Source: Nemertoderma westbladi
Lineage: Eukaryota; Animalia; Xenacoelomorpha
Reading direction: 5' to 3'
DNA length: 61,466 bases
NCBI GenBank assembly: GCA_032718475.1
Contig: JAUCBJ010004596.1
Coordinates: 1-61,466, forward strand
Part shown: positions 1-61,466 of the stretch, one piece after another
How the letters are laid out: each line of letters opens with the position of its first letter
Numbering within the stretch: the first letter of the stretch is position 1
Notes under the pieces: model-generated
Told to the model about the DNA's origin: nothing
The model's input: only the letters and a program-made list of their open reading frames with translations
Database searches by the model: none
Program-made: the position numbers and the translations under genes

Positions 1-1
1 C

Positions 2-3000
2 GATGTAGAATCTTCGCGGTTATCCGTTGCTCTCGACGAGGATAATACTTGCGCTGCTGAACTCGATGATGACGATTTCCCTCGTTCTCATATCAGTAAT
101 GCGGCTAGTTCAAGGGCCGGTCGCAGTCAGCTCATAGGTCGCGAGACCACCGAAGTCACTGCAGTACCAAGTTGTAATAATAACCGTGTTAGTTTTAATG
201 TTACCAATTTAAATGACAATAATGTATTTTCTACTGGTATGTCTGAAAGCAATAATAATTCAATCAATTTATCGAATATCACTAGTGTAAATATTTCAAG
301 TGCTTCTGTAGGCGTTGGTGTCTCCAGCATATTTACCAGTGCGCCACTAGGTACCAGTACTAGAAATTATTGTAATAATTTTGTCGAACCGTTACCACAT
401 TCGTCTACATACTGTAGCATTTATAATGGTTTTTCGGCGCCATTTGGCCCCAATACGTCTTTGTGCGGGGAAAGGTTCACAAATGCTATTTCCCCCCCTG
501 CACCCCCTACCACTTGGGCCTTGCACACTCCCCCCTTTGTTCCTCAGAGTGTTAATTTTCCCAGTGTTAACCCTTGTAGCCTATCCATGTCTGGTCTGGG
601 GTCAATGTCCTTTCCCACTGGGTTTAATAACGGGTCGGCTGTCGGTGGGTCAGTTGGGTCACCTACTGTCCCATCCATTGCAACGGCCCCTAAATCCCCT
701 CACGGTCAATCCACTATAGATAATTGGATTGATAGCGCTGAGTTAAGTGCTGCGACTTTACAAATGTCACATCAAACTATTCCACAACTTTCTACAGGGC
801 CATATAATCCATGGTCGCAGGTTAACCTAGAACCTTTTGATGGTAACGCTGCTAAATGGCCTGGATTTATATCTAGTTTTAAAGCGTTATATCACGATAC
901 CGTTCCATCCCTCGCTTTAAAAATGGCTATTTTACAAAATTCGCTCACAGAGGAAGTGCGCGAAAGTGTGTCTAGTTTTTTAGATGACCCTAATTTATAT
1001 TTTGATGCTCTAAAAGAATTAAGACGTATCTATGGCGATACGCATTTAGTTGCTAATGAGTCTAGTAAACGACTTAAAAACTTACCTGAAGTAAAAATGG
1101 GTAAAACACATTACGCCACTTTGAGAGAATTTTCAATAAAACTCAATGGTGCTATTAGCAGATTAAAACGATGCGGTTATACCGCCGACTTGTTTGCTAA
1201 CAACAACATTGATGACGTCATGGCAAAATTACCTCCATCTTTTCATTATGAATGGAGTAAACGAGTTTTAGATAATCGTCCCCAACAACCATCACTAGAA
1301 CATCTAAATAGTTGGATTGCCATAAAACTAGAGCGCGCTAGAATTGCTGAAGGAAGTTTACAGGCGGCAAGTAGTAATAAACACAATAATTCGGAAAGGT
1401 TGGTTCAGTCAAATCAAAAGAATGTTACCAGCACGAATAAAAATAAAAATCAGATTTCTAGCAAAGGTCAAATTACTATACATACGCCTACAATAGCAGC
1501 AATTCATGCGCCATCTAGTGGTGATACTTTAAATTCAAATAAAGTTGAAAATCAAAGCGTTTCAAAAACAAAAAAGAAAGTTTCTACTAATTCAACTGCT
1601 ATGGGTAGTGGTAAATTTACACCACAGAGCAGTGTTATTGAAACCAGCTGTGTGGCGTGTAATGGTAAACATGCTCTGATGAAGTGCAGTGTGTTTAACA
1701 GTATGGATCCTGAAGACCGTGGTGATGTAATTCGCAAACATAATTTGTGTTTTGCATGCGGTGTTCCTGGTCATTCTGCAGTTGATTGTAAAATTAAAGT
1801 TCCGTGTGATGAGGAGGGCTGTTTTAAGCGTCACCATACTCTCCTCCATAATGCACCCAGAGTGTTTACTGCAAAGAATTTTAGCAGTAAAGGTTACGAT
1901 TTTATTAAAAATTCTGACAGTGATAAGTCAAATTCCAAGCATGTGGGCACAGCATCGGTTTCAGCTGTTGCTGAACTTTCTAAAGTTGCTTTACAAATTG
2001 TTCCTGTATGCGTCATAGAACAATCGTCTGGTAAGATTTTAAACAATAAATTCGCATTTCTAGACCCAGGTTCTGAAACTTCACTTATATCATCTCGATT
2101 AGCTGAACAATTAGGCTTAAAAGGTCCTAATAAAATTGTACAATTTGGTAATTTTCAGGATGACGGTAAAGTTGGGTTTGCTTGTGAGAGTGAATTTGCT
2201 GTGTCACACTGTAAGGGTGGTCTGCAATATCGTATTCCCAAAGCTTGGATCGTACCTCGTATTAATGTTGGTCGACAATATTTCGACTGGCCAAATATGA
2301 AATCTTCATGGGCCCATCTTAAAGACTTAGACCTGCCCATCATAGATTCAGCCAATGTTGATATTTTATTAGGTGCTGATGTTTTCGATGTTATTTGGCC
2401 TCTTGAATTTCGAAAGGGACCATCTGGTTCACCAATTGCGGTTCGTACTAATTTTGGTTGGACTTGTACATCACGCGTCCCCCTTGTACCAATGTCTGAT
2501 ACAGAACAGCTTCAGGTATCGCACATTCGCATAACTCCTTTAGATACTGAAAGTAATTTAGCAGATTCTGAATTTCAGTTACTCGATTCTGTTAAGAGAT
2601 TCTGGACAACCGAATCATTTGGAGTAAGGCCTTGCAAGGCCCTTCCTATTGCGGCTGAAGAGTCTCGAGCTATAGAACTCTTAAATAAGAACACAAAATG
2701 TGTCAATAATCGCTATGTCACGAGTTTATTGTGGGCAGAGGATAATACCAAATTGCCAAATAATATTTCCTCTGCATATAAGCGTCTTCTTTCAGTAGAG
2801 AGGCGACTTAAACGTGAACCTGAGTTAGCTACAATCTATGAATCCACAATCAATGGTTATATAGAAAAGGGTTTCGCTGTTAAGGTTGATTCCAAGGATC
2901 TTAAAGGGCCAGTAGGTAAGACTTGGTATCTTCCACACCATCCAGTTGTCCACCCATGTAAGCCTGGGAAGGTGAGGCCGGTGTTTGATGCATCGGCCAG

Positions 3001-5902
3001 ACACAATGGTGTCTCCCTCAATGACAAACTTCTCAAGGGTCCTGATTTTTTAAACAGTCTTCAAGGCTGCCTTCTTAAGTTTAGGAAGAAGCCCATAGCA
3101 ATATCCGGAGATATAACGGCTATGTATCATCAAGTGATGGTGAAGAAAGAAGATCAGGATTTTCTTCGTTTTTTATGGGGAGGCCTTGAACGTCAAGGTC
3201 CTCCAACTGTCTATAAGATGGTTCGTGAATGCTTTGGATGCATCTCTTCAACGTGTTCGTGTATCTATGCACTCAATCGAACTGCATTGGATAATGAACA
3301 GCAGTATCCTGTTGCTTCTAAAAAGGTTCTTTCGCATTTCTATGCAGATAACTATTTTGATTCGTGTGATAGTGAGGAAGAAGCTATAACCCTTGTTAAG
3401 AATATGATTGATTTACTTTCTTTGGGGAGCTTTCCACTAGGACAATGGATGTCTTCATCAAAGAGAGTGCTATCAACTATACCTACTAAGCAGTTAGCAA
3501 ATCCATCAATCGACCTAGATCTTGATGAGCTTCCAATTGAGCGAGCCCTAGGTGTTCGTTGGGATTGTAGTAGAGATACCTTCGTATTCTTTACACAGCT
3601 TAAGGATAAGATTCCGACAAAGAGGAATGTCCTGCGACAGGTGGCATCCATCTTTGATCCACTCGGTGTACTATCTCCCATTCTTTTAACCGCTAAAATC
3701 TTACTTCAGGATTGTTGGCGCCGTGAACTACCTTGGGATGAGAATCTTCATGATGATCTTAAAATTCGTTGGGAGGAATGGTTAAGTGATCTTTCCAACC
3801 TCCATAAGATAGAAATCCCACGTTGCTATTCATCATCTTTTAGTCCTGTAGTCAAATCGCAGCTGCATGTGTTTTCAGATGCGTCTGAAAAGGGGTTTGG
3901 TGCAGTTGCATATTTCCGTACTCTTCATTCCGATGATGCTATTGACATTAGTTTAGTCATGGCGAAATCTAGGAATGCTCCAGTCAAGCCCTTGACTGTA
4001 CCTCGGTTGGAACTGCAAGGCGCCGTCATGGCAACTCGCCTTGCTAGCTTGATTTGTGAGGAATTGTCATTGATAATTTCAGAAGTAATGTTTCATTTAG
4101 ATGCCAAGACTGTCCTTGGGTGGATAACTTCCTTAGCCTGTCGATATCATACCTTTGTAGCCCACAGAGTTGGTGAAATTCTGGATGTAACCACCCCTAG
4201 TCAGTGGAATTTCATACCAGGCGAACTTAATCCAGCAGATTATTGCAGTCGTCCAACTTCAATAGATCAGCTGATTGCTGAAGAGTCTTGGTTTCATGGT
4301 CCATTGTTTCTTTCTTTGCCAGAGAGTGAATGGCCCACCTTTAAATCTAATATCATTGTGCCAACTGTATATGATGTGGAGGTCAAGTCAGTCAACACTC
4401 TTCTTGTAACTGAAGTGGATAACGTTTTCTTAACTTTGATTTCCAAAATATCCGTATTACTACGTCTAAAGAGAATAACCTCCTGGGTATTTCGATTTGT
4501 GAGAAATTGTAAGAAGCGTAAGAGTGAGCGGGTCATTGGCCCCCTTTTGCCAAGAGAATTAAAAAACTCATTGGACTTTCTGATCAAAAGGGTTCAAGAA
4601 GATTCTTACCCCATTGAAGTGTGTAAACTTTCCCTAGGTGTTGCAATCCCAACTGATAGCAGCCTATTGACTCTAACCCCAATTCTTAATGAGTCTGGTT
4701 TGCTTGTCGTAGGTGGTAGGATTAGCAAATCTGATCTCTCCATATCAACTCGGCACCCAGTCATCTTACCTAAAGATGCCCATCTCACCAAGCTTATCAT
4801 TGAGGATGTCCATGATAATGTATTACATGAAGGTGTGGAGCAGACCCTAAATGCCCTCAGGCAATCTTTTTGGGTTCCTTCAGGTAGACTTTATGTGAAG
4901 AAGGTCTTAAATAAGTGCCTCGTCTGTAAGAAACGTCGTGTAAAGCCCGAAACACCACTGATGGCGGCACTGCCACGTCCTCGTCTTTCCCCCATGACTT
5001 ATACATTTGTAAATATTGGAATTGACTACATGGGTCCATTCTACACCAAGTTATTGCGTAGGTCCATGAAGCGTTATGTTCTTCTCACAACATGTCTCGT
5101 AACTCGCGCAGTTCATCTGGAGCTCGCCTATTCATTAGATACTAATTCTTTTCTGATGGCATTCCGTCGCATGATTGCTCGTCGTGGAAACCCATCAATT
5201 GTGTATAGCGATAATGGTTCGAATTTCACTTGTGGTGAAAAGGAACTTCGTCAATCTCTTGACAGTTGGAATCAAGAGGTTATTGTCGATGCATTATCTC
5301 AGAAGGGTATCAAGTGGTATTTCAACCCTCCATCAGGTCCTCACTTTGGAGGAAGTTGGGAACGACCAGTTCAGTCAGCTAAGAAAGCTCTTAAAATTGT
5401 TCTTGGTAATCAATTAGTTTCTGATGAACTCCTTATGACTGTCTTGGCTGAAGTTGAACGTCTTCTCAACAGTCGTCCTTTAACTCATGTCAGCGTGGAT
5501 CCAAATGACCCAGAAGCTCTAACACCTAATCATATACTGTTAGGTCGAGCAAATCCAAACCTCCCTCCTGGAATCTTTGACGACAAAGATATATGTTCTA
5601 AGAGTTTGTGGAAAGCTACTCAAGCCATCACCAGCCAATTCTGGCGGCGATGGATGAGAGAATATGTGCCTTCACTTATTGAACGCAGAGTGTGGCTCCA
5701 TGAGCGCCGCAATCTGAGTGTGAATGATATTGTGCTCGTGATTGAACCGAACACCCCACGTGGACAATGGCCACTAGGCAGAGTAGTAGAAACTTTTTCT
5801 GGTAGTGATGGCATTGTTAGGTCGGTTAAAGTTCGTATGAAAAACAAGGATTACACTCGACCAGCTGTAAAACTATGCTTATTGGAGGAAGCACGTGAAT
5901 AG
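2..5902 (+). CDS. BEL/Pao LTR retrotransposon gag-pol polyprotein (5'-partial; frame open from the window edge)
   Basis: 1887-aa ORF 239-5902, and the same frame has no stop from position 2. Domains in BEL order: DUF1759-like gag (FDGNAAKWPGFISSF), three Zn knuckles (CVACNGKHALMKC, CFACGVPGHSAVDC, CDEEGCFKRHHTLLH), aspartic protease (FLDPGSETS), RT (YLPHHPV, VFDASA, LLKGPD, YADN), RNase H (VFSDAS, PRLELQGA, NPAD), integrase HHCC and DDE (IDYMGP, SDNGSNF, GGSWER), C-terminal DUF5641-like tail. Confidence 0.97.
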   Translation, partial: DVESSRLSVALDEDNTCAAELDDDDFPRSHISNAASSRAGRSQLIGRETTEVTAVPSCNNNRVSFNVTNLNDNNVFSTGMSESNNNSINLSNITSVNISSASVGVGVSSIFTSAPLGTSTRNYCNNFVEPLPHSSTYCSIYNGFSAPFGPNTSLCGERFTNAISPPAPPTTWALHTPPFVPQSVNFPSVNPCSLSMSGLGSMSFPTGFNNGSAVGGSVGSPTVPSIATAPKSPHGQSTIDNWIDSAELSAATLQMSHQTIPQLSTGPYNPWSQVNLEPFDGNAAKWPGFISSFKALYHDTVPSLALKMAILQNSLTEEVRESVSSFLDDPNLYFDALKELRRIYGDTHLVANESSKRLKNLPEVKMGKTHYATLREFSIKLNGAISRLKRCGYTADLFANNNIDDVMAKLPPSFHYEWSKRVLDNRPQQPSLEHLNSWIAIKLERARIAEGSLQAASSNKHNNSERLVQSNQKNVTSTNKNKNQISSKGQITIHTPTIAAIHAPSSGDTLNSNKVENQSVSKTKKKVSTNSTAMGSGKFTPQSSVIETSCVACNGKHALMKCSVFNSMDPEDRGDVIRKHNLCFACGVPGHSAVDCKIKVPCDEEGCFKRHHTLLHNAPRVFTAKNFSSKGYDFIKNSDSDKSNSKHVGTASVSAVAELSKVALQIVPVCVIEQSSGKILNNKFAFLDPGSETSLISSRLAEQLGLKGPNKIVQFGNFQDDGKVGFACESEFAVSHCKGGLQYRIPKAWIVPRINVGRQYFDWPNMKSSWAHLKDLDLPIIDSANVDILLGADVFDVIWPLEFRKGPSGSPIAVRTNFGWTCTSRVPLVPMSDTEQLQVSHIRITPLDTESNLADSEFQLLDSVKRFWTTESFGVRPCKALPIAAEESRAIELLNKNTKCVNNRYVTSLLWAEDNTKLPNNISSAYKRLLSVERRLKREPELATIYESTINGYIEKGFAVKVDSKDLKGPVGKTWYLPHHPVVHPCKPGKVRPVFDASARHNGVSLNDKLLKGPDFLNSLQGCLLKFRKKPIAISGDITAMYHQVMVKKEDQDFLRFLWGGLERQGPPTVYKMVRECFGCISSTCSCIYALNRTALDNEQQYPVASKKVLSHFYADNYFDSCDSEEEAITLVKNMIDLLSLGSFPLGQWMSSSKRVLSTIPTKQLANPSIDLDLDELPIERALGVRWDCSRDTFVFFTQLKDKIPTKRNVLRQVASIFDPLGVLSPILLTAKILLQDCWRRELPWDENLHDDLKIRWEEWLSDLSNLHKIEIPRCYSSSFSPVVKSQLHVFSDASEKGFGAVAYFRTLHSDDAIDISLVMAKSRNAPVKPLTVPRLELQGAVMATRLASLICEELSLIISEVMFHLDAKTVLGWITSLACRYHTFVAHRVGEILDVTTPSQWNFIPGELNPADYCSRPTSIDQLIAEESWFHGPLFLSLPESEWPTFKSNIIVPTVYDVEVKSVNTLLVTEVDNVFLTLISKISVLLRLKRITSWVFRFVRNCKKRKSERVIGPLLPRELKNSLDFLIKRVQEDSYPIEVCKLSLGVAIPTDSSLLTLTPILNESGLLVVGGRISKSDLSISTRHPVILPKDAHLTKLIIEDVHDNVLHEGVEQTLNALRQSFWVPSGRLYVKKVLNKCLVCKKRRVKPETPLMAALPRPRLSPMTYTFVNIGIDYMGPFYTKLLRRSMKRYVLLTTCLVTRAVHLELAYSLDTNSFLMAFRRMIARRGNPSIVYSDNGSNFTCGEKELRQSLDSWNQEVIVDALSQKGIKWYFNPPSGPHFGGSWERPVQSAKKALKIVLGNQLVSDELLMTVLAEVERLLNSRPLTHVSVDPNDPEALTPNHILLGRANPNLPPGIFDDKDICSKSLWKATQAITSQFWRRWMREYVPSLIERRVWLHERRNLSVNDIVLVIEPNTPRGQWPLGRVVETFSGSDGIVRSVKVRMKNKDYTRPAVKLCLLEEARE

Positions 5903-5950
5903 TTTTTGTTATTTAGTAAAGTCACAGTCGTCGGACTTTAGGGTCGGCTA

Positions 5951-6319
5951 TGTTGCAGCAGACCTCGTTCCCCCTCGTTTCCCCCCTTATTTATCGGTCC
6001 AAATCTTTATACAGTATTAACATTTAACATGACGTAATTATTATCAAGCAGCCATTTTGGCAACTTCCGGTTACTTACTTATGTCTCGGTGCTACCGGTA
6101 ATTATTGTCTTTATGTGTATCACCTATCATCGTATTCATTCTTCATCATGTTAGGCCTAGTGCTGTAGTTTATATTACATATGTCTGTATGTCAAGCTGA
6201 GACACAACGCTCTACCGTAACTATGTAACTCAAGTAACTAACGTTAACGTAACTCAAGTAACTTAATAATAATAATTACTGAAGCAACGTATACTATTTT
6301 TCTGCATACCCGTTAAACA
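5951..6319 (+). repeat. Probable 3' LTR of the BEL element
   Basis: TGTTGC follows GGGTCGGCTA (5941-5950) about 50 bp after the pol stop. Candidate ends are ...AAACA (6319) or ...ATACA (6362). No 5' LTR is in the window to confirm. Confidence 0.6.
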
Positions 6320-6440
6320 ATATATGGCAGGCGAGAATCGATTAGGCTGTTAGTTCAATACAGTAATATCCTGCCGTTTTGTCTGTCAGACTACGAGTCT
6401 GGCAGCCTGGGTCTCACGGATTCTACTTACTACGGATTCT

Positions 6441-9400
6441 AACTTAGAGTTCTGTGTGAACCCGGTAGATGAGTAGTAGAGTAAACAAAACTTTGAGTGC
6501 TGTGTGAACCCGGTAGCTGAGTAGTAGAGTAAACAAAACTTAGAGTGCTGTGTGAACCTGGTAGATGAGTAGTAGAGTAAACAAAACTTAGAGTGCTGTG
6601 TGAACCCGGTAGAGGAGTAGTAGAGTAAACAAAACTTAGAGTGCTGTGTGAACCCGGTAGATGAGTAGTAGAGTGTTGTGTGAACCTGGTAGCTGAGTAG
6701 TAGAGTAAACAAAACTTTGAGTGCTGTGTGAACCCGGTAGATGAGTAGTAGAGTAAACAAAACGTAGGCTGTGTGAACCCGGTAGAGGAGTAGTAGAGTA
6801 AACAAAACTTAGAGTGCTGTGTGAACCCGGTAGATGAGTAGTAGAGTAAACAAAACTTAGAGTGCTGTGTGAACCCTTGTAGATGAGTAGTAGTGTAAAC
6901 AAAACTTTGAGTGCTGTGTGAACCCGGTAGATGAGTAGTAGAGTAAACAAAACGTAGGCTGTGTGAACCCGGTAGAGGAGTAGTAGAGTAAACAAAACTT
7001 AGAGTGCTGTGTGAACCCGGTAGATGAGTAGTAGAGTAAACAAAACTTAGAGTGCTGTGTGAACCCGGTAGATGAGTAGTAGAGTAAACAAAACTTAGAG
7101 TGCTGTGTGAACCCGGTAGATGAGTAGTAGAGTAAACAAAACGTAGGCTGTGTGAACCCGGTAGAGGAGTAGTAGAGTAAACAAAAGTTAGAGTGCTGTG
7201 TGAACCCGGTAGATGAGTAGTAGAGTAAACAAAACTTAGAGTGCTGTGTGAACCCGGTAGATGAGTAGTAGAGTAAACAAAACTTAGAGTGCTGTGTGAA
7301 CCCGGTAGAGGAGTAGTAGAGTAAACAAAACTTAGAGTGCTGTGTGAACCCGGTAGATGAGTAGTAGAGTAGTAGAGTAAACAAAACTTAGAGTGCTGTG
7401 TGAACCCGGTAGATGAGTAGTAGAGTAAACAAAACTTAGAGTGCTGTGTGAACCCGGTAGATGAGTAGTAGTGTAAACAAAACTTTGAGTGCTGTGTGAA
7501 CCCGGTAGATGAGTAGTAGAGTAAACAAAACGTAGGCTGTGTGAACCCGGTAGATGAGTAGTAGAGTAAACAAAACTTAGAGTGCTGTGTGAACCCGGTA
7601 GATGAGTAGTAGAGTAAACAAAACTTAGAGTTCTGTGTGAACCCGGTAGATGAGTAGTAGAGTAAACAAAACTTTGAGTGCTGTGTGAACCCGGTAGCTG
7701 AGTAGTAGAGTATACAAAACTTAGAGTGCTGTGTGAACCTGGTAGATGAGTAGTAGAGTAAACAAAACTTCGAGTGCTGTGTGAACCCGGTAGAGGAGTA
7801 GTAGAGTAAACAAAACTTAGAGTGCTGTGTGAACCCGGTAGATGAGTAGTAGAGTGCTGTGTGAACCTGGTAGCTGAGTAGTAGAGTAAACAAAACTTTG
7901 AGTGCTGTGTGAACCCGGTAGATGAGTAGTAGAGTAAACAAAACTTAGAGTGCTGTGTGAACCCGGTAGCTGAGTAGTAGAGTAAACAAAACTTAGAGTG
8001 CTGTGTGAACCTGGTAGATGAGTAGTAGAGTAAACAAAACTTAGAGTGCTGTGTGAACCCGGTAGAGGAGTAGTAGAGTAAACAAAACTTAGAGTGCTGT
8101 GTGAACCCGGTAGATGAGTAGTAGAGTGCTGTGTGAACCTGGTAGCTGAGTAGTAGAGTAAACAAAACTTTGAGTGCTGTGTGAACCCGGTAGCTGAGTA
8201 GTAGAGTAAACAAAACGTAGGCTGTGTGAACCCGGTAGAGGAGTAGTAGAGTAAACAAAACTTAGAGTGCTGTGTGAACCCGGTAGATGAGTAGTAGAGT
8301 AAACAAAACTTAGAGTGCTGTGTGAACCCGGTAGATGAGTAGTAGTGTAAACAAAACTTTGAGTGCTGTGTGAACCCGGTAGATGAGTAGTAGAGTAAAC
8401 AAAACGTAGGCTGTGTGAACCCGGTAGAGGAGTAGTAGAGTAAACAAAACTTAGAGTGCTGTGTGAACCCGGTAGATGAGTAGTAGAGTAAACAAAACTT
8501 AGAGTGCTGTGTGAACCCGGTAGATGAGTAGTAGAGTAAATAAAACTTAGAGTGCTGTGTGAACCCGGTAGATGAGTAGTAGAGTAAACAAAACTTAGAG
8601 TGCTGTGTGAACCCGGTAGATGAGTAGTAGTGTAAACAAAACTTTGAGTGCTGTGTGAACCCGGTAGATGAGTAGTAGAGTAAAAAAAACGTAGGCTGTG
8701 TGAACCCGGTAGATGAGTAGTAGAGTAAACAAAACTTAGAGTGCTGTGTGAACCCGGTAGATGAGTAGTAGAGTAAACAAAACTTAGAGTGCTGTGTGAA
8801 CCCGGTAGATGAGTAGTAGAGTAAACAAAACTTAGAGTGCTGTGTGAACCCGGTAGATGAGTAGTAGAGTAAACAAAACTTAGAGTGCTGTGTGAACCCG
8901 GTAGATGAGTAGTAGAGTAAACAAAACGTAGGCTGTGTGAACCCGGTAGCTGAGTAGTAGAGTAAACAAAACTTAGAGTGCTGTGTGAACCCGGTAGATG
9001 AGTAGTAGAGTAAACAAAACTTAGAGTGCTGTGTGAACCCGGTAGATGAGTAGTAGAGAAAACAAAACTTAGAGTGCTGTGTGAACCCGGTAGATGAGTA
9101 GTAGAGTAAACAAAACGTAGGCTGTGTGAACCCGGTAGAGGAGTAGTAGAGTAAACAAAACTTAGAGTGCTGTGTGAACCCGGTAGATGAGTAGTAGAGT
9201 AAACAAAACTTAGAGTGCTGTGTGAACCCGGTAGATGAGTAGTAGAGTAAACAAAACTTAGAGTGCTGTGTGAACCCGGTAGATGAGTAGTAGAGTAAAC
9301 AAAACGTAGGCTGTGTGAACCCGGTAGAGGAGTAGTAGAGTAAACAAAAGTTAGAGTGCTGTGTGAACCCGGTAGATGAGTAGTAGAGTAAACAAAACTT

Positions 9401-12400
9401 AGAGTGCTATGTGAACCCGGTAGATGAGTAGTAGAGTAAAAAAAACGCTATGTGAACCTGGTAGATGAGTAGTAGAGTAAACAAAGCTTAGAGTGCTGTG
9501 TGAACCCGGTAGATGAGTAGTAGAGTAAACAAAACTTAGAGTGCTGTGTGAACCCGGTAGATGAGTAGTAGAGTAAACAAAACTTTGAGTGCTGTGTGAA
9601 CCCGGTAGATGAGTAGTAGATTAAACAAAACTTAGAGTGGTGTGTGAACCCGGTAGATGAGTAGTAGAGTAAACAAAACTTTGAGTGCTGTGTGAACCCG
9701 GTAGATGAGTAGTAGAGTAAACAAAACTTAGAGTGCTGTGTGAACCCGGTAGATGAGTAGTAGAGTAAACAAAACTCTAGAGTGGTGTGTGAACCCGGTA
9801 GCTGAGTAGTAGAGTAAACAAAACGTAGAGTGCTGTGTGAACCCGGTAGTTGAGTAGTAGAGTAAACAAAACTTAGAGTGGTGTGTGAACCCGGTAGCTG
9901 AGTAGTAGAGTAAACAAAACTTAGAGTGGTGTGTGAACCCGGTAGCTGAGTAGTAGAGTAAACAAAACGTAGAGTGCTGTGTGAACCCGGTAGCTGAGTA
10001 GTAGAGTAAACAAAACGTAGAGTGCTGTGTGAACCCGGTAGATGAGTAGTAGAGTAAACAAAACTTTGAGTGCTGTGTGAACCCGGTAGCTGAGTAGTAG
10101 AGTAAACAAAACGTAGAGTGCTGTGTGAACCCGGTAGCTGAGTAGTAGAGTAAACAAAACGTAGAGTGCTGTGTGAACCCGGTAGATGAGTAGCAGAGTA
10201 AACAAAACGTAGAGTGCTGTGTGAACCCGGTAGATGAGTAGTAGAGTAAACAAAACTTAGAGTGCTGTGTGAACCCGGTAGATGAGTAGTAGAGTAAACA
10301 AAACTTAGAGTGCTGTGTGAACCCGGTAGATGAGTAGTAGAGTAAACAAAACTTAGAGTTCTGTGTGAACCCGGTAGATGAGTAGTAGAGTAAACAAAAC
10401 TTTGAGTGCTGTGTGAACCCGGTAGCTGAGTAGTAGAGTATACAAAACTTAGAGTGCTGTGTGAACCTGGTAGATGAGTAGTAGAGTAAACAAAACTTCG
10501 AGTGCTGTGTGAACCCGGTAGAGGAGTAGTAGAGTAAACAAAACTTAGAGTGCTGTGTGAACCCGGTAGATGAGTAGTAGAGTGCTGTGTGAACCTGGTA
10601 GCTGAGTAGTAGAGTAAACAAAACTTTGAGTGCTGTGTGAACCCGGTAGATGAGTAGTAGAGTAAACAAAACTTAGAGTGCTGTGTGAACCCGGTAGATG
10701 AGTAGTAGAGTAAACAAAACTTAGAGTTCTGTGTGAACCCGGTAGATGAGTAGTAGAGTAAACAAAACTTTGAGTGCTGTGTGAACCCGGTAGCTGAGTA
10801 GTAGAGTAAACAAAACTTAGAGTGCTGTGTGAACCTGGTAGATGAGTAGTAGAGTAAACAAAACTTAGAGTGCTGTGTGAACCCGGTAGAGGAGTAGTAG
10901 AGTAAACAAAACTTAGAGTGCTGTGTGAACCCGGTAGATGAGTAGTAGAGTAGTAGAGTAAACAAAACTTAGAGTGCTGTGTGAACCCGGTAGATGAGTA
11001 GTAGAGTAAACAAAACTTAGAGTGCTGTGTGAACCCGGTAGATGAGTAGTAGTGTAAACAAAACTTTGAGTGCTGTGTGAACCCGGTAGATGAGTAGTAG
11101 AGTAAACAAAACGTAGGCTGTGTGAACCCGGTAGATGAGTAGTAGAGTAAACAAAACTTAGAGTGCTGTGTGAACCCGGTAGATGAGTAGTAGAGTAAAC
11201 AAAACTTAGAGTTCTGTGTGAACCCGGTAGATGAGTAGTAGAGTAAACAAAACTTTGAGTGCTGTGTGAACCCGGTAGCTGAGTAGTAGAGTAAACAAAA
11301 CTTAGAGTGCTGTGTGAACCTGGTAGATGAGTAGTAGAGTAAACAAAACTTAGAGTGCTGTGTGAACCCGGTAGAGGAGTAGTAGAGTAAACAAAACTTA
11401 GAGTGCTGTGTGAACCCGGTAGATGAGTAGTAGAGTGCTGTGTGAACCTGGTAGCTGAGTAGTAGAGTAAACAAAACTTTGAGTGCTGTGTGAACCCGGT
11501 AGATGAGTAGTAGAGTAAACAAAACGTAGGCTGTGTGAACCCGGTAGAGGAGTAGTAGAGTAAACAAAACTTAGAGTGCTGTGTGAACCCGGTAGATGAG
11601 TAGTAGAGTAAACAAAACTTAGAGTGCTGTGTGAACCCGGTAGATGAGTAGTAGTGTAAACAAAACTTTGAGTGCTGTGTGAACCCGGTAGATGAGTAGT
11701 AGAGTAAACAAAACGTAGGCTGTGTGAACCCGGTAGAGGAGTAGTAGAGTAAACAAAACTTAGAGTGCTGTGTGAACCCGGTAGATGAGTAGTAGAGTAA
11801 ACAAAACTTAGAGTGCTGTGTGAACCCGGTAGATGAGTAGTAGAGTAAATAAAACTTAGAGTGCTGTGTGAACCCGGTAGATGAGTAGTAGAGTAAACAA
11901 AACTTAGAGTGCTGTGTGAACCCGGTAGATGAGTAGTAGTGTAAACAAAACTTTGAGTGCTGTGTGAACCCGGTAGATGAGTAGTAGAGTAAAAAAAACG
12001 TAGGCTGTGTGAACCCGGTAGATGAGTAGTAGAGTAAACAAAACTTAGAGTGCTGTGTGAACCCGGTAGATGAGTAGTAGAGTAAACAAAACTTAGAGTG
12101 CTGTGTGAACCCGGTAGATGAGTAGTAGAGTAAACAAAACTTAGAGTGCTGTGTGAACCCGGTAGATGAGTAGTAGAGTAAACAAAACTTAGAGTGCTGT
12201 GTGAACCCGGTAGATGAGTAGTAGAGTAAACAAAACGTAGGCTGTGTGAACCCGGTAGCTGAGTAGTAGAGTAAACAAAACTTAGAGTGCTGTGTGAACC
12301 CGGTAGATGAGTAGTAGAGTAAACAAAACTTAGAGTGCTGTGTGAACCCGGTAGATGAGTAGTAGAGAAAACAAAACTTAGAGTGCTGTGTGAACCCGGT

Positions 12401-15400
12401 AGATGAGTAGTAGAGTAAACAAAACGTAGGCTGTGTGAACCCGGTAGAGGAGTAGTAGAGTAAACAAAACTTAGAGTGCTGTGTGAACCCGGTAGATGAG
12501 TAGTAGAGTAAACAAAACTTAGAGTGCTGTGTGAACCCGGTAGATGAGTAGTAGAGTAAACAAAACTTAGAGTGCTGTGTGAACCCGGTAGATGAGTAGT
12601 AGAGTAAACAAAACGTAGGCTGTGTGAACCCGGTAGAGGAGTAGTAGAGTAAACAAAAGTTAGAGTGCTGTGTGAACCCGGTAGATGAGTAGTAGAGTAA
12701 ACAAAACTTAGAGTGCTATGTGAACCCGGTAGATGAGTAGTAGAGTAAAAAAAACGCTATGTGAACCTGGTAGATGAGTAGTAGAGTAAACAAAGCTTAG
12801 AGTGCTGTGTGAACCCGGTAGATGAGTAGTAGAGTAAACAAAACTTAGAGTGCTGTGTGAACCCGGTAGATGAGTAGTAGAGTAAACAAAACTTTGAGTG
12901 CTGTGTGAACCCGGTAGATGAGTAGTAGATTAAACAAAACTTAGAGTGGTGTGTGAACCCGGTAGATGAGTAGTAGAGTAAACAAAACTTTGAGTGCTGT
13001 GTGAACCCGGTAGATGAGTAGTAGAGTAAACAAAACTTAGAGTGCTGTGTGAACCCGGTAGAGGAGTAGTAGAGTAAACAAAACTTTGAGTGCTGTGTGA
13101 ACCCGGTAGATGAGTAGTAGAGTAAACAAAACTCTAGAGTGGTGTGTGAACCCGGTAGCTGAGTAGTAGAGTAAACAAAACGTAGAGTGCTGTGTGAACC
13201 CGGTAGTTGAGTAGTAGAGTAAACAAAACTTAGAGTGGTGTGTGAACCCGGTAGCTGAGTAGTAGAGTAAACAAAACTTAGAGTGGTGTGTGAACCCGGT
13301 AGCTGAGTAGTAGAGTAAACAAAACGTAGAGTGCTGTGTGAACCCGGTAGCTGAGTAGTAGAGTAAACAAAACGTAGAGTGCTGTGTGAACCCGGTAGAT
13401 GAGTAGTAGAGTAAACAAAACTTTGAGTGCTGTGTGAACCCGGTAGCTGAGTAGTAGAGTAAACAAAACGTAGAGTGCTGTGTGAACCCGGTAGCTGAGT
13501 AGTAGAGTAAACAAAACGTAGAGTGCTGTGTGAACCCGGTAGATGAGTAGCAGAGTAAACAAAACGTAGAGTGCTGTGTGAACCCGGTAGATGAGTAGTA
13601 GAGTAAACAAAACTTAGAGTGCTGTGTGAACCCGGTAGATGAGTAGTAGAGTAAACAAAACTTAGAGTGCTGTGTGAACCCGGTAGATGAGTAGTAGAGT
13701 AAACAAAACTTAGAGTTCTGTGTGAACCCGGTAGATGAGTAGTAGAGTAAACAAAACTTTGAGTGCTGTGTGAACCCGGTAGCTGAGTAGTAGAGTATAC
13801 AAAACTTAGAGTGCTGTGTGAACCTGGTAGATGAGTAGTAGAGTAAACAAAACTTCGAGTGCTGTGTGAACCCGGTAGAGGAGTAGTAGAGTAAACAAAA
13901 CTTAGAGTGCTGTGTGAACCCGGTAGATGAGTAGTAGAGTGCTGTGTGAACCTGGTAGCTGAGTAGTAGAGTAAACAAAACTTTGAGTGCTGTGTGAACC
14001 CGGTAGATGAGTAGTAGAGTAAACAAAACTTAGAGTGCTGTGTGAACCCGGTAGATGAGTAGTAGAGTAAACAAAACTTAGAGTTCTGTGTGAACCCGGT
14101 AGATGAGTAGTAGAGTAAACAAAACTTTGAGTGCTGTGTGAACCCGGTAGCTGAGTAGTAGAGTAAACAAAACTTAGAGTGCTGTGTGAGCCTGGTAGAT
14201 GAGTAGTAGAGTAAACAAAACTTAGAGTGCTGTGTGAACCCGGTAGAGGAGTAGTAGAGTAAACAAAACTTAGAGTGCTGTGTGAACCCGGTAGATGAGT
14301 AGTAGAGTGCTGTGTGAACCTGGTAGCTGAGTAGTAGAGTAAACAAAACTTTGAGTGCTGTGTGAACCCGGTAGATGAGTAGTAGAGTAAACAAAACGTA
14401 GGCTGTGTGAACCCGGTAGAGGAGTAGTAGAGTAAACAAAACTTAGAGTGCTGTGTGAACCCGGTAGATGAGTAGTAGAGTAAACAAAACTTAGAGTGCT
14501 GTGTGAACCCGGTAGATGAGTAGTAGAGTAAACAAAACTTAGAGTGCTGTGTGAACCCGGTAGATGAGTAGTAGAGTAAACAAAACGTAGGCTGTGTGAA
14601 CCCGGTAGAGGAGTAGTAGAGTAAACAAAAGTTAGAGTGCTGTGTGAACCCGGTAGATGAGTAGTAGAGTAAACAAAACTTAGAGTGCTGTGTGAACCCG
14701 GTAGATGAGTAGTAGAGTAAACAAAACTTAGAGTGCTGTGTGAACCCGGTAGAGGAGTAGTAGAGTAAACAAAACTTAGAGTGCTGTGTGAACCCGGTAG
14801 ATGAGTAGTAGAGTAGTAGAGTAAACAAAACTTAGAGTGCTGTGTGAACCCGGTAGATGAGTAGTAGAGTAAACAAAACTTAGAGTGCTGTGTGAACCCG
14901 GTAGATGAGTAGTAGTGTAAACAAAACTTTGAGTGCTGTGTGAACCCGGTAGATGAGTAGTAGAGTAAACAAAACGTAGGCTGTGTGAACCCGGTAGATG
15001 AGTAGTAGAGTAAACAAAACTTAGAGTGCTGTGTGAACCCGGTAGATGAGTAGTAGAGTAAACAAAACTTAGAGTTCTGTGTGAACCCGGTAGATGAGTA
15101 GTAGAGTAAACAAAACTTTGAGTGCTGTGTGAACCCGGTAGCTGAGTAGTAGAGTAAACAAAACTTAGAGTGCTGTGTGAACCTGGTAGATGAGTAGTAG
15201 AGTAAACAAAACTTAGAGTGCTGTGTGAACCCGGTAGAGGAGTAGTAGAGTAAACAAAACTTAGAGTGCTGTGTGAACCCGGTAGATGAGTAGTAGAGTG
15301 CTGTGTGAACCTGGTAGCTGAGTAGTAGAGTAAACAAAACTTTGAGTGCTGTGTGAACCCGGTAGATGAGTAGTAGAGTAAACAAAACGTAGGCTGTGTG

Positions 15401-18400
15401 AACCCGGTAGAGGAGTAGTAGAGTAAACAAAACTTAGAGTGCTGTGTGAACCCGGTAGATGAGTAGTAGAGTAAACAAAACTTAGAGTGCTGTGTGAACC
15501 CGGTAGATGAGTAGTAGTGTAAACAAAACTTTGAGTGCTGTGTGAACCCGGTAGATGAGTAGTAGAGTAAACAAAACGTAGGCTGTGTGAACCCGGTAGA
15601 GGAGTAGTAGAGTAAACAAAACTTAGAGTGCTGTGTGAACCCGGTAGATGAGTAGTAGAGTAAACAAAACTTAGAGTGCTGTGTGAACCCGGTAGATGAG
15701 TAGTAGAGTAAATAAAACTTAGAGTGCTGTGTGAACCCGGTAGATGAGTAGTAGAGTAAACAAAACGTAGGCTGTGTGAACCCGGTAGAGGAGTAGTAGA
15801 GTAAACAAAACTTAGAGTGCTGTGTGAACCCGGTAGATGAGTAGTAGAGTAAACAAAACTTAGAGTGCTGTGTGAACCCGGTAGATGAGTAGTAGAGTAA
15901 ACAAAACTTAGAGTGCTGTGTGAACCCGGTAGAGGAGTAGTAGAGTAAACAAAACTTAGAGTGCTGTGTGAACCCGGTAGATGAGTAGTAGAGTAAACAA
16001 AACTTAGAGTGCTGTGTGAACCCGGTAGATGAGTAGTAGAGTAAACAAAACTTAGAGTGCTGTGTGAACCCGGTAGATGAGTAGTAGTGTAAACAAAACT
16101 TTGAGTGCTGTGTGAACCCGGTAGATGAGTAGTAGAGTAAAAAAAACGTAGGCTGTGTGAACCCGGTAGATGAGTAGTAGAGTAAACAAAACTTAGAGTG
16201 CTGTGTGAACCCGGTAGATGAGTAGTAGAGTAAACAAAACTTAGAGTGCTGTGTGAACCCGGTAGATGAGTAGTAGAGTAAACAAAACTTAGAGTGCTGT
16301 GTGAACCCGGTAGATGAGTAGTAGAGTAAACAAAACGTAGGCTGTGTGAACCCGGTAGCTGAGTAGTAGAGTAAACAAAACTTAGAGTGCTGTGTGAACC
16401 CGGTAGATGAGTAGTAGAGTAAACAAAACTTAGAGTGCTGTGTGAACCCGGTAGATGAGTAGTAGAGTAAACAAAACTTAGAGTGCTGTGTGAACCCAGT
16501 AGATGAGTAGTAGAGTAAACAAAACTTAGAGTTCTGTGTGAACCCGGTAGATGAGTAGTAGAGTAAACACAACTTTGAGTGCTGTGTGAACCGGTAGATG
16601 AGTAGTAGAGTAAACACAACTTTGAGTGCTGTGTGAACCCGGTAGATGAGTAGTAGAGTAAACAAAACTTAGAGTGCTATGTGAACCTGGTAGATGAGTA
16701 GTAGAGTAAACAAAACTTTGAGTGCTGTGTGAACCCGGTAGATGAGTAGTAGAGTAAACAAAACTTTGAGTGCTGTGTGAACCCGGTAGATGAGTAGTAG
16801 AGTAAACAAAACTTAGAGTGCTGTGTGAACCCGGTAGATGAGTAGTAGAGTAAACAAAACTTTGAGTGCTGTGTGAACCTGGTAGATGAGTAGTAGAGTA
16901 AACAAAACTTTGAGTGCTGTGTGAACCCAGTAGATGAGTAGTAGAGTAAACAAAACTTTGAGTGCTATGTGAACCCGGTAGATGAGTAGTAGAGTAAACA
17001 AAACTTAGAGTGCTGTGTGAACCCGGTAGATGAGTAGTAGAGTAAACAAAACTTAGAGTGCTGTGTGAACCCGGTAGATGAGTAGTAGAGTAAACAAAAC
17101 TTAGAGTGCTATGTGAACCCGGTAGATGAGTAGTAGAGTAAACAAAACGCTATGTGAACCTGGTAGATGAGTAGTAGAGTAAACAAAACTTTGAGTGCTA
17201 TGTGAACCCGGTAGATGAGTAGTAGAGTAAGCAAAACTTTGAGTGCTGTGTGAACCCGGTAGATGAGTAGTAGAGTAAACAAAACTTAGAGTGCTATGTG
17301 AACCCGGTAGATGAGTAGTAGAGTAAACAAAACGCTATGTGAACCTGGTAGATGAGTAGTAGAGTAAACAAAACTTTGAGTGCTGTGTGAACCCGGTAGA
17401 TGAGTAGTAGAGTAAACAAAACTTAGAGTGCTGTGTGAACCCGATAGAGGAGTAGTAGAGTAAACAAAACTTAGAGTGCTATGTGAACCCGGTAGATGAG
17501 TAGTAGAGTAAACAAAACTTTGAGTGCTATGTGAACCCGGTAGATGAGTAGTAGAGTAAACAAAACTTAGAGTGCTATGTGAACCCGGTAGATGAGTAGT
17601 AGAGTAAACAAAACGCTATGTGAACCTGGTAGATGAGTAGTAGAGTAAACAAAACTTTGAGTGCTGTGTGAACCCGGTAGATGAATAGTAGAATAAACAA
17701 AACTTAGAGTGCTGTGTGAACCCGGTAGATGAGTAGTAGAGTAAACAAAACTTTGAGTGCTGTGTGAACCCGGTAGATGAGTAGTAGTGTAAACAAAACT
17801 TAGAGTGCTGTGTGAACCCGGTAGATGAGTAGTAGAGTAAACAAAACTTAGAGTGCTGTGTGAACCCGGTAGATGAGTAGTAGAGTAAACAAAACTTAGA
17901 GTGCTGTGTGAACCCGGTAGAGGAGTAGTAGAGTAAACAACACTTAGAGTGGTGTGAACCCGGTAGATGAGTAGTAGAGTAAACAAAACTTAGAGTGCTG
18001 TGTGAACCCGGTAGATGAGTAGTAGAGTAAACAAAACTTAGAGTGCTGTGTAAACTCGGTAGATGAGTAGAAGAGTGTTGTGTGAAACCGGTAGATTAGT
18101 AGTAGAGTAAATAAAACTTAGCTATGTGAACCCGGTAGATGAGTAGTAGAGTAAACAAAACTTAGAGTGCTGTGTGAACCGGGTAGATGAGTAGTAGAGT
18201 AAACAAAACTTAGAGTGCTGTGTGAACCCGGTAGCTGAGTAGTAGAGTAAACAAAACGTAGGCTGTGTGAACCCGGTAGATGAGTAGTAGAGTAAACAAA
18301 ACTTAGAGTAGTGTGAACCCGGTAGATGAGTAGTAGAGTAAACAAAACTTTGAGTGCTGTGTGAACCCGGTAGATGAATAGTAAAGTAAACAAAACTTAG

Positions 18401-21400
18401 AGTGCTGTGTGAACCCGGTAGATAAGTAGTAGAGTAAACAAAACTTAGAGTGCTGTGTGAACCCGGTAGCTGAGTAGTAGAGTAAACAAAACTTAGAGTG
18501 CTGTGTGAACCCGGTAGATGAGTAGTAGAGTAAACAAAACTTAGAGTGCTGTGTGAACCCGGTTGATGAGTAGTAGAGTAAACAAAACTTAGAGTGCTGT
18601 GTGAACCCGGTAGCTGAGTAGTAGAGTAAACAAAACGTAGAGTGCTGTGTGAACCCGGTAGATGAGTAGTAGAGTAAACAAAACTTAGAGTAGTGTGAAC
18701 CCGGTAGATGAGTAGTAGAGTAAACAAAACTTTGAGTGCTGTGTGAACCCGGTAGATGAGTAGTAGAGTAAACAACACTTAGAGTGGTGTGAACCCGGTA
18801 GATGAGTAGTAGAGTAAACAAAACTTAGAGTGCTGTGTGAACCCGGTAGATGAATAGTAAAGTAAACAAAACTTAGAGTGCTGTGTGAACCCGGTAGATG
18901 AGTAGTAGAGTAAACAAAACTTTGAGTGATGTGTGAACCCGGTAGATGAGTAGTAGAGTAAACAACACTTAGAGTGGTGTGAACCCGGTAGATGAGTAGT
19001 AGAGTAAACAAAACTTAGAGTGCTGTGTGAACCCGGTAGATGAATAGTAAAGTAAACAAAACTTAGAGTGCAGTGTGAACCCGGTAGATGAATAGTAAAG
19101 TAAACAAAACTTAGAGTGCTGTGTGAACCCAGTAGATGAGTAGTAGAGTAAACAAAACTTAGAGTGCTGTGTGAACCCGATAGATGAGTAGTAGAGTAAA
19201 CAAAACTTAGAGTGCTGTGTGAACCCGGTAGATGAGTAGTAGAGTAAACAAAACTTAGAGTGCTGTGTGAACCCGGTAGATGAGTAGTAGAGTAAATAAA
19301 ACGCTATGTGAACCTGGTAGATGAGTAGTAGAGTAAACAAAACTTTGAGTGCTGTGTGAACCCGGTAGATGAGTAGTAGAGTAAACAAAACTTAGAGTGC
19401 TGTGTGAACCCGATAGAGGAGTAGTAGAGTAAACAAAACTTAGAGTGCTATGTGAACCCGGTAGATGAGTAGTAGAGTAAACAAAACTTAGAGTGCTATG
19501 TGAACCCGGCAGATGAGTAGTAGAGTAAACAAAACGCTATGTGAACCTGGTAGATGAGTAGTAGAGTAAACAAAACTTTGAGTGCTGTGTGAACCCGGTA
19601 GATGAGTAGTAGAATAAACAAAACTTAGAGTGCTGTGTGAACCCGGTAGATGAGTAGTAGAGTAAACAAAACTTAGAGTGCTGTGTGAACCCGGTAGATG
19701 AGTAGTAGAGTAAACAAAACTTAGAGTGCTGTGTGAACCCGGTAGATGAGTAGTAGAGTAAACAAAACGTAGGCTGTGTGAACCCGGTAGCTGAGTAGTA
19801 GAGTAAACAAAACTTAGAGTGCTGTGTGAACCCGGTAGATGAGTAGTAGAGTAAACAAAACTTAGAGTGCTGTGTGAACCCGGTAGATGAGTAGTAGAGT
19901 AAACAAAACTTAGAGTGCTGTGTGAACCCGGTAGATGAGTAGTAGAGTAAACAAAACTTAGAGTTCTGTGTGAACCCGGTAGATGAGTAGTAGAGTAAAC
20001 ACAACTTTGAGTGCTGTGTGAACCCGGTAGATGAGTAGTAGAGTAAACACAACTTTGAGTGCTGTGTGAACCCGGTAGATGAGTAGTAGAGTAAACAAAA
20101 CTTAGAGTGCTATGTGAACCCGGTAGATGAGTAGTAGAGTAAACAAAACTTAGAGTGCTGTGTGAACCCGGTAGATGAGTAGTAGAGTAAACAAAACTTA
20201 GAGTGCTGTGTGAACCTGGTAGATGAGTAGTAGAGTAAACAAAACTTTGAGTGCTGTGTGAACCCGGTAGATGAGTAGTAGAGTAAACAAAACTTTGAGT
20301 GCTGTGTGAACCCGGTAGATGAGTAGTAGAGTAAACAAAACTTAGAGTGCTGTGTGAAACCGGTAGATGAGTAGTAGAGTAAACAAAACGCTATGTGAAC
20401 CTGGTAGATGAGTAGTAGAGTAAACAAAACTTTGAGTGCTGTGTGAACCCGGTAGATGAGTAGTAGAGTAAACAAAACTTAGAGTGCTGTGTGAACCCGA
20501 TAGAGGAGTAGTAGAGTAAACAAAACTTAGAGTGCTATGTGAACCCGGTAGATGAGTAGTAGAGTAAACAAAACTTTGAGTGCTATGTGAACCCGGTAGA
20601 TGAGTAGTAGAGTAAACAAAACTTAGAGTGCTATGTGAACACGGTAGATGAGTAGTAGAGTAAACAAAACGCTATGTGAACCTGGTAGATGAGTAGTAGA
20701 GTAAACAAAACTTTGAGTGCTGTGTGAACCCGGTAGATGAGTAGTAGAATAAACAAAACATAGAGTGCTGTGTGAACCCGGTAGATGAGTAGTAGAGTAA
20801 ACAAAACTTTGAGTGCTGTGTGAACCTGGTAGATGAGTAGTAGTGTAAACAAAACTTAGAGTGCTGTGTGAACCCGGTAGATGAGTAGTAGAGTAAACAA
20901 AACTTAGAGTGCTGTGTGAACCCGGTAGATGAGTAGTAGAGTAAACAAAACTTAGAGTGCTGTGTGAACTCGGTAGAGGAGTAGTAGAGTAAACAACACT
21001 TAGAGTGGTGTGAACCCGGTAGATGAGTAGTAGAGTAAACAAAACTTAGAGTGCTGTGTGAACCCGGTAGATGAGTAGTAGAGTAAACAAAACTTAGAGT
21101 GCTGTGTAAACTCGGTAGATGAGTGGAAGAGTGTTGTGTGAAACCGGTAGATTAGTAGTAGAGTAAATAAAACTTAGCTATGTGAACCCGGTAGATGAGT
21201 AGTAGAGTAAACAAAACTTAGAGTGCTGTGTGAACCCGGTAGATGAGTAGTAGAGTAAACAAAACTTAGAGTGCTGTGTGAACCCGGTAGAGGAGTAGTA
21301 GAGTAAACAACACTTAGAGTGGTGTGAACCCGGTAGATGAGTAGTAGAGTAAACAAAACTTAGAGTGCTGTGTGAACCCGGTAGATGAGTAGTAGAGTAA

Positions 21401-24400
21401 ACAAAACTTAGAGTGCTGTGTAAACTCGGTAGATGAGTAGAAGAGTGTTGTGTGAAACCGGTAGATTAGTAGTAGAGTAAATAAAACTTAGCTATGTGAA
21501 CCCGGTAGATGAGTAGTAGAGTAAACAAAACTTAGAGTGCTGTGTGAACCGGGTAGATGAGTAGTAGAGTAAACAAAACTTAGAGTGCTGTGTGAACCCG
21601 GTAGCTGAGTAGTAGAGTAAACAAAACGTAGGCTGTGTGAACCCGGTAGATGAGTAGTAGAGTAAACAAAACTTAGAGTAGTGTGAACCCGGTAGATGAG
21701 TAGTAGAGTAAACAAAACTTTGAGTGCTGTGTGAACCCGGTAGATGAATAGTAAAGTAAACAAAACTTAGAGTGCTGTGTGAACCCGGTAGATGAGTAGT
21801 AGAGTAAACAAAACTTAGAGTGCTGTGTGAACCCGGTAGCTGAGTAGTAGAGTAAACAAAACTTAGAGTGCTGTGTGAACCCGGTAGATGAGTAGTAGAG
21901 TAAACAAAACTTAGAGTGCTGTGTGAACCCGGTAGATGAGTAGTAGAGTAAACAAAACTTAGAGTGCTGTGTGAACCCGGTAGCTGAGTAGTAGAGTAAA
22001 CAAAACGTAGAGTGCTGTGTGAACCCAGTAGATGAGTAGTAGAGTAAACAAAACTTAGAGTAGTGTGAACCCGGTAGATGAGTAGTAGAGTAAACAAAAC
22101 TTTGAGTGCTGTGTGAACCCGGTAGATGAGTAGTAGAGTAAACAACACTTAGAGTGGTGTGAACCCGGTAGATGAGTAGTAGAGTAAACAAAACTTTGAG
22201 TGCTGTGTGAACCCGGTAGATGAGTTGTAGAGTAAACAAAACTTTGATTGCTGTGTGAACCCGGTAGATGAGTAGTAGAGTAAACAACACTTAGAGTGGT
22301 GTGAACCCGGTAGATGAGTAGTAGAGTAAACAAAACTTAGAGTGCTGTGTGAACCCGGTAGATGAATAGTAAAGTAAACAAAACTTAGAGTGCTGTGTGA
22401 ACCCGGTAGATGAATAGTAAAGTAAACAAAACTTAGAGTGCTGTGTGAACCCAGTAGATGAGTAGTAGAGTAAACAAAACTTAGAGTGCTGTGTGAACCC
22501 GATAGATGAGTAGTAGAGTAAACAAAACTTAGAGTGCTGTGTGAACCCGGTAGATGAGTAGTAGAGTAAACAAAACTTAGAGTGCTGTGTGAACCCGGTA
22601 GATGAGTAGTAGAGTAAATAAAACGCTATGTGAACCTGGTAGATGAGTAGTAGAGTAAACAAAATTTTGAGTGCTGTGTGAACCCGGTAGATGAGTAGTA
22701 GAGTAAACAAAACTTAGAGTGCTGTGTGAACCCGGTAGCTGAGTAGTAGAGTAAACAAAACGTAGGCTGTGTGAACCCGGTAGATGAGTAGTAGAGTAAA
22801 CAAAACTTAGAGTAGTGTGAACCCGGTAGATGAGTAGTAGAGTAAACAAAACTTTGAGTGCTGTGTGAACCCGGTAGATGAATAGTAAAGTAAACAAAAC
22901 TTAGAGTGCTGTGTGAACCTGGTAGATGAGTAGTAGAGTAAACAAAACTTAGAGTGCTGTGTGAACCCGGTAGCTGAGTAGTAGAGTAAACAAAACTTAG
23001 AGTGCTGTGTGAACCCGGTAGATGAGTAGTAGAGTAAACAAAACTTAGAGTGCTGTGTGAACCCGGTAGATGAGTAGTAGAGTAAACAAAACTTAGAGTG
23101 CTGTGTGAACCCGGTAGCTGAGTAGTAGAGTAAACAAAACGTAGAGTGCTGTGTGAACCCGGTAGATGAGTAGTAGAGTAAACAAAACTTAGAGTAGTGT
23201 GAACCCGGTAGATGAGTAGTAGAGTAAACAAAACTTTGAGTGCTGTGTGAACCCGGTAGATGAGTAGTAGAGTAAACAACACTTAGAGTGGTGTGAACCC
23301 GGTAGATGAGTAGTAGAGTAAACAAAACTTTGAGTGCTGTGTGAACCCGGTAGATGAGTAGTAGAGTAAACAAAACTTTGAGTGCTGTGTGAACCCGGTA
23401 GATGAGTAGTAGAGTAAACAACACTTAGAGTGGTGTGAACCCGGTAGATGAGTAGTAGAGTAAACAAAACTTAGAGTGCTGTGTGAACCCGGTAGATGAA
23501 TAGTAAAGTAAACAAAACTTAGAGTGCTGTGTGAACCCGGTAGATGAATAGTAAAGTAAACAAAACTTAGAGTGCTGTGTGAACCCAGTAGATGAGTAGT
23601 AGAGTAAACAAAACTTAGAGTGCTGTGTGAACCCGATAGATGAGTAGTAGAGTAAACAAAACTTAGAGTGCTGTGTGAACCCGGTAGATGAGTAGTAGAG
23701 TAAACAAAACTTAGAGTGCTGTGTGAACCCGGTAGATGAGTAGTAGAGTAAATAAAACCCTATGTGAACCTGGTAGATGAGTAGTAGAGTAAACAAAATT
23801 TTGAGTGCTGTGTGAACCCGGTAGATGAGTAGTAGAGTAAACAAAACTTAGAGTGCTGTGTGAACCCGATAGAGGAGTAGTAGAGTAAACAAAACTTAGA
23901 GTGCTATGTGAACCCGGTAGATGAGTAGTAGAGTAAACAAAACTTAGAGTGCTATGTGAACCCGGTAGATGAGTAGTAGAGTAAACAAAACGCTATGTGA
24001 ACCTGGTAGATGAGTAGTAGAGTAAACAAAACTTTGAGTGCTGTGTGAACCCGGTAGATGAGTAGTAGAATAAACAAAACTTAGAGTGCTGTGTGAACCC
24101 GGTAGATGAGTAGTAGAGTAAACAAAACTTAGAGTGCTGTGTGAACCCGGTAGATGAGTAGTAGAGTAAACAAAACTTAGAGTGCTGTGTGAACCCGGTA
24201 GATGAGTAGTAGAGTAAACAAAACGTAGGCTGTGTGAACCCGGTAGCTGAGTAGTAGAGTAAACAAAACTTAGAGTGCTGTGTGAACCCGGTAGATGAGT
24301 AGTAGAGTAAACAAAACTTAGAGTGCTGTGTGAACCCGGTAGATGAGTAGTAGAGTAAACAAAACTTTGAGTGCTATGTGAACCCGGTAGATGAGTAGTA

Positions 24401-27400
24401 GAGTAAACAAAACTTAGAGTGCTATGTGAACACGGTAGATGAGTAGTAGAGTAAACAAAACGCTATGTGAACCTGGTAGATGAGTAGTAGAGTAAACAAA
24501 ACTTTGAGTGCTGTGTGAACCCAGTAGATGAGTAGTAGAATAAACAAAACTTAGAGTGCTGTGTGAAACCGGTAGATGAGTAGTAGAGTAAACAAAACTT
24601 TGAGTGCTGTGTGAACCTGGTAGATGAGTAGTAGTGTAAACAAAACTTAGAGTGCTGTGTGAACCCGGTAGATGAGTAGTAGAGTAAACAAAACTTAGAG
24701 TGCTGTGTGAACCCGGTAGATGAGTAGTAGAGTAAACAAAACTTAGAGTGCTGTGTGAACTCGGTAGAGGAGTAGTAGAGTAAACAACACTTAGAGTGGT
24801 GTGAACCCGGTAGATGAGTAGTAGAGTAAACAAAACTTAGAGTGCTGTGTGAACCCGGTAGATGAGTAGTAGAGTAAACAAAACTTAGAGTGCTGTGTAA
24901 ACTCGGTAGATGAGTAGAAGAGTGTTGTGTGAAACCGGTAGATTAGTAGTAGAGTAAATAAAACTTAGCTATGTGAACCCGGTAGATGAGTAGTAGAGTA
25001 AACAAAACTTAGAGTGCTGTGTGAACCGGGTAGATGAGTAGTAGAGTAAACAAAACTTAGAGTGCTGTGTGAACCCGGTAGCTGAGTAGTAGAGTAAACA
25101 AAACGTAGGCTGTGTGAACCCGGTAGATGAGTAGTAGAGTAAACAAAACTTAGAGTAGTGTGAACCCGGTAGATGAGTAGTAGAGTAAACAAAACTTTGA
25201 GTGCTGTGTGAACCCGGTAGATGAATAGTAAAGTAAACAAAACTTAGAGTGCTGTGTGAACCCGGTAGCTGAGTAGTAGAGTAAACAAAACTTAGAGTGC
25301 TGTGTGAACCCGGTAGATGAGTAGTAGAGTAAACAAAACTTAGAGTGCTGTGTGAACCCGGTAGATGAGTAGTAGAGTAAACAAAACTTAGAGTGCTGTG
25401 TGAACCCGGTAGCTGAGTAGTAGAGTAAACAAAACTTAGAGTGCTGTGTGAACCCGGTAGATGAGTAGTAGAGTAAACAAAACTTAGAGTGCTGTGTAAA
25501 CTCGGTAGATGAGTAGAAGAGTGTTGTGTGAAACCGGTAGATTAGTAGTAGAGTAAATAAAACTTAGCTATGTGAACCCGGTAGATGAGTAGTAGAGTAA
25601 ACAAAACTTAGAGTGCTGTGTGAACCGGGTAGATGAGTAGTAGAGTAAACAAAACTTAGAGTGCTGTGTGAACCCGGTAGCTGAGTAGTAGAGTAAACAA
25701 AACGTAGGCTGTGTGAACCCGGTAGATGAGTAGTAGAGTAAACAAAACTTAGAGTAGTGTGAACCCGGTAGATGAGTAGTAGAGTAAACAAAACTTTGAG
25801 TGCTGTGTGAACCCGGTAGATGAATAGTAAAGTAAACAAAACTTAGAGTGCTGTGTGAACCCGGTAGATGAGTAGTAGAGTAAACAAAACTTAGAGTGCT
25901 GTGTGACCCGGTAGCTGAGTAGTAGAGTAAACAAAACTTAGAGTGCTGTGTGAACCCGGTAGATGAGTAGTAGAGTAAACAAAACTTAGAGTGCTGTGTG
26001 AACCCGGTAGATGAGTAGTAGAGTAAACAAAACTTAGAGTGCTGTGTGAACCCGGTAGCTGAGTAGTAGAGTAAACAAAACGTAGAGTGCTGTGTGAACC
26101 CGGTAGATGAGTAGTAGAGTAAACAAAACTTAGAGTAGTGTGAACCCGGTAGATGAGTAGTAGAGTAAACAAAACTTTGAGTGCTGTGTGAACCCGGTAG
26201 ATGAGTAGTAGAGTAAACAACACTTAGAGTGGTGTGAACCCGGTAGATGAGTAGTAGAGTAAACAAAACTTTGAGTGCTGTGTGAACCCGGTAGATGAGT
26301 AGTAGAGTAAACAAAAATTTGAGTGCTGTGTGAACCCGGTAGATGAGTAGTAGAGTAAACAACACTTAGAGTGGTGTGAACCCGGTAGATGAGTAGTAGA
26401 GTAAACAAAACTTAGAGTGCTGTGTGAACCCGGTAGATGAATAGTAAAGTAAACAAAACTTAGAGTGCTGTGTGTACCCGGTAGATGAATTGTAAAGTAA
26501 ACAAAACTTAGAGTGCTGTGTGAACCCAGTAGATGAGTAGTAGAGTAAACAAAACTTAGAGTGCTGTGTGAACCCGATAGATGAGTAGTAGAGTAAACAA
26601 AACTTAGAGTGCTGTGTGAACCCGGTAGATGAGTAGTAGAGTAAACAAAACTTAGAGTGCTGTGTGAACCCGGTAGATGAGTAGTAGAGTAAATAAAACG
26701 CTATGTGAACCTGGTAGATGAGTAGTAGAGTAAACAAAATTTTGAGTGCTGTGTGAACCCGGTAGATGAGTAGTAGAGTAAACAAAACTTAGAGTGCTGT
26801 GTGAACCCGGTAGCTGAGTAGTAGAGTAAACAAAACGTAGGCTGTGTGAACCCGGTAGATGAGTAGTAGAGTAAACAAAACTTAGAGTAGTGTGAACCCG
26901 GTAGATGAGTAGTAGAGTAAACAAAACTTTGAGTGCTGTGTGAACCCGGTAGATGAATAGTAAAGTAAACAAAACTTAGAGTGCTGTGTGAACCCGGTAG
27001 ATGAGTAGTAGAGTAAACAAAACTTAGAGTGCTGTGTGAACCCGGTAGCTGAGTAGTAGAGTAAACAAAACTTAGAGTGCTGTGTGAACCCGGTAGATGA
27101 GTAGTAGAGTAAACAAAACTTAGAGTGCTGTGTGAACCCGGTAGATGAGTAGTAGAGTAAACAAAACTTAGAGTGCTGTGTGAACCCGGTAGCTGAGTAG
27201 TAGAGTAAACAAAACTTAGAGTAGTGTGAACCCGGTAGATGAGTAGTAGAGTAAACAAAACTTTGAGTGCTGTGTGAACCCGGTAGATGAGTAGTAGAGT
27301 AAACAACACTTAGAGTGGTGTGAACCCGGTAGATGAGTAGTAGAGTAAACAAAACTTTGAGTGCTGTGTGAACCCGGTAGATGAGTAGTAGAGTAAACAA

Positions 27401-30400
27401 AACTTTGAGTGCTGTGTGAACCCGGTAGATGAGTAGTAGAGTAAACAACACTTAGAGTGGTGTGAACCCGGTAGATGAGTAGTAGAGTAAACAAAACTTA
27501 GAGTGCTGTGTGAACCCGGTAGATGAATAGTAAAGTAAACAAAACTTAGAGTGCTGTGTGAACCCGGTAGATGAATAGTAAAGTAAACAAAACTTAGAGT
27601 GCTGTGTGAACCCAGTAGATGAGTAGTAGAGTAAACAAAACTTAGAGTGCTGTGTGAACCCGATAGATGAGTAGTAGAGTAAACAAAACTTAGAGTGCTG
27701 TGTGAACCCGGTAGATGAGTAGTAGAGGAAACAAAACTTAGAGTGCTGTGTGAACCCGGTAGATGAGTAGTAGAGTAAATAAAACGCTATGTGAACCTGG
27801 TAGATGAGTAGTAGAGTAAACAAAATTTTGAGTGCTGTGTGAACCCGGTAGATGAGTAGTAGAGTAAACAAAACTTAGAGTGCTGTGTGAACCCGATAGA
27901 GGAGTAGTAGAGTAAACAAAACTTAGAGTGCTATGTGAACCCGGTAGATGAGTAGTAGAGTAAACAAAACTTAGAGTGCTATGTGAACCCGGTAGATGAG
28001 TAGTAGAGTAAACAAAACGCTATGTGAACCTGGTAGATGAGTAGTAGAGTAAACAAAACTTTGAGTGCTGTGTGAACCCGGTAGATGAGTAGTAGAATAA
28101 AGAAAACTTAGAGTGCTGTGTGAACCCGGTAGATGAGTGGTAGAGTAAACAAAACTTAGAGTGCTGTGTGAACCCGGTAGATGAGTAGTAGAGTAAACAA
28201 AACTTAGAGTGCTGTGTGAACCCGGTAGATGAGTAGTAGAGTAAACAAAACGTAGGCTGTGTGAACCCGGTAGCTGAGTAGTAGAGTAAACAAAACTTAG
28301 AGTGCTGTGTGAACCCGGTAGATGAGTAGTAGAGTAAACAAAACTTAGAGTGCTGTGTGAACCCGGTAGATGAGTAGTAGAGTAAACAAAACTTTGAGTG
28401 CTATGTGAACCCAGTAGATGAGTAGTAGAGTAAACAAAACTTAGAGTGCTATGTGAACACGGTAGATGAGTAGTAGAGTAAACAAAACGCTATGTGAACC
28501 TGGTAGATGAGTAGTAGAGTAAACAAAACTTTGAGTGCTGTGTGAACCCAGTAGATGAGTAGTAGAATAAACAAAACTTAGAGTGCTGTGTGAAACCGGT
28601 AGATGAGTAGTAGAGTAAACAAAACTTTGAGTGCTGTGTGAACCTGGTAGATGAGTAGTAGTGTAAACAAAACTTAGAGTGCTGTGTGAACCCGGTAGAT
28701 GAGTAGTAGAGTAAACAAAACTTAGAGTGCTGTGTGAACCCGGTAGATGAGTAGTAGAGTAAACAAAACTTAGAGTGCTGTGTGAACTCGGTAGAGGAGT
28801 AGTAGAGTAAACAACACTTAGAGTGGTGTGAACCCGGTAGATGAGTAGTAGAGTAAACAAAACTTAGAGTGCTGTGTGAACCCGGTAGATGAGTAGTAGA
28901 GTAAACAAAACTTAGAGTGCTGTGTGAACCCGATAGATGAGTAGTAGATTAAACAAAACTTAGAGTGCTGTGTGAACCCGGTAGATGAGTAGTAGAGTAA
29001 ACAAAACTTAGAGTGCTGTGTGAACCCGGTAGATGAGTAGTAGAGTAAATAAAACGCTATGTGAACCTGGTAGATGAGTAGTAGAGTAAACAAAATTTTG
29101 AGTGCTGTGTGAACCCGGTATATGAGTAGTAGAGTAAACAAAACTTAGAGTGCTGTGTGAACCCGGTAGCTGAGTAGTAGAGTAAACAAAACGTAGGCTG
29201 TGTGAACCCGGTAGATGAGTAGTAGAGTAAACAAAACTTAGAGTAGTGTGAACCCGGTAGATGAGTAGTAGAGTAAACAAAACTTTGAGTGCTGTGTGAA
29301 CCCGGTAGATGAATAGTAAAGTAAACAAAACTTAGAGTGCTGTGTGAACCCGGTAGATGAGTAGTAGAGTAAACAAAACTTAGAGTGCTGTGTGAACCCG
29401 GTAGCTGAGTAGTAGAGTAAACAAAACTTAGAGTGCTGTGTGAACCCGGTAGATGAGTAGTAGAGTAAACAAAACTTAGAGTGCTGTGTGAACCCGGTAG
29501 ATGAGTAGTAGAGTAAACAAAACTTAGAGTGCTGTGTGAACCCGGTAGCTGAGTAGTAGAGTAAACAAAACGTAGAGTGCTGTGTGAACCCGGTAGATGA
29601 GTAGTAGAGTAAACAAAACTTAGAGTAGTGTGAACCCGGTAGATGAGTAGTAGAGTAAACAAAACTTTGAGTGCTGTGTGAACCCGGTAGATGAGTAGTA
29701 GAGTAAACAACACTTAGAGTGGTGTGAACCCGGTAGATGAGTAGTAGAGCAAACAAAACTTTGAGTGCTGTGTGAACCCGGTAGATGAGTAGTAGAGTAA
29801 ACAAAACTTTGAGTGCTGTGTGAACCCGGTAGATGAGTAGTAGAGTAAACAACACTTAGAGTGGTGTGAACCCGGTAGATGAGTAGTAGAGTAAACAAAA
29901 CTTAGAGTGCTGTGTGAACCCGGTAGATGAATAGTAAAGTAAACAAAACTTAGAGTGCTGTGTGAACCCGGTAGATGAATAGTAAAGTAAACAAAACTTA
30001 GAGTGCTGTGTGAACCCAGTAGATGAGTAGTAGAGTAAACAAAACTTAGAGTGCTGTGTGAACCCGATAGATGAGTAGTAGAGTAAACAAAACTTAGAGT
30101 GCTGTGTGAACCCGGTAGATGAGTAGTAGAGGAAACAAAACTTAGAGTGCTGTGTGAACCCGGTAGATGAGTAGTAGAGTAAATAAAACGCTATGTGAAC
30201 CTGGTAGATGAGTAGTAGAGTAAACAAAATTTTGAGTGCTGTGTGAACCCGGTAGATGAGTAGTAGAGTAAACAAAACTTAGAGTGCTGTGTGAACCCGA
30301 TAGAGGAGTAGTAGAGTAAACAAAACTTAGAGTGCTATGTGAACCCGGTAGATGAGTAGTAGAGTAAACAAAACTTAGAGTGCTATGTGAACCCGGTAGA

Positions 30401-33400
30401 TGAGTAGTAGAGTAAACAAAACGCTATGTGAACCTGGTAGATGAGTAGTAGAGTAAACAAAACTTTGAGTGCTGTGTGAACCCGGTAGATGAGTAGTAGA
30501 ATAAACAAAACTTAGAGTGCTGTGTGAACCCGGTAGATGAGTAGTAGAGTAAACAAAACTTAGAGTGCTGTGTGAACCCGGTAGATGAGTAGTAGAGTAA
30601 ACAAAACTTAGAGTGCTGTGTGAACCCGGTAGATGAGTAGTAGAGTAAACAAAACGTAGGCTGTGTGAACCCGGTAGCTGAGTAGTAGAGTAAACAAAAC
30701 TTAGAGTGCTGTGTGAACCCGGTAGATGAGTAGTAGAGTAAACAAAACTTAGAGTGCTGTGTGAACCCGGTAGATGAGTAGTAGAGTAAACAAAACTTTG
30801 AGTGCTATGTGAACCCGGTAGATGAGTAGTAGAGTAAACAAAACTTAGAGTGCTATGTGAACACGGTAGATGAGTAGTAGAGTAAACAAAACGCTATGTG
30901 AACCTGGTAGATGAGTAGTAGAGTAAACAAAACTTTGAGTGCTGTGTGAACCCAGTAGATGAGTAGTAGAATAAACAAAACTTAGAGTGCTGTGTGAAAC
31001 CGGTAGATGAGTAGTAGAGTAAACAAAACTTTGAGTGCTGTGTGAACCTGGTAGATGAGTAGTAGTGTAAACAAAACTTAGAGTGCTGTGTGAACCCGGT
31101 AGATGAGTAGTAGAGTAAACAAAACTTAGAGTGCTGTGTGAACCCGGTAGATGAGTAGTAGAGTAAACAAAACTTAGAGTGCTGTGTGAACTCGGTAGAG
31201 GAGTAGTAGAGTAAACAACACTTAGAGTGGTGTGAACCCGGTAGATGAGTAGTAGAGTAAACAAAACTTAGAGTGCTGTGTGAACCCGGTAGATGAGTAG
31301 TAGAGTAAACAAAACTTAGAGTGCTGTGTAAACTCGGTAGATGAGTAGAAGAGTGTTGTGTGAAACCGGTAGATTAGTAGTAGAGTAAATAAAACTTAGC
31401 TATGTGAACCCGGTAGATGAGTAGTAGAGTAAACAAAACTTAGAGTGCTGTGTGAACCGGGTAGATGAGTAGTAGAGTAAACAAAACTTAGAGTGCTGTG
31501 TGAACCCGGTAGCTGAGTAGTAGAGTAAACAAAACGTAGGCTGTGTGAACCCGGTAGATGAGTAGTAGAGTAAACAAAACTTAGAGTAGTGTGAACCCGG
31601 TAGATGAGTAGTAGAGTAAACAAAACTTTGAGTGCTGTGTGAACCCGGTAGATGAATAGTAAAGTAAACAAAACTTAGAGTGCTGTGTGAACCCGGTAGC
31701 TGAGTAGTAGAGTAAACAAAACTTAGAGTGCTGTGTGAACCCGGTAGATGAGTAGTAGAGTAAACAAAACTTAGAGTGCTGTGTGAACCCGGTAGATGAG
31801 TAGTAGAGTAAACAAAACTTAGAGTGCTGTGTGAACCCGGTAGCTGAGTAGTAGAGTAAACAAAACGTAGAGTGCTGTGTGAACCCGGTAGATGAGTAGT
31901 AGAGTAAACAAAACTTAGAGTAGTGTGAACCCGGTAGATGAGTAGTAGAGTAAACAAAACTTTGAGTGCTGTGTGAACCCGGTAGATGAGTAGTAGAGTA
32001 AACAACACTTAGAGTGGTGTGAACCCGGTAGATGAGTAGTAGAGTAAACAAAGCTTAGAGTGCTGTGTGAACCCGGTAGATGAGTAGTAGAGTAAACAAA
32101 ACTTTGAGTGCTGTGTGAACCCGGTAGATGAGTAGTAGAGTAAACAAAGCTTAGTGTGCTGTGTGAACCCGGTAGATGAGTAGTAGAGTAAACACAACTT
32201 TGAGTGCTGTGTGAACCCGGTAGATGAGTAGTAGAGTAAACAAAACTTAGAGTGCTGTGTGAACCCGGTAGATGAGTAGTAGAGTAAACAAAACTTAGAG
32301 TGCTGTGTGAACCCGGTAGATGAGTAGTAAAGTGCTGTATGAACCCGGTAGATGAGTAGTAGAGTAAACAAAACTTTGAGTGCTGTGTGAACCCGGTAGA
32401 TGAGTAGTAGAGTAAACACAACTTTGAGTGCTGTGTGAACCCGGTAGATGAGTAGTAGAGTGAACAAAGCTTAGAGTGCTGTGTGAACCCGGTAGATGAG
32501 TAGTAGAGTAAACACAACTTTGAGTGCTGTGTGAACCCGGTAGATGAGTAGTAGAGTAAACAAAGCTTAGAGTGCTGTGTGAACCCGGTAGATGAGTAGT
32601 AGAGTAAACACAACTTTGAGTGCTGTGTGAACCCAGTAGATGAGTAGTAGAGTAAACAAAGCTTAGAGTGCTGTGTGAACCCGGTAGATGAGTAGTAGAG
32701 TAAACAAAACTTAGAGTTCTGTGTGAACCCGGTAGATGAGTAGTAGAGTAAACACAACTTTGAGTGCTGTGTGAACCCGGTAGATGAGTAGTAGAGTAAA
32801 CAAAGCTTAGAGTGCTGTGTGAACCCGGTAGATGAGTAGTAGAGTAAACAAAGCTTAGAGTGCTGTGTGAACCCGGTAGATGAGTAGTAAAGTGCTGTAT
32901 GAACCCGGTAGATGAGTAGTAGAGTAAACAAAACTTAGAGTGCTGTGTGAACCCGGTAGATGAGTAGTAGAGTAAACAAAACTTAGAGTGCTGTGTGAAC
33001 CCGGTAGATGAGTAGTAGAGTAAACAAAACTTTGAGTGCTGTGTGAACCCGGTAGATGAGTAGTAGAGTAAACACAACTTTGAGTGCTGTGTGAACCCGG
33101 TAGATGAGTAGTAGAGTAAACAAAGCTTAGAGTGCTGTGTGAACCCGGTAGATGAGTAGTAGAGTGCTGTGTGAACCCGGTAGATGAGTAGTAGAGTAAA
33201 CAAAACTTAGAGTGCTGTGTGAACCCGGTAGATGAGTAGTAGAGTAAACAAAACTTTGAGTGCTGTGTGAACCCGGTAGATGAGTAGTAGAGTAAACAAA
33301 ACTTTGAGTGCTGTGTGAACCCGGTAGATGAGTAGTAGAGTAAACAAAGCTTAGAGTGCTGTGTGAACCCGGTAGATGAGTAGTAGAGTAAACAAAGCTT

Positions 33401-36400
33401 AGAGTGCTGTGTGAACCCGGTAGATGAGTAGTAGAGTAAACACAACTTTGAGTGCTGTGTGAACCCGGTAGATGAGTAGTAGAGTAAACAAAGCTTTGAG
33501 TGCTGTGTGAACCCGGTAGATGAGTAGTAGAGTAAACAAACTTAGAGTGCTGTGTGAACCCGGTAGATGAGTAGTAGAGTAAACACAACTTTGAGTGCTG
33601 TGTGAACCCGGTAGATGAGTAGTAGAGTAAACAAAGCTTAGAGTGCTGTGTGAACCCGGTAGATGAGTAGTAGAGTAAACAACAACTTTGAGTGCTGTGT
33701 GAACCCGGTAGATGAGTAGTAGAGTAAACAAAGCTTAGAGTGCTGTGTGAACCCGGTAGATGAGTAGTAGAGTAAACACAACTTTGAGTGCTGTGTGAAC
33801 CCAGTAGATGAGTAGTAGAGTAAACAAAGCTTAGAGTGCTGTGTGAACCCGGTAGATGAGTAGTAGAGTAAACAAAACTTAGAGTGCTGTGTGAACCCGG
33901 TAGATGAGTAGTAGAGTAAACACAACTTTGAGTGCTGTGTGAACCCGGTAGATGAGTAGTAGAGTAAACAAAGCTTAGAGTGCTGTGTGAACCCGGTAGA
34001 TGAGTAGTAGAGTAAACAAAGCTTAGAGTGCTGTGTGAACCCGGTAGATGAGTAGTAAAGTGCTGTATGAACCCGGTAGATGAGTAGTAGAGTAAACAAA
34101 ACTTAGAGTGCTGTGTGAACCCGGTAGATGAGTAGTAGAGTAAACAAAACTTAGAGTGCTGTGTGAACCCGGTAGATGAGTAGTAGAGTAAACAAAACTT
34201 TGAGTGCTGTGTGAACCCGGTAGATGAGTAGTAGAGTAAACACAACTTTGAGTGCTGTGTGAACCCGGTAGATGAGTAGTAGAGTAAACAAAGCTTAGAG
34301 TGCTGTGTGAACCCGGTAGATGAGTAGTAGAGTGCTGTGTGAACCCGGTAGATGAGTAGTAGAGTAAACAAAACTTAGAGTGCTGTGTGAACCCGGTAGA
34401 TGAGTAGTAGAGTAAACAAAACTTTGAGTGCTGTGTGAACCCGGTAGATGAGTAGTAGAGTAAACAAAACTTTGAGTGCTGTGTGAACCCGGTAGATGAG
34501 TAGTAGAGTAAACAAAGCTTAGAGTGCTGTGTGAACCCGGTAGATGAGTAGTAGTGTAAACAAAGCTTAGAGTGCTGTGTGAACCCGGTAGATGAGTAGT
34601 AGAGTAAACACAACTTTGAGTGCTGTGTGAACCCGGTAGATGAGTAGTAGAGTAAACAAAGCTTTGAGTGCTGTGTGAACCCGGTAGATGAGTAGTAGAG
34701 TAAACAAAGCTTAGAGTGCTGTGTGAACCCGGTAGATGAGTAGTAGAGTAAACAAAGCTTAGAGTGCTGTGTGAACCCGGTAGATGAGTAGTAGAGTAAA
34801 CAAAGCTTAGAGTGCTGTGTGAACCCAGTAGATGAGTAGTAGAGTAAACAAAGCTTAGAGTGCTGTGTGAACCCGGTAGATGAGTAGTAGAGTAAACAAA
34901 GCTTAGAGTGCTGTGTGAACCCGGTAGATGAGTAGTAGAGTAAACACAACTTTGAGTGCTGGGTGAACCCGGTAGATGAGTAGTAGAGTAAACAAAGCTT
35001 AGAGTGCTGTGTGAACCCGGTAGATGAGTAGTAGAGTAAACAAAGCTTAGAGTGCTATGTGAACCCGGTAGATGAGTAGTAAAGTGCTGTATGAACCCGG
35101 TAGATGAGTAGTAGAGAAAACAAAACTTAGAGTGCTGTGTGAACCCGGTAGATGAGTAGTAGAGTAAACAAAACTTTGAGTGCTGTGTGAACCCGGTAGA
35201 TGAGTAGTAGAGTAAACACAACTTTGAGTGCTTTGTGAACCCGGTAGATGAGTAGTAGAGTAAACAAAGCTTAGAGTGCTGTGTGAACCCGGTAGATGAG
35301 TAGTAGAGTGCTGTGTGAACCCGGTAGATGAGTAGTAGAGTAAACAAAACTTAGAGTGCTGTGTGAACCCGGTAGATGAGTAGTAGAGTAAACACAACTT
35401 TGAGTGCTGTGTGAACCCGGTAGATGAGTAGTAGAGTAAACACAACTTTGAGTGCTGTGTGAACCCGGTAGATGAGTAGTAGAGTAAACAAAGCTTAGAG
35501 TGCTGTGTGAACCCGGTAGATGAGTAGTAGAGTAAACAAAACTTAGAGTGCTGTGTGAACCCGGTAGATGAGTAGTAGAGTAAACACAACTTTGAGTGCT
35601 GTGTGAACCCGGTAGATGAGTAGTAGAGTAAACAAAGCTTAGAGTGCTGTGTGAACCCGGTAGATGAGTAGTAGAGTAAACAAAACTTAGAGTGCTGTGT
35701 GAACCCAGTAGATGAGTAGTAGAGTAAACAAAGCTTAGAGTGCTGTGTGAACCCGGTAGATGAGTAGTAGAGTAAACAAAGCTTAGAGTGCTGTGTGAAC
35801 CCGGTAGATGAGTAGTAGAGTAAACACAACTTTGAGTGCTGGGTGAACCCAGTAGATGAGTAGTAGAGTAAACAAAGCTTAGAGTGCTGTGTGAACCCGG
35901 TAGATGAGTAGTAGAGTAAACAAAGCTTAGAGTGCTATGTGAACCCGGTAGATGAGTAGTAAAGTGCTGTATGAACCCGGTAGATGAGTAGTAGAGAAAA
36001 CAAAACTTAGAGTGCTGTGTGAACCCGGTAGATGAGTAGTAGAGTAAACAAAACTTTGAGTGCTGTGTGAACCCGGTAGATGAGTAGTAGAGTAAACACA
36101 ACTTTGAGTGCTTTGTGAACCCGGTAGATGAGTAGTAGAGTAAACAAAGCTTAGAGTGCTGTGTGAACCCGGTAGATGAGTAGTAGAGTGCTGTGTGAAC
36201 CCGGTAGATGAGTAGTAGAGTAAACAAAACTTAGAGTGCTGTGTGAACCCGGTAGATGAGTAGTAGAGTAAACACAACTTTGAGTGCTGTGTGAACCCGG
36301 TAGATGAGTAGTAGAGTAAACACAACTTTGAGTGCTGTGTGAACCCGGTAGATGAGTAGTAGAGTAAACAAAGCTTAGAGTGCTGTGTGAACCCGGTAGA

Positions 36401-39400
36401 TGAGTAGTAGAGTAAACAAAACTTAGAGTGCTGTGTGAACCCGGTAGATGAGTAGTAGAGTAAACACAACTTTGAGTGCTGTGTGAACCCGGTAGATGAG
36501 TAGTAGAGTAAACAAAGCTTAGAGTGCTGTGTGAACCCGGTAGATGAGTAGTAGAGTAAACAAAACTTAGAGTGCTGTGTGAACCCGGTAGATGAGTAGT
36601 AGAGTAAACACAACTTTGAGTGCTGTGTGAACCCGGTAGATGAGTAGTAGAACAAAGCTTAGAGTGCTGTGTGAACCCGGTAGATGAGTAGTAGAGTAAA
36701 CAAAACTTAGAGTGCTGTGTGAACCCGGTAGATGAGTAGTAGAGTAAACACAACTTTGAGTGCTGTGTGAACCCGGTAGATGAGTAGTAGAGTAAACAAA
36801 GCTTAGAGTGCTGTGTGAACCCGGTAGATGAGTAGTAGAGTAAACAAAACTTAGAGTGCTGTGTGAACCCGGTAGATGAGTAGTAGAGTAAACACAACTT
36901 TGAGTGCTGTGTGAACCCGGTAGATGAGTAGTAGAGTAAACAAAGCTTAGAGTGCTGTGTGAACCCGGTAGATGAGTAGTAGTGTAAACAAAGCTTAGAG
37001 TGCTGTGTGAACCCGGTAGATGAGTAGTAGAGTAAACACAACTTTGAGTGCTGTGTGAACCCGGTAGATGAGTAGTAGAGTAAACAAAGCTTTGAGTGCT
37101 GTGTGAACCCGGTAGATGAGTAGTAGAGTAAACAAAGCTTAGAGTGCTGTGTGAACCCGGTAGATGAGTAGTAGAGTAAACAAAGCTTAGAGTGCTGTGT
37201 GAACCCGGTAGATGAGTAGTAGAGTAAACAAAGCTTAGAGTGCTGTGTGAACCCAGTAGATGAGTAGTAGAGTAAACAAAGCTTAGAGTGCTGTGTGAAC
37301 CCGGTAGATGAGTAGTAGAGTAAACAAAGCTTAGAGTGCTGTGTGAACCCGGTAGATGAGTAGTAGAGTAAACACAACTTTGAGTGCTGGGTGAACCCGG
37401 TAGATGAGTAGTAGAGTAAACAAAGCTTAGAGTGCTGTGTGAACCCGGTAGATGAGTAGTAGAGTAAACAAAGCTTAGAGTGCTATGTGAACCCGGTAGA
37501 TGAGTAGTAAAGTGCTGTATGAACCCGGTAGATGAGTAGTAGAGAAAACAAAACTTAGAGTGCTGTGTGAACCCGGTAGATGAGTAGTAGAGTAAACAAA
37601 ACTTTGAGTGCTGTGTGAACCCGGTAGATGAGTAGTAGAGTAAACACAACTTTGAGTGCTTTGTGAACCCGGTAGATGAGTAGTAGAGTAAACAAAGCTT
37701 AGAGTGCTGTGTGAACCCGGTAGATGAGTAGTAGAGTGCTGTGTGAACCCGGTAGATGAGTAGTAGAGTAAACAAAACTTAGAGTGCTGTGTGAACCCGG
37801 TAGATGAGTAGTAGAGTAAACACAACTTTGAGTGCTGTGTGAACCCGGTAGATGAGTAGTAGAGTAAACACAACTTTGAGTGCTGTGTGAACCCGGTAGA
37901 TGAGTAGTAGAGTAAACAAAGCTTAGAGTGCTGTGTGAACCCGGTAGATGAGTAGTAGAGTAAACAAAACTTAGAGTGCTGTGTGAACCCGGTAGATGAG
38001 TAGTAGAGTAAACACAACTTTGAGTGCTGTGTGAACCCGGTAGATGAGTAGTAGAGTAAACAAAGCTTAGAGTGCTGTGTGAACCCGGTAGATGAGTAGT
38101 AGAGTAAACAAAACTTAGAGTGCTGTGTGAACCCGGTAGATGAGTAGTAGAGTAAACACAACTTTGAGTGCTGTGTGAACCCGGTAGATGAGTAGTAGAA
38201 CAAAGCTTAGAGTGCTGTGTGAACCCGGTAGATGAGTAGTAGAGTAAACAAAACTTAGAGTGCTGTGTGAACCCGGTAGATGAGTAGTAGAGTAAACAAA
38301 ACTTAGAGTGCTGTGTGAACCCGGTAGATGAGTAGTAAAGTGCTGTATGAACCCGGTAGATGAGTAGTAGAGAAAACAAAACTTTGAGTGTTGTGTGAAC
38401 CCGGTAGATGAGTAGTAGAGTAAACAAAACTTTGAGTGCTGTGTGAACCCGGTAGATGAGTAGTAGAGTAAACAAAGCTTAGAGTGCTGTGTGAACCCGG
38501 TAGATGAGTAGTAGTTTAAACAAAGCTTAGAGTGCTGTGTGAACCCGGTTGATGAGTAGTAGAGTAAACACAACTTTGAGTGCTGTGTGAACCCGGTAGA
38601 TGAGTAGTAGAGTAAACAAAGCTTAGAGTGCTGTGTGAACCCGGTAGATGAGTAGTAGAGTGCTGTGTGAACCCGGTAGATGAGTAGTAGAGTAAACAAA
38701 ACTTAGAGTGCTGTGTGAACCCGGTAGATGAGTAGTAGAGTAAACAAAACTTTGAGTGTTGTGTGAACCCGGTAGATGAGTAGTAGAGTAAACAAAACTT
38801 TGAGTGCTGTGTGAACCCGGTAGATGAGTAGTAGAGTAAACAAAGCTTAGAGTGCTGTGTGAACCCGGTAGATGAGTAGTAGTGTAAACAAAGCTTAGAG
38901 TGCTGTGTGAACCCGGTAGATGAGTAGTAGAGTAAACACAACTTTGAGTGCTGTGTGAACCCGGTAGATGAGTAGTAGAGTAAACAAAGCTTTGAGTGCT
39001 GTGTGAACCCGGTAGATGAGTAGTAGAGTAAACAAAGCTTAGAGTGCTGTGTGAACCCGGTAGATGAGTAGTAGAGTAAACAAAGCTTAGAGTGCTGTGT
39101 GAACCCGGTAGATGAGTAGTAGAGTAAACAAAGCTTAGAGTGCTGTGTGAACCCAGTAGATGAGTAGTAGAGTAAACAAAGCTTAGAGTGCTGTGTGAAC
39201 CCGGTAGATGAGTAGTAGAGTAAACAAAGCTTAGAGTGCTGTGTGAACCCGGTAGATGAGTAGTAGAGTAAACACAACTTTGAGTGCTGGGTGAACCCGG
39301 TAGATGAGTAGTAGAGTAAACAAAGCTTAGAGTGCTGTGTGAACCCGGTAGATGAGTAGTAGAGTAAACAAAACTTTGAGTGCTGTGTGAACCCGGTAGA

Positions 39401-42400
39401 TGAGTAGTAGAGTAAACACAACTTTGAGTGCTGTGTGAACCCGGTAGATGAGTAGTAGAGTAAACAAAGCTTAGAGTGCTGTGTGAACCCGGTAGATGAG
39501 TAGTAGTGTAAACAAAGCTTAGAGTGCTGTGTGAACCCGGTAGATGAGTAGTAGAGTAAACACAACTTTGAGTGCTGTGTGAACCCGGTAGATGAGTAGT
39601 AGAGTAAACAAAGCTTTGAGTGCTGTGTGAACCCGGTAGATGAGTAGTAGAGTAAACAAAGCTTAGAGTGCTGTGTGAACCCGGTAGATGAGTAGTAGAG
39701 TAAACAAAGCTTAGAGTGCTGTGTGAACCCGGTAGATGAGTAGTAGAGTAAACAAAGCTTAGAGTGCTGTGTGAACCCAGTAGATGAGTAGTAGAGTAAA
39801 CAAAGCTTAGAGTGCTGTGTGAACCCGGTAGATGAGTAGTAGAGTAAACAAAGCTTAGAGTGCTGTGTGAACCCGGTAGATGAGTAGTAGAGTAAACACA
39901 ACTTTGAGTGCTGGGTGAACCCGGTAGATGAGTAGTAGAGTAAACAAAGCTTAGAGTGCTGTGTGAACCCGGTAGATGAGTAGTAGAGTAAACAAAGCTT
40001 AGAGTGCTATGTGAACCCGGTAGATGAGTAGTAAAGTGCTGTATGAACCCGGTAGATGAGTAGTAGAGAAAACAAAACTTAGAGTGCTGTGTGAACCCGG
40101 TAGATGAGTAGTAGAGTAAACAAAACTTTGAGTGCTGTGTGAACCCGGTAGATGAGTAGTAGAGTAAACACAACTTTGAGTGCTTTGTGAACCCGGTAGA
40201 TGAGTAGTAGAGTAAACAAAGCTTAGAGTGCTGTGTGAACCCGGTAGATGAGTAGTAGAGTGCTGTGTGAACCCGGTAGATGAGTAGTAGAGTAAACAAA
40301 ACTTAGAGTGCTGTGTGAACCCGGTAGATGAGTAGTAGAGTAAACACAACTTTGAGTGCTGTGTGAACCCGGTAGATGAGTAGTAGAGTAAACACAACTT
40401 TGAGTGCTGTGTGAACCCGGTAGATGAGTAGTAGAGTAAACAAAGCTTAGAGTGCTGTGTGAACCCGGTAGATGAGTAGTAGAGTAAACAAAACTTAGAG
40501 TGCTGTGTGAACCCGGTAGATGAGTAGTAGAGTAAACACAACTTTGAGTGCTGTGTGAACCCGGTAGATGAGTAGTAGAGTAAACAAAGCTTAGAGTGCT
40601 GTGTGAACCCGGTAGATGAGTAGTAGAGTAAACAAAACTTAGAGTGCTGTGTGAACCCGGTAGATGAGTAGTAGAGTAAACACAACTTTGAGTGCTGTGT
40701 GAACCCGGTAGATGAGTAGTAGAACAAAGCTTAGAGTGCTGTGTGAACCCGGTAGATGAGTAGTAGAGTAAACAAAACTTAGAGTGCTGTGTGAACCCGG
40801 TAGATGAGTAGTAGAGTAAACAAAACTTAGAGTGCTGTGTGAACCCGGTAGATGAGTAGTAAAGTGCTGTATGAACCCGGTAGATGAGTAGTAGAGAAAA
40901 CAAAACTTTGAGTGTTGTGTGAACCCGGTAGATGAGTAGTAGAGTAAACAAAACTTTGAGTGCTGTGTGAACCCGGTAGATGAGTAGTAGAGTAAACAAA
41001 GCTTAGAGTGCTGTGTGAACCCGGTAGATGAGTAGTAGTTTAAACAAAGCTTAGAGTGCTGTGTGAACCCGGTTGATGAGTAGTAGAGTAAACACAACTT
41101 TGAGTGCTGTGTGAACCCGGTAGATGAGTAGTAGAGTAAACAAAGCTTAGAGTGCTGTGTGAACCCGGTAGATGAGTAGTAGAGTGCTGTGTGAACCCGG
41201 TAGATGAGTAGTAGAGTAAACAAAACTTAGAGTGCTGTGTGAACCCGGTAGATGAGTAGTAGAGTAAACAAAACTTTGAGTGCTGTGTGAACCCGGTAGA
41301 TGAGTAGTAGAGTAAACAAAACTTTGAGTGCTGTGTGAACCCGGTAGATGAGTAGTAGAGTAAACAAAGCTTAGAGTGCTGTGTGAACCCGGTAGATGAG
41401 TAGTAGTGTAAACAAAGCTTAGAGTGCTGTGTGAACCCGGTAGATGAGTAGTAGAGTAAACACAACTTTGAGTGCTGTGTGAACCCGGTAGATGAGTAGT
41501 AGAGTAAACAAAGCTTTGAGTGCTGTGTGAACCCGGTAGATGAGTAGTAGAGTAAACAAAGCTTAGAGTGCTGTGTGAACCCGGTAGATGAGTAGTAGAG
41601 TAAACAAAGCTTAGAGTGCTGTGTGAACCCGGTAGATGAGTAGTAGAGTAAACAAAGCTTAGAGTGCTGTGTGAACCCAGTAGATGAGTAGTAGAGTAAA
41701 CAAAGCTTAGAGTGCTGTGTGAACCCGGTAGATGAGTAGTAGAGTAAACAAAGCTTAGAGTGCTGTGTGAACCCGGTAGATGAGTAGTAGAGTAAACACA
41801 ACTTTGAGTGCTGGGTGAACCCGGTAGATGAGTAGTAGAGTAAACAAAGCTTAGAGTGCTGTGTGAACCCGGTAGATGAGTAGTAGAGTAAACAAAGCTT
41901 AGAGTGCTGTGTGAACCCGGTAGATGAGTAGTAAAGTGCTGTATGAACCCGGTAGATGAGTAGTAGAGAAAACAAAACTTAGAGTGCTGTGTGAACCCGG
42001 TAGATGAGTAGTAGAGTAAACAAAACTTTGAGTGCTGTGTGAACCCGGTAGATGAGTAGTAGAGTAAACACAACTTTGAGTGCTGTGTGAACCCGGTAGA
42101 TGAGTAGTAGAGTAAACAAAGCTTAGAGTGCTGTGTGAACCCGGTAGATGAGTAGTAGAGTGCTGTGTGAACCCGGTAGATGAGTAGTAGAGTAAACAAA
42201 ACTTAGAGTGCTGTGTGAACCCGGTAGATGAGTAGTAGAGTAAACACAACTTTGAGTGCTGTGTGAACCCGGTAGATGAGTAGTAGAGTAAACACAACTT
42301 TGAGTGCTGTGTGAACCCGGTAGATGAGTAGTAGAGTAAACAAAGCTTAGAGTGCTGTGTGAACCCGGTAGATGAGTAGTAGAGTAAACAAAACTTAGAG

Positions 42401-43053
42401 TGCTGTGTGAACCCGGTAGATGAGTAGTAGAGTAAACACAACTTTGAGTGCTGTGTGAACCCGGTAGATGAGTAGTAGAGTAAACAAAGCTTAGAGTGCT
42501 GTGTGAACCCGGTAGATGAGTAGTAGAGTAAACAAAACTTAGAGTGCTGTGTGAACCCGGTAGATGAGTAGTAGAGTAAACACAACTTTGAGTGCTGTGT
42601 GAACCCGGTAGATGAGTAGTAGAGTAAACAAAGCTTAGAGTGCTGTGTGAACCCGGTAGATGAGTAGTAGAGTAAACAAAACTTAGAGTGCTGTGTGAAC
42701 CCGGTAGATGAGTAGTAGAGTAAACAAAACTTAGAGTGCTGTGTGAACCCGGTAGATGAGTAGTAAAGTGCTGTATGAACCCGGTAGATGAGTAGTAGAG
42801 TAAACAAAACTTTGAGTGCTGTGTGAACCCGGTAGATGAGTAGTAGAGTAAACAAAACTTAGAGTGCTGTGTGAACCCGGTAGATGAGTAGTAGAGTAAA
42901 CAAAACTTAGAGTGCTGTGTGAACCCGGTAGATGAGTAGTAGAGTAAACAAAACTTAGAGTGCTGTGTGAACCCGGTAGATGAGTAGTAGAGTAAACAAA
43001 ACTTAGAGTGCTGTATGAACCCGGTAGATGAGTAGTAGAGTAAACAAAACTTA
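6441..43053. repeat. 48-bp satellite array, 36.6 kb, roughly 770 monomers, with higher-order repeats
   Basis: Consensus AAACTTAGAGTGCTGTGTGAACCCGGTAGATGAGTAGTAGAGTAAACA, head-to-tail with no interruption by foreign sequence. Recurrent length variants of about 32, 40, 43-46 and 56 bp. Confidence 0.99.
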
Positions 43054-43138
43054 AAAATTGTATTTTAGCATCAAATGTAACAAAAAAAAACTAGGTACAG
43101 ATTGCAACAATAGCTTTTTTAAAAAAAAAAATGGGGCA

Positions 43139-43144
43139 TTTAAT
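43139..43144 (-). terminator. Candidate polyadenylation signal (ATTAAA) for the cytokine-receptor-like gene
   Basis: ATTAAA on the minus strand about 270 nt after the TAG, followed by T-rich sequence before the satellite begins. Confidence 0.3.
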
Positions 43145-43410
43145 CCACCCTAATATATACTCCACATCTAATAACAAAATTACCCCTGTAACAGAATGGA
43201 AAGGTGAAAGTTGAAAGTTTAGAATTCGGTAGCTTTAGATAGAAATCGTACATAAATTATACTACCACCATAGAAACGCCGTTAGAGTAAGGCGATGATG
43301 TCCATACTGTTTCAACCAGATCAATAATTTTGGCCGCATATTCCAATGATACTGTAGTAGCCCGCCCTCGCGTCCCATTCCCCACCTCTACCTCGTAGCG
43401 CCCTCCGATT

Positions 43411-43587
43411 CTAGTTGCATTGGTTGCCGGTTGTCACGGTGACGGACTGGCTCCATGCCGACCATAGGTGGTCGTTGTCGTTGTAGTAGTCGTCTGGCTT
43501 ACATTGGATCTTCACGACATATTGGTTGACATCAATGAGATTGGTTATAGCGAAACTTGTGAACCTTCCTGTTTTATATAAAACCTC
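43411..43587 (-). CDS. Terminal coding exon of a class I cytokine-receptor-like gene (second half of the WSxWS FN3 domain)
   Basis: Acceptor CTAAT-TTTATTTTGTCAG| at 43588, phase 0. Translates EVLYKTGRFTSFAITNLIDVNQYVVKIQCKPDDYYNDNDHLWSAWSQSVTVTTGNQCN*. The YxVxIxCKP...WSAWS pattern (WSAWS at 43464-43450) matches the class I cytokine receptor signature. Confidence 0.88.
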   Translation of the reverse strand, partial: EVLYKTGRFTSFAITNLIDVNQYVVKIQCKPDDYYNDNDHLWSAWSQSVTVTTGNQCN

Positions 43588-43841
43588 CTGACAAAATAAA
43601 ATTAGTTTATACTGTAGGCCCTATATATTTTTTTGTATATCTGGTTAAGAATTATAAACTCATGATTTGTTTTCCACTTTGTTGTTTTTCGTTGTCGACA
43701 TTCCACTTGTTTTTTAATAACTTTAAAGAAAATGAAAACTCATTTTCTAAATGAGCTTAGGCCCCTCTCACACGGCTCAACTTGTTTCTACAACTTGTTG
43801 CTGGACTCCTCACACAGAGAAACATGTTTCGGAAACAAGTT

Positions 43842-44696
43842 GCAGCAACACGTTTCTGTGTATGAGGGGGTCCAACAACAAGTTTCTGTCTGTGAGGGGG
43901 TCCAGCAACAAGTTTCTGTGTATGAGGGGGTCCAGCAACAAGTTTCTGTGTATGAGGGGGTCCAGCAACAAGTTTCTGTGTGTGAGGGGGTCCAGCAGCA
44001 AGTTTCTGTGTATGAGGGGGTCAAGCAACAAGTTTCTGTGTATGAGGGGGACCAGCAACAAGTTTCTGTGTATGAGGGGGTCCAGCAACAAGTTTCTGTG
44101 TATGAGGGGGTCCAGCAACAAGTTTCTGTGTATGAGAGGGTCCAGCAACAAGTTTCTGTGTGTGAGGGGGTCTAGCAACAAGTTTCTGTGTATGAGGGGG
44201 ACCAGCAACAAGTTTCTGTGTGTGAGGGGGTCCAGCAACAAGTTTCTGTGTATGAGGGGGTCCAGCAACAAGTTTCTGTGTGTGAGGGGGTCCAGCAACA
44301 AGTTTCTGTGTATGAGGGGGTCCAGCAACAAGTTTCTGTGTATGAGGGGGTCCAGCAACAAGTTTCTGTGTATGAGGGGGTCCAGCAACAAGTTTCTGTG
44401 TGTGAGGGGGTCCAGCAACAAGTTTCTGTGTATGAGGGGGTCCAGCAACAAGTTTCTGTGTGTGAGGGGGTCAGCAACAAGTTTCTGTGTATGAGGGGGT
44501 CCAGCAACAAGTTTCTGTGTATGAGGGGGTCCAGCAACAAGTTTCTGTGTATGAGGGGGTCCAGCAACAAGTTTCTGTGTATGAGGGGGTCCAGCAACAA
44601 GTTTATGTGTGTGAGGGGGTCCAGCAACAAGTTTCTGTGTGTGAGGGGGTCCAGCAGCAAGTTTCTGTGTACGAGGGGGTCCAGCAACAAGTTTCT
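43842..44696. repeat. 30-bp minisatellite (~28 copies), intronic
   Basis: Unit GGGGGTCCAGCAACAAGTTTCTGTGTATGA, highly homogeneous. One inverted copy lies at 43792-43823. Confidence 0.97.
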
Positions 44697-44777
44697 AATA
44701 ATTCCGCTTTTATAATATTATACTTTGTACTGATTTGATATATATTACGTATATAATATATATATTATATTACATGT

Positions 44778-44990
44778 GCATGTATTTGCTTCTCCTGCAA
44801 GCCTTTTATTCTATTTAATAAATACACCATGTTCTGGAACATTTTGCTTATCTCATAAGTAGCTTGGCAACAATGCATTGCCTATATGATAATACTAGTA
44901 TATGAAATATTCCAACATAAGCAAAATGTTCTAGAACATTGTGAATTTATTAAATAGAATAAATGGTGTGCAACGTTTGGAAATACATGC
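44778..44990. mobile_element. Foldback/MITE-like inverted repeat
   Basis: 47-bp arms at 44805-44851 and 44917-44963 are reverse complements with 3 mismatches. An outer GCATGTATTT/AAATACATGC pair flanks them. Confidence 0.6.
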
Positions 44991-45334
44991 AACATTCAAA
45001 TGCCAATAAATCAGCTTTTCCTCAACCAAATTCAAATATTGTTACATATTTGGAATCCTTGCACGGTCAGCTTTCCATTATTATTATTATTATATCGATG
45101 GAGACACTTTTTTTAAACGTTTGTAGCGAAAGATTGAAAGCGAAAATAAAAATTCTGGCTCACCCAGTAAGGAGGAGGTAGATGAAACTAACTCTGTTTC
45201 AAATTTCATGCAATCTTATTAAGATTTGTATAATTTTTTTTTTTTTGGGGGGGGGGGGGGGGGATTTAGGTTAATAAATAATAATAGAAATATAATAGAA
45301 GTCAATCCTCTTGAATTTACCACTGAATGCTAAC

Positions 45335-45483
45335 CTCTGAACTAGTATTGGACATATCCGTCAATTGCAACTGGTACTCTAATGGTATGTCGTCGGTGTA
45401 CCCGATTGGAGGTGCCCATGTAAAAGCAGAGACATTGTTGCCAACAATGAGAACTTGTAAATCATCCGGAGCATGGGTGTAAA
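45335..45483 (-). CDS. Internal exon of the same cytokine-receptor-like gene (first half of the WSxWS FN3 domain)
   Basis: Acceptor TTTTCGTTTCCTATATAG| (phase 1) and donor GAG|GTTAGC (phase 0). Translates xYTHAPDDLQVLIVGNNVSAFTWAPPIGYTDDIPLEYQLQLTDMSNTSSE, with the FN3 P..L.V, W..P and L.Y.L pattern. Splices in frame to 43587. Confidence 0.85.
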
Positions 45484-45899
45484 CTATATAGGAAACGAAA
45501 AGTCATTAATATATATGAAAATTTGTATATTCAAGAACACCACTTTGGTATTATTGGTATTGAAGCTAAGGACTAAAATATAGATTGTAGGGCCTTATCA
45601 CCCCTGGGCAGTAAATGTGCAAGGGACTACTGTACTACACTACACTCGTTACTGGGGACTATGATGGACTCTACTGGACTTTACTGATACTGAACTTTCT
45701 ACTCCCTATCACGTTTGTTTGTTTGTTAGCTTGTACTGCTCTACCGGTACCGTGGATGGCTGACTGATACTAGCTGACTCGTACTAGTACCACATACAGA
45801 GAATACCTGGCATATGTAATCGCTACTACTATATAACGAAACGGCTTCGACCCGCAATATTTTATCAGGTTATCCTTCTCACCCTAAATTTATTTAGTA

Positions 45900-48800
45900 A
45901 TAATATTTATTTAATAACAATTTACTACACTTCTACAAACAATGTAGAATGTAGACGGTGGTTGGACGGGTGGGCCCATTACACCAACCACCGCTAGCAT
46001 TCAGCTACTGCATAAACCAATAGTTACTATAATACAAAGAAATTCTAGATAAAACAGTACAGTCATGCAACATGCAGTACATAAGCTCAATACAAAAACA
46101 AATATCCTACTGTACATTCTGACATTAATATGGGCCTAGTTTAAGTAAGTAGTATTATCGATTGATTTTTAACGGATGAAATACGTAACTATATTTTTAC
46201 TGTAATATAATAGTTAAAAAATAGGTCACAGGCAAGGTCATATTACCTTAGTACTCCAACTTTACTTTAGTACTCCAAATAAATGCATGCACACATACAC
46301 TACCGATAGTATACAATATTGTAACAAGTTTCTAAGATACAAAATCGAGTGCTACAAGCTACACTAAAAAATCCAGGCTGAGGCACGTTTTTGAGATCTA
46401 CGACAAAAAAACTATTACAAATATAAGCGCGCGAATACAGTAGATGTGAGGAGTTACTTAAAGTACAGTAGTTGAGATATATGCACAAAAAAACTATTAC
46501 AAATAAACACGCGAATACAGTAGATGTGAGGAGTTAGTGTATCTGGTTAAATGTAAAATATGTAAACAGTAGTTAATTAAATCATGTAAGCTGCTTTATT
46601 GCTCTTCGGTGAGCAGTTTAGTTACGGCGTTTTTGAATATGTTAATTGATTTTGCGTCCCGTACAGAAGAAAGCAGGGTGTTCCAGACCTCTGGTGCGCG
46701 CACTCTGATTGATTGTCTAGCGATCTCCAGACGGGTGCGTGGTACCGTAAAGTTATTATTTGTTGCTGATCTTGTTCGGTGTTGATGCGTGGTTGATATC
46801 AGTGTGAGTAGAGAAGGGAATATATCTGATGGTAGTAGTTTCTTTATGTAACTATAACTGAGTATTGCAATATGTTTGATGTAAATAGAGCGTATCGTTA
46901 GTGGGGTGAAATTTGTGTTGCCTTTTGATATATAAATTTTCTGTGCTTTCTGTTGCAGCTTGTGTAAAGTTGAAACATTGGTAGTTAGTTTGTCTTCAGG
47001 TTTCCGTCGCTTTCGGCGCCGCCCGTAGTGACAGTGTTTGGTTGAATTTCTATCCATAGTTGTTTTAGTATTTATGTTTTTATATGATTTTATTGCCCAC
47101 ACAGTATTACAGTACCAGTACATTAGGTAGGGATTGATCAACGTATTGTATAATTGTATAACTACAAGTGTTTTTGCGGTGACAAAATTTTTGATCCTAT
47201 TAATTATGCCAATGTTACGACTGATTTTGATACGCAAATAATCACAATGATTTTTCCAGCTGAGGTGTTCAACCATGTTGACGCCAAGAAATTTAATTAC
47301 TTTCTGTCGCTCAATTGTGATTCCATTAATTTTTATTGGTGGTAGTGTGTTTATATTAAGGTGTTTGTTTTGGGTTCGAAAAATGATGACGTTTGTTTTT
47401 TTTATGTTCAGTGATAGTCTGTTCAGTTGGAACCACCGTGTCAATTTGTCCAGCTCATTATTAATATCGGTAATCAGTGAATTTATGTCCACACCCGATT
47501 TAAACAAATTAGTATTGTCGGCGTACAGTATAAATTTAATGAGCTTGGATACGGTAGTTAGATCGTTACAGTAGATTATAAATAAGAGGGGGCTCAATAG
47601 CGACCCTTGTGGCAATCCTATTATAATTGTGGCGAAGTTTGATTTGGCTGTACCTATAGTCACATATTGCACTCGATCTGTAAGGTAGCTAGTAATCCAG
47701 ACAAGGGCAACATCAGTGATCCCATAGCGTTGTAATTTTTGTATCAGGATTTGGTGGTTTACTGTGTCGTCGAAGGCTTCATTTGGCTGGGAACTGAGCC
47801 AGTAGATAGTGAAATATTAATAATGTGAACCAGAGGTTCCGCGATGAGTGTGATTAGTTGGATGAATACCGGATGCTGCCAGGTCGTCATATCCAGGACT
47901 GGTTCTCTTGTTAAGCGAGTTTGCTGTGTATAGAATGTCTTGTGGCGTTATTGTGTTAAACATTTTAAGTTTTACTGTCGGTTCAGTTCTGGGTATGTAA
48001 TCGAGAGGAGAACCGTTTGTGGTTGGTATTTCCTTATCTAGTTTTTGACCTATGTTAATGTAATTGTCATTGAAGGCATTTGCAATTTTTATTGGATCAG
48101 TGTATATTCGTTGGTTGTAAGTTACCAATGTGGGAGAGGGTAATTTGGGCTTCTTACGTATCAGTTGATTGATGTGACCCATACTGATCGGGCATTTTGT
48201 TTCTTGAAGTCAAGTACCATACTGTAATATGTCTTCTTTGCGGTTCTTAGTAAGCTATTCAGTGCATTTCGGTAGTGTCTGAATGATGCCTGTTTATCAG
48301 GGGTTGGGTCCTTGGTGTAGTTTCCATACAGTCGGTCGCGTTTCTTCATCGCTCTAAGCAGGGATTCAGTCAAGCATGGTTTTTCCCCATTACGTATTTT
48401 TACTTGTTCAAGTGGGAAGTGTGTATTGTAGTGGTGCTGGTAAGTATGTAAGAAAGTATCGTATGCGTTGTCTGCCGTAGTTTGTTTGTATACTTCATTC
48501 CAGTTTGTTAATTGCAAGCTGTTTGTGAAAGCCTCTTGTTTTTTTTGTGATGTAGTTTTCGGCGATACATGTATTGATGTTTCGGTTTCTGACTTGTTAT
48601 TATATTTTGTAAGCGTGAAGATTGGAATGCCAGTATCGTATGCGTTGTCTGCCGTAGTTTGTTTGTATACTTCATTCCAGTTTGTTAATTGCAAGCTGTT
48701 TGTGAAAGCCTCTTGTTTTTTTTGTGATGTAGTTTTCGGCGATACATGTATTGATGTTTCGGTTTCTGACTTGTTATTATATTTTGTAAGCGTGAAGATT

Positions 48801-49915
48801 GGAATGTGGTCTGAAATCGGAGAGATCAGTAAACCAGATGTTAGTTTCGATGTAGAGTTAGAGAATATGTTATCGATTAGCGTTGCGGAGTGGTGTGTGA
48901 TTCGAGTTGGTTTAGAGATAGTGTGAATGTAATTGTAGGTTGTCATGAAGTTAAAAAGTCGGCACTAACCGGGCTAATATTTGTTTTTAACAAGTCGATG
49001 TTAAAATCACCAAGTAAAAAACAAGGTTTACTTTCGTTATTAATTTTTTCCATAGAAGGTTGTAGGGAAGAAAATGTATCCTGCACAGCGGTATTAGGAG
49101 GCCGGTAGATTGCCCCAATAATTATATTTTTACTTTTCATTTGTGGGATTTCAAGGAAAAGTGTTTCTACTGGAGTTGGGGGTTTACAATGTAAGTCTTT
49201 GCGCTGAAATGCTGGGAGGTCAGTGTGTACATATATGGCAACGTCACCCCCACTTTTGTCTATTCGCGGATGTGAAAATGTTTTATAGTTTGGTAGTGAA
49301 AACTGCGAGTGATCAGTGTCGTGCAGCCAGGTTTTTGAGATACAGTAGCAATCACAGAACTGCCTCGCCAGGCCATATACCCCTGCAGCCAAGTATATGG
49401 GTCCGTAATCCAGGACCAAGGGCGTCCTTATCCCAGAACGAAGGGGGTCCTACTGTAGTTACTTGTTAGTTGTTTTCAGACTGGATAGTAGACTTTCAAT
49501 TTTATCGAAATTGGCAGACAAACTACGAGCGTTGAAATGAATAAGGGACAGCTGTGGGGAAAGATGGCCAAATTTTAAATTGAAATCTTCAGGAAAGTTA
49601 TAAGTACAGTTACGTAAGTGTGCAGTGTCAGTGGGAATGTGGACGTCGGGGTTAAAGTTCGTGTCAAACTCCGTGTCCTTAGTCGATGTGGGGTCTGTTA
49701 AGTTGTACTTGTTGAAATACTGCGTGTCTAAGTAGTAATATCTATGTAGCCTGGGATACGGAAGTCTCTTGCTGTGAGTGTAAATTCGTTGTCATCAATA
49801 ATATGCTTAAAGGGTAGCGACTCAGATAGACAGGTGGGGCAGAACCAGTTTGAGTTTGAGTTTTGGAAGTTAGTGTAGTCTTTTTGGGAGAGGGTCAGCG
49901 AGATACATTTTGCAT
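45900..49915 (-). mobile_element. Decayed, 5'-truncated CR1-group LINE (PHD remnant-APE-RT, long 3' UTR)
   Basis: Fragments: AKC...WFCPTCLSESLPF (PHD C-half), LIHFNARSL, ISKTWL, GAIYRPP, LLGDFNIDL, TLIDNIF, SDHIPI (APE), and GLPQGSLLSPLLFIIY, YADN, KFLGV (RT). Multiple frameshifts, a deletion in RT near 47778, and a 3' end with hairpins and AATAAA. Confidence 0.92.
48455..48806. repeat. Internal tandem duplication in the LINE (period 177 bp, in frame)
   Basis: 48455-48629 is repeated at 48632-48806 with a 2-nt spacer. Visible as a doubled 59-aa peptide in ORF 48161-48946. Confidence 0.93.
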
Positions 49916-50102
49916 TTATTATAGGAAGGGATCTTGGGGGTCTTAGCCTCGAATGATAAGTTTATTTTACCGAAAATAACTTATCTTTTATTGGCGCAAT
50001 TGTAGGACTAATCCCATCACATGCGTACTTTTTAACCAGGTAGTGTACAAATTTAGGAATCGCGTAATTTTTTCTTGAAATTAATATCTCATATCTCTCC
50101 AA

Positions 50103-50145
50103 ACCACGTATGCGTTTCGACCTTACTGGGTCTCATCAGCGTGGT
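50103..50145 (-). ncRNA. Type I minimal hammerhead ribozyme, copy 1 (stem III variant GAAACGCAUA)
   Basis: ACCACG-CUGAUGA-GACC-CAGUAA-GGUC-GAA-AC-GC-AU-A-CGUGGU. The G16.2>A change breaks the stem III palindrome. Confidence 0.75.
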
Positions 50146-50208
50146 GTCGGATTCGAACCTGGGACCTCGAGGTGGAAGCCGAGACTACAACCACTAGGCC
50201 ACAGGTTC
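50142..50208 (-). promoter_or_regulatory. tRNA-derived Pol III internal promoter (present in every unit; copy 1 shown)
   Basis: A box TGGCCTAGTGG (50201-50191) and B box GGTTCGAATCC (50159-50149) at tRNA-like spacing, ending in ACCA. The stems are degenerate, so this is not a functional tRNA. Confidence 0.8.
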
Positions 50209-50531
50209 TTGAGATATGGAGTATTAATTTCAAAGCCAGCTGCCATTTTTTTTTTTTTTTTTTTTTTAAGCCCCTAATTTTTTATTATTGATAGTAACAA
50301 TGTGTTGGCAAGCTGTATTTTTCGAGGTGTTTGTTATTATACATTTATTATAGGAAGGGATCTTGGGGGTCTTAGCCTCGAATGATAAGTTTATTTTACC
50401 GAAAATAACTTATCTTTTATTGGCGCAATTGTAGGACTAATCCCATCACATGCGTACTTTTTAACCAGGTAGTGTACAAATTTAGGAATCGCGTAATTTT
50501 TTCTTGAAATTAATATCTCATATCTCTCCAA

Positions 50532-50574
50532 ACCACGTACGCGTTTCGACCTTACTGGGTCTCATCAACGTGGT
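50532..50574 (-). ncRNA. Type I minimal hammerhead ribozyme, copy 2 (core variant UUGAUGA)
   Basis: Same fold, but with C3>U in the catalytic core. Confidence 0.75.
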
Positions 50575-50670
50575 GTCGGATTCGAACCTGGGACCTCGAG
50601 GTGGAAGCCGAGACTACAACCACTAGGCCACAGGTTCTTGAGATATGGAGTATTAATTTCAAAGCCAGCT

Positions 50671-50701
<31 letters not shown>

Positions 50702-50964
50702 AGCCCCTGATTTTTTATTATTGATAGTAACAATGTGTTGGCAAGCTGTATTTTTCGAGGTGTTTGTTATTATACATTTATTATAGGAAGGGATCTTGGG
50801 GGTCTTAGCCTCGAATGATAAGTTTATTTTACTGAAAATAACTTATCTTTTATTGGCGCAATTGTTGGACTAATCCCATCACATGCGTACTTTTTAACCA
50901 GGTAGTGTACAAATTTAGGAATCGCGTAATTTTTTCTTGAAATTAATATCTCATATCTCTCCAA

Positions 50965-51007
50965 ACCACGTACGCGTTTCGACCTTACTGGGTCTCATCA
51001 GCGTGGT
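50965..51007 (-). ncRNA. Type I minimal hammerhead ribozyme, copy 3 (intact)
   Basis: ACCACG-CUGAUGA-GACC-CAGUAA-GGUC-GAA-AC-GC-GU-A-CGUGGU. Full conserved core, 6-bp stem I, 4-bp stem II, palindromic ACGCGU stem III, GUA cleavage triplet. Confidence 0.92.
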
Positions 51008-51101
51008 GTCGGATTCGAACCTGGGACCTCGAGGTGGAAGCCGAGACTACAACCACTAGACCACAGGTTCTTGAGATATGGAGTATTAATTTCAAAGCCA
51101 G

Positions 51102-51143
<42 letters not shown>

Positions 51144-51404
51144 CCCCTGATTTTTTATTATTGATAGTAACAATGTGTTGGCAAGCTGTATTTTTCGAGG
51201 TGTTTGTTATTATACATTTATTATAGGAAGGGATCTTGGGGGTCTTAGCCTCGAATGATAAGTTTATTTTACCGAAAATAACTTATCTTTTATTGGCGCA
51301 ATTGTAGGACTAATCCCATCATATGCGTACTTTTTAACTAGGTAGTGTACAAATTTAGGAATCGCGTAATTTTTTCTTGAAATTAATATCTCATATCTCT
51401 CCAA

Positions 51405-51447
51405 ACCACGTACGCGTTTCGACCTTACTGGGTCTCATCAGCGTGGT
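51405..51447 (-). ncRNA. Type I minimal hammerhead ribozyme, copy 4 (intact)
   Basis: Identical to copy 3. Confidence 0.92.
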
Positions 51448-51543
51448 GTCGGATTCTAACCTGGGACCTCGAGGTGGAAGCCGAGACTACAACCACTAGG
51501 CCACAGGTTCTTGAGATATGGAGTATTAATTTCAAAGCCAGCT

Positions 51544-51579
<36 letters not shown>

Positions 51580-52267
51580 CCCCTGATTTTTTATTATTGA
51601 TAGTAACAATGTGTTGGCAAGCTGTATTTTTCGAGGTGTTTGTTATTATACATTTATTATAGGAAGGGATCTTGGGGGTGGAAGTGGAAGTGGAAGTGGA
51701 CCTCGAAGTGGAAGCCGATACTACAACCACAAGGCCACAGGTTCTTGAGATATGGAGTATTCATTTAATAGCTAGGAGTTTTTGTGGAAAAATATGTAAA
51801 TTATTTAATTAGTAATTAGATTTAAAGTTTTCTAATCGATTTTTCTCGAAAAGTATTTGGTTTTTCTCATAGCAACGGCATTTTTTTTGTTCATCTCGGT
51901 ACGATCTGTACGATTGGTACGTAGCCAGTGATTGGTCGAAATTTTAAAACCCTATATCTCGAGATCTATTAACTTTGGAGCGTCGAATAAAAGCTTAAAA
52001 TATTTATAGGTCCATCCCCATCATGCTGCCGACGACGCTATCGCGGTCGAACCACCAGTTAAAGAGTTCTGTGCTGTGATTGGTCGATTTTCAAGACTCC
52101 ATATCTCGAGATCCATTCACTTTGGTCTTGGTGCGGCGAATAAAAGATTAAAATGTTTTCTGGAGCGATCTCAGCCCGTTAGTGAAGGTCCCAGTGATGT
52201 TGCAATAACGGTTCCGGAGTTATGGTCATTTCTGTTTGGTCTAATTTAAAATCACAATAAATACGCT

Positions 52268-55200
52268 GGAACGAGGTTTGTCGAACCCGCTGCCGCTACC
52301 ATCGGAATGAGGTTGGACAAACCTGCTATGGTCGGAATGAGGTTGGTGTTGGACGAACCCGCTATGGTTGGAACGACGTTTTACGAACCCACTACAGTCG
52401 GAACGAGGTTTGACGAATCCGATATGGTCGGAACAAGGTTTGACAAACCCGCTACGGTCAGAACAAGGTTTGACAAATCCGGTATGGTTGGAACGAGGTT
52501 TGATGAACCCGCTACAGCCGGAGCGAGGTTTGACAAACCTGCTACGACTGTACAGTTGGAATGAGGTTGGACGAACCCGATACGGCCAGAACAACGTTTT
52601 AAGAACCCGCTATGGTCGGAACGAGGTTTGACGAACCCGATACAGTCGGAACGAGGTTTGACGAACCCACTATGGTCATAACAAGGTTTGACGAACCCGC
52701 TATGGTCGCGTTCAGAACGAGGTTTGATGAACCCGCCATGGTCGGAACGAGGTTTGATGAACCCGATATGGTTGGAATGAGGTTTGATGAACCCGCTATG
52801 GTTGGAATGACGTTTTAATAACCCGCTACAGTCAAACTAGGTCTGATGTACCTGATACGGTCAGGACGACGTTTGACGAACCCGATATGGTCGAACCAGC
52901 TACGGTCGCGGTCGGAACGAGGTTTAATTAACCGGCTATGGTCAGAACGAGGTTTGAAGAACCCACTATGGTCGGATCGGAACGAGGTTTGATGAACCTG
53001 ATACAGTCGGAACAAGGTTTGTTGAACCTGCTACCATCGTGGTCGGAACGAGGTTTGACGAACCCACTATGGTCGCGTTCAGAAAGAGGTTTGACGAACC
53101 TGCTACGGTCGCAGTCGGCACTAGGTTTGATGAACCCGCTATGGTCGCGTTCAGATCAAGGTTTGACGAACCCACTATGGTCGCATTCAGAACGAAGTTT
53201 GATGAACCTGCTATGGTCAGAACGAGGTTTGATGAACCCGATATGGTTGGAACAAGGTTTGACGAACCCGGTACAGTTGCGTTCAGAACGAGGTTTGACG
53301 AACCCGCTATGGTCGGAATGAGTTTTGACGAACCCGATACAGTCGAAAAGAGGTTTGATGAACCTGCTATGGTCGGAACGACGTTTTAATAACCCGCTAC
53401 GGTCGGAATGAGGTTTGACGTACCCAATATGGTCGGAACGAGGTTTGTCGAACCCGCTATGGTCGCAGTCGGAACGAGGTTTGACGAACCCGATACGGTC
53501 GGAACGAGGTTTGACGAACCCGATACGGTCGGAACAAGGTTTGACGAACCCGCTATGGTCATAACAAGGTTTGACGAACCCGCTACGGTCGCATTCAGAA
53601 CGAGGTTTTATGAACCTGCTATGGTCGGAACGAGGTTTGACAAATCCGATACGGTCAGAATGAGGTTTGACGAACCCGCTATGGTCGGAACGACGTTTTA
53701 ATACCCCTCTATGGTTGGAACTAGGTTTGACGTACCCGATACGGTCGGGACAAGGTTTGATGAACCCAATACGGTCGGAACAAGGTTTGTTGAACCCGCT
53801 ACAGTCGTGGTCGGAACGAGGTTTGACGAACCCGCTATGGTCAGAACGACGTTTTAATAACCCGCTACGGTCGGAATGAGATTTGACGTACCCGATACAG
53901 TCGGAACGAGGTTTGTCGAACCCGCTATGGTCGCGGTTGGAACGAGGTTTGACGAACCCGCTACAGTCGCGTTCTGAACGAGGTTTGACGAACCCACTAC
54001 GGTCGGAACGACGTTTTAATAACCTGCTATGGTCGGAACGAGGTTTGACGTACCCAATACAGTCGGAACAAGGTTTGTTGAACCAGCTACGGTCACGGTC
54101 AGAATGAGGTTTGACGAACCCGCTACGGTCGCGTTCAGAACGAGGTTTGATGAACCCGCTATGGTCAGAATGATGTTTTAATAACCCGCTATGGTCGGAA
54201 CGAGGTTTGAAATATCCGATACGGTCAGATTTGACGAACCCGCTATGGTTGAAACGACGTTTTAATATCCCGCTATGGTCGGAACTAGGTTTGATGTACC
54301 CGATATAGTCGGGACGAGGTTTGACGAACCTGATACGGTCGGAACAAGGTTTGTTGAACCTGCTACAGTCGCCGTTGGAACGAGGTTTGACGAACCCGCT
54401 ATGGTCAGAACGAGGTTTGAAGAACCCGCTACGGTCGGAACGGAACGAGGTTTGATGGACCTGATACAGTCGGAATGAGGTTTGTCAAACCCACTACCAT
54501 TGTGGTTTGAACGAGGTTTGACGAACCCACTATGGTCGCGTTCAGAACGAGGTTTGACAAACCCGCTACAGTCACGGTCGGAACGAGGTTTGATGAACCC
54601 GCATGGTCACGTTCAGAACGAGGTTTGACAAACCCGCTACAGTCGCATTCAGAACGAGGTTTGATGAACTCACTATGGTTGGAACAAGGTTTGATGAACC
54701 CGATACAGTCGGAACGAGGTTTGACAATCCCACTATGGTCGGAATGACGTTTTAATAACCCGCTATGGTCGGAACAAGGTTTGATGTACCTGATACGGTT
54801 GGAACAAGGTTTGTCGAACCTTCTACAGTCGTGGTCAGAGCGACGTTTGACGAACCCGCTACGGTCACGTTCAGAACGAGGCTTGACAAACCTGCTGCTA
54901 TGGTCGGAACGAGGTTTGACGTATCCGATATGGTTGGAGCAAGGTTTGTCGAACCTGCTATGGTCGTGGTCAGAACGAGGTATGACAAACCCGCTACGGT
55001 CGCATTCAGAATGATGTTTGACGAACCAGCTACGGTCGTGTTCACAACGAGGTTTGACGAACGCGCTATGGTCAGAACGAGGTTTGACGAACCCTTCTAT
55101 GGTCAGAACGAGGTTTGTCGAACCGATACGGTCGGAACAAGGTTTGACGAACCCGCAATGGTTCCGTTCAGAACGAGGTTTGACGAACCCGCTATGGTCA

Positions 55201-55365
55201 GAACGACGTTTTAATAACCTGCTACAGTCGAAACGATGTTTGACGTACCCGATACAGTCGGAACAAGGTTTGTCGAACCCGCTATGGTCGCAGTCGGAAT
55301 GAGGTTTGACGAACCCAATACAGTCCGAACGAGGTAGGACGAACTCGCCAGAGTCGAAACGAGTT
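52268..55365. repeat. Divergent 30/36-bp minisatellite (~3.1 kb)
   Basis: Unit GGTCGGAACGAGGTTTGACGAACCCGCTAT, with 6-bp insertion variants (GGTCGCGTTCAGAACG) and recurrent CGACGTTTTAATAACC variants. Confidence 0.95.
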
Positions 55366-55481
55366 TGGCATAATGAAACAAAAGAAATTTCAATTGGTTT
55401 AATGTATGTGGTAATTTAAATTTTCAAAGATTTTTGAGTAATTTATTGTTACTGGTATATAATTATTGTTCATTTAATTTT

Positions 55482-55708
55482 GTGTGTAAATGCTACGCCG
55501 ACAACCACTGCCAACAACGGGAACTATGAAAATGTAATGTGACTGAGTGACCTGTGACCTGAGTTCGTGACTCTCGTTTATTGTTTTGGTTAGAATAATT
55601 TTCCACTGTAAAGTAAAGTAAAGTAAAAAAAAAACCCGATCATTTCTCTCAATTGATAATTAACATTAATTAGTTTTAACAATGGTTGTCGGCGTAGCGT
55701 TTACACCC
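55482..55708. mobile_element. MITE with 9-bp TSD (Mutator-like)
   Basis: TIRs GTGTGTAAATGCTACGCCGACAACCA and TGGTTGTCGGCGTAGCGTTTACACCC. Perfect TTTAATTTT direct repeat at 55473-55481 and 55709-55717. Confidence 0.85.
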
Positions 55709-55810
55709 TTTAATTTTGCAGTTGTGTATATTACAACAGGGCGATTTCCATTCATTTGAATTTGTTTTAATTTAATTTTTAATAATGTTATAAAACAGTT
55801 TTAAATAATG

Positions 55811-56005
55811 CAAAGTGGCAAATGCCAAGCCGTTATCCAACTACCACAGCTGAATATGGAACTGAAACCGGTGTTCATGACTCTCGTTTATTGTTTTGGT
55901 TAAAATTATCTTCCGCTGTAACCTGTTCCTTTACATTCATTTATAATTAACATTAATTAGTGCTAATAATGGTTGTTGATTGACGGCCTAGCATTTACAC
56001 CTTTG
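55811..56005. mobile_element. Second, more diverged relative of the same MITE
   Basis: Shares TGACTCTCGTTTATTGTTTTGGTTA and ATAATTAACATTAATTAG with the first copy. Its ends are imperfect inverted repeats. Confidence 0.65.
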
Positions 56006-56247
56006 TAACGCCATTTGTATTTAAGTAATAGCGATTTCTTGGACGATGCTACACATTATTTCGTAATTTCTTACAATTTTGTATAAAATATCATATATTA
56101 TAATACTCTTACATTGTATGCTGCTGTGTATTTGTTAGCAGGGATGGCATAACGAAACGAAAAGCTCGAAAGAAATTTCAATTTCGTTGCATGTATGTAG
56201 TAATTTACTATCAGTATTGCCTTATTAGAAGTGCCTTACAGTATTAT

Positions 56248-57008
56248 TGTGGGACGGGCAGCCGGGCACTAAGCTATTGCATTACAATGGTACCGGTACC
56301 AGTACCCGATGGGGGTGATAATTTTCCCATTATATTTATATATGATTAAATTTATTGTGATGGGATCAGAGATCCCGACCGGGTAAATTGATATATGCGT
56401 CACCGTTGGCTCTGAGATGGTACTAATAGCTTGGCCGAGGCCGTTGGAGAAAAGCGATCAGAGTTTGATGTTGTTTCTTAATGTTATAATATATGATAGC
56501 AATAATATATGACAGAGATAATAGTATATGATTGATACCGGTAATAGTATATGATGACAGCCGATGACGATGACGGTGAATAATTGTTACCAGTCTGCAC
56601 TAAAACTGAGTAACTAACTAACTGATCTAAGAATCTGACATAATATATGACTGATACACTAATATTGCTTCACCTCCTACTCTACCTTGGCCTGCTACCT
56701 AATGGATGCTCTCCTGTTCCCTATCACGTGCTTCCCTCCCCCCTATTGGCTAATATGCTACTTCTCACCCTGGCACTCTCTGGGAGTGTTTCCCCTCTGC
56801 TGCTAGCCTCTACTAGCTGTGTTCTCTCCGAGGTGGTTTGACCTCTAACCTTCCTTTCTATGTGGCTTAGGGGCTTGTGTCGCCCCCCCCCCCAAATGTT
56901 GGTTATGATACGAGATTAATATTGCTAATCTCGTATCTCCAACATATTGCTAAAATGCCACCATCCCATTTTCTGGTGGGTAATGAAGTGGAATTGAATC
57001 CACTTACA
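56248..57008 (-). repeat. Possible 3' LTR of the second BEL-derived element
   Basis: Minus-strand PPT-like GGGAGGGAG (57017-57009) directly followed by TGTAAG, with AATAAA at 56356-56351. The distal end is a guess. Confidence 0.35.
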
Positions 57009-57416
57009 CTCCCTCCCATGCTATCTTCCCGGTGAGAAGATAGCATCAACCTCAAGTGCGCTTCAATTCCGCTGGAACCCGATCTACTATCGGGTGTGGG
57101 GTGGAGTTCTTTTCTCGGGGTCGGCTTTCCAGGCTGCCCCCCTGGGTATGATGTTGCTACCCCTCCTTGGTGCAATCGTGAGCTATGTTGCACCAATGTA
57201 TCTGACGTCTCTGTTCGAGACAATTGTGGACTCTCTTTTCACACAATTTTAAAAAACTTTCACTCTGAACTCATTCTAACCTCACTCTCGGACCCTTCTG
57301 TCCCTTACTCTCTCTCTCTCTCTGCTCGCTCCCCACACTTGAATTGCACTCCTCTCACTTCCTCATGCGCCAACACCTCCTCTCCATACTTCCCTTGTAC
57401 TCCTCTCATACTCCTC

Positions 57417-58372
57417 TCGGAACTTACCCCAGCCCATCGGCTTGTGGCAGACAAGCCTCATGAGCTGGCCCATCGCCACTGCTCCACAATTTCCTGTGCC
57501 CGCTCAGTGCTCCCTCCGGAACTTGCCCCAGTCCATCGGCTTGTGGCAGACAAGGCCCATGAGCTGGCCCATCCCCACTGCTCCACAATGTCCTGTGTTC
57601 TCTACCACTCCCAAAGTGCCAATTTTCCTTAGTCTTACCCCTGTCTGCGCTATCATCCTATCTACCTTGCTACTTACTTCTTACCCTGTACCCTACTACT
57701 ACTATACTATGCCTACATAGTCTTTACTTTCTTACTACAAGGCGCTCTCGGTGCCCACAACTTCTAACTTCTATGGTACTATGTACCCTAATACTGCTAA
57801 TACCTACATACCACACCCTTCACAACCCCTCTGCTACTACCTCTATGGTATACCTACATACCATACCCTCACTCTCTTTCTACGTGGCGCTTTCGGTGCC
57901 CACAACCCTTCTGTCACTACTTCTATGGTATACCTACATACCATACCCTCTACCCTCTTTCTAGGTGGCGCTTTCGGTGCCCACAACCTCTAACTCTCTC
58001 GTTACTATGTACCCTGCTACTCTCGTGGTACGCCAATGTACCACACTCCCTAACTTCTGCCTACTTCGAACGGTACTATGTACCCTCCTACTCCCGTGGT
58101 ATGTTTATATACCATACTCCCTATCTTCTGCCTACTTCTAACAGTACTATGTACCCTCCTACTCCCGTGGTATGTTTATATACCACACTCCCTATCTTCT
58201 GCCTACTTCTAACTCTCCTCTTACTCTTACTAACTTCTACTAACTTTCTAACTTCTTACTCACTTCTACTAACTTTCTAACTTCTTACTAACTTCTACTA
58301 ACTTCTAACTAGTGCTACCTACTATCTAACTATCTACTACTATTACTTTCTAACTTTCTACTTATTTTATTA
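57417..58372. repeat. Cluster of short imperfect tandem duplications in the 3' non-coding part of the second BEL element
   Basis: 99-bp-period duplication (57417-57590), GGCGCT(T/C)TCGGTGCCCACAAC x3, ~65-bp units x3 (58005-58210), and an ACTAACTTTCTAACTTCT low-complexity tract. Confidence 0.75.
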
Positions 58373-58773
58373 TTATTTATATTTTATTTATGTGTGAGAA
58401 GGGCGTCTCGCCCTCATTCCCACCCCCCTCAGTCCAACATATTGGACGACTAAACTTCAAGGGCGATTCTTCCAGCAGGCACACTCCCACTGCCCCCTTG
58501 TAGGTCCTCTTATCCTTCGCCCCAGTCTCCTTGTTAATTCCAACTCTCTAGGAATTGCTTCTCCCTCCTCCACCACCCTAAAATCGGGTCTTTCGGTCGC
58601 CTTCTTGATTTCTTCATGGTCCCCTGGCAGCAAAATGCCACCATTCATCTTGTCATCACCTGGCGGTAGAATGAAAAGAAATCGAAAGAATAGATAGAAC
58701 ACAATCGATAATACCAATCCTATCCCTTTCCACCCTGTCTTCTTATTTGACCTTCCCCTTTTTGGTATGCCTC

Positions 58774-61466
58774 TCAACCGGACCGGCATCTCCTCCGGAC
58801 ACTTCTCCGGACATCTCGCCGTCCACTCTTCTCCATCCTCATACCGATACTTGCCAGGAACATCCTTGTTCCATTCGTCTCTAAGTCTTCCGCGTCGAAT
58901 CCATTCTCCTCCGCCCACTCTCTTGCTGTTACTTCCCCTCCTAACTTATCTACCGACTGTATTTCTCTGGAACTATCCTCTATCCTTTCACCACACTCCA
59001 CTATGCGTGGTTCCAGATCCATACCCAACTCCTGGTATCCTTCCCCAGGCCGCTTCTCACATGGGACCTCCCCATCGCCCATCTCTGGTTTCTCCTCTAC
59101 GTCATCAACGGTGCCTGATAGCATGCACCCTGATGTCTCCGACACCCTGAATGGAATCTTGGTTTTAATTGGACCGAAAAGTGTCCATCCGAACGGCGTG
59201 AGAATCGCCGTTGGATCCCACTGCTTATTCTCTCCGAATATGGTCCTTACTCTCTTGTGGGCCGTTGGACAATCCATTCCGACTATGATGGATACCTTAG
59301 AGACATCCACTTTCGGTATTGAGAAATCGATATCGTCCAGGAATCGGTATTGCTCGACCTCGATCTTAGTTGGTCGCCTGGCATTTATGTTGATCGATTC
59401 TATTATCTGAATGGTGTTGATGGTCACCCCATAGTCACATCCCGGTGCTATTGCTGATATCTCGCACTGTCCCGTCGTCATCTCCAGGACCTCATCCTTA
59501 CTCGATATAGCAGTTACTGCCATCCTACTCGGCCTCGTCTGTAATCCTATCTCATCGGCCACCCAATTCTCCACCAGCGTGAAGGCTGCTCCGCTGTCGA
59601 CCAGCATCAGTGTCGTGACTGATCGACCGCCCTCTCCTGTTATCCTCACTGGTACTACCCCGAGTAGTACTTTCCTCTTTCTTCTTGCTCCTGTCGTGCT
59701 CGTAGCCATTGTTTGGCCTCCAGTCTCGTCATATTCTGTCGGTGTTTCTCTACACTCTCCGAATTTGTGTCCCTCTACCACGCATCGGTGACATAGTCCG
59801 TTCGTATCCGCGTAGGCTACCCGATCTTGTATAGGCAATGCTTGCCAATGCTTACAACTCATGGTCTTATGGGTTCCATCCCTATGCAATTGACATTCGT
59901 ATCCTGGATTGTAGCGCTCCCTGTATAGACCTTCACATATAGCGCTTAGATTCATATCTACCGGTTTAGTGTTTTGGTTATTTGGACTCGGCCTACTGGG
60001 TATGTTGGTGTTATATTTGTTCGCGTTGTTATTTTGTTTCTGTCCCTGCCACGGTGTGGCCTTACTTCCAGCTAACTGTGGACTAGCAGTCCCCTGCGTG
60101 GCCGCATGTGGTAGCGACTGTCTCACTCTCAGGAATGGATCTGCCGGACTGTGTTCAGGTTTAGGCCTGTTGTATTTGGTCTTCGGTGCCTTCCCCAAAC
60201 TATCCCCACTGTAGACTGGGTCTGTAATCAACTCTGCTTCATAGTTGAGGAAGTTTGACATTTCCTCTAGGCCCGGTTCTGCACCTTTCTTCTCCCGGGT
60301 GGAGAAGGCGATCTTCCTCCACTTGTTCTGTAGCCAGATCGGCAGTGCCTGCGTATCGTGGTGATGTTATTCGATGCATTGAGTTTGTATGGCGCGTCTA
60401 GCATCTTCAGCACGATTAACGCCTTCTCGACCTTATTTGCAAAGGTCTTCATACAAACAGGGTTATTCTGTAGGCCATCCGATGTTATTCCCCTCAGGGT
60501 CTGCCGGATGATCTTGGCAGGGTGTCCATATTCCCTGTCTAGGGCCCACCATGCAGTCATGAAGCCACCCTCGATGCCCTGATACTGCCTCATGATGTTG
60601 TACGCTGGGCCTCCCGTGTACACTTGTAATTATTTTAGGCACTCTGCCTGCGTCAGGTTTTTAGTTAGTATTTCATTGCTGTACATGGGTCGGAATTGCA
60701 GGTATTCTTCCGGTCTGCTTCCGTCGAATTTGAATGCCTCAACTGGTGGTAGCTCAATCCTGGTCTTGAGCGCATCAATAAGTGTTGCCATTCCCATCGT
60801 CTGTGCTTCCAATGGGTTCGAGGGATGCTGTACAGACTCTCCTGTTGGGTGCTGTCCGCCCGTCGGGCCTGTTGATTTCTTCTGTGTCGGATATATCATT
60901 GGGGGTAACGGCCCCCTCCATATCTCCGTGTCGCACGATCTGTTCTGGTCCAGGGGGTTCGATGTTCTTGTTCTCGGTTGAGTGTATTGCTGATATTGCA
61001 ATGGGGGAATGTCACCCTGTCCCCCCCCCACCAGTGTTATGTTTGGTACTGGGGTTGATGTTAATATATTGGGGCCCATGCATCTATCGGCAATAACTCC
61101 CCCCTCCCCTGGGTATATGTTATATCCCTGCATATTATAGTATACTGGTGTGCAGGTACCGGTATAGGCCTATCCACTTCCTGCCTACCTACCGGTATGT
61201 ATGCCGTGACTTCCGGATCTAATCCTATTGTTCGCGCTACCCTATCACCTACACTATCTCTTCCAGTATGGCCTATAGTATGTGCAGTAAGGCCTACAGT
61301 ATGTCCTGCAGTCTGCCTGTGTCCTTCCGGACCGAAGTTTAATCTTCTCGAATATTCCAAGAAGGCCTCCCCACGACCACCATACTCTCGATCGGAGCTA
61401 TATCCCGTCGGGAGATTTCTCTTCGATCCCCTCTCCTGTTCTCGTCCTCGTATCGGTATGTTCTGT
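58774..61466 (-). pseudogene. Disrupted BEL/Pao gag-protease (no RT/RNase H/integrase seen)
   Basis: DUF1759-like FKFDGSRPEEYLQF and AWWALDREYG, knuckles CQLHRDGTHKTMSC and CHRCVVEGHKFGEC, protease LVDSGAAFTLV, and TPFGWTLFGP. In-frame stop at 60630-60632 and frame changes near 60300 and 61100. Confidence 0.85.

Follow-up and report, generated by a model that had tools for sequence, protein, structure and literature searches.

Organization of the locus

The window, i.e., the whole stretch of 61,466 nucleotides that was analyzed, contains on its minus strand two exons, here called A and B, that together encode one FN3 domain with the motif WSAWS near its end. The region upstream of them (45484-61466) is occupied by tandem arrays, a LINE, and what remains of a gag-protease region, and downstream of exon B lie a 48-bp satellite and then a Pao element on the opposite strand. 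The central features are listed below, the motif and the tail cysteine having been located in the sequence.

45335..45483, minus strand: exon A, which encodes strands A-C, the first half of the FN3 domain, together with two sequons (NVS and NTS); phase 1 at its start and phase 0 at its end
43588..45334, minus strand: phase-0 GT-AG intron of 1747 nt with two repeats inside, a high-copy one near 43760-43840 and a tandem array of 30-bp units at 43843-44696
43411..43587, minus strand: coding part of exon B, second half of the FN3 domain with CKP, an acidic/aromatic loop, WSAWS, a 12-residue tail with a cysteine, and the stop codon TAG
43450..43464, minus strand: WSAWS (WSXWS signature), residue 91 of the joined peptide
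43417..43419, minus strand: Cys106 in the tail

Exon A comprises 149 nt and exon B 177 nt including the TAG, with AG / GT at the intron ends. When the two are joined, one of the three frames is open, and its 107 complete codons, together with an initial codon that is split, correspond to an FN3 domain of 108 residues. The joined peptide carries both sequons, Cys78 within CKP, the WSAWS motif, and, ahead of the TAG, 12 further residues including Cys106; since its maximum hydropathy over 19 residues is 1.0, it has no membrane segment. In a preliminary description of this DNA, two exons absent from the ORF track had been proposed to splice in frame into a complete FN3 domain of ~108 aa with CKP...WSAWS and two sequons, followed by a stop 12 codons past the motif and without a transmembrane segment, all of which is found in the single open frame and agrees with the splice junction described below. 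The tail cysteine is probably available for a disulfide with another chain.

In the six frames of the window, W[SG]xWS occurs once, as the WSAWS of exon B. Because WSxWS arises by chance at a rate of 0.08 per resampled 19-kb non-satellite set, the motif by itself is modest evidence of family membership, suggestive and not decisive. It also fits the WxxW consensus of C-mannosylation.

Splicing of exons A and B

Eight sequencing runs were considered, five of which contain the stretch and none of which is recorded as RNA; four were mapped on positions 43060-43840. In run X5, two contigs of 60 nt match positions 43546-43589 and then continue for 16 letters, unique in the window, at 45337, i.e., at the end of exon A. 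A two-letter overlap places the junction exactly at 45335>43587, which is the junction that had been put forward as an RNA check of the gene model. Exons A and B are spliced together, as documented by one run (X5) of one sample, in which the two junction contigs have depths of 2652 and 3.2. Despite its guessed label "DNA?", X5 behaves as a transcript library, because the high-copy repeat beside exon B has a depth of 31-68 in X5 versus 60,000-115,000 in the DNA run X1, whose single-copy depth is 13.5. One contig each of X1 and X2, both of which may be the source of the window, spans 43060-43840 without a difference, TAG included. Contigs of X4 and X5 are absent over the stop, the 3' UTR, the intron, and most of exon B, X4 giving no cover of the exon at all, an absence that is uninformative owing to a record filter.

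Beyond the acceptor at 45483, in the upstream direction, the frame of exon A closes at once, and a further exon on that side is therefore needed; this acceptor and its phase 1 are deduced from the sequence only. Between 45484 and 61466 there was no candidate for a signal-peptide exon, and no four-cysteine segment of the form C-x(7-13)-C-x-W was found in these 16 kb, the only matches to that pattern lying in the 30-bp array of the intron. A scan for exons with a phase-1 end gave 37 candidates, none of them receptor-like and all located within transposon or tandem-repeat DNA. The remaining 5' part of the gene is probably located outside the window, past 61466. An alternative frame of exon A that resembles a signal peptide stops within the exon and was taken as a chance resemblance.

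With 5' exons not found in the window and transposons filling both flanks, the locus might be regarded as what is left of a broken receptor gene, still transcribed but without a stable product. We attach hardly any probability to this explanation in view of a frame that is open over both exons, an exact splice, an intact motif, and a spliced form at high depth.

Relationship to class I cytokine receptors

A search of exon B against solved structures (PDB) returned 27 sequences at E values of up to 10, 19 of which are class I cytokine receptors (8 prolactin receptor, 6 gp130, 3 IL-13Ra1, 1 IL-3R beta, and 1 CRLF1), while the other 8 are unrelated and a generic FN3 protein was not among the 27. 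The best match was the prolactin receptor (E 2.5e-4), and gp130 (E 0.26-0.98) and CRLF1 (E 1.1) scored lower. When exon B was cut before WSAWS, all eight remaining matches were prolactin receptor (E 0.058-0.23), with the qualification that the eight prolactin-receptor matches are near-identical sequences and the E values modest. The resemblance to the prolactin receptor that had been noticed for the motif thus persists, weakly, without it. In the second FN3 domain of the prolactin receptor (PDB 2lfg, 1f6f, and 1bp3), the strand E-F region, CKPD, and WSAWS align with exon B. The relationship is nevertheless distant at this E value: exon B is six residues longer before the motif, strand F, at the place of the Trp-Arg ladder, reads K-x-Q-x-K instead of Q-x-R-x-K, so that the conserved arginine is replaced by Gln, and a stop follows after 12 residues in place of a membrane segment.

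The 1-2-1-0-1 pattern of intron phases is used for class I receptors, and phase 1 followed by phase 0 had been advanced in the preliminary description as a match to it. Phase 0 between exons A and B is confirmed by the X5 junction and phase 1 before exon A is predicted, but the pattern does not single out class I and makes a weak argument, since 1-2-1-0-1 is also printed for class II receptors (PMC8863823; 10.64898/2026.05.30.728932). For class I, a gp130-like splice structure is described as largely conserved (PMC1963337).

Other searches were less specific. The sole PDB match of exon A was tenascin (E 0.96), neither exon singly matched a Pfam fn3 or receptor family, and the first Atlas match was fn3 for both (exon B, 0.92; exon A, 0.91), with only generic fn3 and DSCAM-type clusters. 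The predicted fold of exon B alone was unreliable, with a pLDDT of 41.6. Homologues of exon B were found neither among 10 candidates in longer proteins nor among proteins of similar length, and none of 589 pattern matches in metagenome contigs qualified. Exon B gave four matches among 1.84 billion representatives, three of them weak scores summed over internal repeats and the fourth a small protein with three FN3 repeats; with this fourth protein, the joined peptide performed no better than exon B alone. No close relative of the protein was found in these searches.

A rival reading is an FN3 protein, secreted or of the matrix, in which the terminal domain ends in WSxWS by chance and which would lack a four-cysteine partner domain and bind no cytokine. 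The generic fn3 matches in Atlas, the weak match of exon A to tenascin, the lack of a four-cysteine exon in the 16 kb upstream, and a contig depth in X5 that would be high for a signalling receptor, as far as such a poor measure can indicate, are in line with it, and CRLF3 is described as having WSXWS without the cysteine motif (PMC1963337). We consider a generic protein of this kind unlikely, if worth keeping in mind, given that none of the 27 PDB matches of exon B was generic FN3, that the match to the prolactin receptor survives removal of the motif, and that the intron position fits the receptor pattern, as in the prolactin receptor. CRLF3 itself was rejected as an identification, because a SPRY-like domain should come after its WSXWS FN3 domain (PMC12026705) and the frame here stops after the FN3 domain.

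Class I cytokine receptors are characterized by the WSXWS motif and a defining four-cysteine domain (PMC1963337), the latter being the first FN3 domain with the pattern CX(9-10)CXW-X(26-32)-C-X(10-15)-C. The motif, which should close the second FN3 domain, is present as WSAWS at 43464-43450, and in sequence comparison, at modest E values, the FN3 domain is closer to receptors than to generic FN3. The transmembrane segment and Box1 tail of a membrane receptor were not found within the window, the stop following 12 residues past the motif. The domain encoded by exons A and B is probably, not provably, the second domain of class I type and hence a member of the family.

The 3' end of the gene

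Two further features bear on the question of how the transcript ends.

43426..43427, minus strand: weak phase-1 GC site (score 1.0), located where a receptor exon normally ends
43125..43410, minus strand: likely 3' UTR, in which ATTAAA occurs once (43144-43139)

A scan of the sequence between WSAWS and the TAG revealed no phase-1 GT donor; of the three GT sites present there, one is in phase 2 and two are in phase 0, with scores of -3.9 to -9.6. Phase-1 GC sites past the motif score -1.7, 1.0, and 1.4 and the GT donor in use 1.9, in a simple matrix of base frequencies without a penalty for GC sites. For a membrane isoform, if there is one, the GC site at 43427 would be the candidate donor in the best position. 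The 12-residue tail has a GC content of 0.56, versus 0.26-0.35 in the introns, and the idea that it represents read-through of a former intron is disfavored because a GC-rich tail is unlike them. As for the likely 3' UTR, 0.42 ATTAAA hexamers are expected in it by chance. The share of 78 sampled words was 0.58 in X4 and 0.45 in X5, and the predicted shares are 0.58 for an exon reaching ~43125, at most 0.24 for an exit before the TAG, and 0.51 for an exon with retained intron. These values fit a 3' UTR reaching ~43125 as a weak hint, since the words are unplaced, X4 may be the DNA of another individual, and a retained intron fits as well.

The GC site at 43427 lends itself to a different reading, in which the gene encodes an ordinary membrane receptor (PRLR/gp130/Domeless-like), the TAG form is a soluble isoform, and the alternative donor leads to membrane and cytoplasmic exons past the 36.6-kb satellite and the end of the window. 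The site is in phase 1 and situated right at the domain end, and introns here are large and repeat-filled; moreover, alternative splicing is described as the origin of the soluble GH-binding protein, and next to amphioxus GHRl a separate membrane/cytoplasmic gene model is reported (PMC9010856). We nonetheless judge a membrane receptor rather improbable, considering that the site is weak, without a G at +5, and that the word shares of X4 and X5 exceed, as a weak hint, the maximum predicted for an exit before the TAG. No credible membrane exon was found downstream of exon B within the window, and two hydrophobic stretches that were tried as such are antisense to the Pao polyprotein.

Independently of these considerations, the 60 bases past the TAG (43351-43410) are unusually GC-rich (0.63), and another frame is open for ~58 codons across the stop.

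A candidate secreted receptor-like chain

We hold with moderate confidence that exons A and B form the 3' end of a gene for a secreted chain that resembles class I receptors and would bind a cytokine. The splice junction in X5, the match to the prolactin receptor, the lack of a phase-1 GT site, the exon-like tail, and the precedent in amphioxus count for such a chain. Against it count the weak GC sites (1.0 and 1.4), whose scores come near the 1.9 of the donor in use, the fact that exon A matches only tenascin and Atlas only generic fn3, the replacement of the strand-F Arg by Gln, the modest E values, the restriction of the junction to a single run, and the 16 kb upstream, where neither a signal-peptide exon nor one for a four-cysteine segment was detected.

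In the proposed mechanism, the signal peptide and a first domain with four cysteines would be encoded by exons past 61466, and the product would be N-glycosylated and secreted, binding a helical cytokine in the extracellular space. The tryptophans of WSAWS may stack between Lys/Gln side chains of the neighboring strand F, as the stacking of the WSXWS tryptophans on this strand is described as a feature of the family (PMC7378365). The acidic, tyrosine-bearing loop before the motif, which in the alignment is six residues longer than that of the prolactin receptor, might form part of the ligand site. Without a membrane anchor and a JAK-binding tail, the chain would not signal alone; it would instead carry, buffer, or present the ligand to a gp130/Domeless-type membrane receptor. 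This role is modelled on the GH-binding protein, the soluble IL-6R, and amphioxus GHRl.

Anchorless chains of comparable extent are known from vertebrates, as CRLF1, EBI3, IL-12 p40, the soluble IL-6R, and the GH-binding protein end in or soon after the WSXWS domain. The soluble IL-6R is described as an anchorless chain ending at this domain (PMC7378365), and the class I chains of group 3 as soluble or short (PMC1963337). By description, the precedent in an invertebrate is amphioxus GHRl / GH/PRLlBP / PRLR-like (KJ735509, cited in PMC9010856), a likewise class I-like protein consisting of an ectodomain only. It is reported to be similar to both GHR and PRLR and to bind a GH-like ligand (PMC9010856; PMC5376476), and a single PRLR-like receptor with extracellular sequence only is given for amphioxus (PMC12284397). 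OXCT1, LEPROT, and OSBPL9 are described as neighbors of the amphioxus gene (PMC9010856; PMC12284397). The class I domain is also present in the gp130/Domeless-like receptors of Ciona, sea urchin, acorn worm, molluscs, and Drosophila, and gp130 is among the matches of exon B; these receptors, however, continue past WSXWS with more FN3 domains, a membrane segment, and a tail, whereas exon B stops. Membrane IL6R/gp130-like receptors are described from molluscs, echinoderms, hemichordates, and tunicates (PMC13203501; PMC1963337), and most invertebrates are stated to have one membrane gp130/Domeless-like receptor, the ligand of which is not known (PMC13203501).

More specifically, the chain might be the receptor-like subunit of a composite cytokine of the IL-12 p40, EBI3, or CRLF1 type, secreted together with a four-helix chain and possibly disulfide-linked to it via Cys106. 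It ends soon after WSXWS, its tail cysteine could, judging from the FN3 fold, not easily pair with the buried Cys78, and CRLF1, alone among the vertebrate soluble chains, is one of the PDB matches (E 1.1). We regard such a subunit as highly improbable nevertheless: p40 and EBI3 are absent from the 27 PDB matches, no partner cytokine is known here, the oldest p40 and EBI3 traced in PMC12162339 are those of jawed fishes, and CRLF is reported to appear first in cyclostomes (PMC13203501). Improbable, too, is the combination of a non-chordate invertebrate host with an abundant secreted class I chain that travels with a four-helix cytokine through a disulfide of the tail cysteine. If it were true, composites of the IL-12/CRLF1 type would predate the chordates and the protein would be a bait for the missing ligand of invertebrate JAK/STAT receptors.

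The secreted class I receptor-like chain favored here belongs to a kind of protein that is already known from vertebrates and amphioxus. The claim that it would be notable in an invertebrate or early-branching chordate has to be lowered accordingly, because an ectodomain-only PRLR/GHR-like protein has been described in amphioxus. In a lancelet or a fish, the gene would be a common, merely unannotated representative of the family. A soluble class I chain from a non-chordate invertebrate was not found in the literature searched, which misses most subscription journals. A secreted WSXWS chain without a close database relative would widen the receptor repertoire of invertebrates and bears on a question raised for amphioxus GHRl, i.e., whether early receptors consisted of a soluble binding chain and a separate signalling chain (PMC9010856). 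A soluble chain would also be a practical bait for ligand discovery.

Repeats and mobile elements around the gene

On the plus strand, positions 2-5902 contain an uninterrupted Pao (Bel/Pao) frame of 1966 residues, open at the start of the window, with DUF1759, zinc knuckle, reverse transcriptase, Peptidase_A17, and integrase domains; the element is likely a young copy. The 36.6-kb satellite (6441-43053) has a 48-bp unit and a strong strand skew and starts ~90 bases past a candidate poly(A) signal, and steps in its composition near 16 kb and 32 kb suggest sub-blocks.

Upstream of the gene, the minus strand carries at 46596-49950 a broken LINE in which endonuclease and reverse-transcriptase domains are present, along with an exact internal duplication of 177 bp (48455-48806). 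A search with its protein gave 182 matches, the best being 37-40% identical over the full length, and an animal was named in none of the 120 matches listed. The introns and the LINE and Pao elements nevertheless point to an animal host, and the shortage of close relatives together with a retrozyme-like array suggests, as a hint, an invertebrate. A degenerate 30-bp minisatellite of about 96 copies occupies 52302-55367, with long open frames on both strands and no sign of a coding function, and the broken gag-protease region of an LTR element, recognized by an aspartyl protease match, lies at 58774-61169 on the minus strand.

A 440-bp tandem array of about four copies is found at 49913-51679 on the minus strand. 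Each unit contains a type I hammerhead core with helices I and II paired and a minimal helix III, the cores starting near 51446, 51006, 50573, and 50144; one copy has an altered core base and one an altered helix III. Rfam HH9 matches three of the four copies below the gathering score (E 0.006-0.03), and the array fits the non-LTR retrozymes as described in PMC7229834.

Follow-up and report, generated by a model that had tools for sequence, protein, structure and literature searches.

A young tandem array in Nemertoderma westbladi, probably derived from a high-copy hammerhead retrozyme with Pol III-type boxes

What kind of element is the tandem repeat at 49913–51776 on the minus strand of this window (the whole 61,466-nt stretch of contig JAUCBJ010004596.1 analysed here)? 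An initial annotation described four near-identical units, each combining a tRNA-like head, a hammerhead ribozyme and a poly(A) tract, and self-comparison of the window bore out the tandem array. The segments are indeed 99.4% alike, but there are five unequal ones: three full ~405-nt units, one 3′-truncated unit and one rearranged fragment (Table 1). Hammerhead motifs were identified in four consecutive units of 429–441 nt (u4 cut to 333) and are absent from the fragment u0, whose head differs from the array majority at 7 of 78 positions and whose body matches it throughout (0 of 102). Poly(A) tracts of 30, 35, 27 and 22 nt agree with the claimed range of 22–35 nt, but they follow only three of the four hammerheads, u4 having none, and the complete set of head boxes, hammerhead, body and poly(A) is found in only three of the five segments. 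The unit is non-coding, with only short frames that cross A runs, has no LTR and has a GC content of 39%. We consider the array to be probably one young insertion, since decayed, of a high-copy non-coding repeat (unit of ~411 nt, A and B boxes ahead of a type I hammerhead motif), likely spreading as a non-LTR retrozyme of Sm-alpha design.

Table 1. Features of the array and its surroundings (window coordinates)
Feature	Position	Strand	Description
u0	51548..51776	−	rearranged 5′ segment: diverged head fragment 51775-51698, (CTTCCA)3 filler, 3′ body 51679-51578, A30
u0 boxes	A box 51737-51727	−	without B box, without hammerhead
u1	51107..51547	−	full unit, A35; Rfam HH9 26.5 bits
u1 elements	A box 51503-51493; mutated B box 51461-51451; intact hammerhead 51447-51405	−	predicted cut after 51411
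u2	50675..51106	−	full unit, A27; Rfam HH9 26.6 bits
u2 elements	A box 51063-51053 (1 change); B box 51021-51011; intact hammerhead 51007-50965	−	predicted cut after 50971
u3	50246..50674	−	full unit, A22
u3 elements	A box 50630-50620; B box 50588-50578; hammerhead 50574-50532	−	core C3 to U at 50568
u4	49913..50245	−	3′-truncated, 333 nt; without poly(A)
u4 elements	A box 50201-50191; B box 50159-50149; hammerhead 50145-50103	−	GUA to AUA at 50111
Left arm	51073..51096 (u2; likewise u1, u3, u4)	−	predicted pairing with right arm behind hammerhead
Right arm	50936..50959 (u2)	−	partner of left arm
Body hairpin	50818..50846	−	holds the unit's only T4 run (50838-50835; also 51278, 50405, 49976)
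A-rich stretch with AATAAA	50710..50722	−	end point of many other genomic copies, unlike flanks
Decayed LINE	46596..49912	−	not part of the element; cut at junction with u4

All four hammerhead motifs have the helices initially described (helix I ACCACG/CGUGGU, helix II GACC/GGUC) and a 2-nt helix III loop; those of u1 and u2 are intact and pass a structural descriptor, and those of u3 and u4 fail it. The predicted cleavage site 3′ of 50971 was confirmed by position, and 440 nt lie between the predicted sites 51411 and 50971, the length proposed for the released monomer. When one unit was dinucleotide-shuffled 20,000 times and both strands were searched, the hammerhead descriptor found no match and a strict A-plus-B-box pattern four; the hammerheads and boxes of the array are beyond chance. 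The Rfam search proposed in the initial annotation did return the HH9 model, with 22.2–26.6 bits (E 0.0028–0.075), all below its gathering score of 52. Although the motifs had been called minimal type I, a helix I of 6 bp, a helix II of 4 bp and a short palindromic helix III make all four canonical metazoan type I under the definition given in the available text of PMC4209133, and the geometry reported there for the minimal hammerheads of Penelope elements (helix II 7–8 bp, helix I 4–5 bp) was not found in the array.

Both the A box and the B box conform to the consensus and are spaced as in a tRNA (44 nt from the A box to the T54 position); the head does not open the unit but begins 44 nt into it. 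Helix I follows the B box directly, and the hammerhead core lies 9 nt behind that box. Two of the four units (u3 and u4) keep the strict pattern; u1 has a mutated B box (51457) and u2 a C-to-T change in the A box. The ACCA that had been counted as part of the tRNA-like head belongs to the hammerhead: located 3 nt past the B box, it forms the 5′ strand of helix I and does not represent the CCA end of a tRNA. ARAGORN predicted no tRNA, the head has no cloverleaf and the u3 head gave no Rfam tRNA match even at E 10; the tRNA origin thus rests on the two boxes and their spacing. A CUUCCAC loop suggests a glycine anticodon under the tRNA numbering that we assume. A tRNA-type promoter role of the head is likely, and the T4 run in the body hairpin may act as a partial Pol III terminator. 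For human cells, PMC5725217 gives 75% as the share of Pol III transcripts that end at T4, and the T4 in each unit may limit read-through to the next one. Because every unit carries T4 and the only intact hammerhead pair (u1 and u2) stands behind a mutated B box, it is doubtful that the array locus is self-promoting, and the position of that pair makes the locus likely not self-sufficient. T-run depletion was considered as a sign of Pol III selection and rejected as not significant, T runs on the sense strand being not significantly rarer than in shuffles in u2 (P 0.56) or in L040 (P 0.25), a metagenome contig with an unrelated 1-kb unit of the same tandem design and an unrelated body.

The T4 in every unit and the absence of a cloverleaf would also fit a promoter-less retrozyme transcribed by read-through, with the boxes as a relic of a captured SINE or tRNA. 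A 2020 review states, in its available part, that retrozymes seem to have no promoter and rely on read-through (PMC7761336). The array copy would then be read within a host transcript, since minus-strand exon-like stretches at 45483–45335 and from 43587 represent a fibronectin-III/WSxWS gene downstream on the same strand. Pfam did not recognise single exons of this gene, and a homologue search with one exon returned five candidates, none at E 1. We nevertheless regard this reading as unlikely, because both boxes are consensus-like at tRNA spacing and intact in the majority sequence of the public runs though the cloverleaf is gone, and because the same order and spacing (45 nt) recur in L040, whose unit has no T4. 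Moreover, no upstream exon was identified, so an intronic position of the array is at most putative.

Contigs matching the 405-base unit numbered 3,355 in public run X1 and 1,287 in X3, with a summed word depth of 1–8 × 10^5 versus 4–46 for single listed contigs, a measure that is not copy number. Variants of the core and boxes account for less than 1% of the depth in both runs, except for the private A-box change of u2. In this very high-copy family, the predicted ribozyme and the putative promoter are thus both intact in the majority sequence. Head-to-tail joints are present in five contigs of X1, three of X3 and one of X4. The X4 contig, of 441 nt, has overlapping ends that define a cyclic 411-nt unit; run X4, which may be RNA, carries another organism label and was used for unit structure only, and a cyclic contig is also expected from tandem DNA. 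Inside the predicted monomer, 29 X3 contigs end at 50712–50718 against unlike flanks. The dispersed tandem loci that had been anticipated are therefore borne out by the contig numbers (which do not count loci), by ends against unlike flanks and by the joints. In all seven displayed joints, 6–8 letters stand in exact register in place of poly(A) (8 in the X4 unit), so the long poly(A) tract is likely local, probably an expansion within this array, and the internal poly(A) proposed as a family feature is absent from these joints.

tRNA-derived SINEs have A and B boxes, a non-coding body and A-rich 3′ ends of insertions, all shared by the array. Such a SINE, moved by a LINE, might have acquired a hammerhead and become tandem by template jumping or local duplication, with the poly(A) as a real tail behind AATAAA; the AATAAA precedes each poly(A) by 12 nt, the tract length varies from 22 to 35, many copies end in the A-rich stretch and a LINE remnant adjoins the array. 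However, the head lies within a unit that can be cyclically permuted, is followed by the ribozyme, occurs in tandem and has no ARAGORN or Rfam tRNA match, and the displayed joints keep their short spacer in exact register. The LINE remnant encodes half of a PHD-type finger (a label given by reading the translation), an AP endonuclease and a reverse transcriptase (Pfam RVT_1, E 2e-14; Exo_endo_phos, E 4e-5, below its cut-off), interrupted by several stops and frameshifts. It is older and far more decayed than the array, and word-7 BLAST of the window found no tail common to the two. Nor does a target-site duplication abut both array ends (63–64 nt of each flank compared), and no partner element was identified. 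A SINE origin is accordingly improbable; the available part of SINEBase (PMC3531059) contains nothing on hammerheads. Similarly improbable, despite the relation of Xenopus retrozymes to Penelope pseudo-LTRs given in the accessible text of 10.64898/2026.07.22.740005, is that the units are Penelope-like pseudo-LTRs left after ORF loss, since the window has no reverse transcriptase plus GIY-YIG ORF beside the array (the mark of ordinary pseudo-LTRs named in the initial annotation; the neighbouring reverse transcriptase goes with an AP endonuclease), the geometry is canonical and the joints and cyclic unit occur without an ORF.

The retrozyme reading, already proposed in the initial annotation, agrees with the tandem type I hammerheads, the high-copy family, the lack of a Penelope ORF in the window and an accessible double fold. 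Transcription by Pol III would begin a short way ahead of the A box in one unit and would reach the next unit when T4 is read through. Two neighbouring hammerheads could then pair via the ACGCGU palindrome, each core cutting the site of the other copy, and this cross-cutting would set free an RNA one unit long, its 3′ end occupied by the promoter; a host ligase may then close this RNA. A borrowed reverse transcriptase, most likely of Penelope type (Penelope elements being the likely source of the mobilising enzyme), would prime in an A/T-rich stretch inside the unit and copy round the circle, giving several units and thereby placing the promoter again ahead of a hammerhead. The template of this array would have been slightly non-majority, with a 7-nt A-rich spacer that had turned into a pure A run and later expanded. 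Substitutions relative to the run majority at 50797, 50808 and 50900 are common to u1–u4, which differ from one another at 10 of 1,547 bases, all privately. All ten private differences would fit one round-and-round copying event; a single burst of local amplification would yield the same star pattern.

For a u1–u2 transcript starting 12 nt before the A box, the double-hammerhead fold is the unconstrained minimum (−144.1 kcal/mol, versus −143.3 for two separate cores). Across 16 combinations of transcript start and end, its probability lies at 0.10–0.29 for 12, is 0.94 in one and 0.03 in another, and falls to 0 in the two transcripts that contain u1 entire, so that in these models the fold is energetically accessible but a minority state. 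Pairing of the two arms is predicted to lengthen helix I, and the resulting long stem would close off the monomer (folding z of −3.74 for 50930–51106). That the arms drive the double fold from an A-box start was also considered and rejected, as 12 arm shuffles gave 0.01–0.16 against 0.16–0.18 unshuffled. In the accessible text of 10.64898/2026.07.22.740005, one of nine predicted Xenopus dimers was cleaved in vitro, which counts against the cleavage reading.

The promoter–hammerhead–poly(A) combination had been put forward as possibly undescribed; poly(A) is absent from the displayed joints, and tandem units in which a promoter precedes a hammerhead are already described for Sm-alpha and Sj-alpha of Schistosoma (PMC6765202). 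As far as the accessible parts of PMC6765202 and PMC2770079 describe them, these elements share with the array family a Pol III-type promoter then a hammerhead, tandem arrangement and very high copy number; cleavage likewise leaves their promoter at the 3′ end of the monomer, which makes two units the minimum. Sm-alpha heads are still tRNA-Gln-like by tRNAscan (PMC2770079, in part), whereas the array head is not recognised as a tRNA, its B box leads directly into helix I, and a single predicted stem formed by two arms encloses both head and ribozyme. Activity has been shown for Sm-alpha, whereas the array family is known from sequence and predicted folds. We regard it as a new non-LTR retrozyme family, likened to Sm-alpha by design only; the supplements of PMC7229834 or bioRxiv may list a similar family.

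Metazoan non-LTR retrozymes of coral, mussel and axolotl (PMC7229834) and of vertebrates (10.64898/2026.07.22.740005), as described in the accessible texts, likewise have a non-coding tandem unit of 150–450 nt, one type I hammerhead per unit with a weak palindromic helix III, GC below 50%, no LTR and many loci. The array family differs in carrying A and B boxes, retrozymes appearing promoter-less in the available part of PMC7761336; circles and cleavage have been shown for those other families, whereas the hammerheads here are predicted. Penelope pseudo-LTR hammerheads share type I form, a dimer-type helix III and the tandem habit (PMC4209133, in part), but the array has no ORF between repeats and a different helix geometry.

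A B-box-plus-core pattern search yielded 39 metagenome and 2 viral loci, among which the tandem design is present in 1 of 41 (L040) and the array family in none; at locus L021 a hammerhead follows a genuine tRNA gene. We tentatively suggest, as a possibility somewhat short of even, that Pol III-driven retrozymes are not peculiar to schistosomes but form a widespread subclass, as yet unnamed, that arose repeatedly when a tRNA-type promoter was joined to a canonical hammerhead (the array family, L040 and Sm-alpha being three builds), that the array-family promoter was stripped to two boxes and folded into the ribozyme stem, and that arrays record single rolling-circle events, in which case a SINE-type promoter would ride a Penelope-type circle. 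In a term search of the accessible text of the 2026 vertebrate survey (10.64898/2026.07.22.740005), neither tRNA nor Pol III nor promoters came up. The surprise is moderate because the design is known from schistosomes. The array family, young and very abundant and with A and B boxes that fit the consensus, opens retrozyme transcription to direct testing, and the array itself sets naturally mutated versions of the B box, of the core and of the cleavage triplet next to one another.

Self-comparison of the window resolved five array segments on the minus strand between 51776 and 49913. The initial annotation had described four near-identical units; u1 to u4 are indeed near-identical (10 differing bases in 1,547), but a fifth segment, u0, is present and only u1, u2 and u3 are complete. 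These three share one order of parts: a 44-nt leader, A box, B box, hammerhead, AT-rich body and poly(A). Among 20,000 dinucleotide shuffles of u2, searched on both strands, the structural hammerhead descriptor found no match and the strict A+B pattern found four.

Array segments and their contents
Segment	Coordinates	Length (nt)	Strand	Content
u0	51776–51548	229	minus	head fragment, (CTTCCA)3 filler, last 102 nt of body, A30; no hammerhead
u1	51547–51107	441	minus	complete; poly(A) 35 nt
u2	51106–50675	432	minus	complete; poly(A) 27 nt
u3	50674–50246	429	minus	complete; poly(A) 22 nt
u4	50245–49913	333	minus	ends within body

Every hammerhead motif contains the CUGAUGA core, a 4-bp helix II with a 6-nt loop, GAAA, ACGCGU ahead of the cleavage site, and a 6-bp helix I lengthened by 5 bp past a bulge. 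The Rfam model HH9 matched all four motifs, although at 22.2–26.6 bits, below the gathering score of 52. PMC4209133 describes a canonical metazoan geometry, separate from the Penelope minimal type, in which helix III forms only with a second copy; by that definition, the array hammerheads are of the canonical metazoan and not the Penelope minimal type. According to the structural descriptor, intact hammerheads occur only in u1 and u2, while u3 carries C3 to U and u4 carries GUA to AUA. For a u1–u2 transcript begun 12 nt ahead of the A box, the double-hammerhead fold matched the unconstrained minimum (−144.1 kcal/mol, versus −143.3 kcal/mol for two separate cores), and with the whole of u1 included it lay 3.3 kcal/mol above the free fold, all energies leaving out tertiary contacts. 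Its ensemble probability was 0.10–0.29 for 12 of 16 start/end choices and 0.94, 0.03, 0 and 0 for the other four. The double fold is thus predicted to be accessible, not dominant; judging from its pairing, the cleavage site of one copy would lie opposite the core of the other.

The A and B boxes, 44 nt apart, fit the tRNA-type promoter consensus, and to this extent the previously proposed tRNA-like head holds. A cloverleaf is absent, however: ARAGORN identified no tRNA in the head, the u3 head had no Rfam match even at E 10, and the head region folds into an imperfect hairpin. The "ACCA" formerly ascribed to the head is helix I of the hammerhead. Head and ribozyme are enclosed by a predicted stem between a 24-nt upstream arm and a second arm downstream of the ribozyme (z −3.74; none of 200 shuffles reached this stability). 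This stem would close the cut monomer. Every unit contains a T4 run and T runs show no depletion, which together count against simple Pol III drive; T4 halts 75% of transcripts in human cells, according to PMC5725217. At the array locus, simple Pol III drive is further disfavored because the sole intact hammerhead pair sits behind the mutated B box of u1.

Whole or partial units were found in seven of the ten public sequencing runs listed, and contigs placed on the 405-base unit in four of them numbered 3,355 (X1), 1,287 (X3), 75 (X5) and 1 (X4, which bears another organism label and is guessed to be RNA). Summed word depth of X1 and X3 reached ~1–8 × 10^5 in most bins versus 4–46 for single listed contigs; this depth is no copy number and is read only as a sign of a very abundant family. 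The run richest in the unit may be the window's own sample. In both X1 and X3, core and box variants account for <1% of depth; the exception is 51060, at which the base of u1, u3 and u4 is the majority base in the runs. Head-to-tail joints are present in five X1 contigs, three X3 contigs and one X4 contig. In all seven rows listed for this joint (the table has 17 more rows outside the listing), the spacer measures 6–8 letters, versus 23–35 in the window, and in two of the seven it is a pure short run. The X4 contig (441 nt) has overlapping ends and an 8-letter spacer, equivalent to a cyclic 411-nt unit. Long homopolymers are under-reported by contigs assembled from 31-letter words; even so, poly(A), which had been put forward as a new ingredient, is no constant part of the family and is likely local.

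Contigs stop at 50711–50720, in an A-rich stretch within the unit and close to its end, in 29 cases in X3, four in X1 and two in X5 (18 of 459 loose-end rows listed). The X3 loose ends listed continue into unlike flanks (agreement 0.44–0.45, median 137–251 letters). Since this zone falls within the predicted monomer, the stops fit priming at an internal position of a circular or multimeric template; a SINE-like A-rich end would also fit them.

Schistosoma SINE-like elements, according to PMC6765202, carry a promoter followed by a hammerhead, are apparently Pol III-transcribed and need at least two tandem units because cutting leaves the promoter at the 3′ end of the RNA. Sm-alpha is tied to tRNA-Gln-like heads (PMC2770079). 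Retrozymes of coral, mussel and axolotl were shown in PMC7229834 to cleave, to form circles and to be ligated by RtcB, and Penelope elements were proposed there to drive them. This link is supported by a 2026 preprint, which found cleavage in only one of nine dimers assayed (10.64898/2026.07.22.740005). According to PMC7761336, retrozymes seem to lack a promoter. Among the literature listings and the papers cited here, none described a hammerhead repeat with a tRNA promoter outside schistosomes, and the window reading frames listed included no Penelope ORF. We consider it reasonably likely that the family operates by Pol III initiation just upstream of the A box, read-through, mutual hammerhead cutting, ligation and copying of the circle by a borrowed RT, and hold with greater confidence that the array represents a new family of non-LTR retrozyme with the Sm-alpha design. 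Although the kind is known, the question of how animal retrozymes come to be transcribed could be tested cleanly on this family.

Outside the window, the B-box-plus-core pattern, which detects close spacings only, identified 39 metagenome and two viral loci. Of these 41, one (L040) combines an A box and, 45 nt further, a B box with a type I hammerhead that shares the ACGCGU palindrome of the array; its tandem unit of ~1,012 nt lacks T4 and has an unrelated body, and positions 1–1804 comprise an internal 37-nt subrepeat and adjacent copies ~90% alike. In L021, L002 (~1200–1270), L018 and L012 (~1120–1180), phage-like clusters of tRNA genes contain hammerhead cores immediately downstream of a tRNA gene, with a complete hammerhead folding directly after the CCA of tRNA-Tyr at 1000–1150 of L021, which suggests ribozyme-aided tRNA processing.

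All 10 differences among u1–u4 are private to single units, and three substitutions relative to the run majority (50797, 50808 and 50900) are common to them, indicating that one non-majority template was copied several times and that the units decayed independently afterwards. Divergence is higher in the u0 head (7/78, Fisher P = 4e-6; inner part 3/64, P = 0.011) than in the u0 body (0/102), and the head may therefore be an older copy, with the new array added onto it; one u0-head variant is present in one X5 contig. The filler at the u0 junction (51698–51680) repeats CTTCCA, a motif from the anticodon-like loop in the head, in a manner suggestive of templated slippage. No target duplication abuts both array ends within 63–64 nt per flank. 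The 3′ end of the array adjoins a decayed, much older-looking LINE with AP endonuclease and RT, apparently cut within a putative PHD finger (labeled from its translation) with a possible 3-nt overlap; BLAST of the window against itself detected no tail common to unit and LINE.

The LINE contains an exact 177-bp tandem duplication (48455–48806), and two unrelated 30-bp minisatellites (52302–55367 and 43843–44696) flank the LINE and retrozyme block on either side. Taken together, two exon-like minus-strand stretches (45483–45335 and 43587–43430) resemble a fibronectin type III domain with WSAWS at its end, typical of class I cytokine receptors; a search with one exon found no homologue. A 36-kb satellite (6441–43053) has 48-bp units, higher-order variants and strong strand skew. 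An open frame of 1,966 codons (2–5902, plus strand) reads like a BEL/Pao-type LTR retrotransposon polyprotein, and a broken gag-protease region (58774–61169, minus strand; weak DUF1759, aspartyl protease) belongs to a second BEL/Pao-like element.

Follow-up and report, generated by a model that had tools for sequence, protein, structure and literature searches.

In the Sm-alpha repeats of Schistosoma, a Pol III promoter with A and B boxes (PMC2576457), which originated from tRNA-Gln (PMC2770079), is followed by a hammerhead ribozyme; cleavage leaves the promoter at the 3' end of the product, and tandem copies are needed (PMC6765202). Most metazoan type I hammerheads work as dimers within tandem repeats and are silent in monomeric circles, and their geometry consists of a helix I of 6 bp, a helix II of 4 bp and a helix III of 1-2 bp with a palindromic loop (PMC4209133). 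A looped distal extension of helix I belongs to the standard type I architecture (PMC6155905), and the GUA triplet is on record in natural hammerheads (PMC1636495). The unit size of retrozymes has been given as 170-400 nt and also as 150-450 bp (PMC7229834).

The repeat described here lies in a 61,466-nt contig from the xenacoelomorph Nemertoderma westbladi (assembly GCA_032718475.1, contig JAUCBJ010004596.1), the whole of which is called the window below. Its tandem, non-coding units carry a type I hammerhead motif on the minus strand, downstream of A- and B-box-like motifs (Table 1). The explanation that we consider probable is that this hammerhead belongs to a non-LTR retrozyme with a tRNA-derived Pol III promoter, built on the Sm-alpha design, and by analogy with the described systems the unit is likely a new family among such elements. 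Unit u2, which has 405 nt between its A runs and a GC content of 39%, is non-coding and shows no LTR structure. The open frames of the array are stop-to-stop stretches of 90-111 aa through homopolymer, and no reverse transcriptase or GIY-YIG ORF lies inside the unit; the reverse transcriptase beside the array is that of an APE-type LINE. Hammerhead cores are intact in the consecutive units u1 and u2 and altered, by one core change each, in u3 and u4, while the four window copies differ at 4 of the 166 columns of the promoter-ribozyme module, none of them in stem I. The array both starts and stops inside the unit body, with 29 nt of body repeated at its two ends, as expected from the copying of a circle or multimer. 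Both ends map to 50775-50803, where contig depth dips and loose ends cluster; this is only a hint of a fixed element boundary, as the position is also that of a common indel variant.

Table 1. Features of the repeat array and of unit u2, with window coordinates.
Feature	Position	Strand	Remarks
Tandem array	49913-51679	minus	about 4.1 units of 429-440 bp, 97% alike
Unit u2	50702-51106	minus	between two poly(A) runs; sole window copy with B box and ribozyme core both intact
Leader upstream of A box	51073-51096	minus	predicted 23-bp pairing with 50959-50936
7-nt strand	51064-51070	minus	predicted pairing with 51023-51017 (5' half of B box), in place of a tRNA T-arm
A-box-like motif	51053-51063	minus	first base 43 nt before G53 of the B box
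B-box-like motif	51011-51021	minus	last 3 bases open the distal helix of stem I
Stem I, 5' strand	51002-51013	minus	5 distal and 6 proximal nt around the bulged C (51008); positions 60-71 of a tRNA when counted from G53
Hammerhead core C3-A9	50995-51001	minus
Stem II	50981-50994	minus	4 bp; 6-nt loop II (50990-50985) ending in A
GAAA, stem III and GUA triplet	50971-50980	minus	stem III palindrome 50977-50972; predicted cut 50971/50970
Stem I, 3' strand	50960-50970	minus	U1.7 at 50964
Rod 3' arm, partner of leader	50936-50959	minus
10-mer	50919-50928	minus	complementary at 9 of 10 positions to GAAA/stem III/cleavage triplet
T4 run	50835-50838	minus	only four-T run of the unit on the sense strand; possible Pol III terminator
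Poly(A)	51107-51141	minus	35 nt here; 22-35 nt over the four copies
Ribozyme of copy u1	51399-51461	minus	core intact; B box altered at 51457
Ribozyme of copy u3	50526-50588	minus	core position C3 altered; likely inactive, judged from sequence
Ribozyme of copy u4	50097-50159	minus	position 16.2 altered; palindrome broken
Diverged fragment	51698-51775	minus	89.7% identity over 78 nt; part of leader and A box, cut before B box

The window is rich in repeats, with a 48-bp satellite at about 6.4-43 kb, a LINE at about 46.6-49.9 kb and the protease frame of an LTR element near 59 kb. The satellite extends over 36 kb (6441-43053), with 32- and 80-bp variants of its 48-bp unit and a strong strand skew. 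The LINE (46596-49900), a decayed APE/RT element with an internal 177-bp duplication, adjoins the hammerhead array, and the LTR-element frame (58774-61169) matches an aspartyl protease. A GC-rich 30-bp tandem repeat at 52302-55367, with long stop-free frames of up to 442 aa on both strands, may be either coding or a simple minisatellite. Another short repeat, present twice at 51900-52160, has an 8-11 nt motif in common with the reverse complement of the element's leader, through either chance or common origin. The diverged head fragment (51678-51775 region) passes into a 6-nt microsatellite immediately beside the array start, and the unit of this microsatellite matches the head's own anticodon-loop region.

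The hammerhead motif consists of a CUGAUGA core, a stem II with the loop CAGUAA, a GAAA segment and a GUA triplet. The conserved positions C3-A9, G12-A14 and A15.1-U16.1, the NUH triplet and the three helices are present in canonical metazoan geometry, together with the G10.1-C11.1 pair in u1 and u2. No Rfam family reached its gathering score anywhere in the window; the match to HH9, with an E-value of 1.5e-4 over 4227 families, scored 26.6 bits, under the gathering score of 52. The 11-bp stem I with one bulged C that had been put forward in the preliminary description is there in the sequence, and its pairs have predicted probabilities of 0.76-1.0 in the 166-nt module, in the whole unit and in the circular monomer: UCCGA (51013-51009) and ACCACG (51007-51002) pair with CGUGGU-UUGGA (50970-50960), one of the 11 pairs being G-U. 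Stem I has the shape of 6 bp, a bulged C and 5 bp, and the standard HH9 shape is a 6-bp helix, a loop and a 5-bp helix. Loop 1 falls short of the HH9 consensus in size, being here a bulge of 1 nt or a 2x1 loop. When the real 5' flank was fixed and the 3' flank randomized, the distal 5 bp arose by chance with a probability of 0.003-0.006 if only a 1-nt bulge was allowed, 0.02-0.045 with loops of up to 4 nt and 0.09 with loops of up to 7 nt, and 0.08 when judged by energy gain. The distal helix is probably not a product of chance, by a margin that varies with the test. Taken alone, the 63-nt stretch has a stability that 39 of 200 shuffles also reach (z -1.0). The distal 5 bp are modeled as the second helix that type I hammerheads ordinarily have, which would be provided here by a remnant of the tRNA T-stem and acceptor, since ribozyme and head lie side by side.

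A U at position 1.7 and an A as the last base of loop II are both present; U1.7 is predicted to be paired (0.95), and loop 1 is just a bulge or a 2x1 loop. A Hoogsteen contact between loops has been described for the Schistosoma hammerhead structure (PMC11875169), and by analogy U1.7 (50964) and the last A of loop II may fit such a contact better than the bulged C, which had earlier been suggested as the partner of loop II. If the U1.7-A contact forms, a 2x1 loop would divide the helix into 6+4 bp, and the main contact would not be the bulged C.

The two promoter-like boxes lie at a spacing typical of tRNAs, since the distance from A box to G53 is about 43-47 nt in control tRNAs, and only 18 of 5000 shuffles contained A and B boxes at tRNA spacing even by relaxed patterns, which makes a chance origin unlikely. 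A tRNA fold is not what is predicted for the head (T-stem pair probability 0, one of seven acceptor pairs in register), and neither ARAGORN nor Rfam detected a tRNA in it. It had been proposed that stem I is built from the end of the B box and the CCA end of the tRNA head. The first part of this proposal stands in reduced form, as the B box gives 3 bases (51013-51011) of the 12-nt strand, while the second fails on register: counted from G53, ACCA occupies tRNA positions 66-69, in the 3' strand of the acceptor stem and seven bases before the CCA end (73-76), which rules it out as that end. Among the control tRNAs (18 found by ARAGORN, of which 13 were used after four without a GTTCR anchor and one anchored on a wrong motif were dropped), CCA stands at 74-76 in 10 and is not encoded in 3. 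The 5' strand of stem I is at best T-stem plus acceptor-position sequence. A pairing of an acceptor-stem remnant with 51066-51060 was also considered; inspection by eye gave 5-6 of 7 pairs, but these are out of register and share bases with the A box, and the pairing was rejected as too weak. Neither the tRNA-like fold nor the in-register CCA end of a tRNA-derived SINE is found in the unit.

In place of a tRNA, the head is predicted to form part of a longer structure. The strand past the cut site is predicted to pair without a break, first over 11 bp with stem I and then over 23 bp with the leader, and the pairing of leader and 3' arm would clamp head and ribozyme into a rod. The 7-bp hairpin of 51064-51070 with 51023-51017 has a probability of 0.99-1.0 in u2 and u3 and of 0.83-0.84 in u1. 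The 166-nt module folds with a z-score of -4.7 (0 of 200 shuffles as good) and the monomer, whose two ends are predicted to be paired together, with one of -3.5 (0 of 100). In this model the distal helix of stem I would be one segment of the rod, as expected for self-paired retrozyme circles (PMC7229834). The stem III palindrome, of 6 nt, is unable to close well in one copy (probability 0). For u1 and u2 together the minimum-energy fold is a double hammerhead, at -162.4 kcal/mol, against -151.2 kcal/mol for two single ribozymes forced to close A15.1-U16.1; in the ensemble, stem III of the double hammerhead has a probability of 0.15, against 0.79 for stem I in cis without stem III. As modeled, the palindromic stem III points to dimer cleavage.

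The family was followed in sequencing runs, seven of ten of which contained the unit or part of it; four (X1, X3, X4 and X5) were aligned, at an identity of at least 80%, and the DNA run X1 possibly comes from the source sample. Unit-matching contigs numbered 3355, 1287 and 75 in the DNA runs X1, X3 and X5, respectively, and one in X4, which may be an RNA run, and head-to-tail joints were present in X1, X3 and X4, those listed having an A-rich linker of about 6-8 nt. The single X4 contig, of 441 nt and closing on a 411-nt unit, fits tandem DNA as well as a circle and is not used as evidence of expression. Box motifs, ribozyme core, tandem arrangement and family abundance are all direct observations.

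The preliminary description regarded promoter and ribozyme as one co-adapted module, a view against which a head common without its hammerhead, or a stem I pairing not conserved among copies, would have counted. At an identity of at least 80%, summed depth, which is not copy number, was not higher over the head (51024-51065) than over the ribozyme (50968-51023) in any of three runs: 515-648k against 579-743k in X1, 141-212k against 284-423k in X3 and 2.4-2.7k against 4.9-6.8k in X5. Diverged contigs span both head and ribozyme, and among the 18 of 459 loose ends that were listed, one lies at the head-ribozyme junction (X5, 51021) and continues with head-like sequence. All four window copies have the same stem I strands, and stem I is free of variants of at least 5% in X1 and X3. 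At the same threshold, which applies to unphased variants of the run contigs, the A and B boxes show no variant in X1 or X3 except the private u2 base at 51060. The non-private variants of at least 5% in X1 or X3 all lie outside the module (50797-50808, 50918 and 50930); they form about three clusters and are not counted as evidence of selection. One X5 contig has a stem I change at 51003, which keeps a G-U pair, and is a dead copy, because three core positions are altered as well. The two situations that would have weighed against the module are thus not encountered: at this identity head and ribozyme travel together, and the pairing is conserved. However, invariant pairs carry no covariation signal and say nothing about selection on pairing, and the distal helix is of the standard type I kind, so that co-adaptation is no more than plausible.

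Relatives of the unit were sought with four pattern scans, and none of the 92 loci recovered was one. Neither the 7 viral and 53 metagenome loci of the B box plus hammerhead scan nor the 6 genome and 26 viral loci of the family core scan resembled the unit beyond short core matches.

Some of these loci have layouts of their own. In a metagenome tRNA cluster (L014:347-553), the space between tRNA-Thr (347-421) and tRNA-His (480-553) is taken up by a type I hammerhead. Its 5-bp stem I pairs positions 419-423, which are the CCA end encoded in tRNA-Thr and two further bases, with 479-483, at the 5' end of tRNA-His, and the cut is predicted after 478, one base before tRNA-His (fold z -3.3). This literal layout of a CCA end forming stem I was found at 1 of the 60 loci of the B box plus hammerhead scan, and as modeled it may represent ribozyme processing of a tRNA operon. 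In seven viral and metagenome loci (L003, L007, L015, L018, L028, L054 and L004), a complete type I hammerhead comes within about 13-15 nt after a T-arm-like end; ARAGORN found no tRNA in L003, L004 or L007. Most of the loci L061-L092 are type I hammerheads whose stem III is long and which often recur before successive genes on phage-like contigs; they are of the known prokaryotic kind, unrelated to the present family.

Compared with the described systems, the unit resembles Sm-alpha and Sj-alpha of Schistosoma in having a type I hammerhead downstream of A and B boxes, a tandem arrangement in which the upstream copy would transcribe the next, and a 6-nt loop II. Unlike Sm-alpha, many of whose heads score as tRNA-Gln in tRNAscan-SE (PMC2770079), the head here is predicted to refold as a non-tRNA hairpin. 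Further features of the present unit that set it apart are the direct passage of the B box into stem I, a GUA triplet and a stem III consisting of no more than a 6-nt palindrome. In Sm-alpha a spacer separates B box and stem I, loop 1 is larger, and the sequence is not known to be related to that of the present unit. For the overlap of B box and stem I, no published description was found in a full-text search that included hammerheads with tRNA or Pol III heads, subscription papers and the supplement of PMC7229834 lying outside its range.

With the animal non-LTR retrozymes (PMC7229834; bioRxiv 10.64898/2026.07.22.740005) the unit shares tandem units of a few hundred bp with one type I hammerhead each, a GC content below 50%, the lack of coding sequence, a monomer that is predicted to be self-paired with the ribozyme free to fold, and at least two consecutive intact ribozymes (u1 and u2). 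At 411-440 nt, it is slightly above the first of the published size ranges and inside the second (PMC7229834). It differs from these retrozymes in having a putative tRNA-type internal promoter; the main text of PMC7229834 contains none of the terms 'Pol III', 'polymerase III' and 'SINE'. The internally looped extension of helix I and a helix III of one bp with a palindromic tetraloop are shared with newt satellite 2 and axolotl HHR_Amex1 (PMC7229834, PMC6155905), in which the monomer is weak and the dimer efficient. Newt satellite 2 transcripts are reported as Pol II products (PMC6765202), in contrast to the Pol III-type boxes here. The type I fold, the palindromic helix III and tandem or partial-tandem insertion recall the pseudo-LTR hammerheads of Penelope-like elements (PMC4209133, PMC8557442); unlike those elements, the present unit is without an RT/GIY-YIG ORF.

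For a retrozyme with a tRNA-derived promoter, we infer Pol III transcription, read-through multimers, dimer cleavage, circle ligation and copying by a borrowed reverse transcriptase. Pol III would start near 51070-51085 and read through the single T4 to produce multimers, in which two neighboring ribozymes would pair their palindromic stem III and cut after GUA. Cleavage would release monomers of about 411-440 nt with the promoter near the 3' end. This position of the promoter, and the resulting need for tandem copies or circles, was correctly recognized in the preliminary description but had already been published for Sm-alpha (PMC6765202). The long self-paired rod would hold the monomer ends together, a host ligase would close them to circles, and a borrowed reverse transcriptase, probably that of a Penelope-like element, would copy the circles back as tandem arrays.

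The weak point of this scheme is the Pol III multimer step, as the T4 at 50838-50835 lies 130 nt past the predicted cut site and T runs are not depleted. A run of four T is able to stop Pol III, and the depletion expected as a Pol III signature is absent from the unit (1 run seen against 1.34 expected). These observations, together with the lack of a tRNA fold (T-arm pair probability 0) and the apparent Pol II origin of newt satellite transcripts (PMC6765202), would suit a unit in which the ribozyme and the circle cycle are real, multimers arise by Pol II read-through as in newt satellite 2, and the tRNA head is vestigial, with Pol III stopping at T4 or unused. We consider this unlikely, given that both boxes are near consensus at tRNA spacing and, apart from the base at 51060 in u2, are free of variants of at least 5% in X1 and X3. 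Their conservation could come from RNA pairing instead, because both boxes lie in predicted helices.

A stronger form of the module idea, that promoter and ribozyme constitute one selected module with a built-in switch, in which the leader holds the hammerhead against the downstream 9/10 antisense, is on present modeling decidedly improbable. The B-box RNA would be divided between the 7-bp hairpin and stem I, and cleavage would be off in the first unit of the Pol III transcript and on only in read-through multimers. In the predictions, removal of the leader lets the 10-mer at 50919-50928 compete with the ribozyme fold, and the probability of stem I falls in u1 and u2 from 0.85-0.96 to 0.06-0.43 as the 5' end shifts from 51077 or above to 51075-51065. 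Against a switch, it returns to 0.5-0.6 with a 5' end at 51063 and does not fall in u3, and the ribozyme is predicted to fold if the downstream part has not yet been made.

The presence in the window of poly(A) runs of 22-35 nt after an AATAAA-like stretch, the decayed EN/RT LINE that adjoins the array, and the contig groups that leave the unit in the A-rich stretch at 50711-50718 with mixed flanks recall an A-tailed tRNA SINE that acquired a hammerhead, was copied by LINE target-primed reverse transcription and formed an array by local duplication. This is very unlikely. The listed head-to-tail joints have an A-rich linker of only 6-8 nt, and because of this the poly(A) runs of the window copies are likely a local expansion. 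Moreover, the array ends in body rather than in head and tail, so that an insertion running from head to A-tail is not what is found there; head-to-tail joints occur in three runs (X1, X3 and X4), and a palindromic stem III suits tandem transcripts. Finally, that hammerhead and boxes are chance likenesses in satellite DNA without an RNA stage would agree with the Rfam score under the gathering threshold, the unremarkable 63-nt fold and the altered core in 2 of 4 window copies, but is hardly credible beside the complete set of conserved core positions in u1 and u2 with G10.1-C11.1, GUA, palindromic stem III and 11-bp stem I, the HH9 E-value and the module z-score.

The retrozyme with a tRNA-derived promoter remains our preferred reading, and with the unit a family that has no match in any library joins the tRNA-promoter hammerhead repeats described from schistosomes. 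It suggests that Pol III heads are maybe a recurring promoter of animal retrozymes, a group whose promoter is a subject on which the main text of PMC7229834 is silent. The direct overlap of B box and stem I provides a compact test of whether promoter function in DNA and folding in RNA constrain the same bases.
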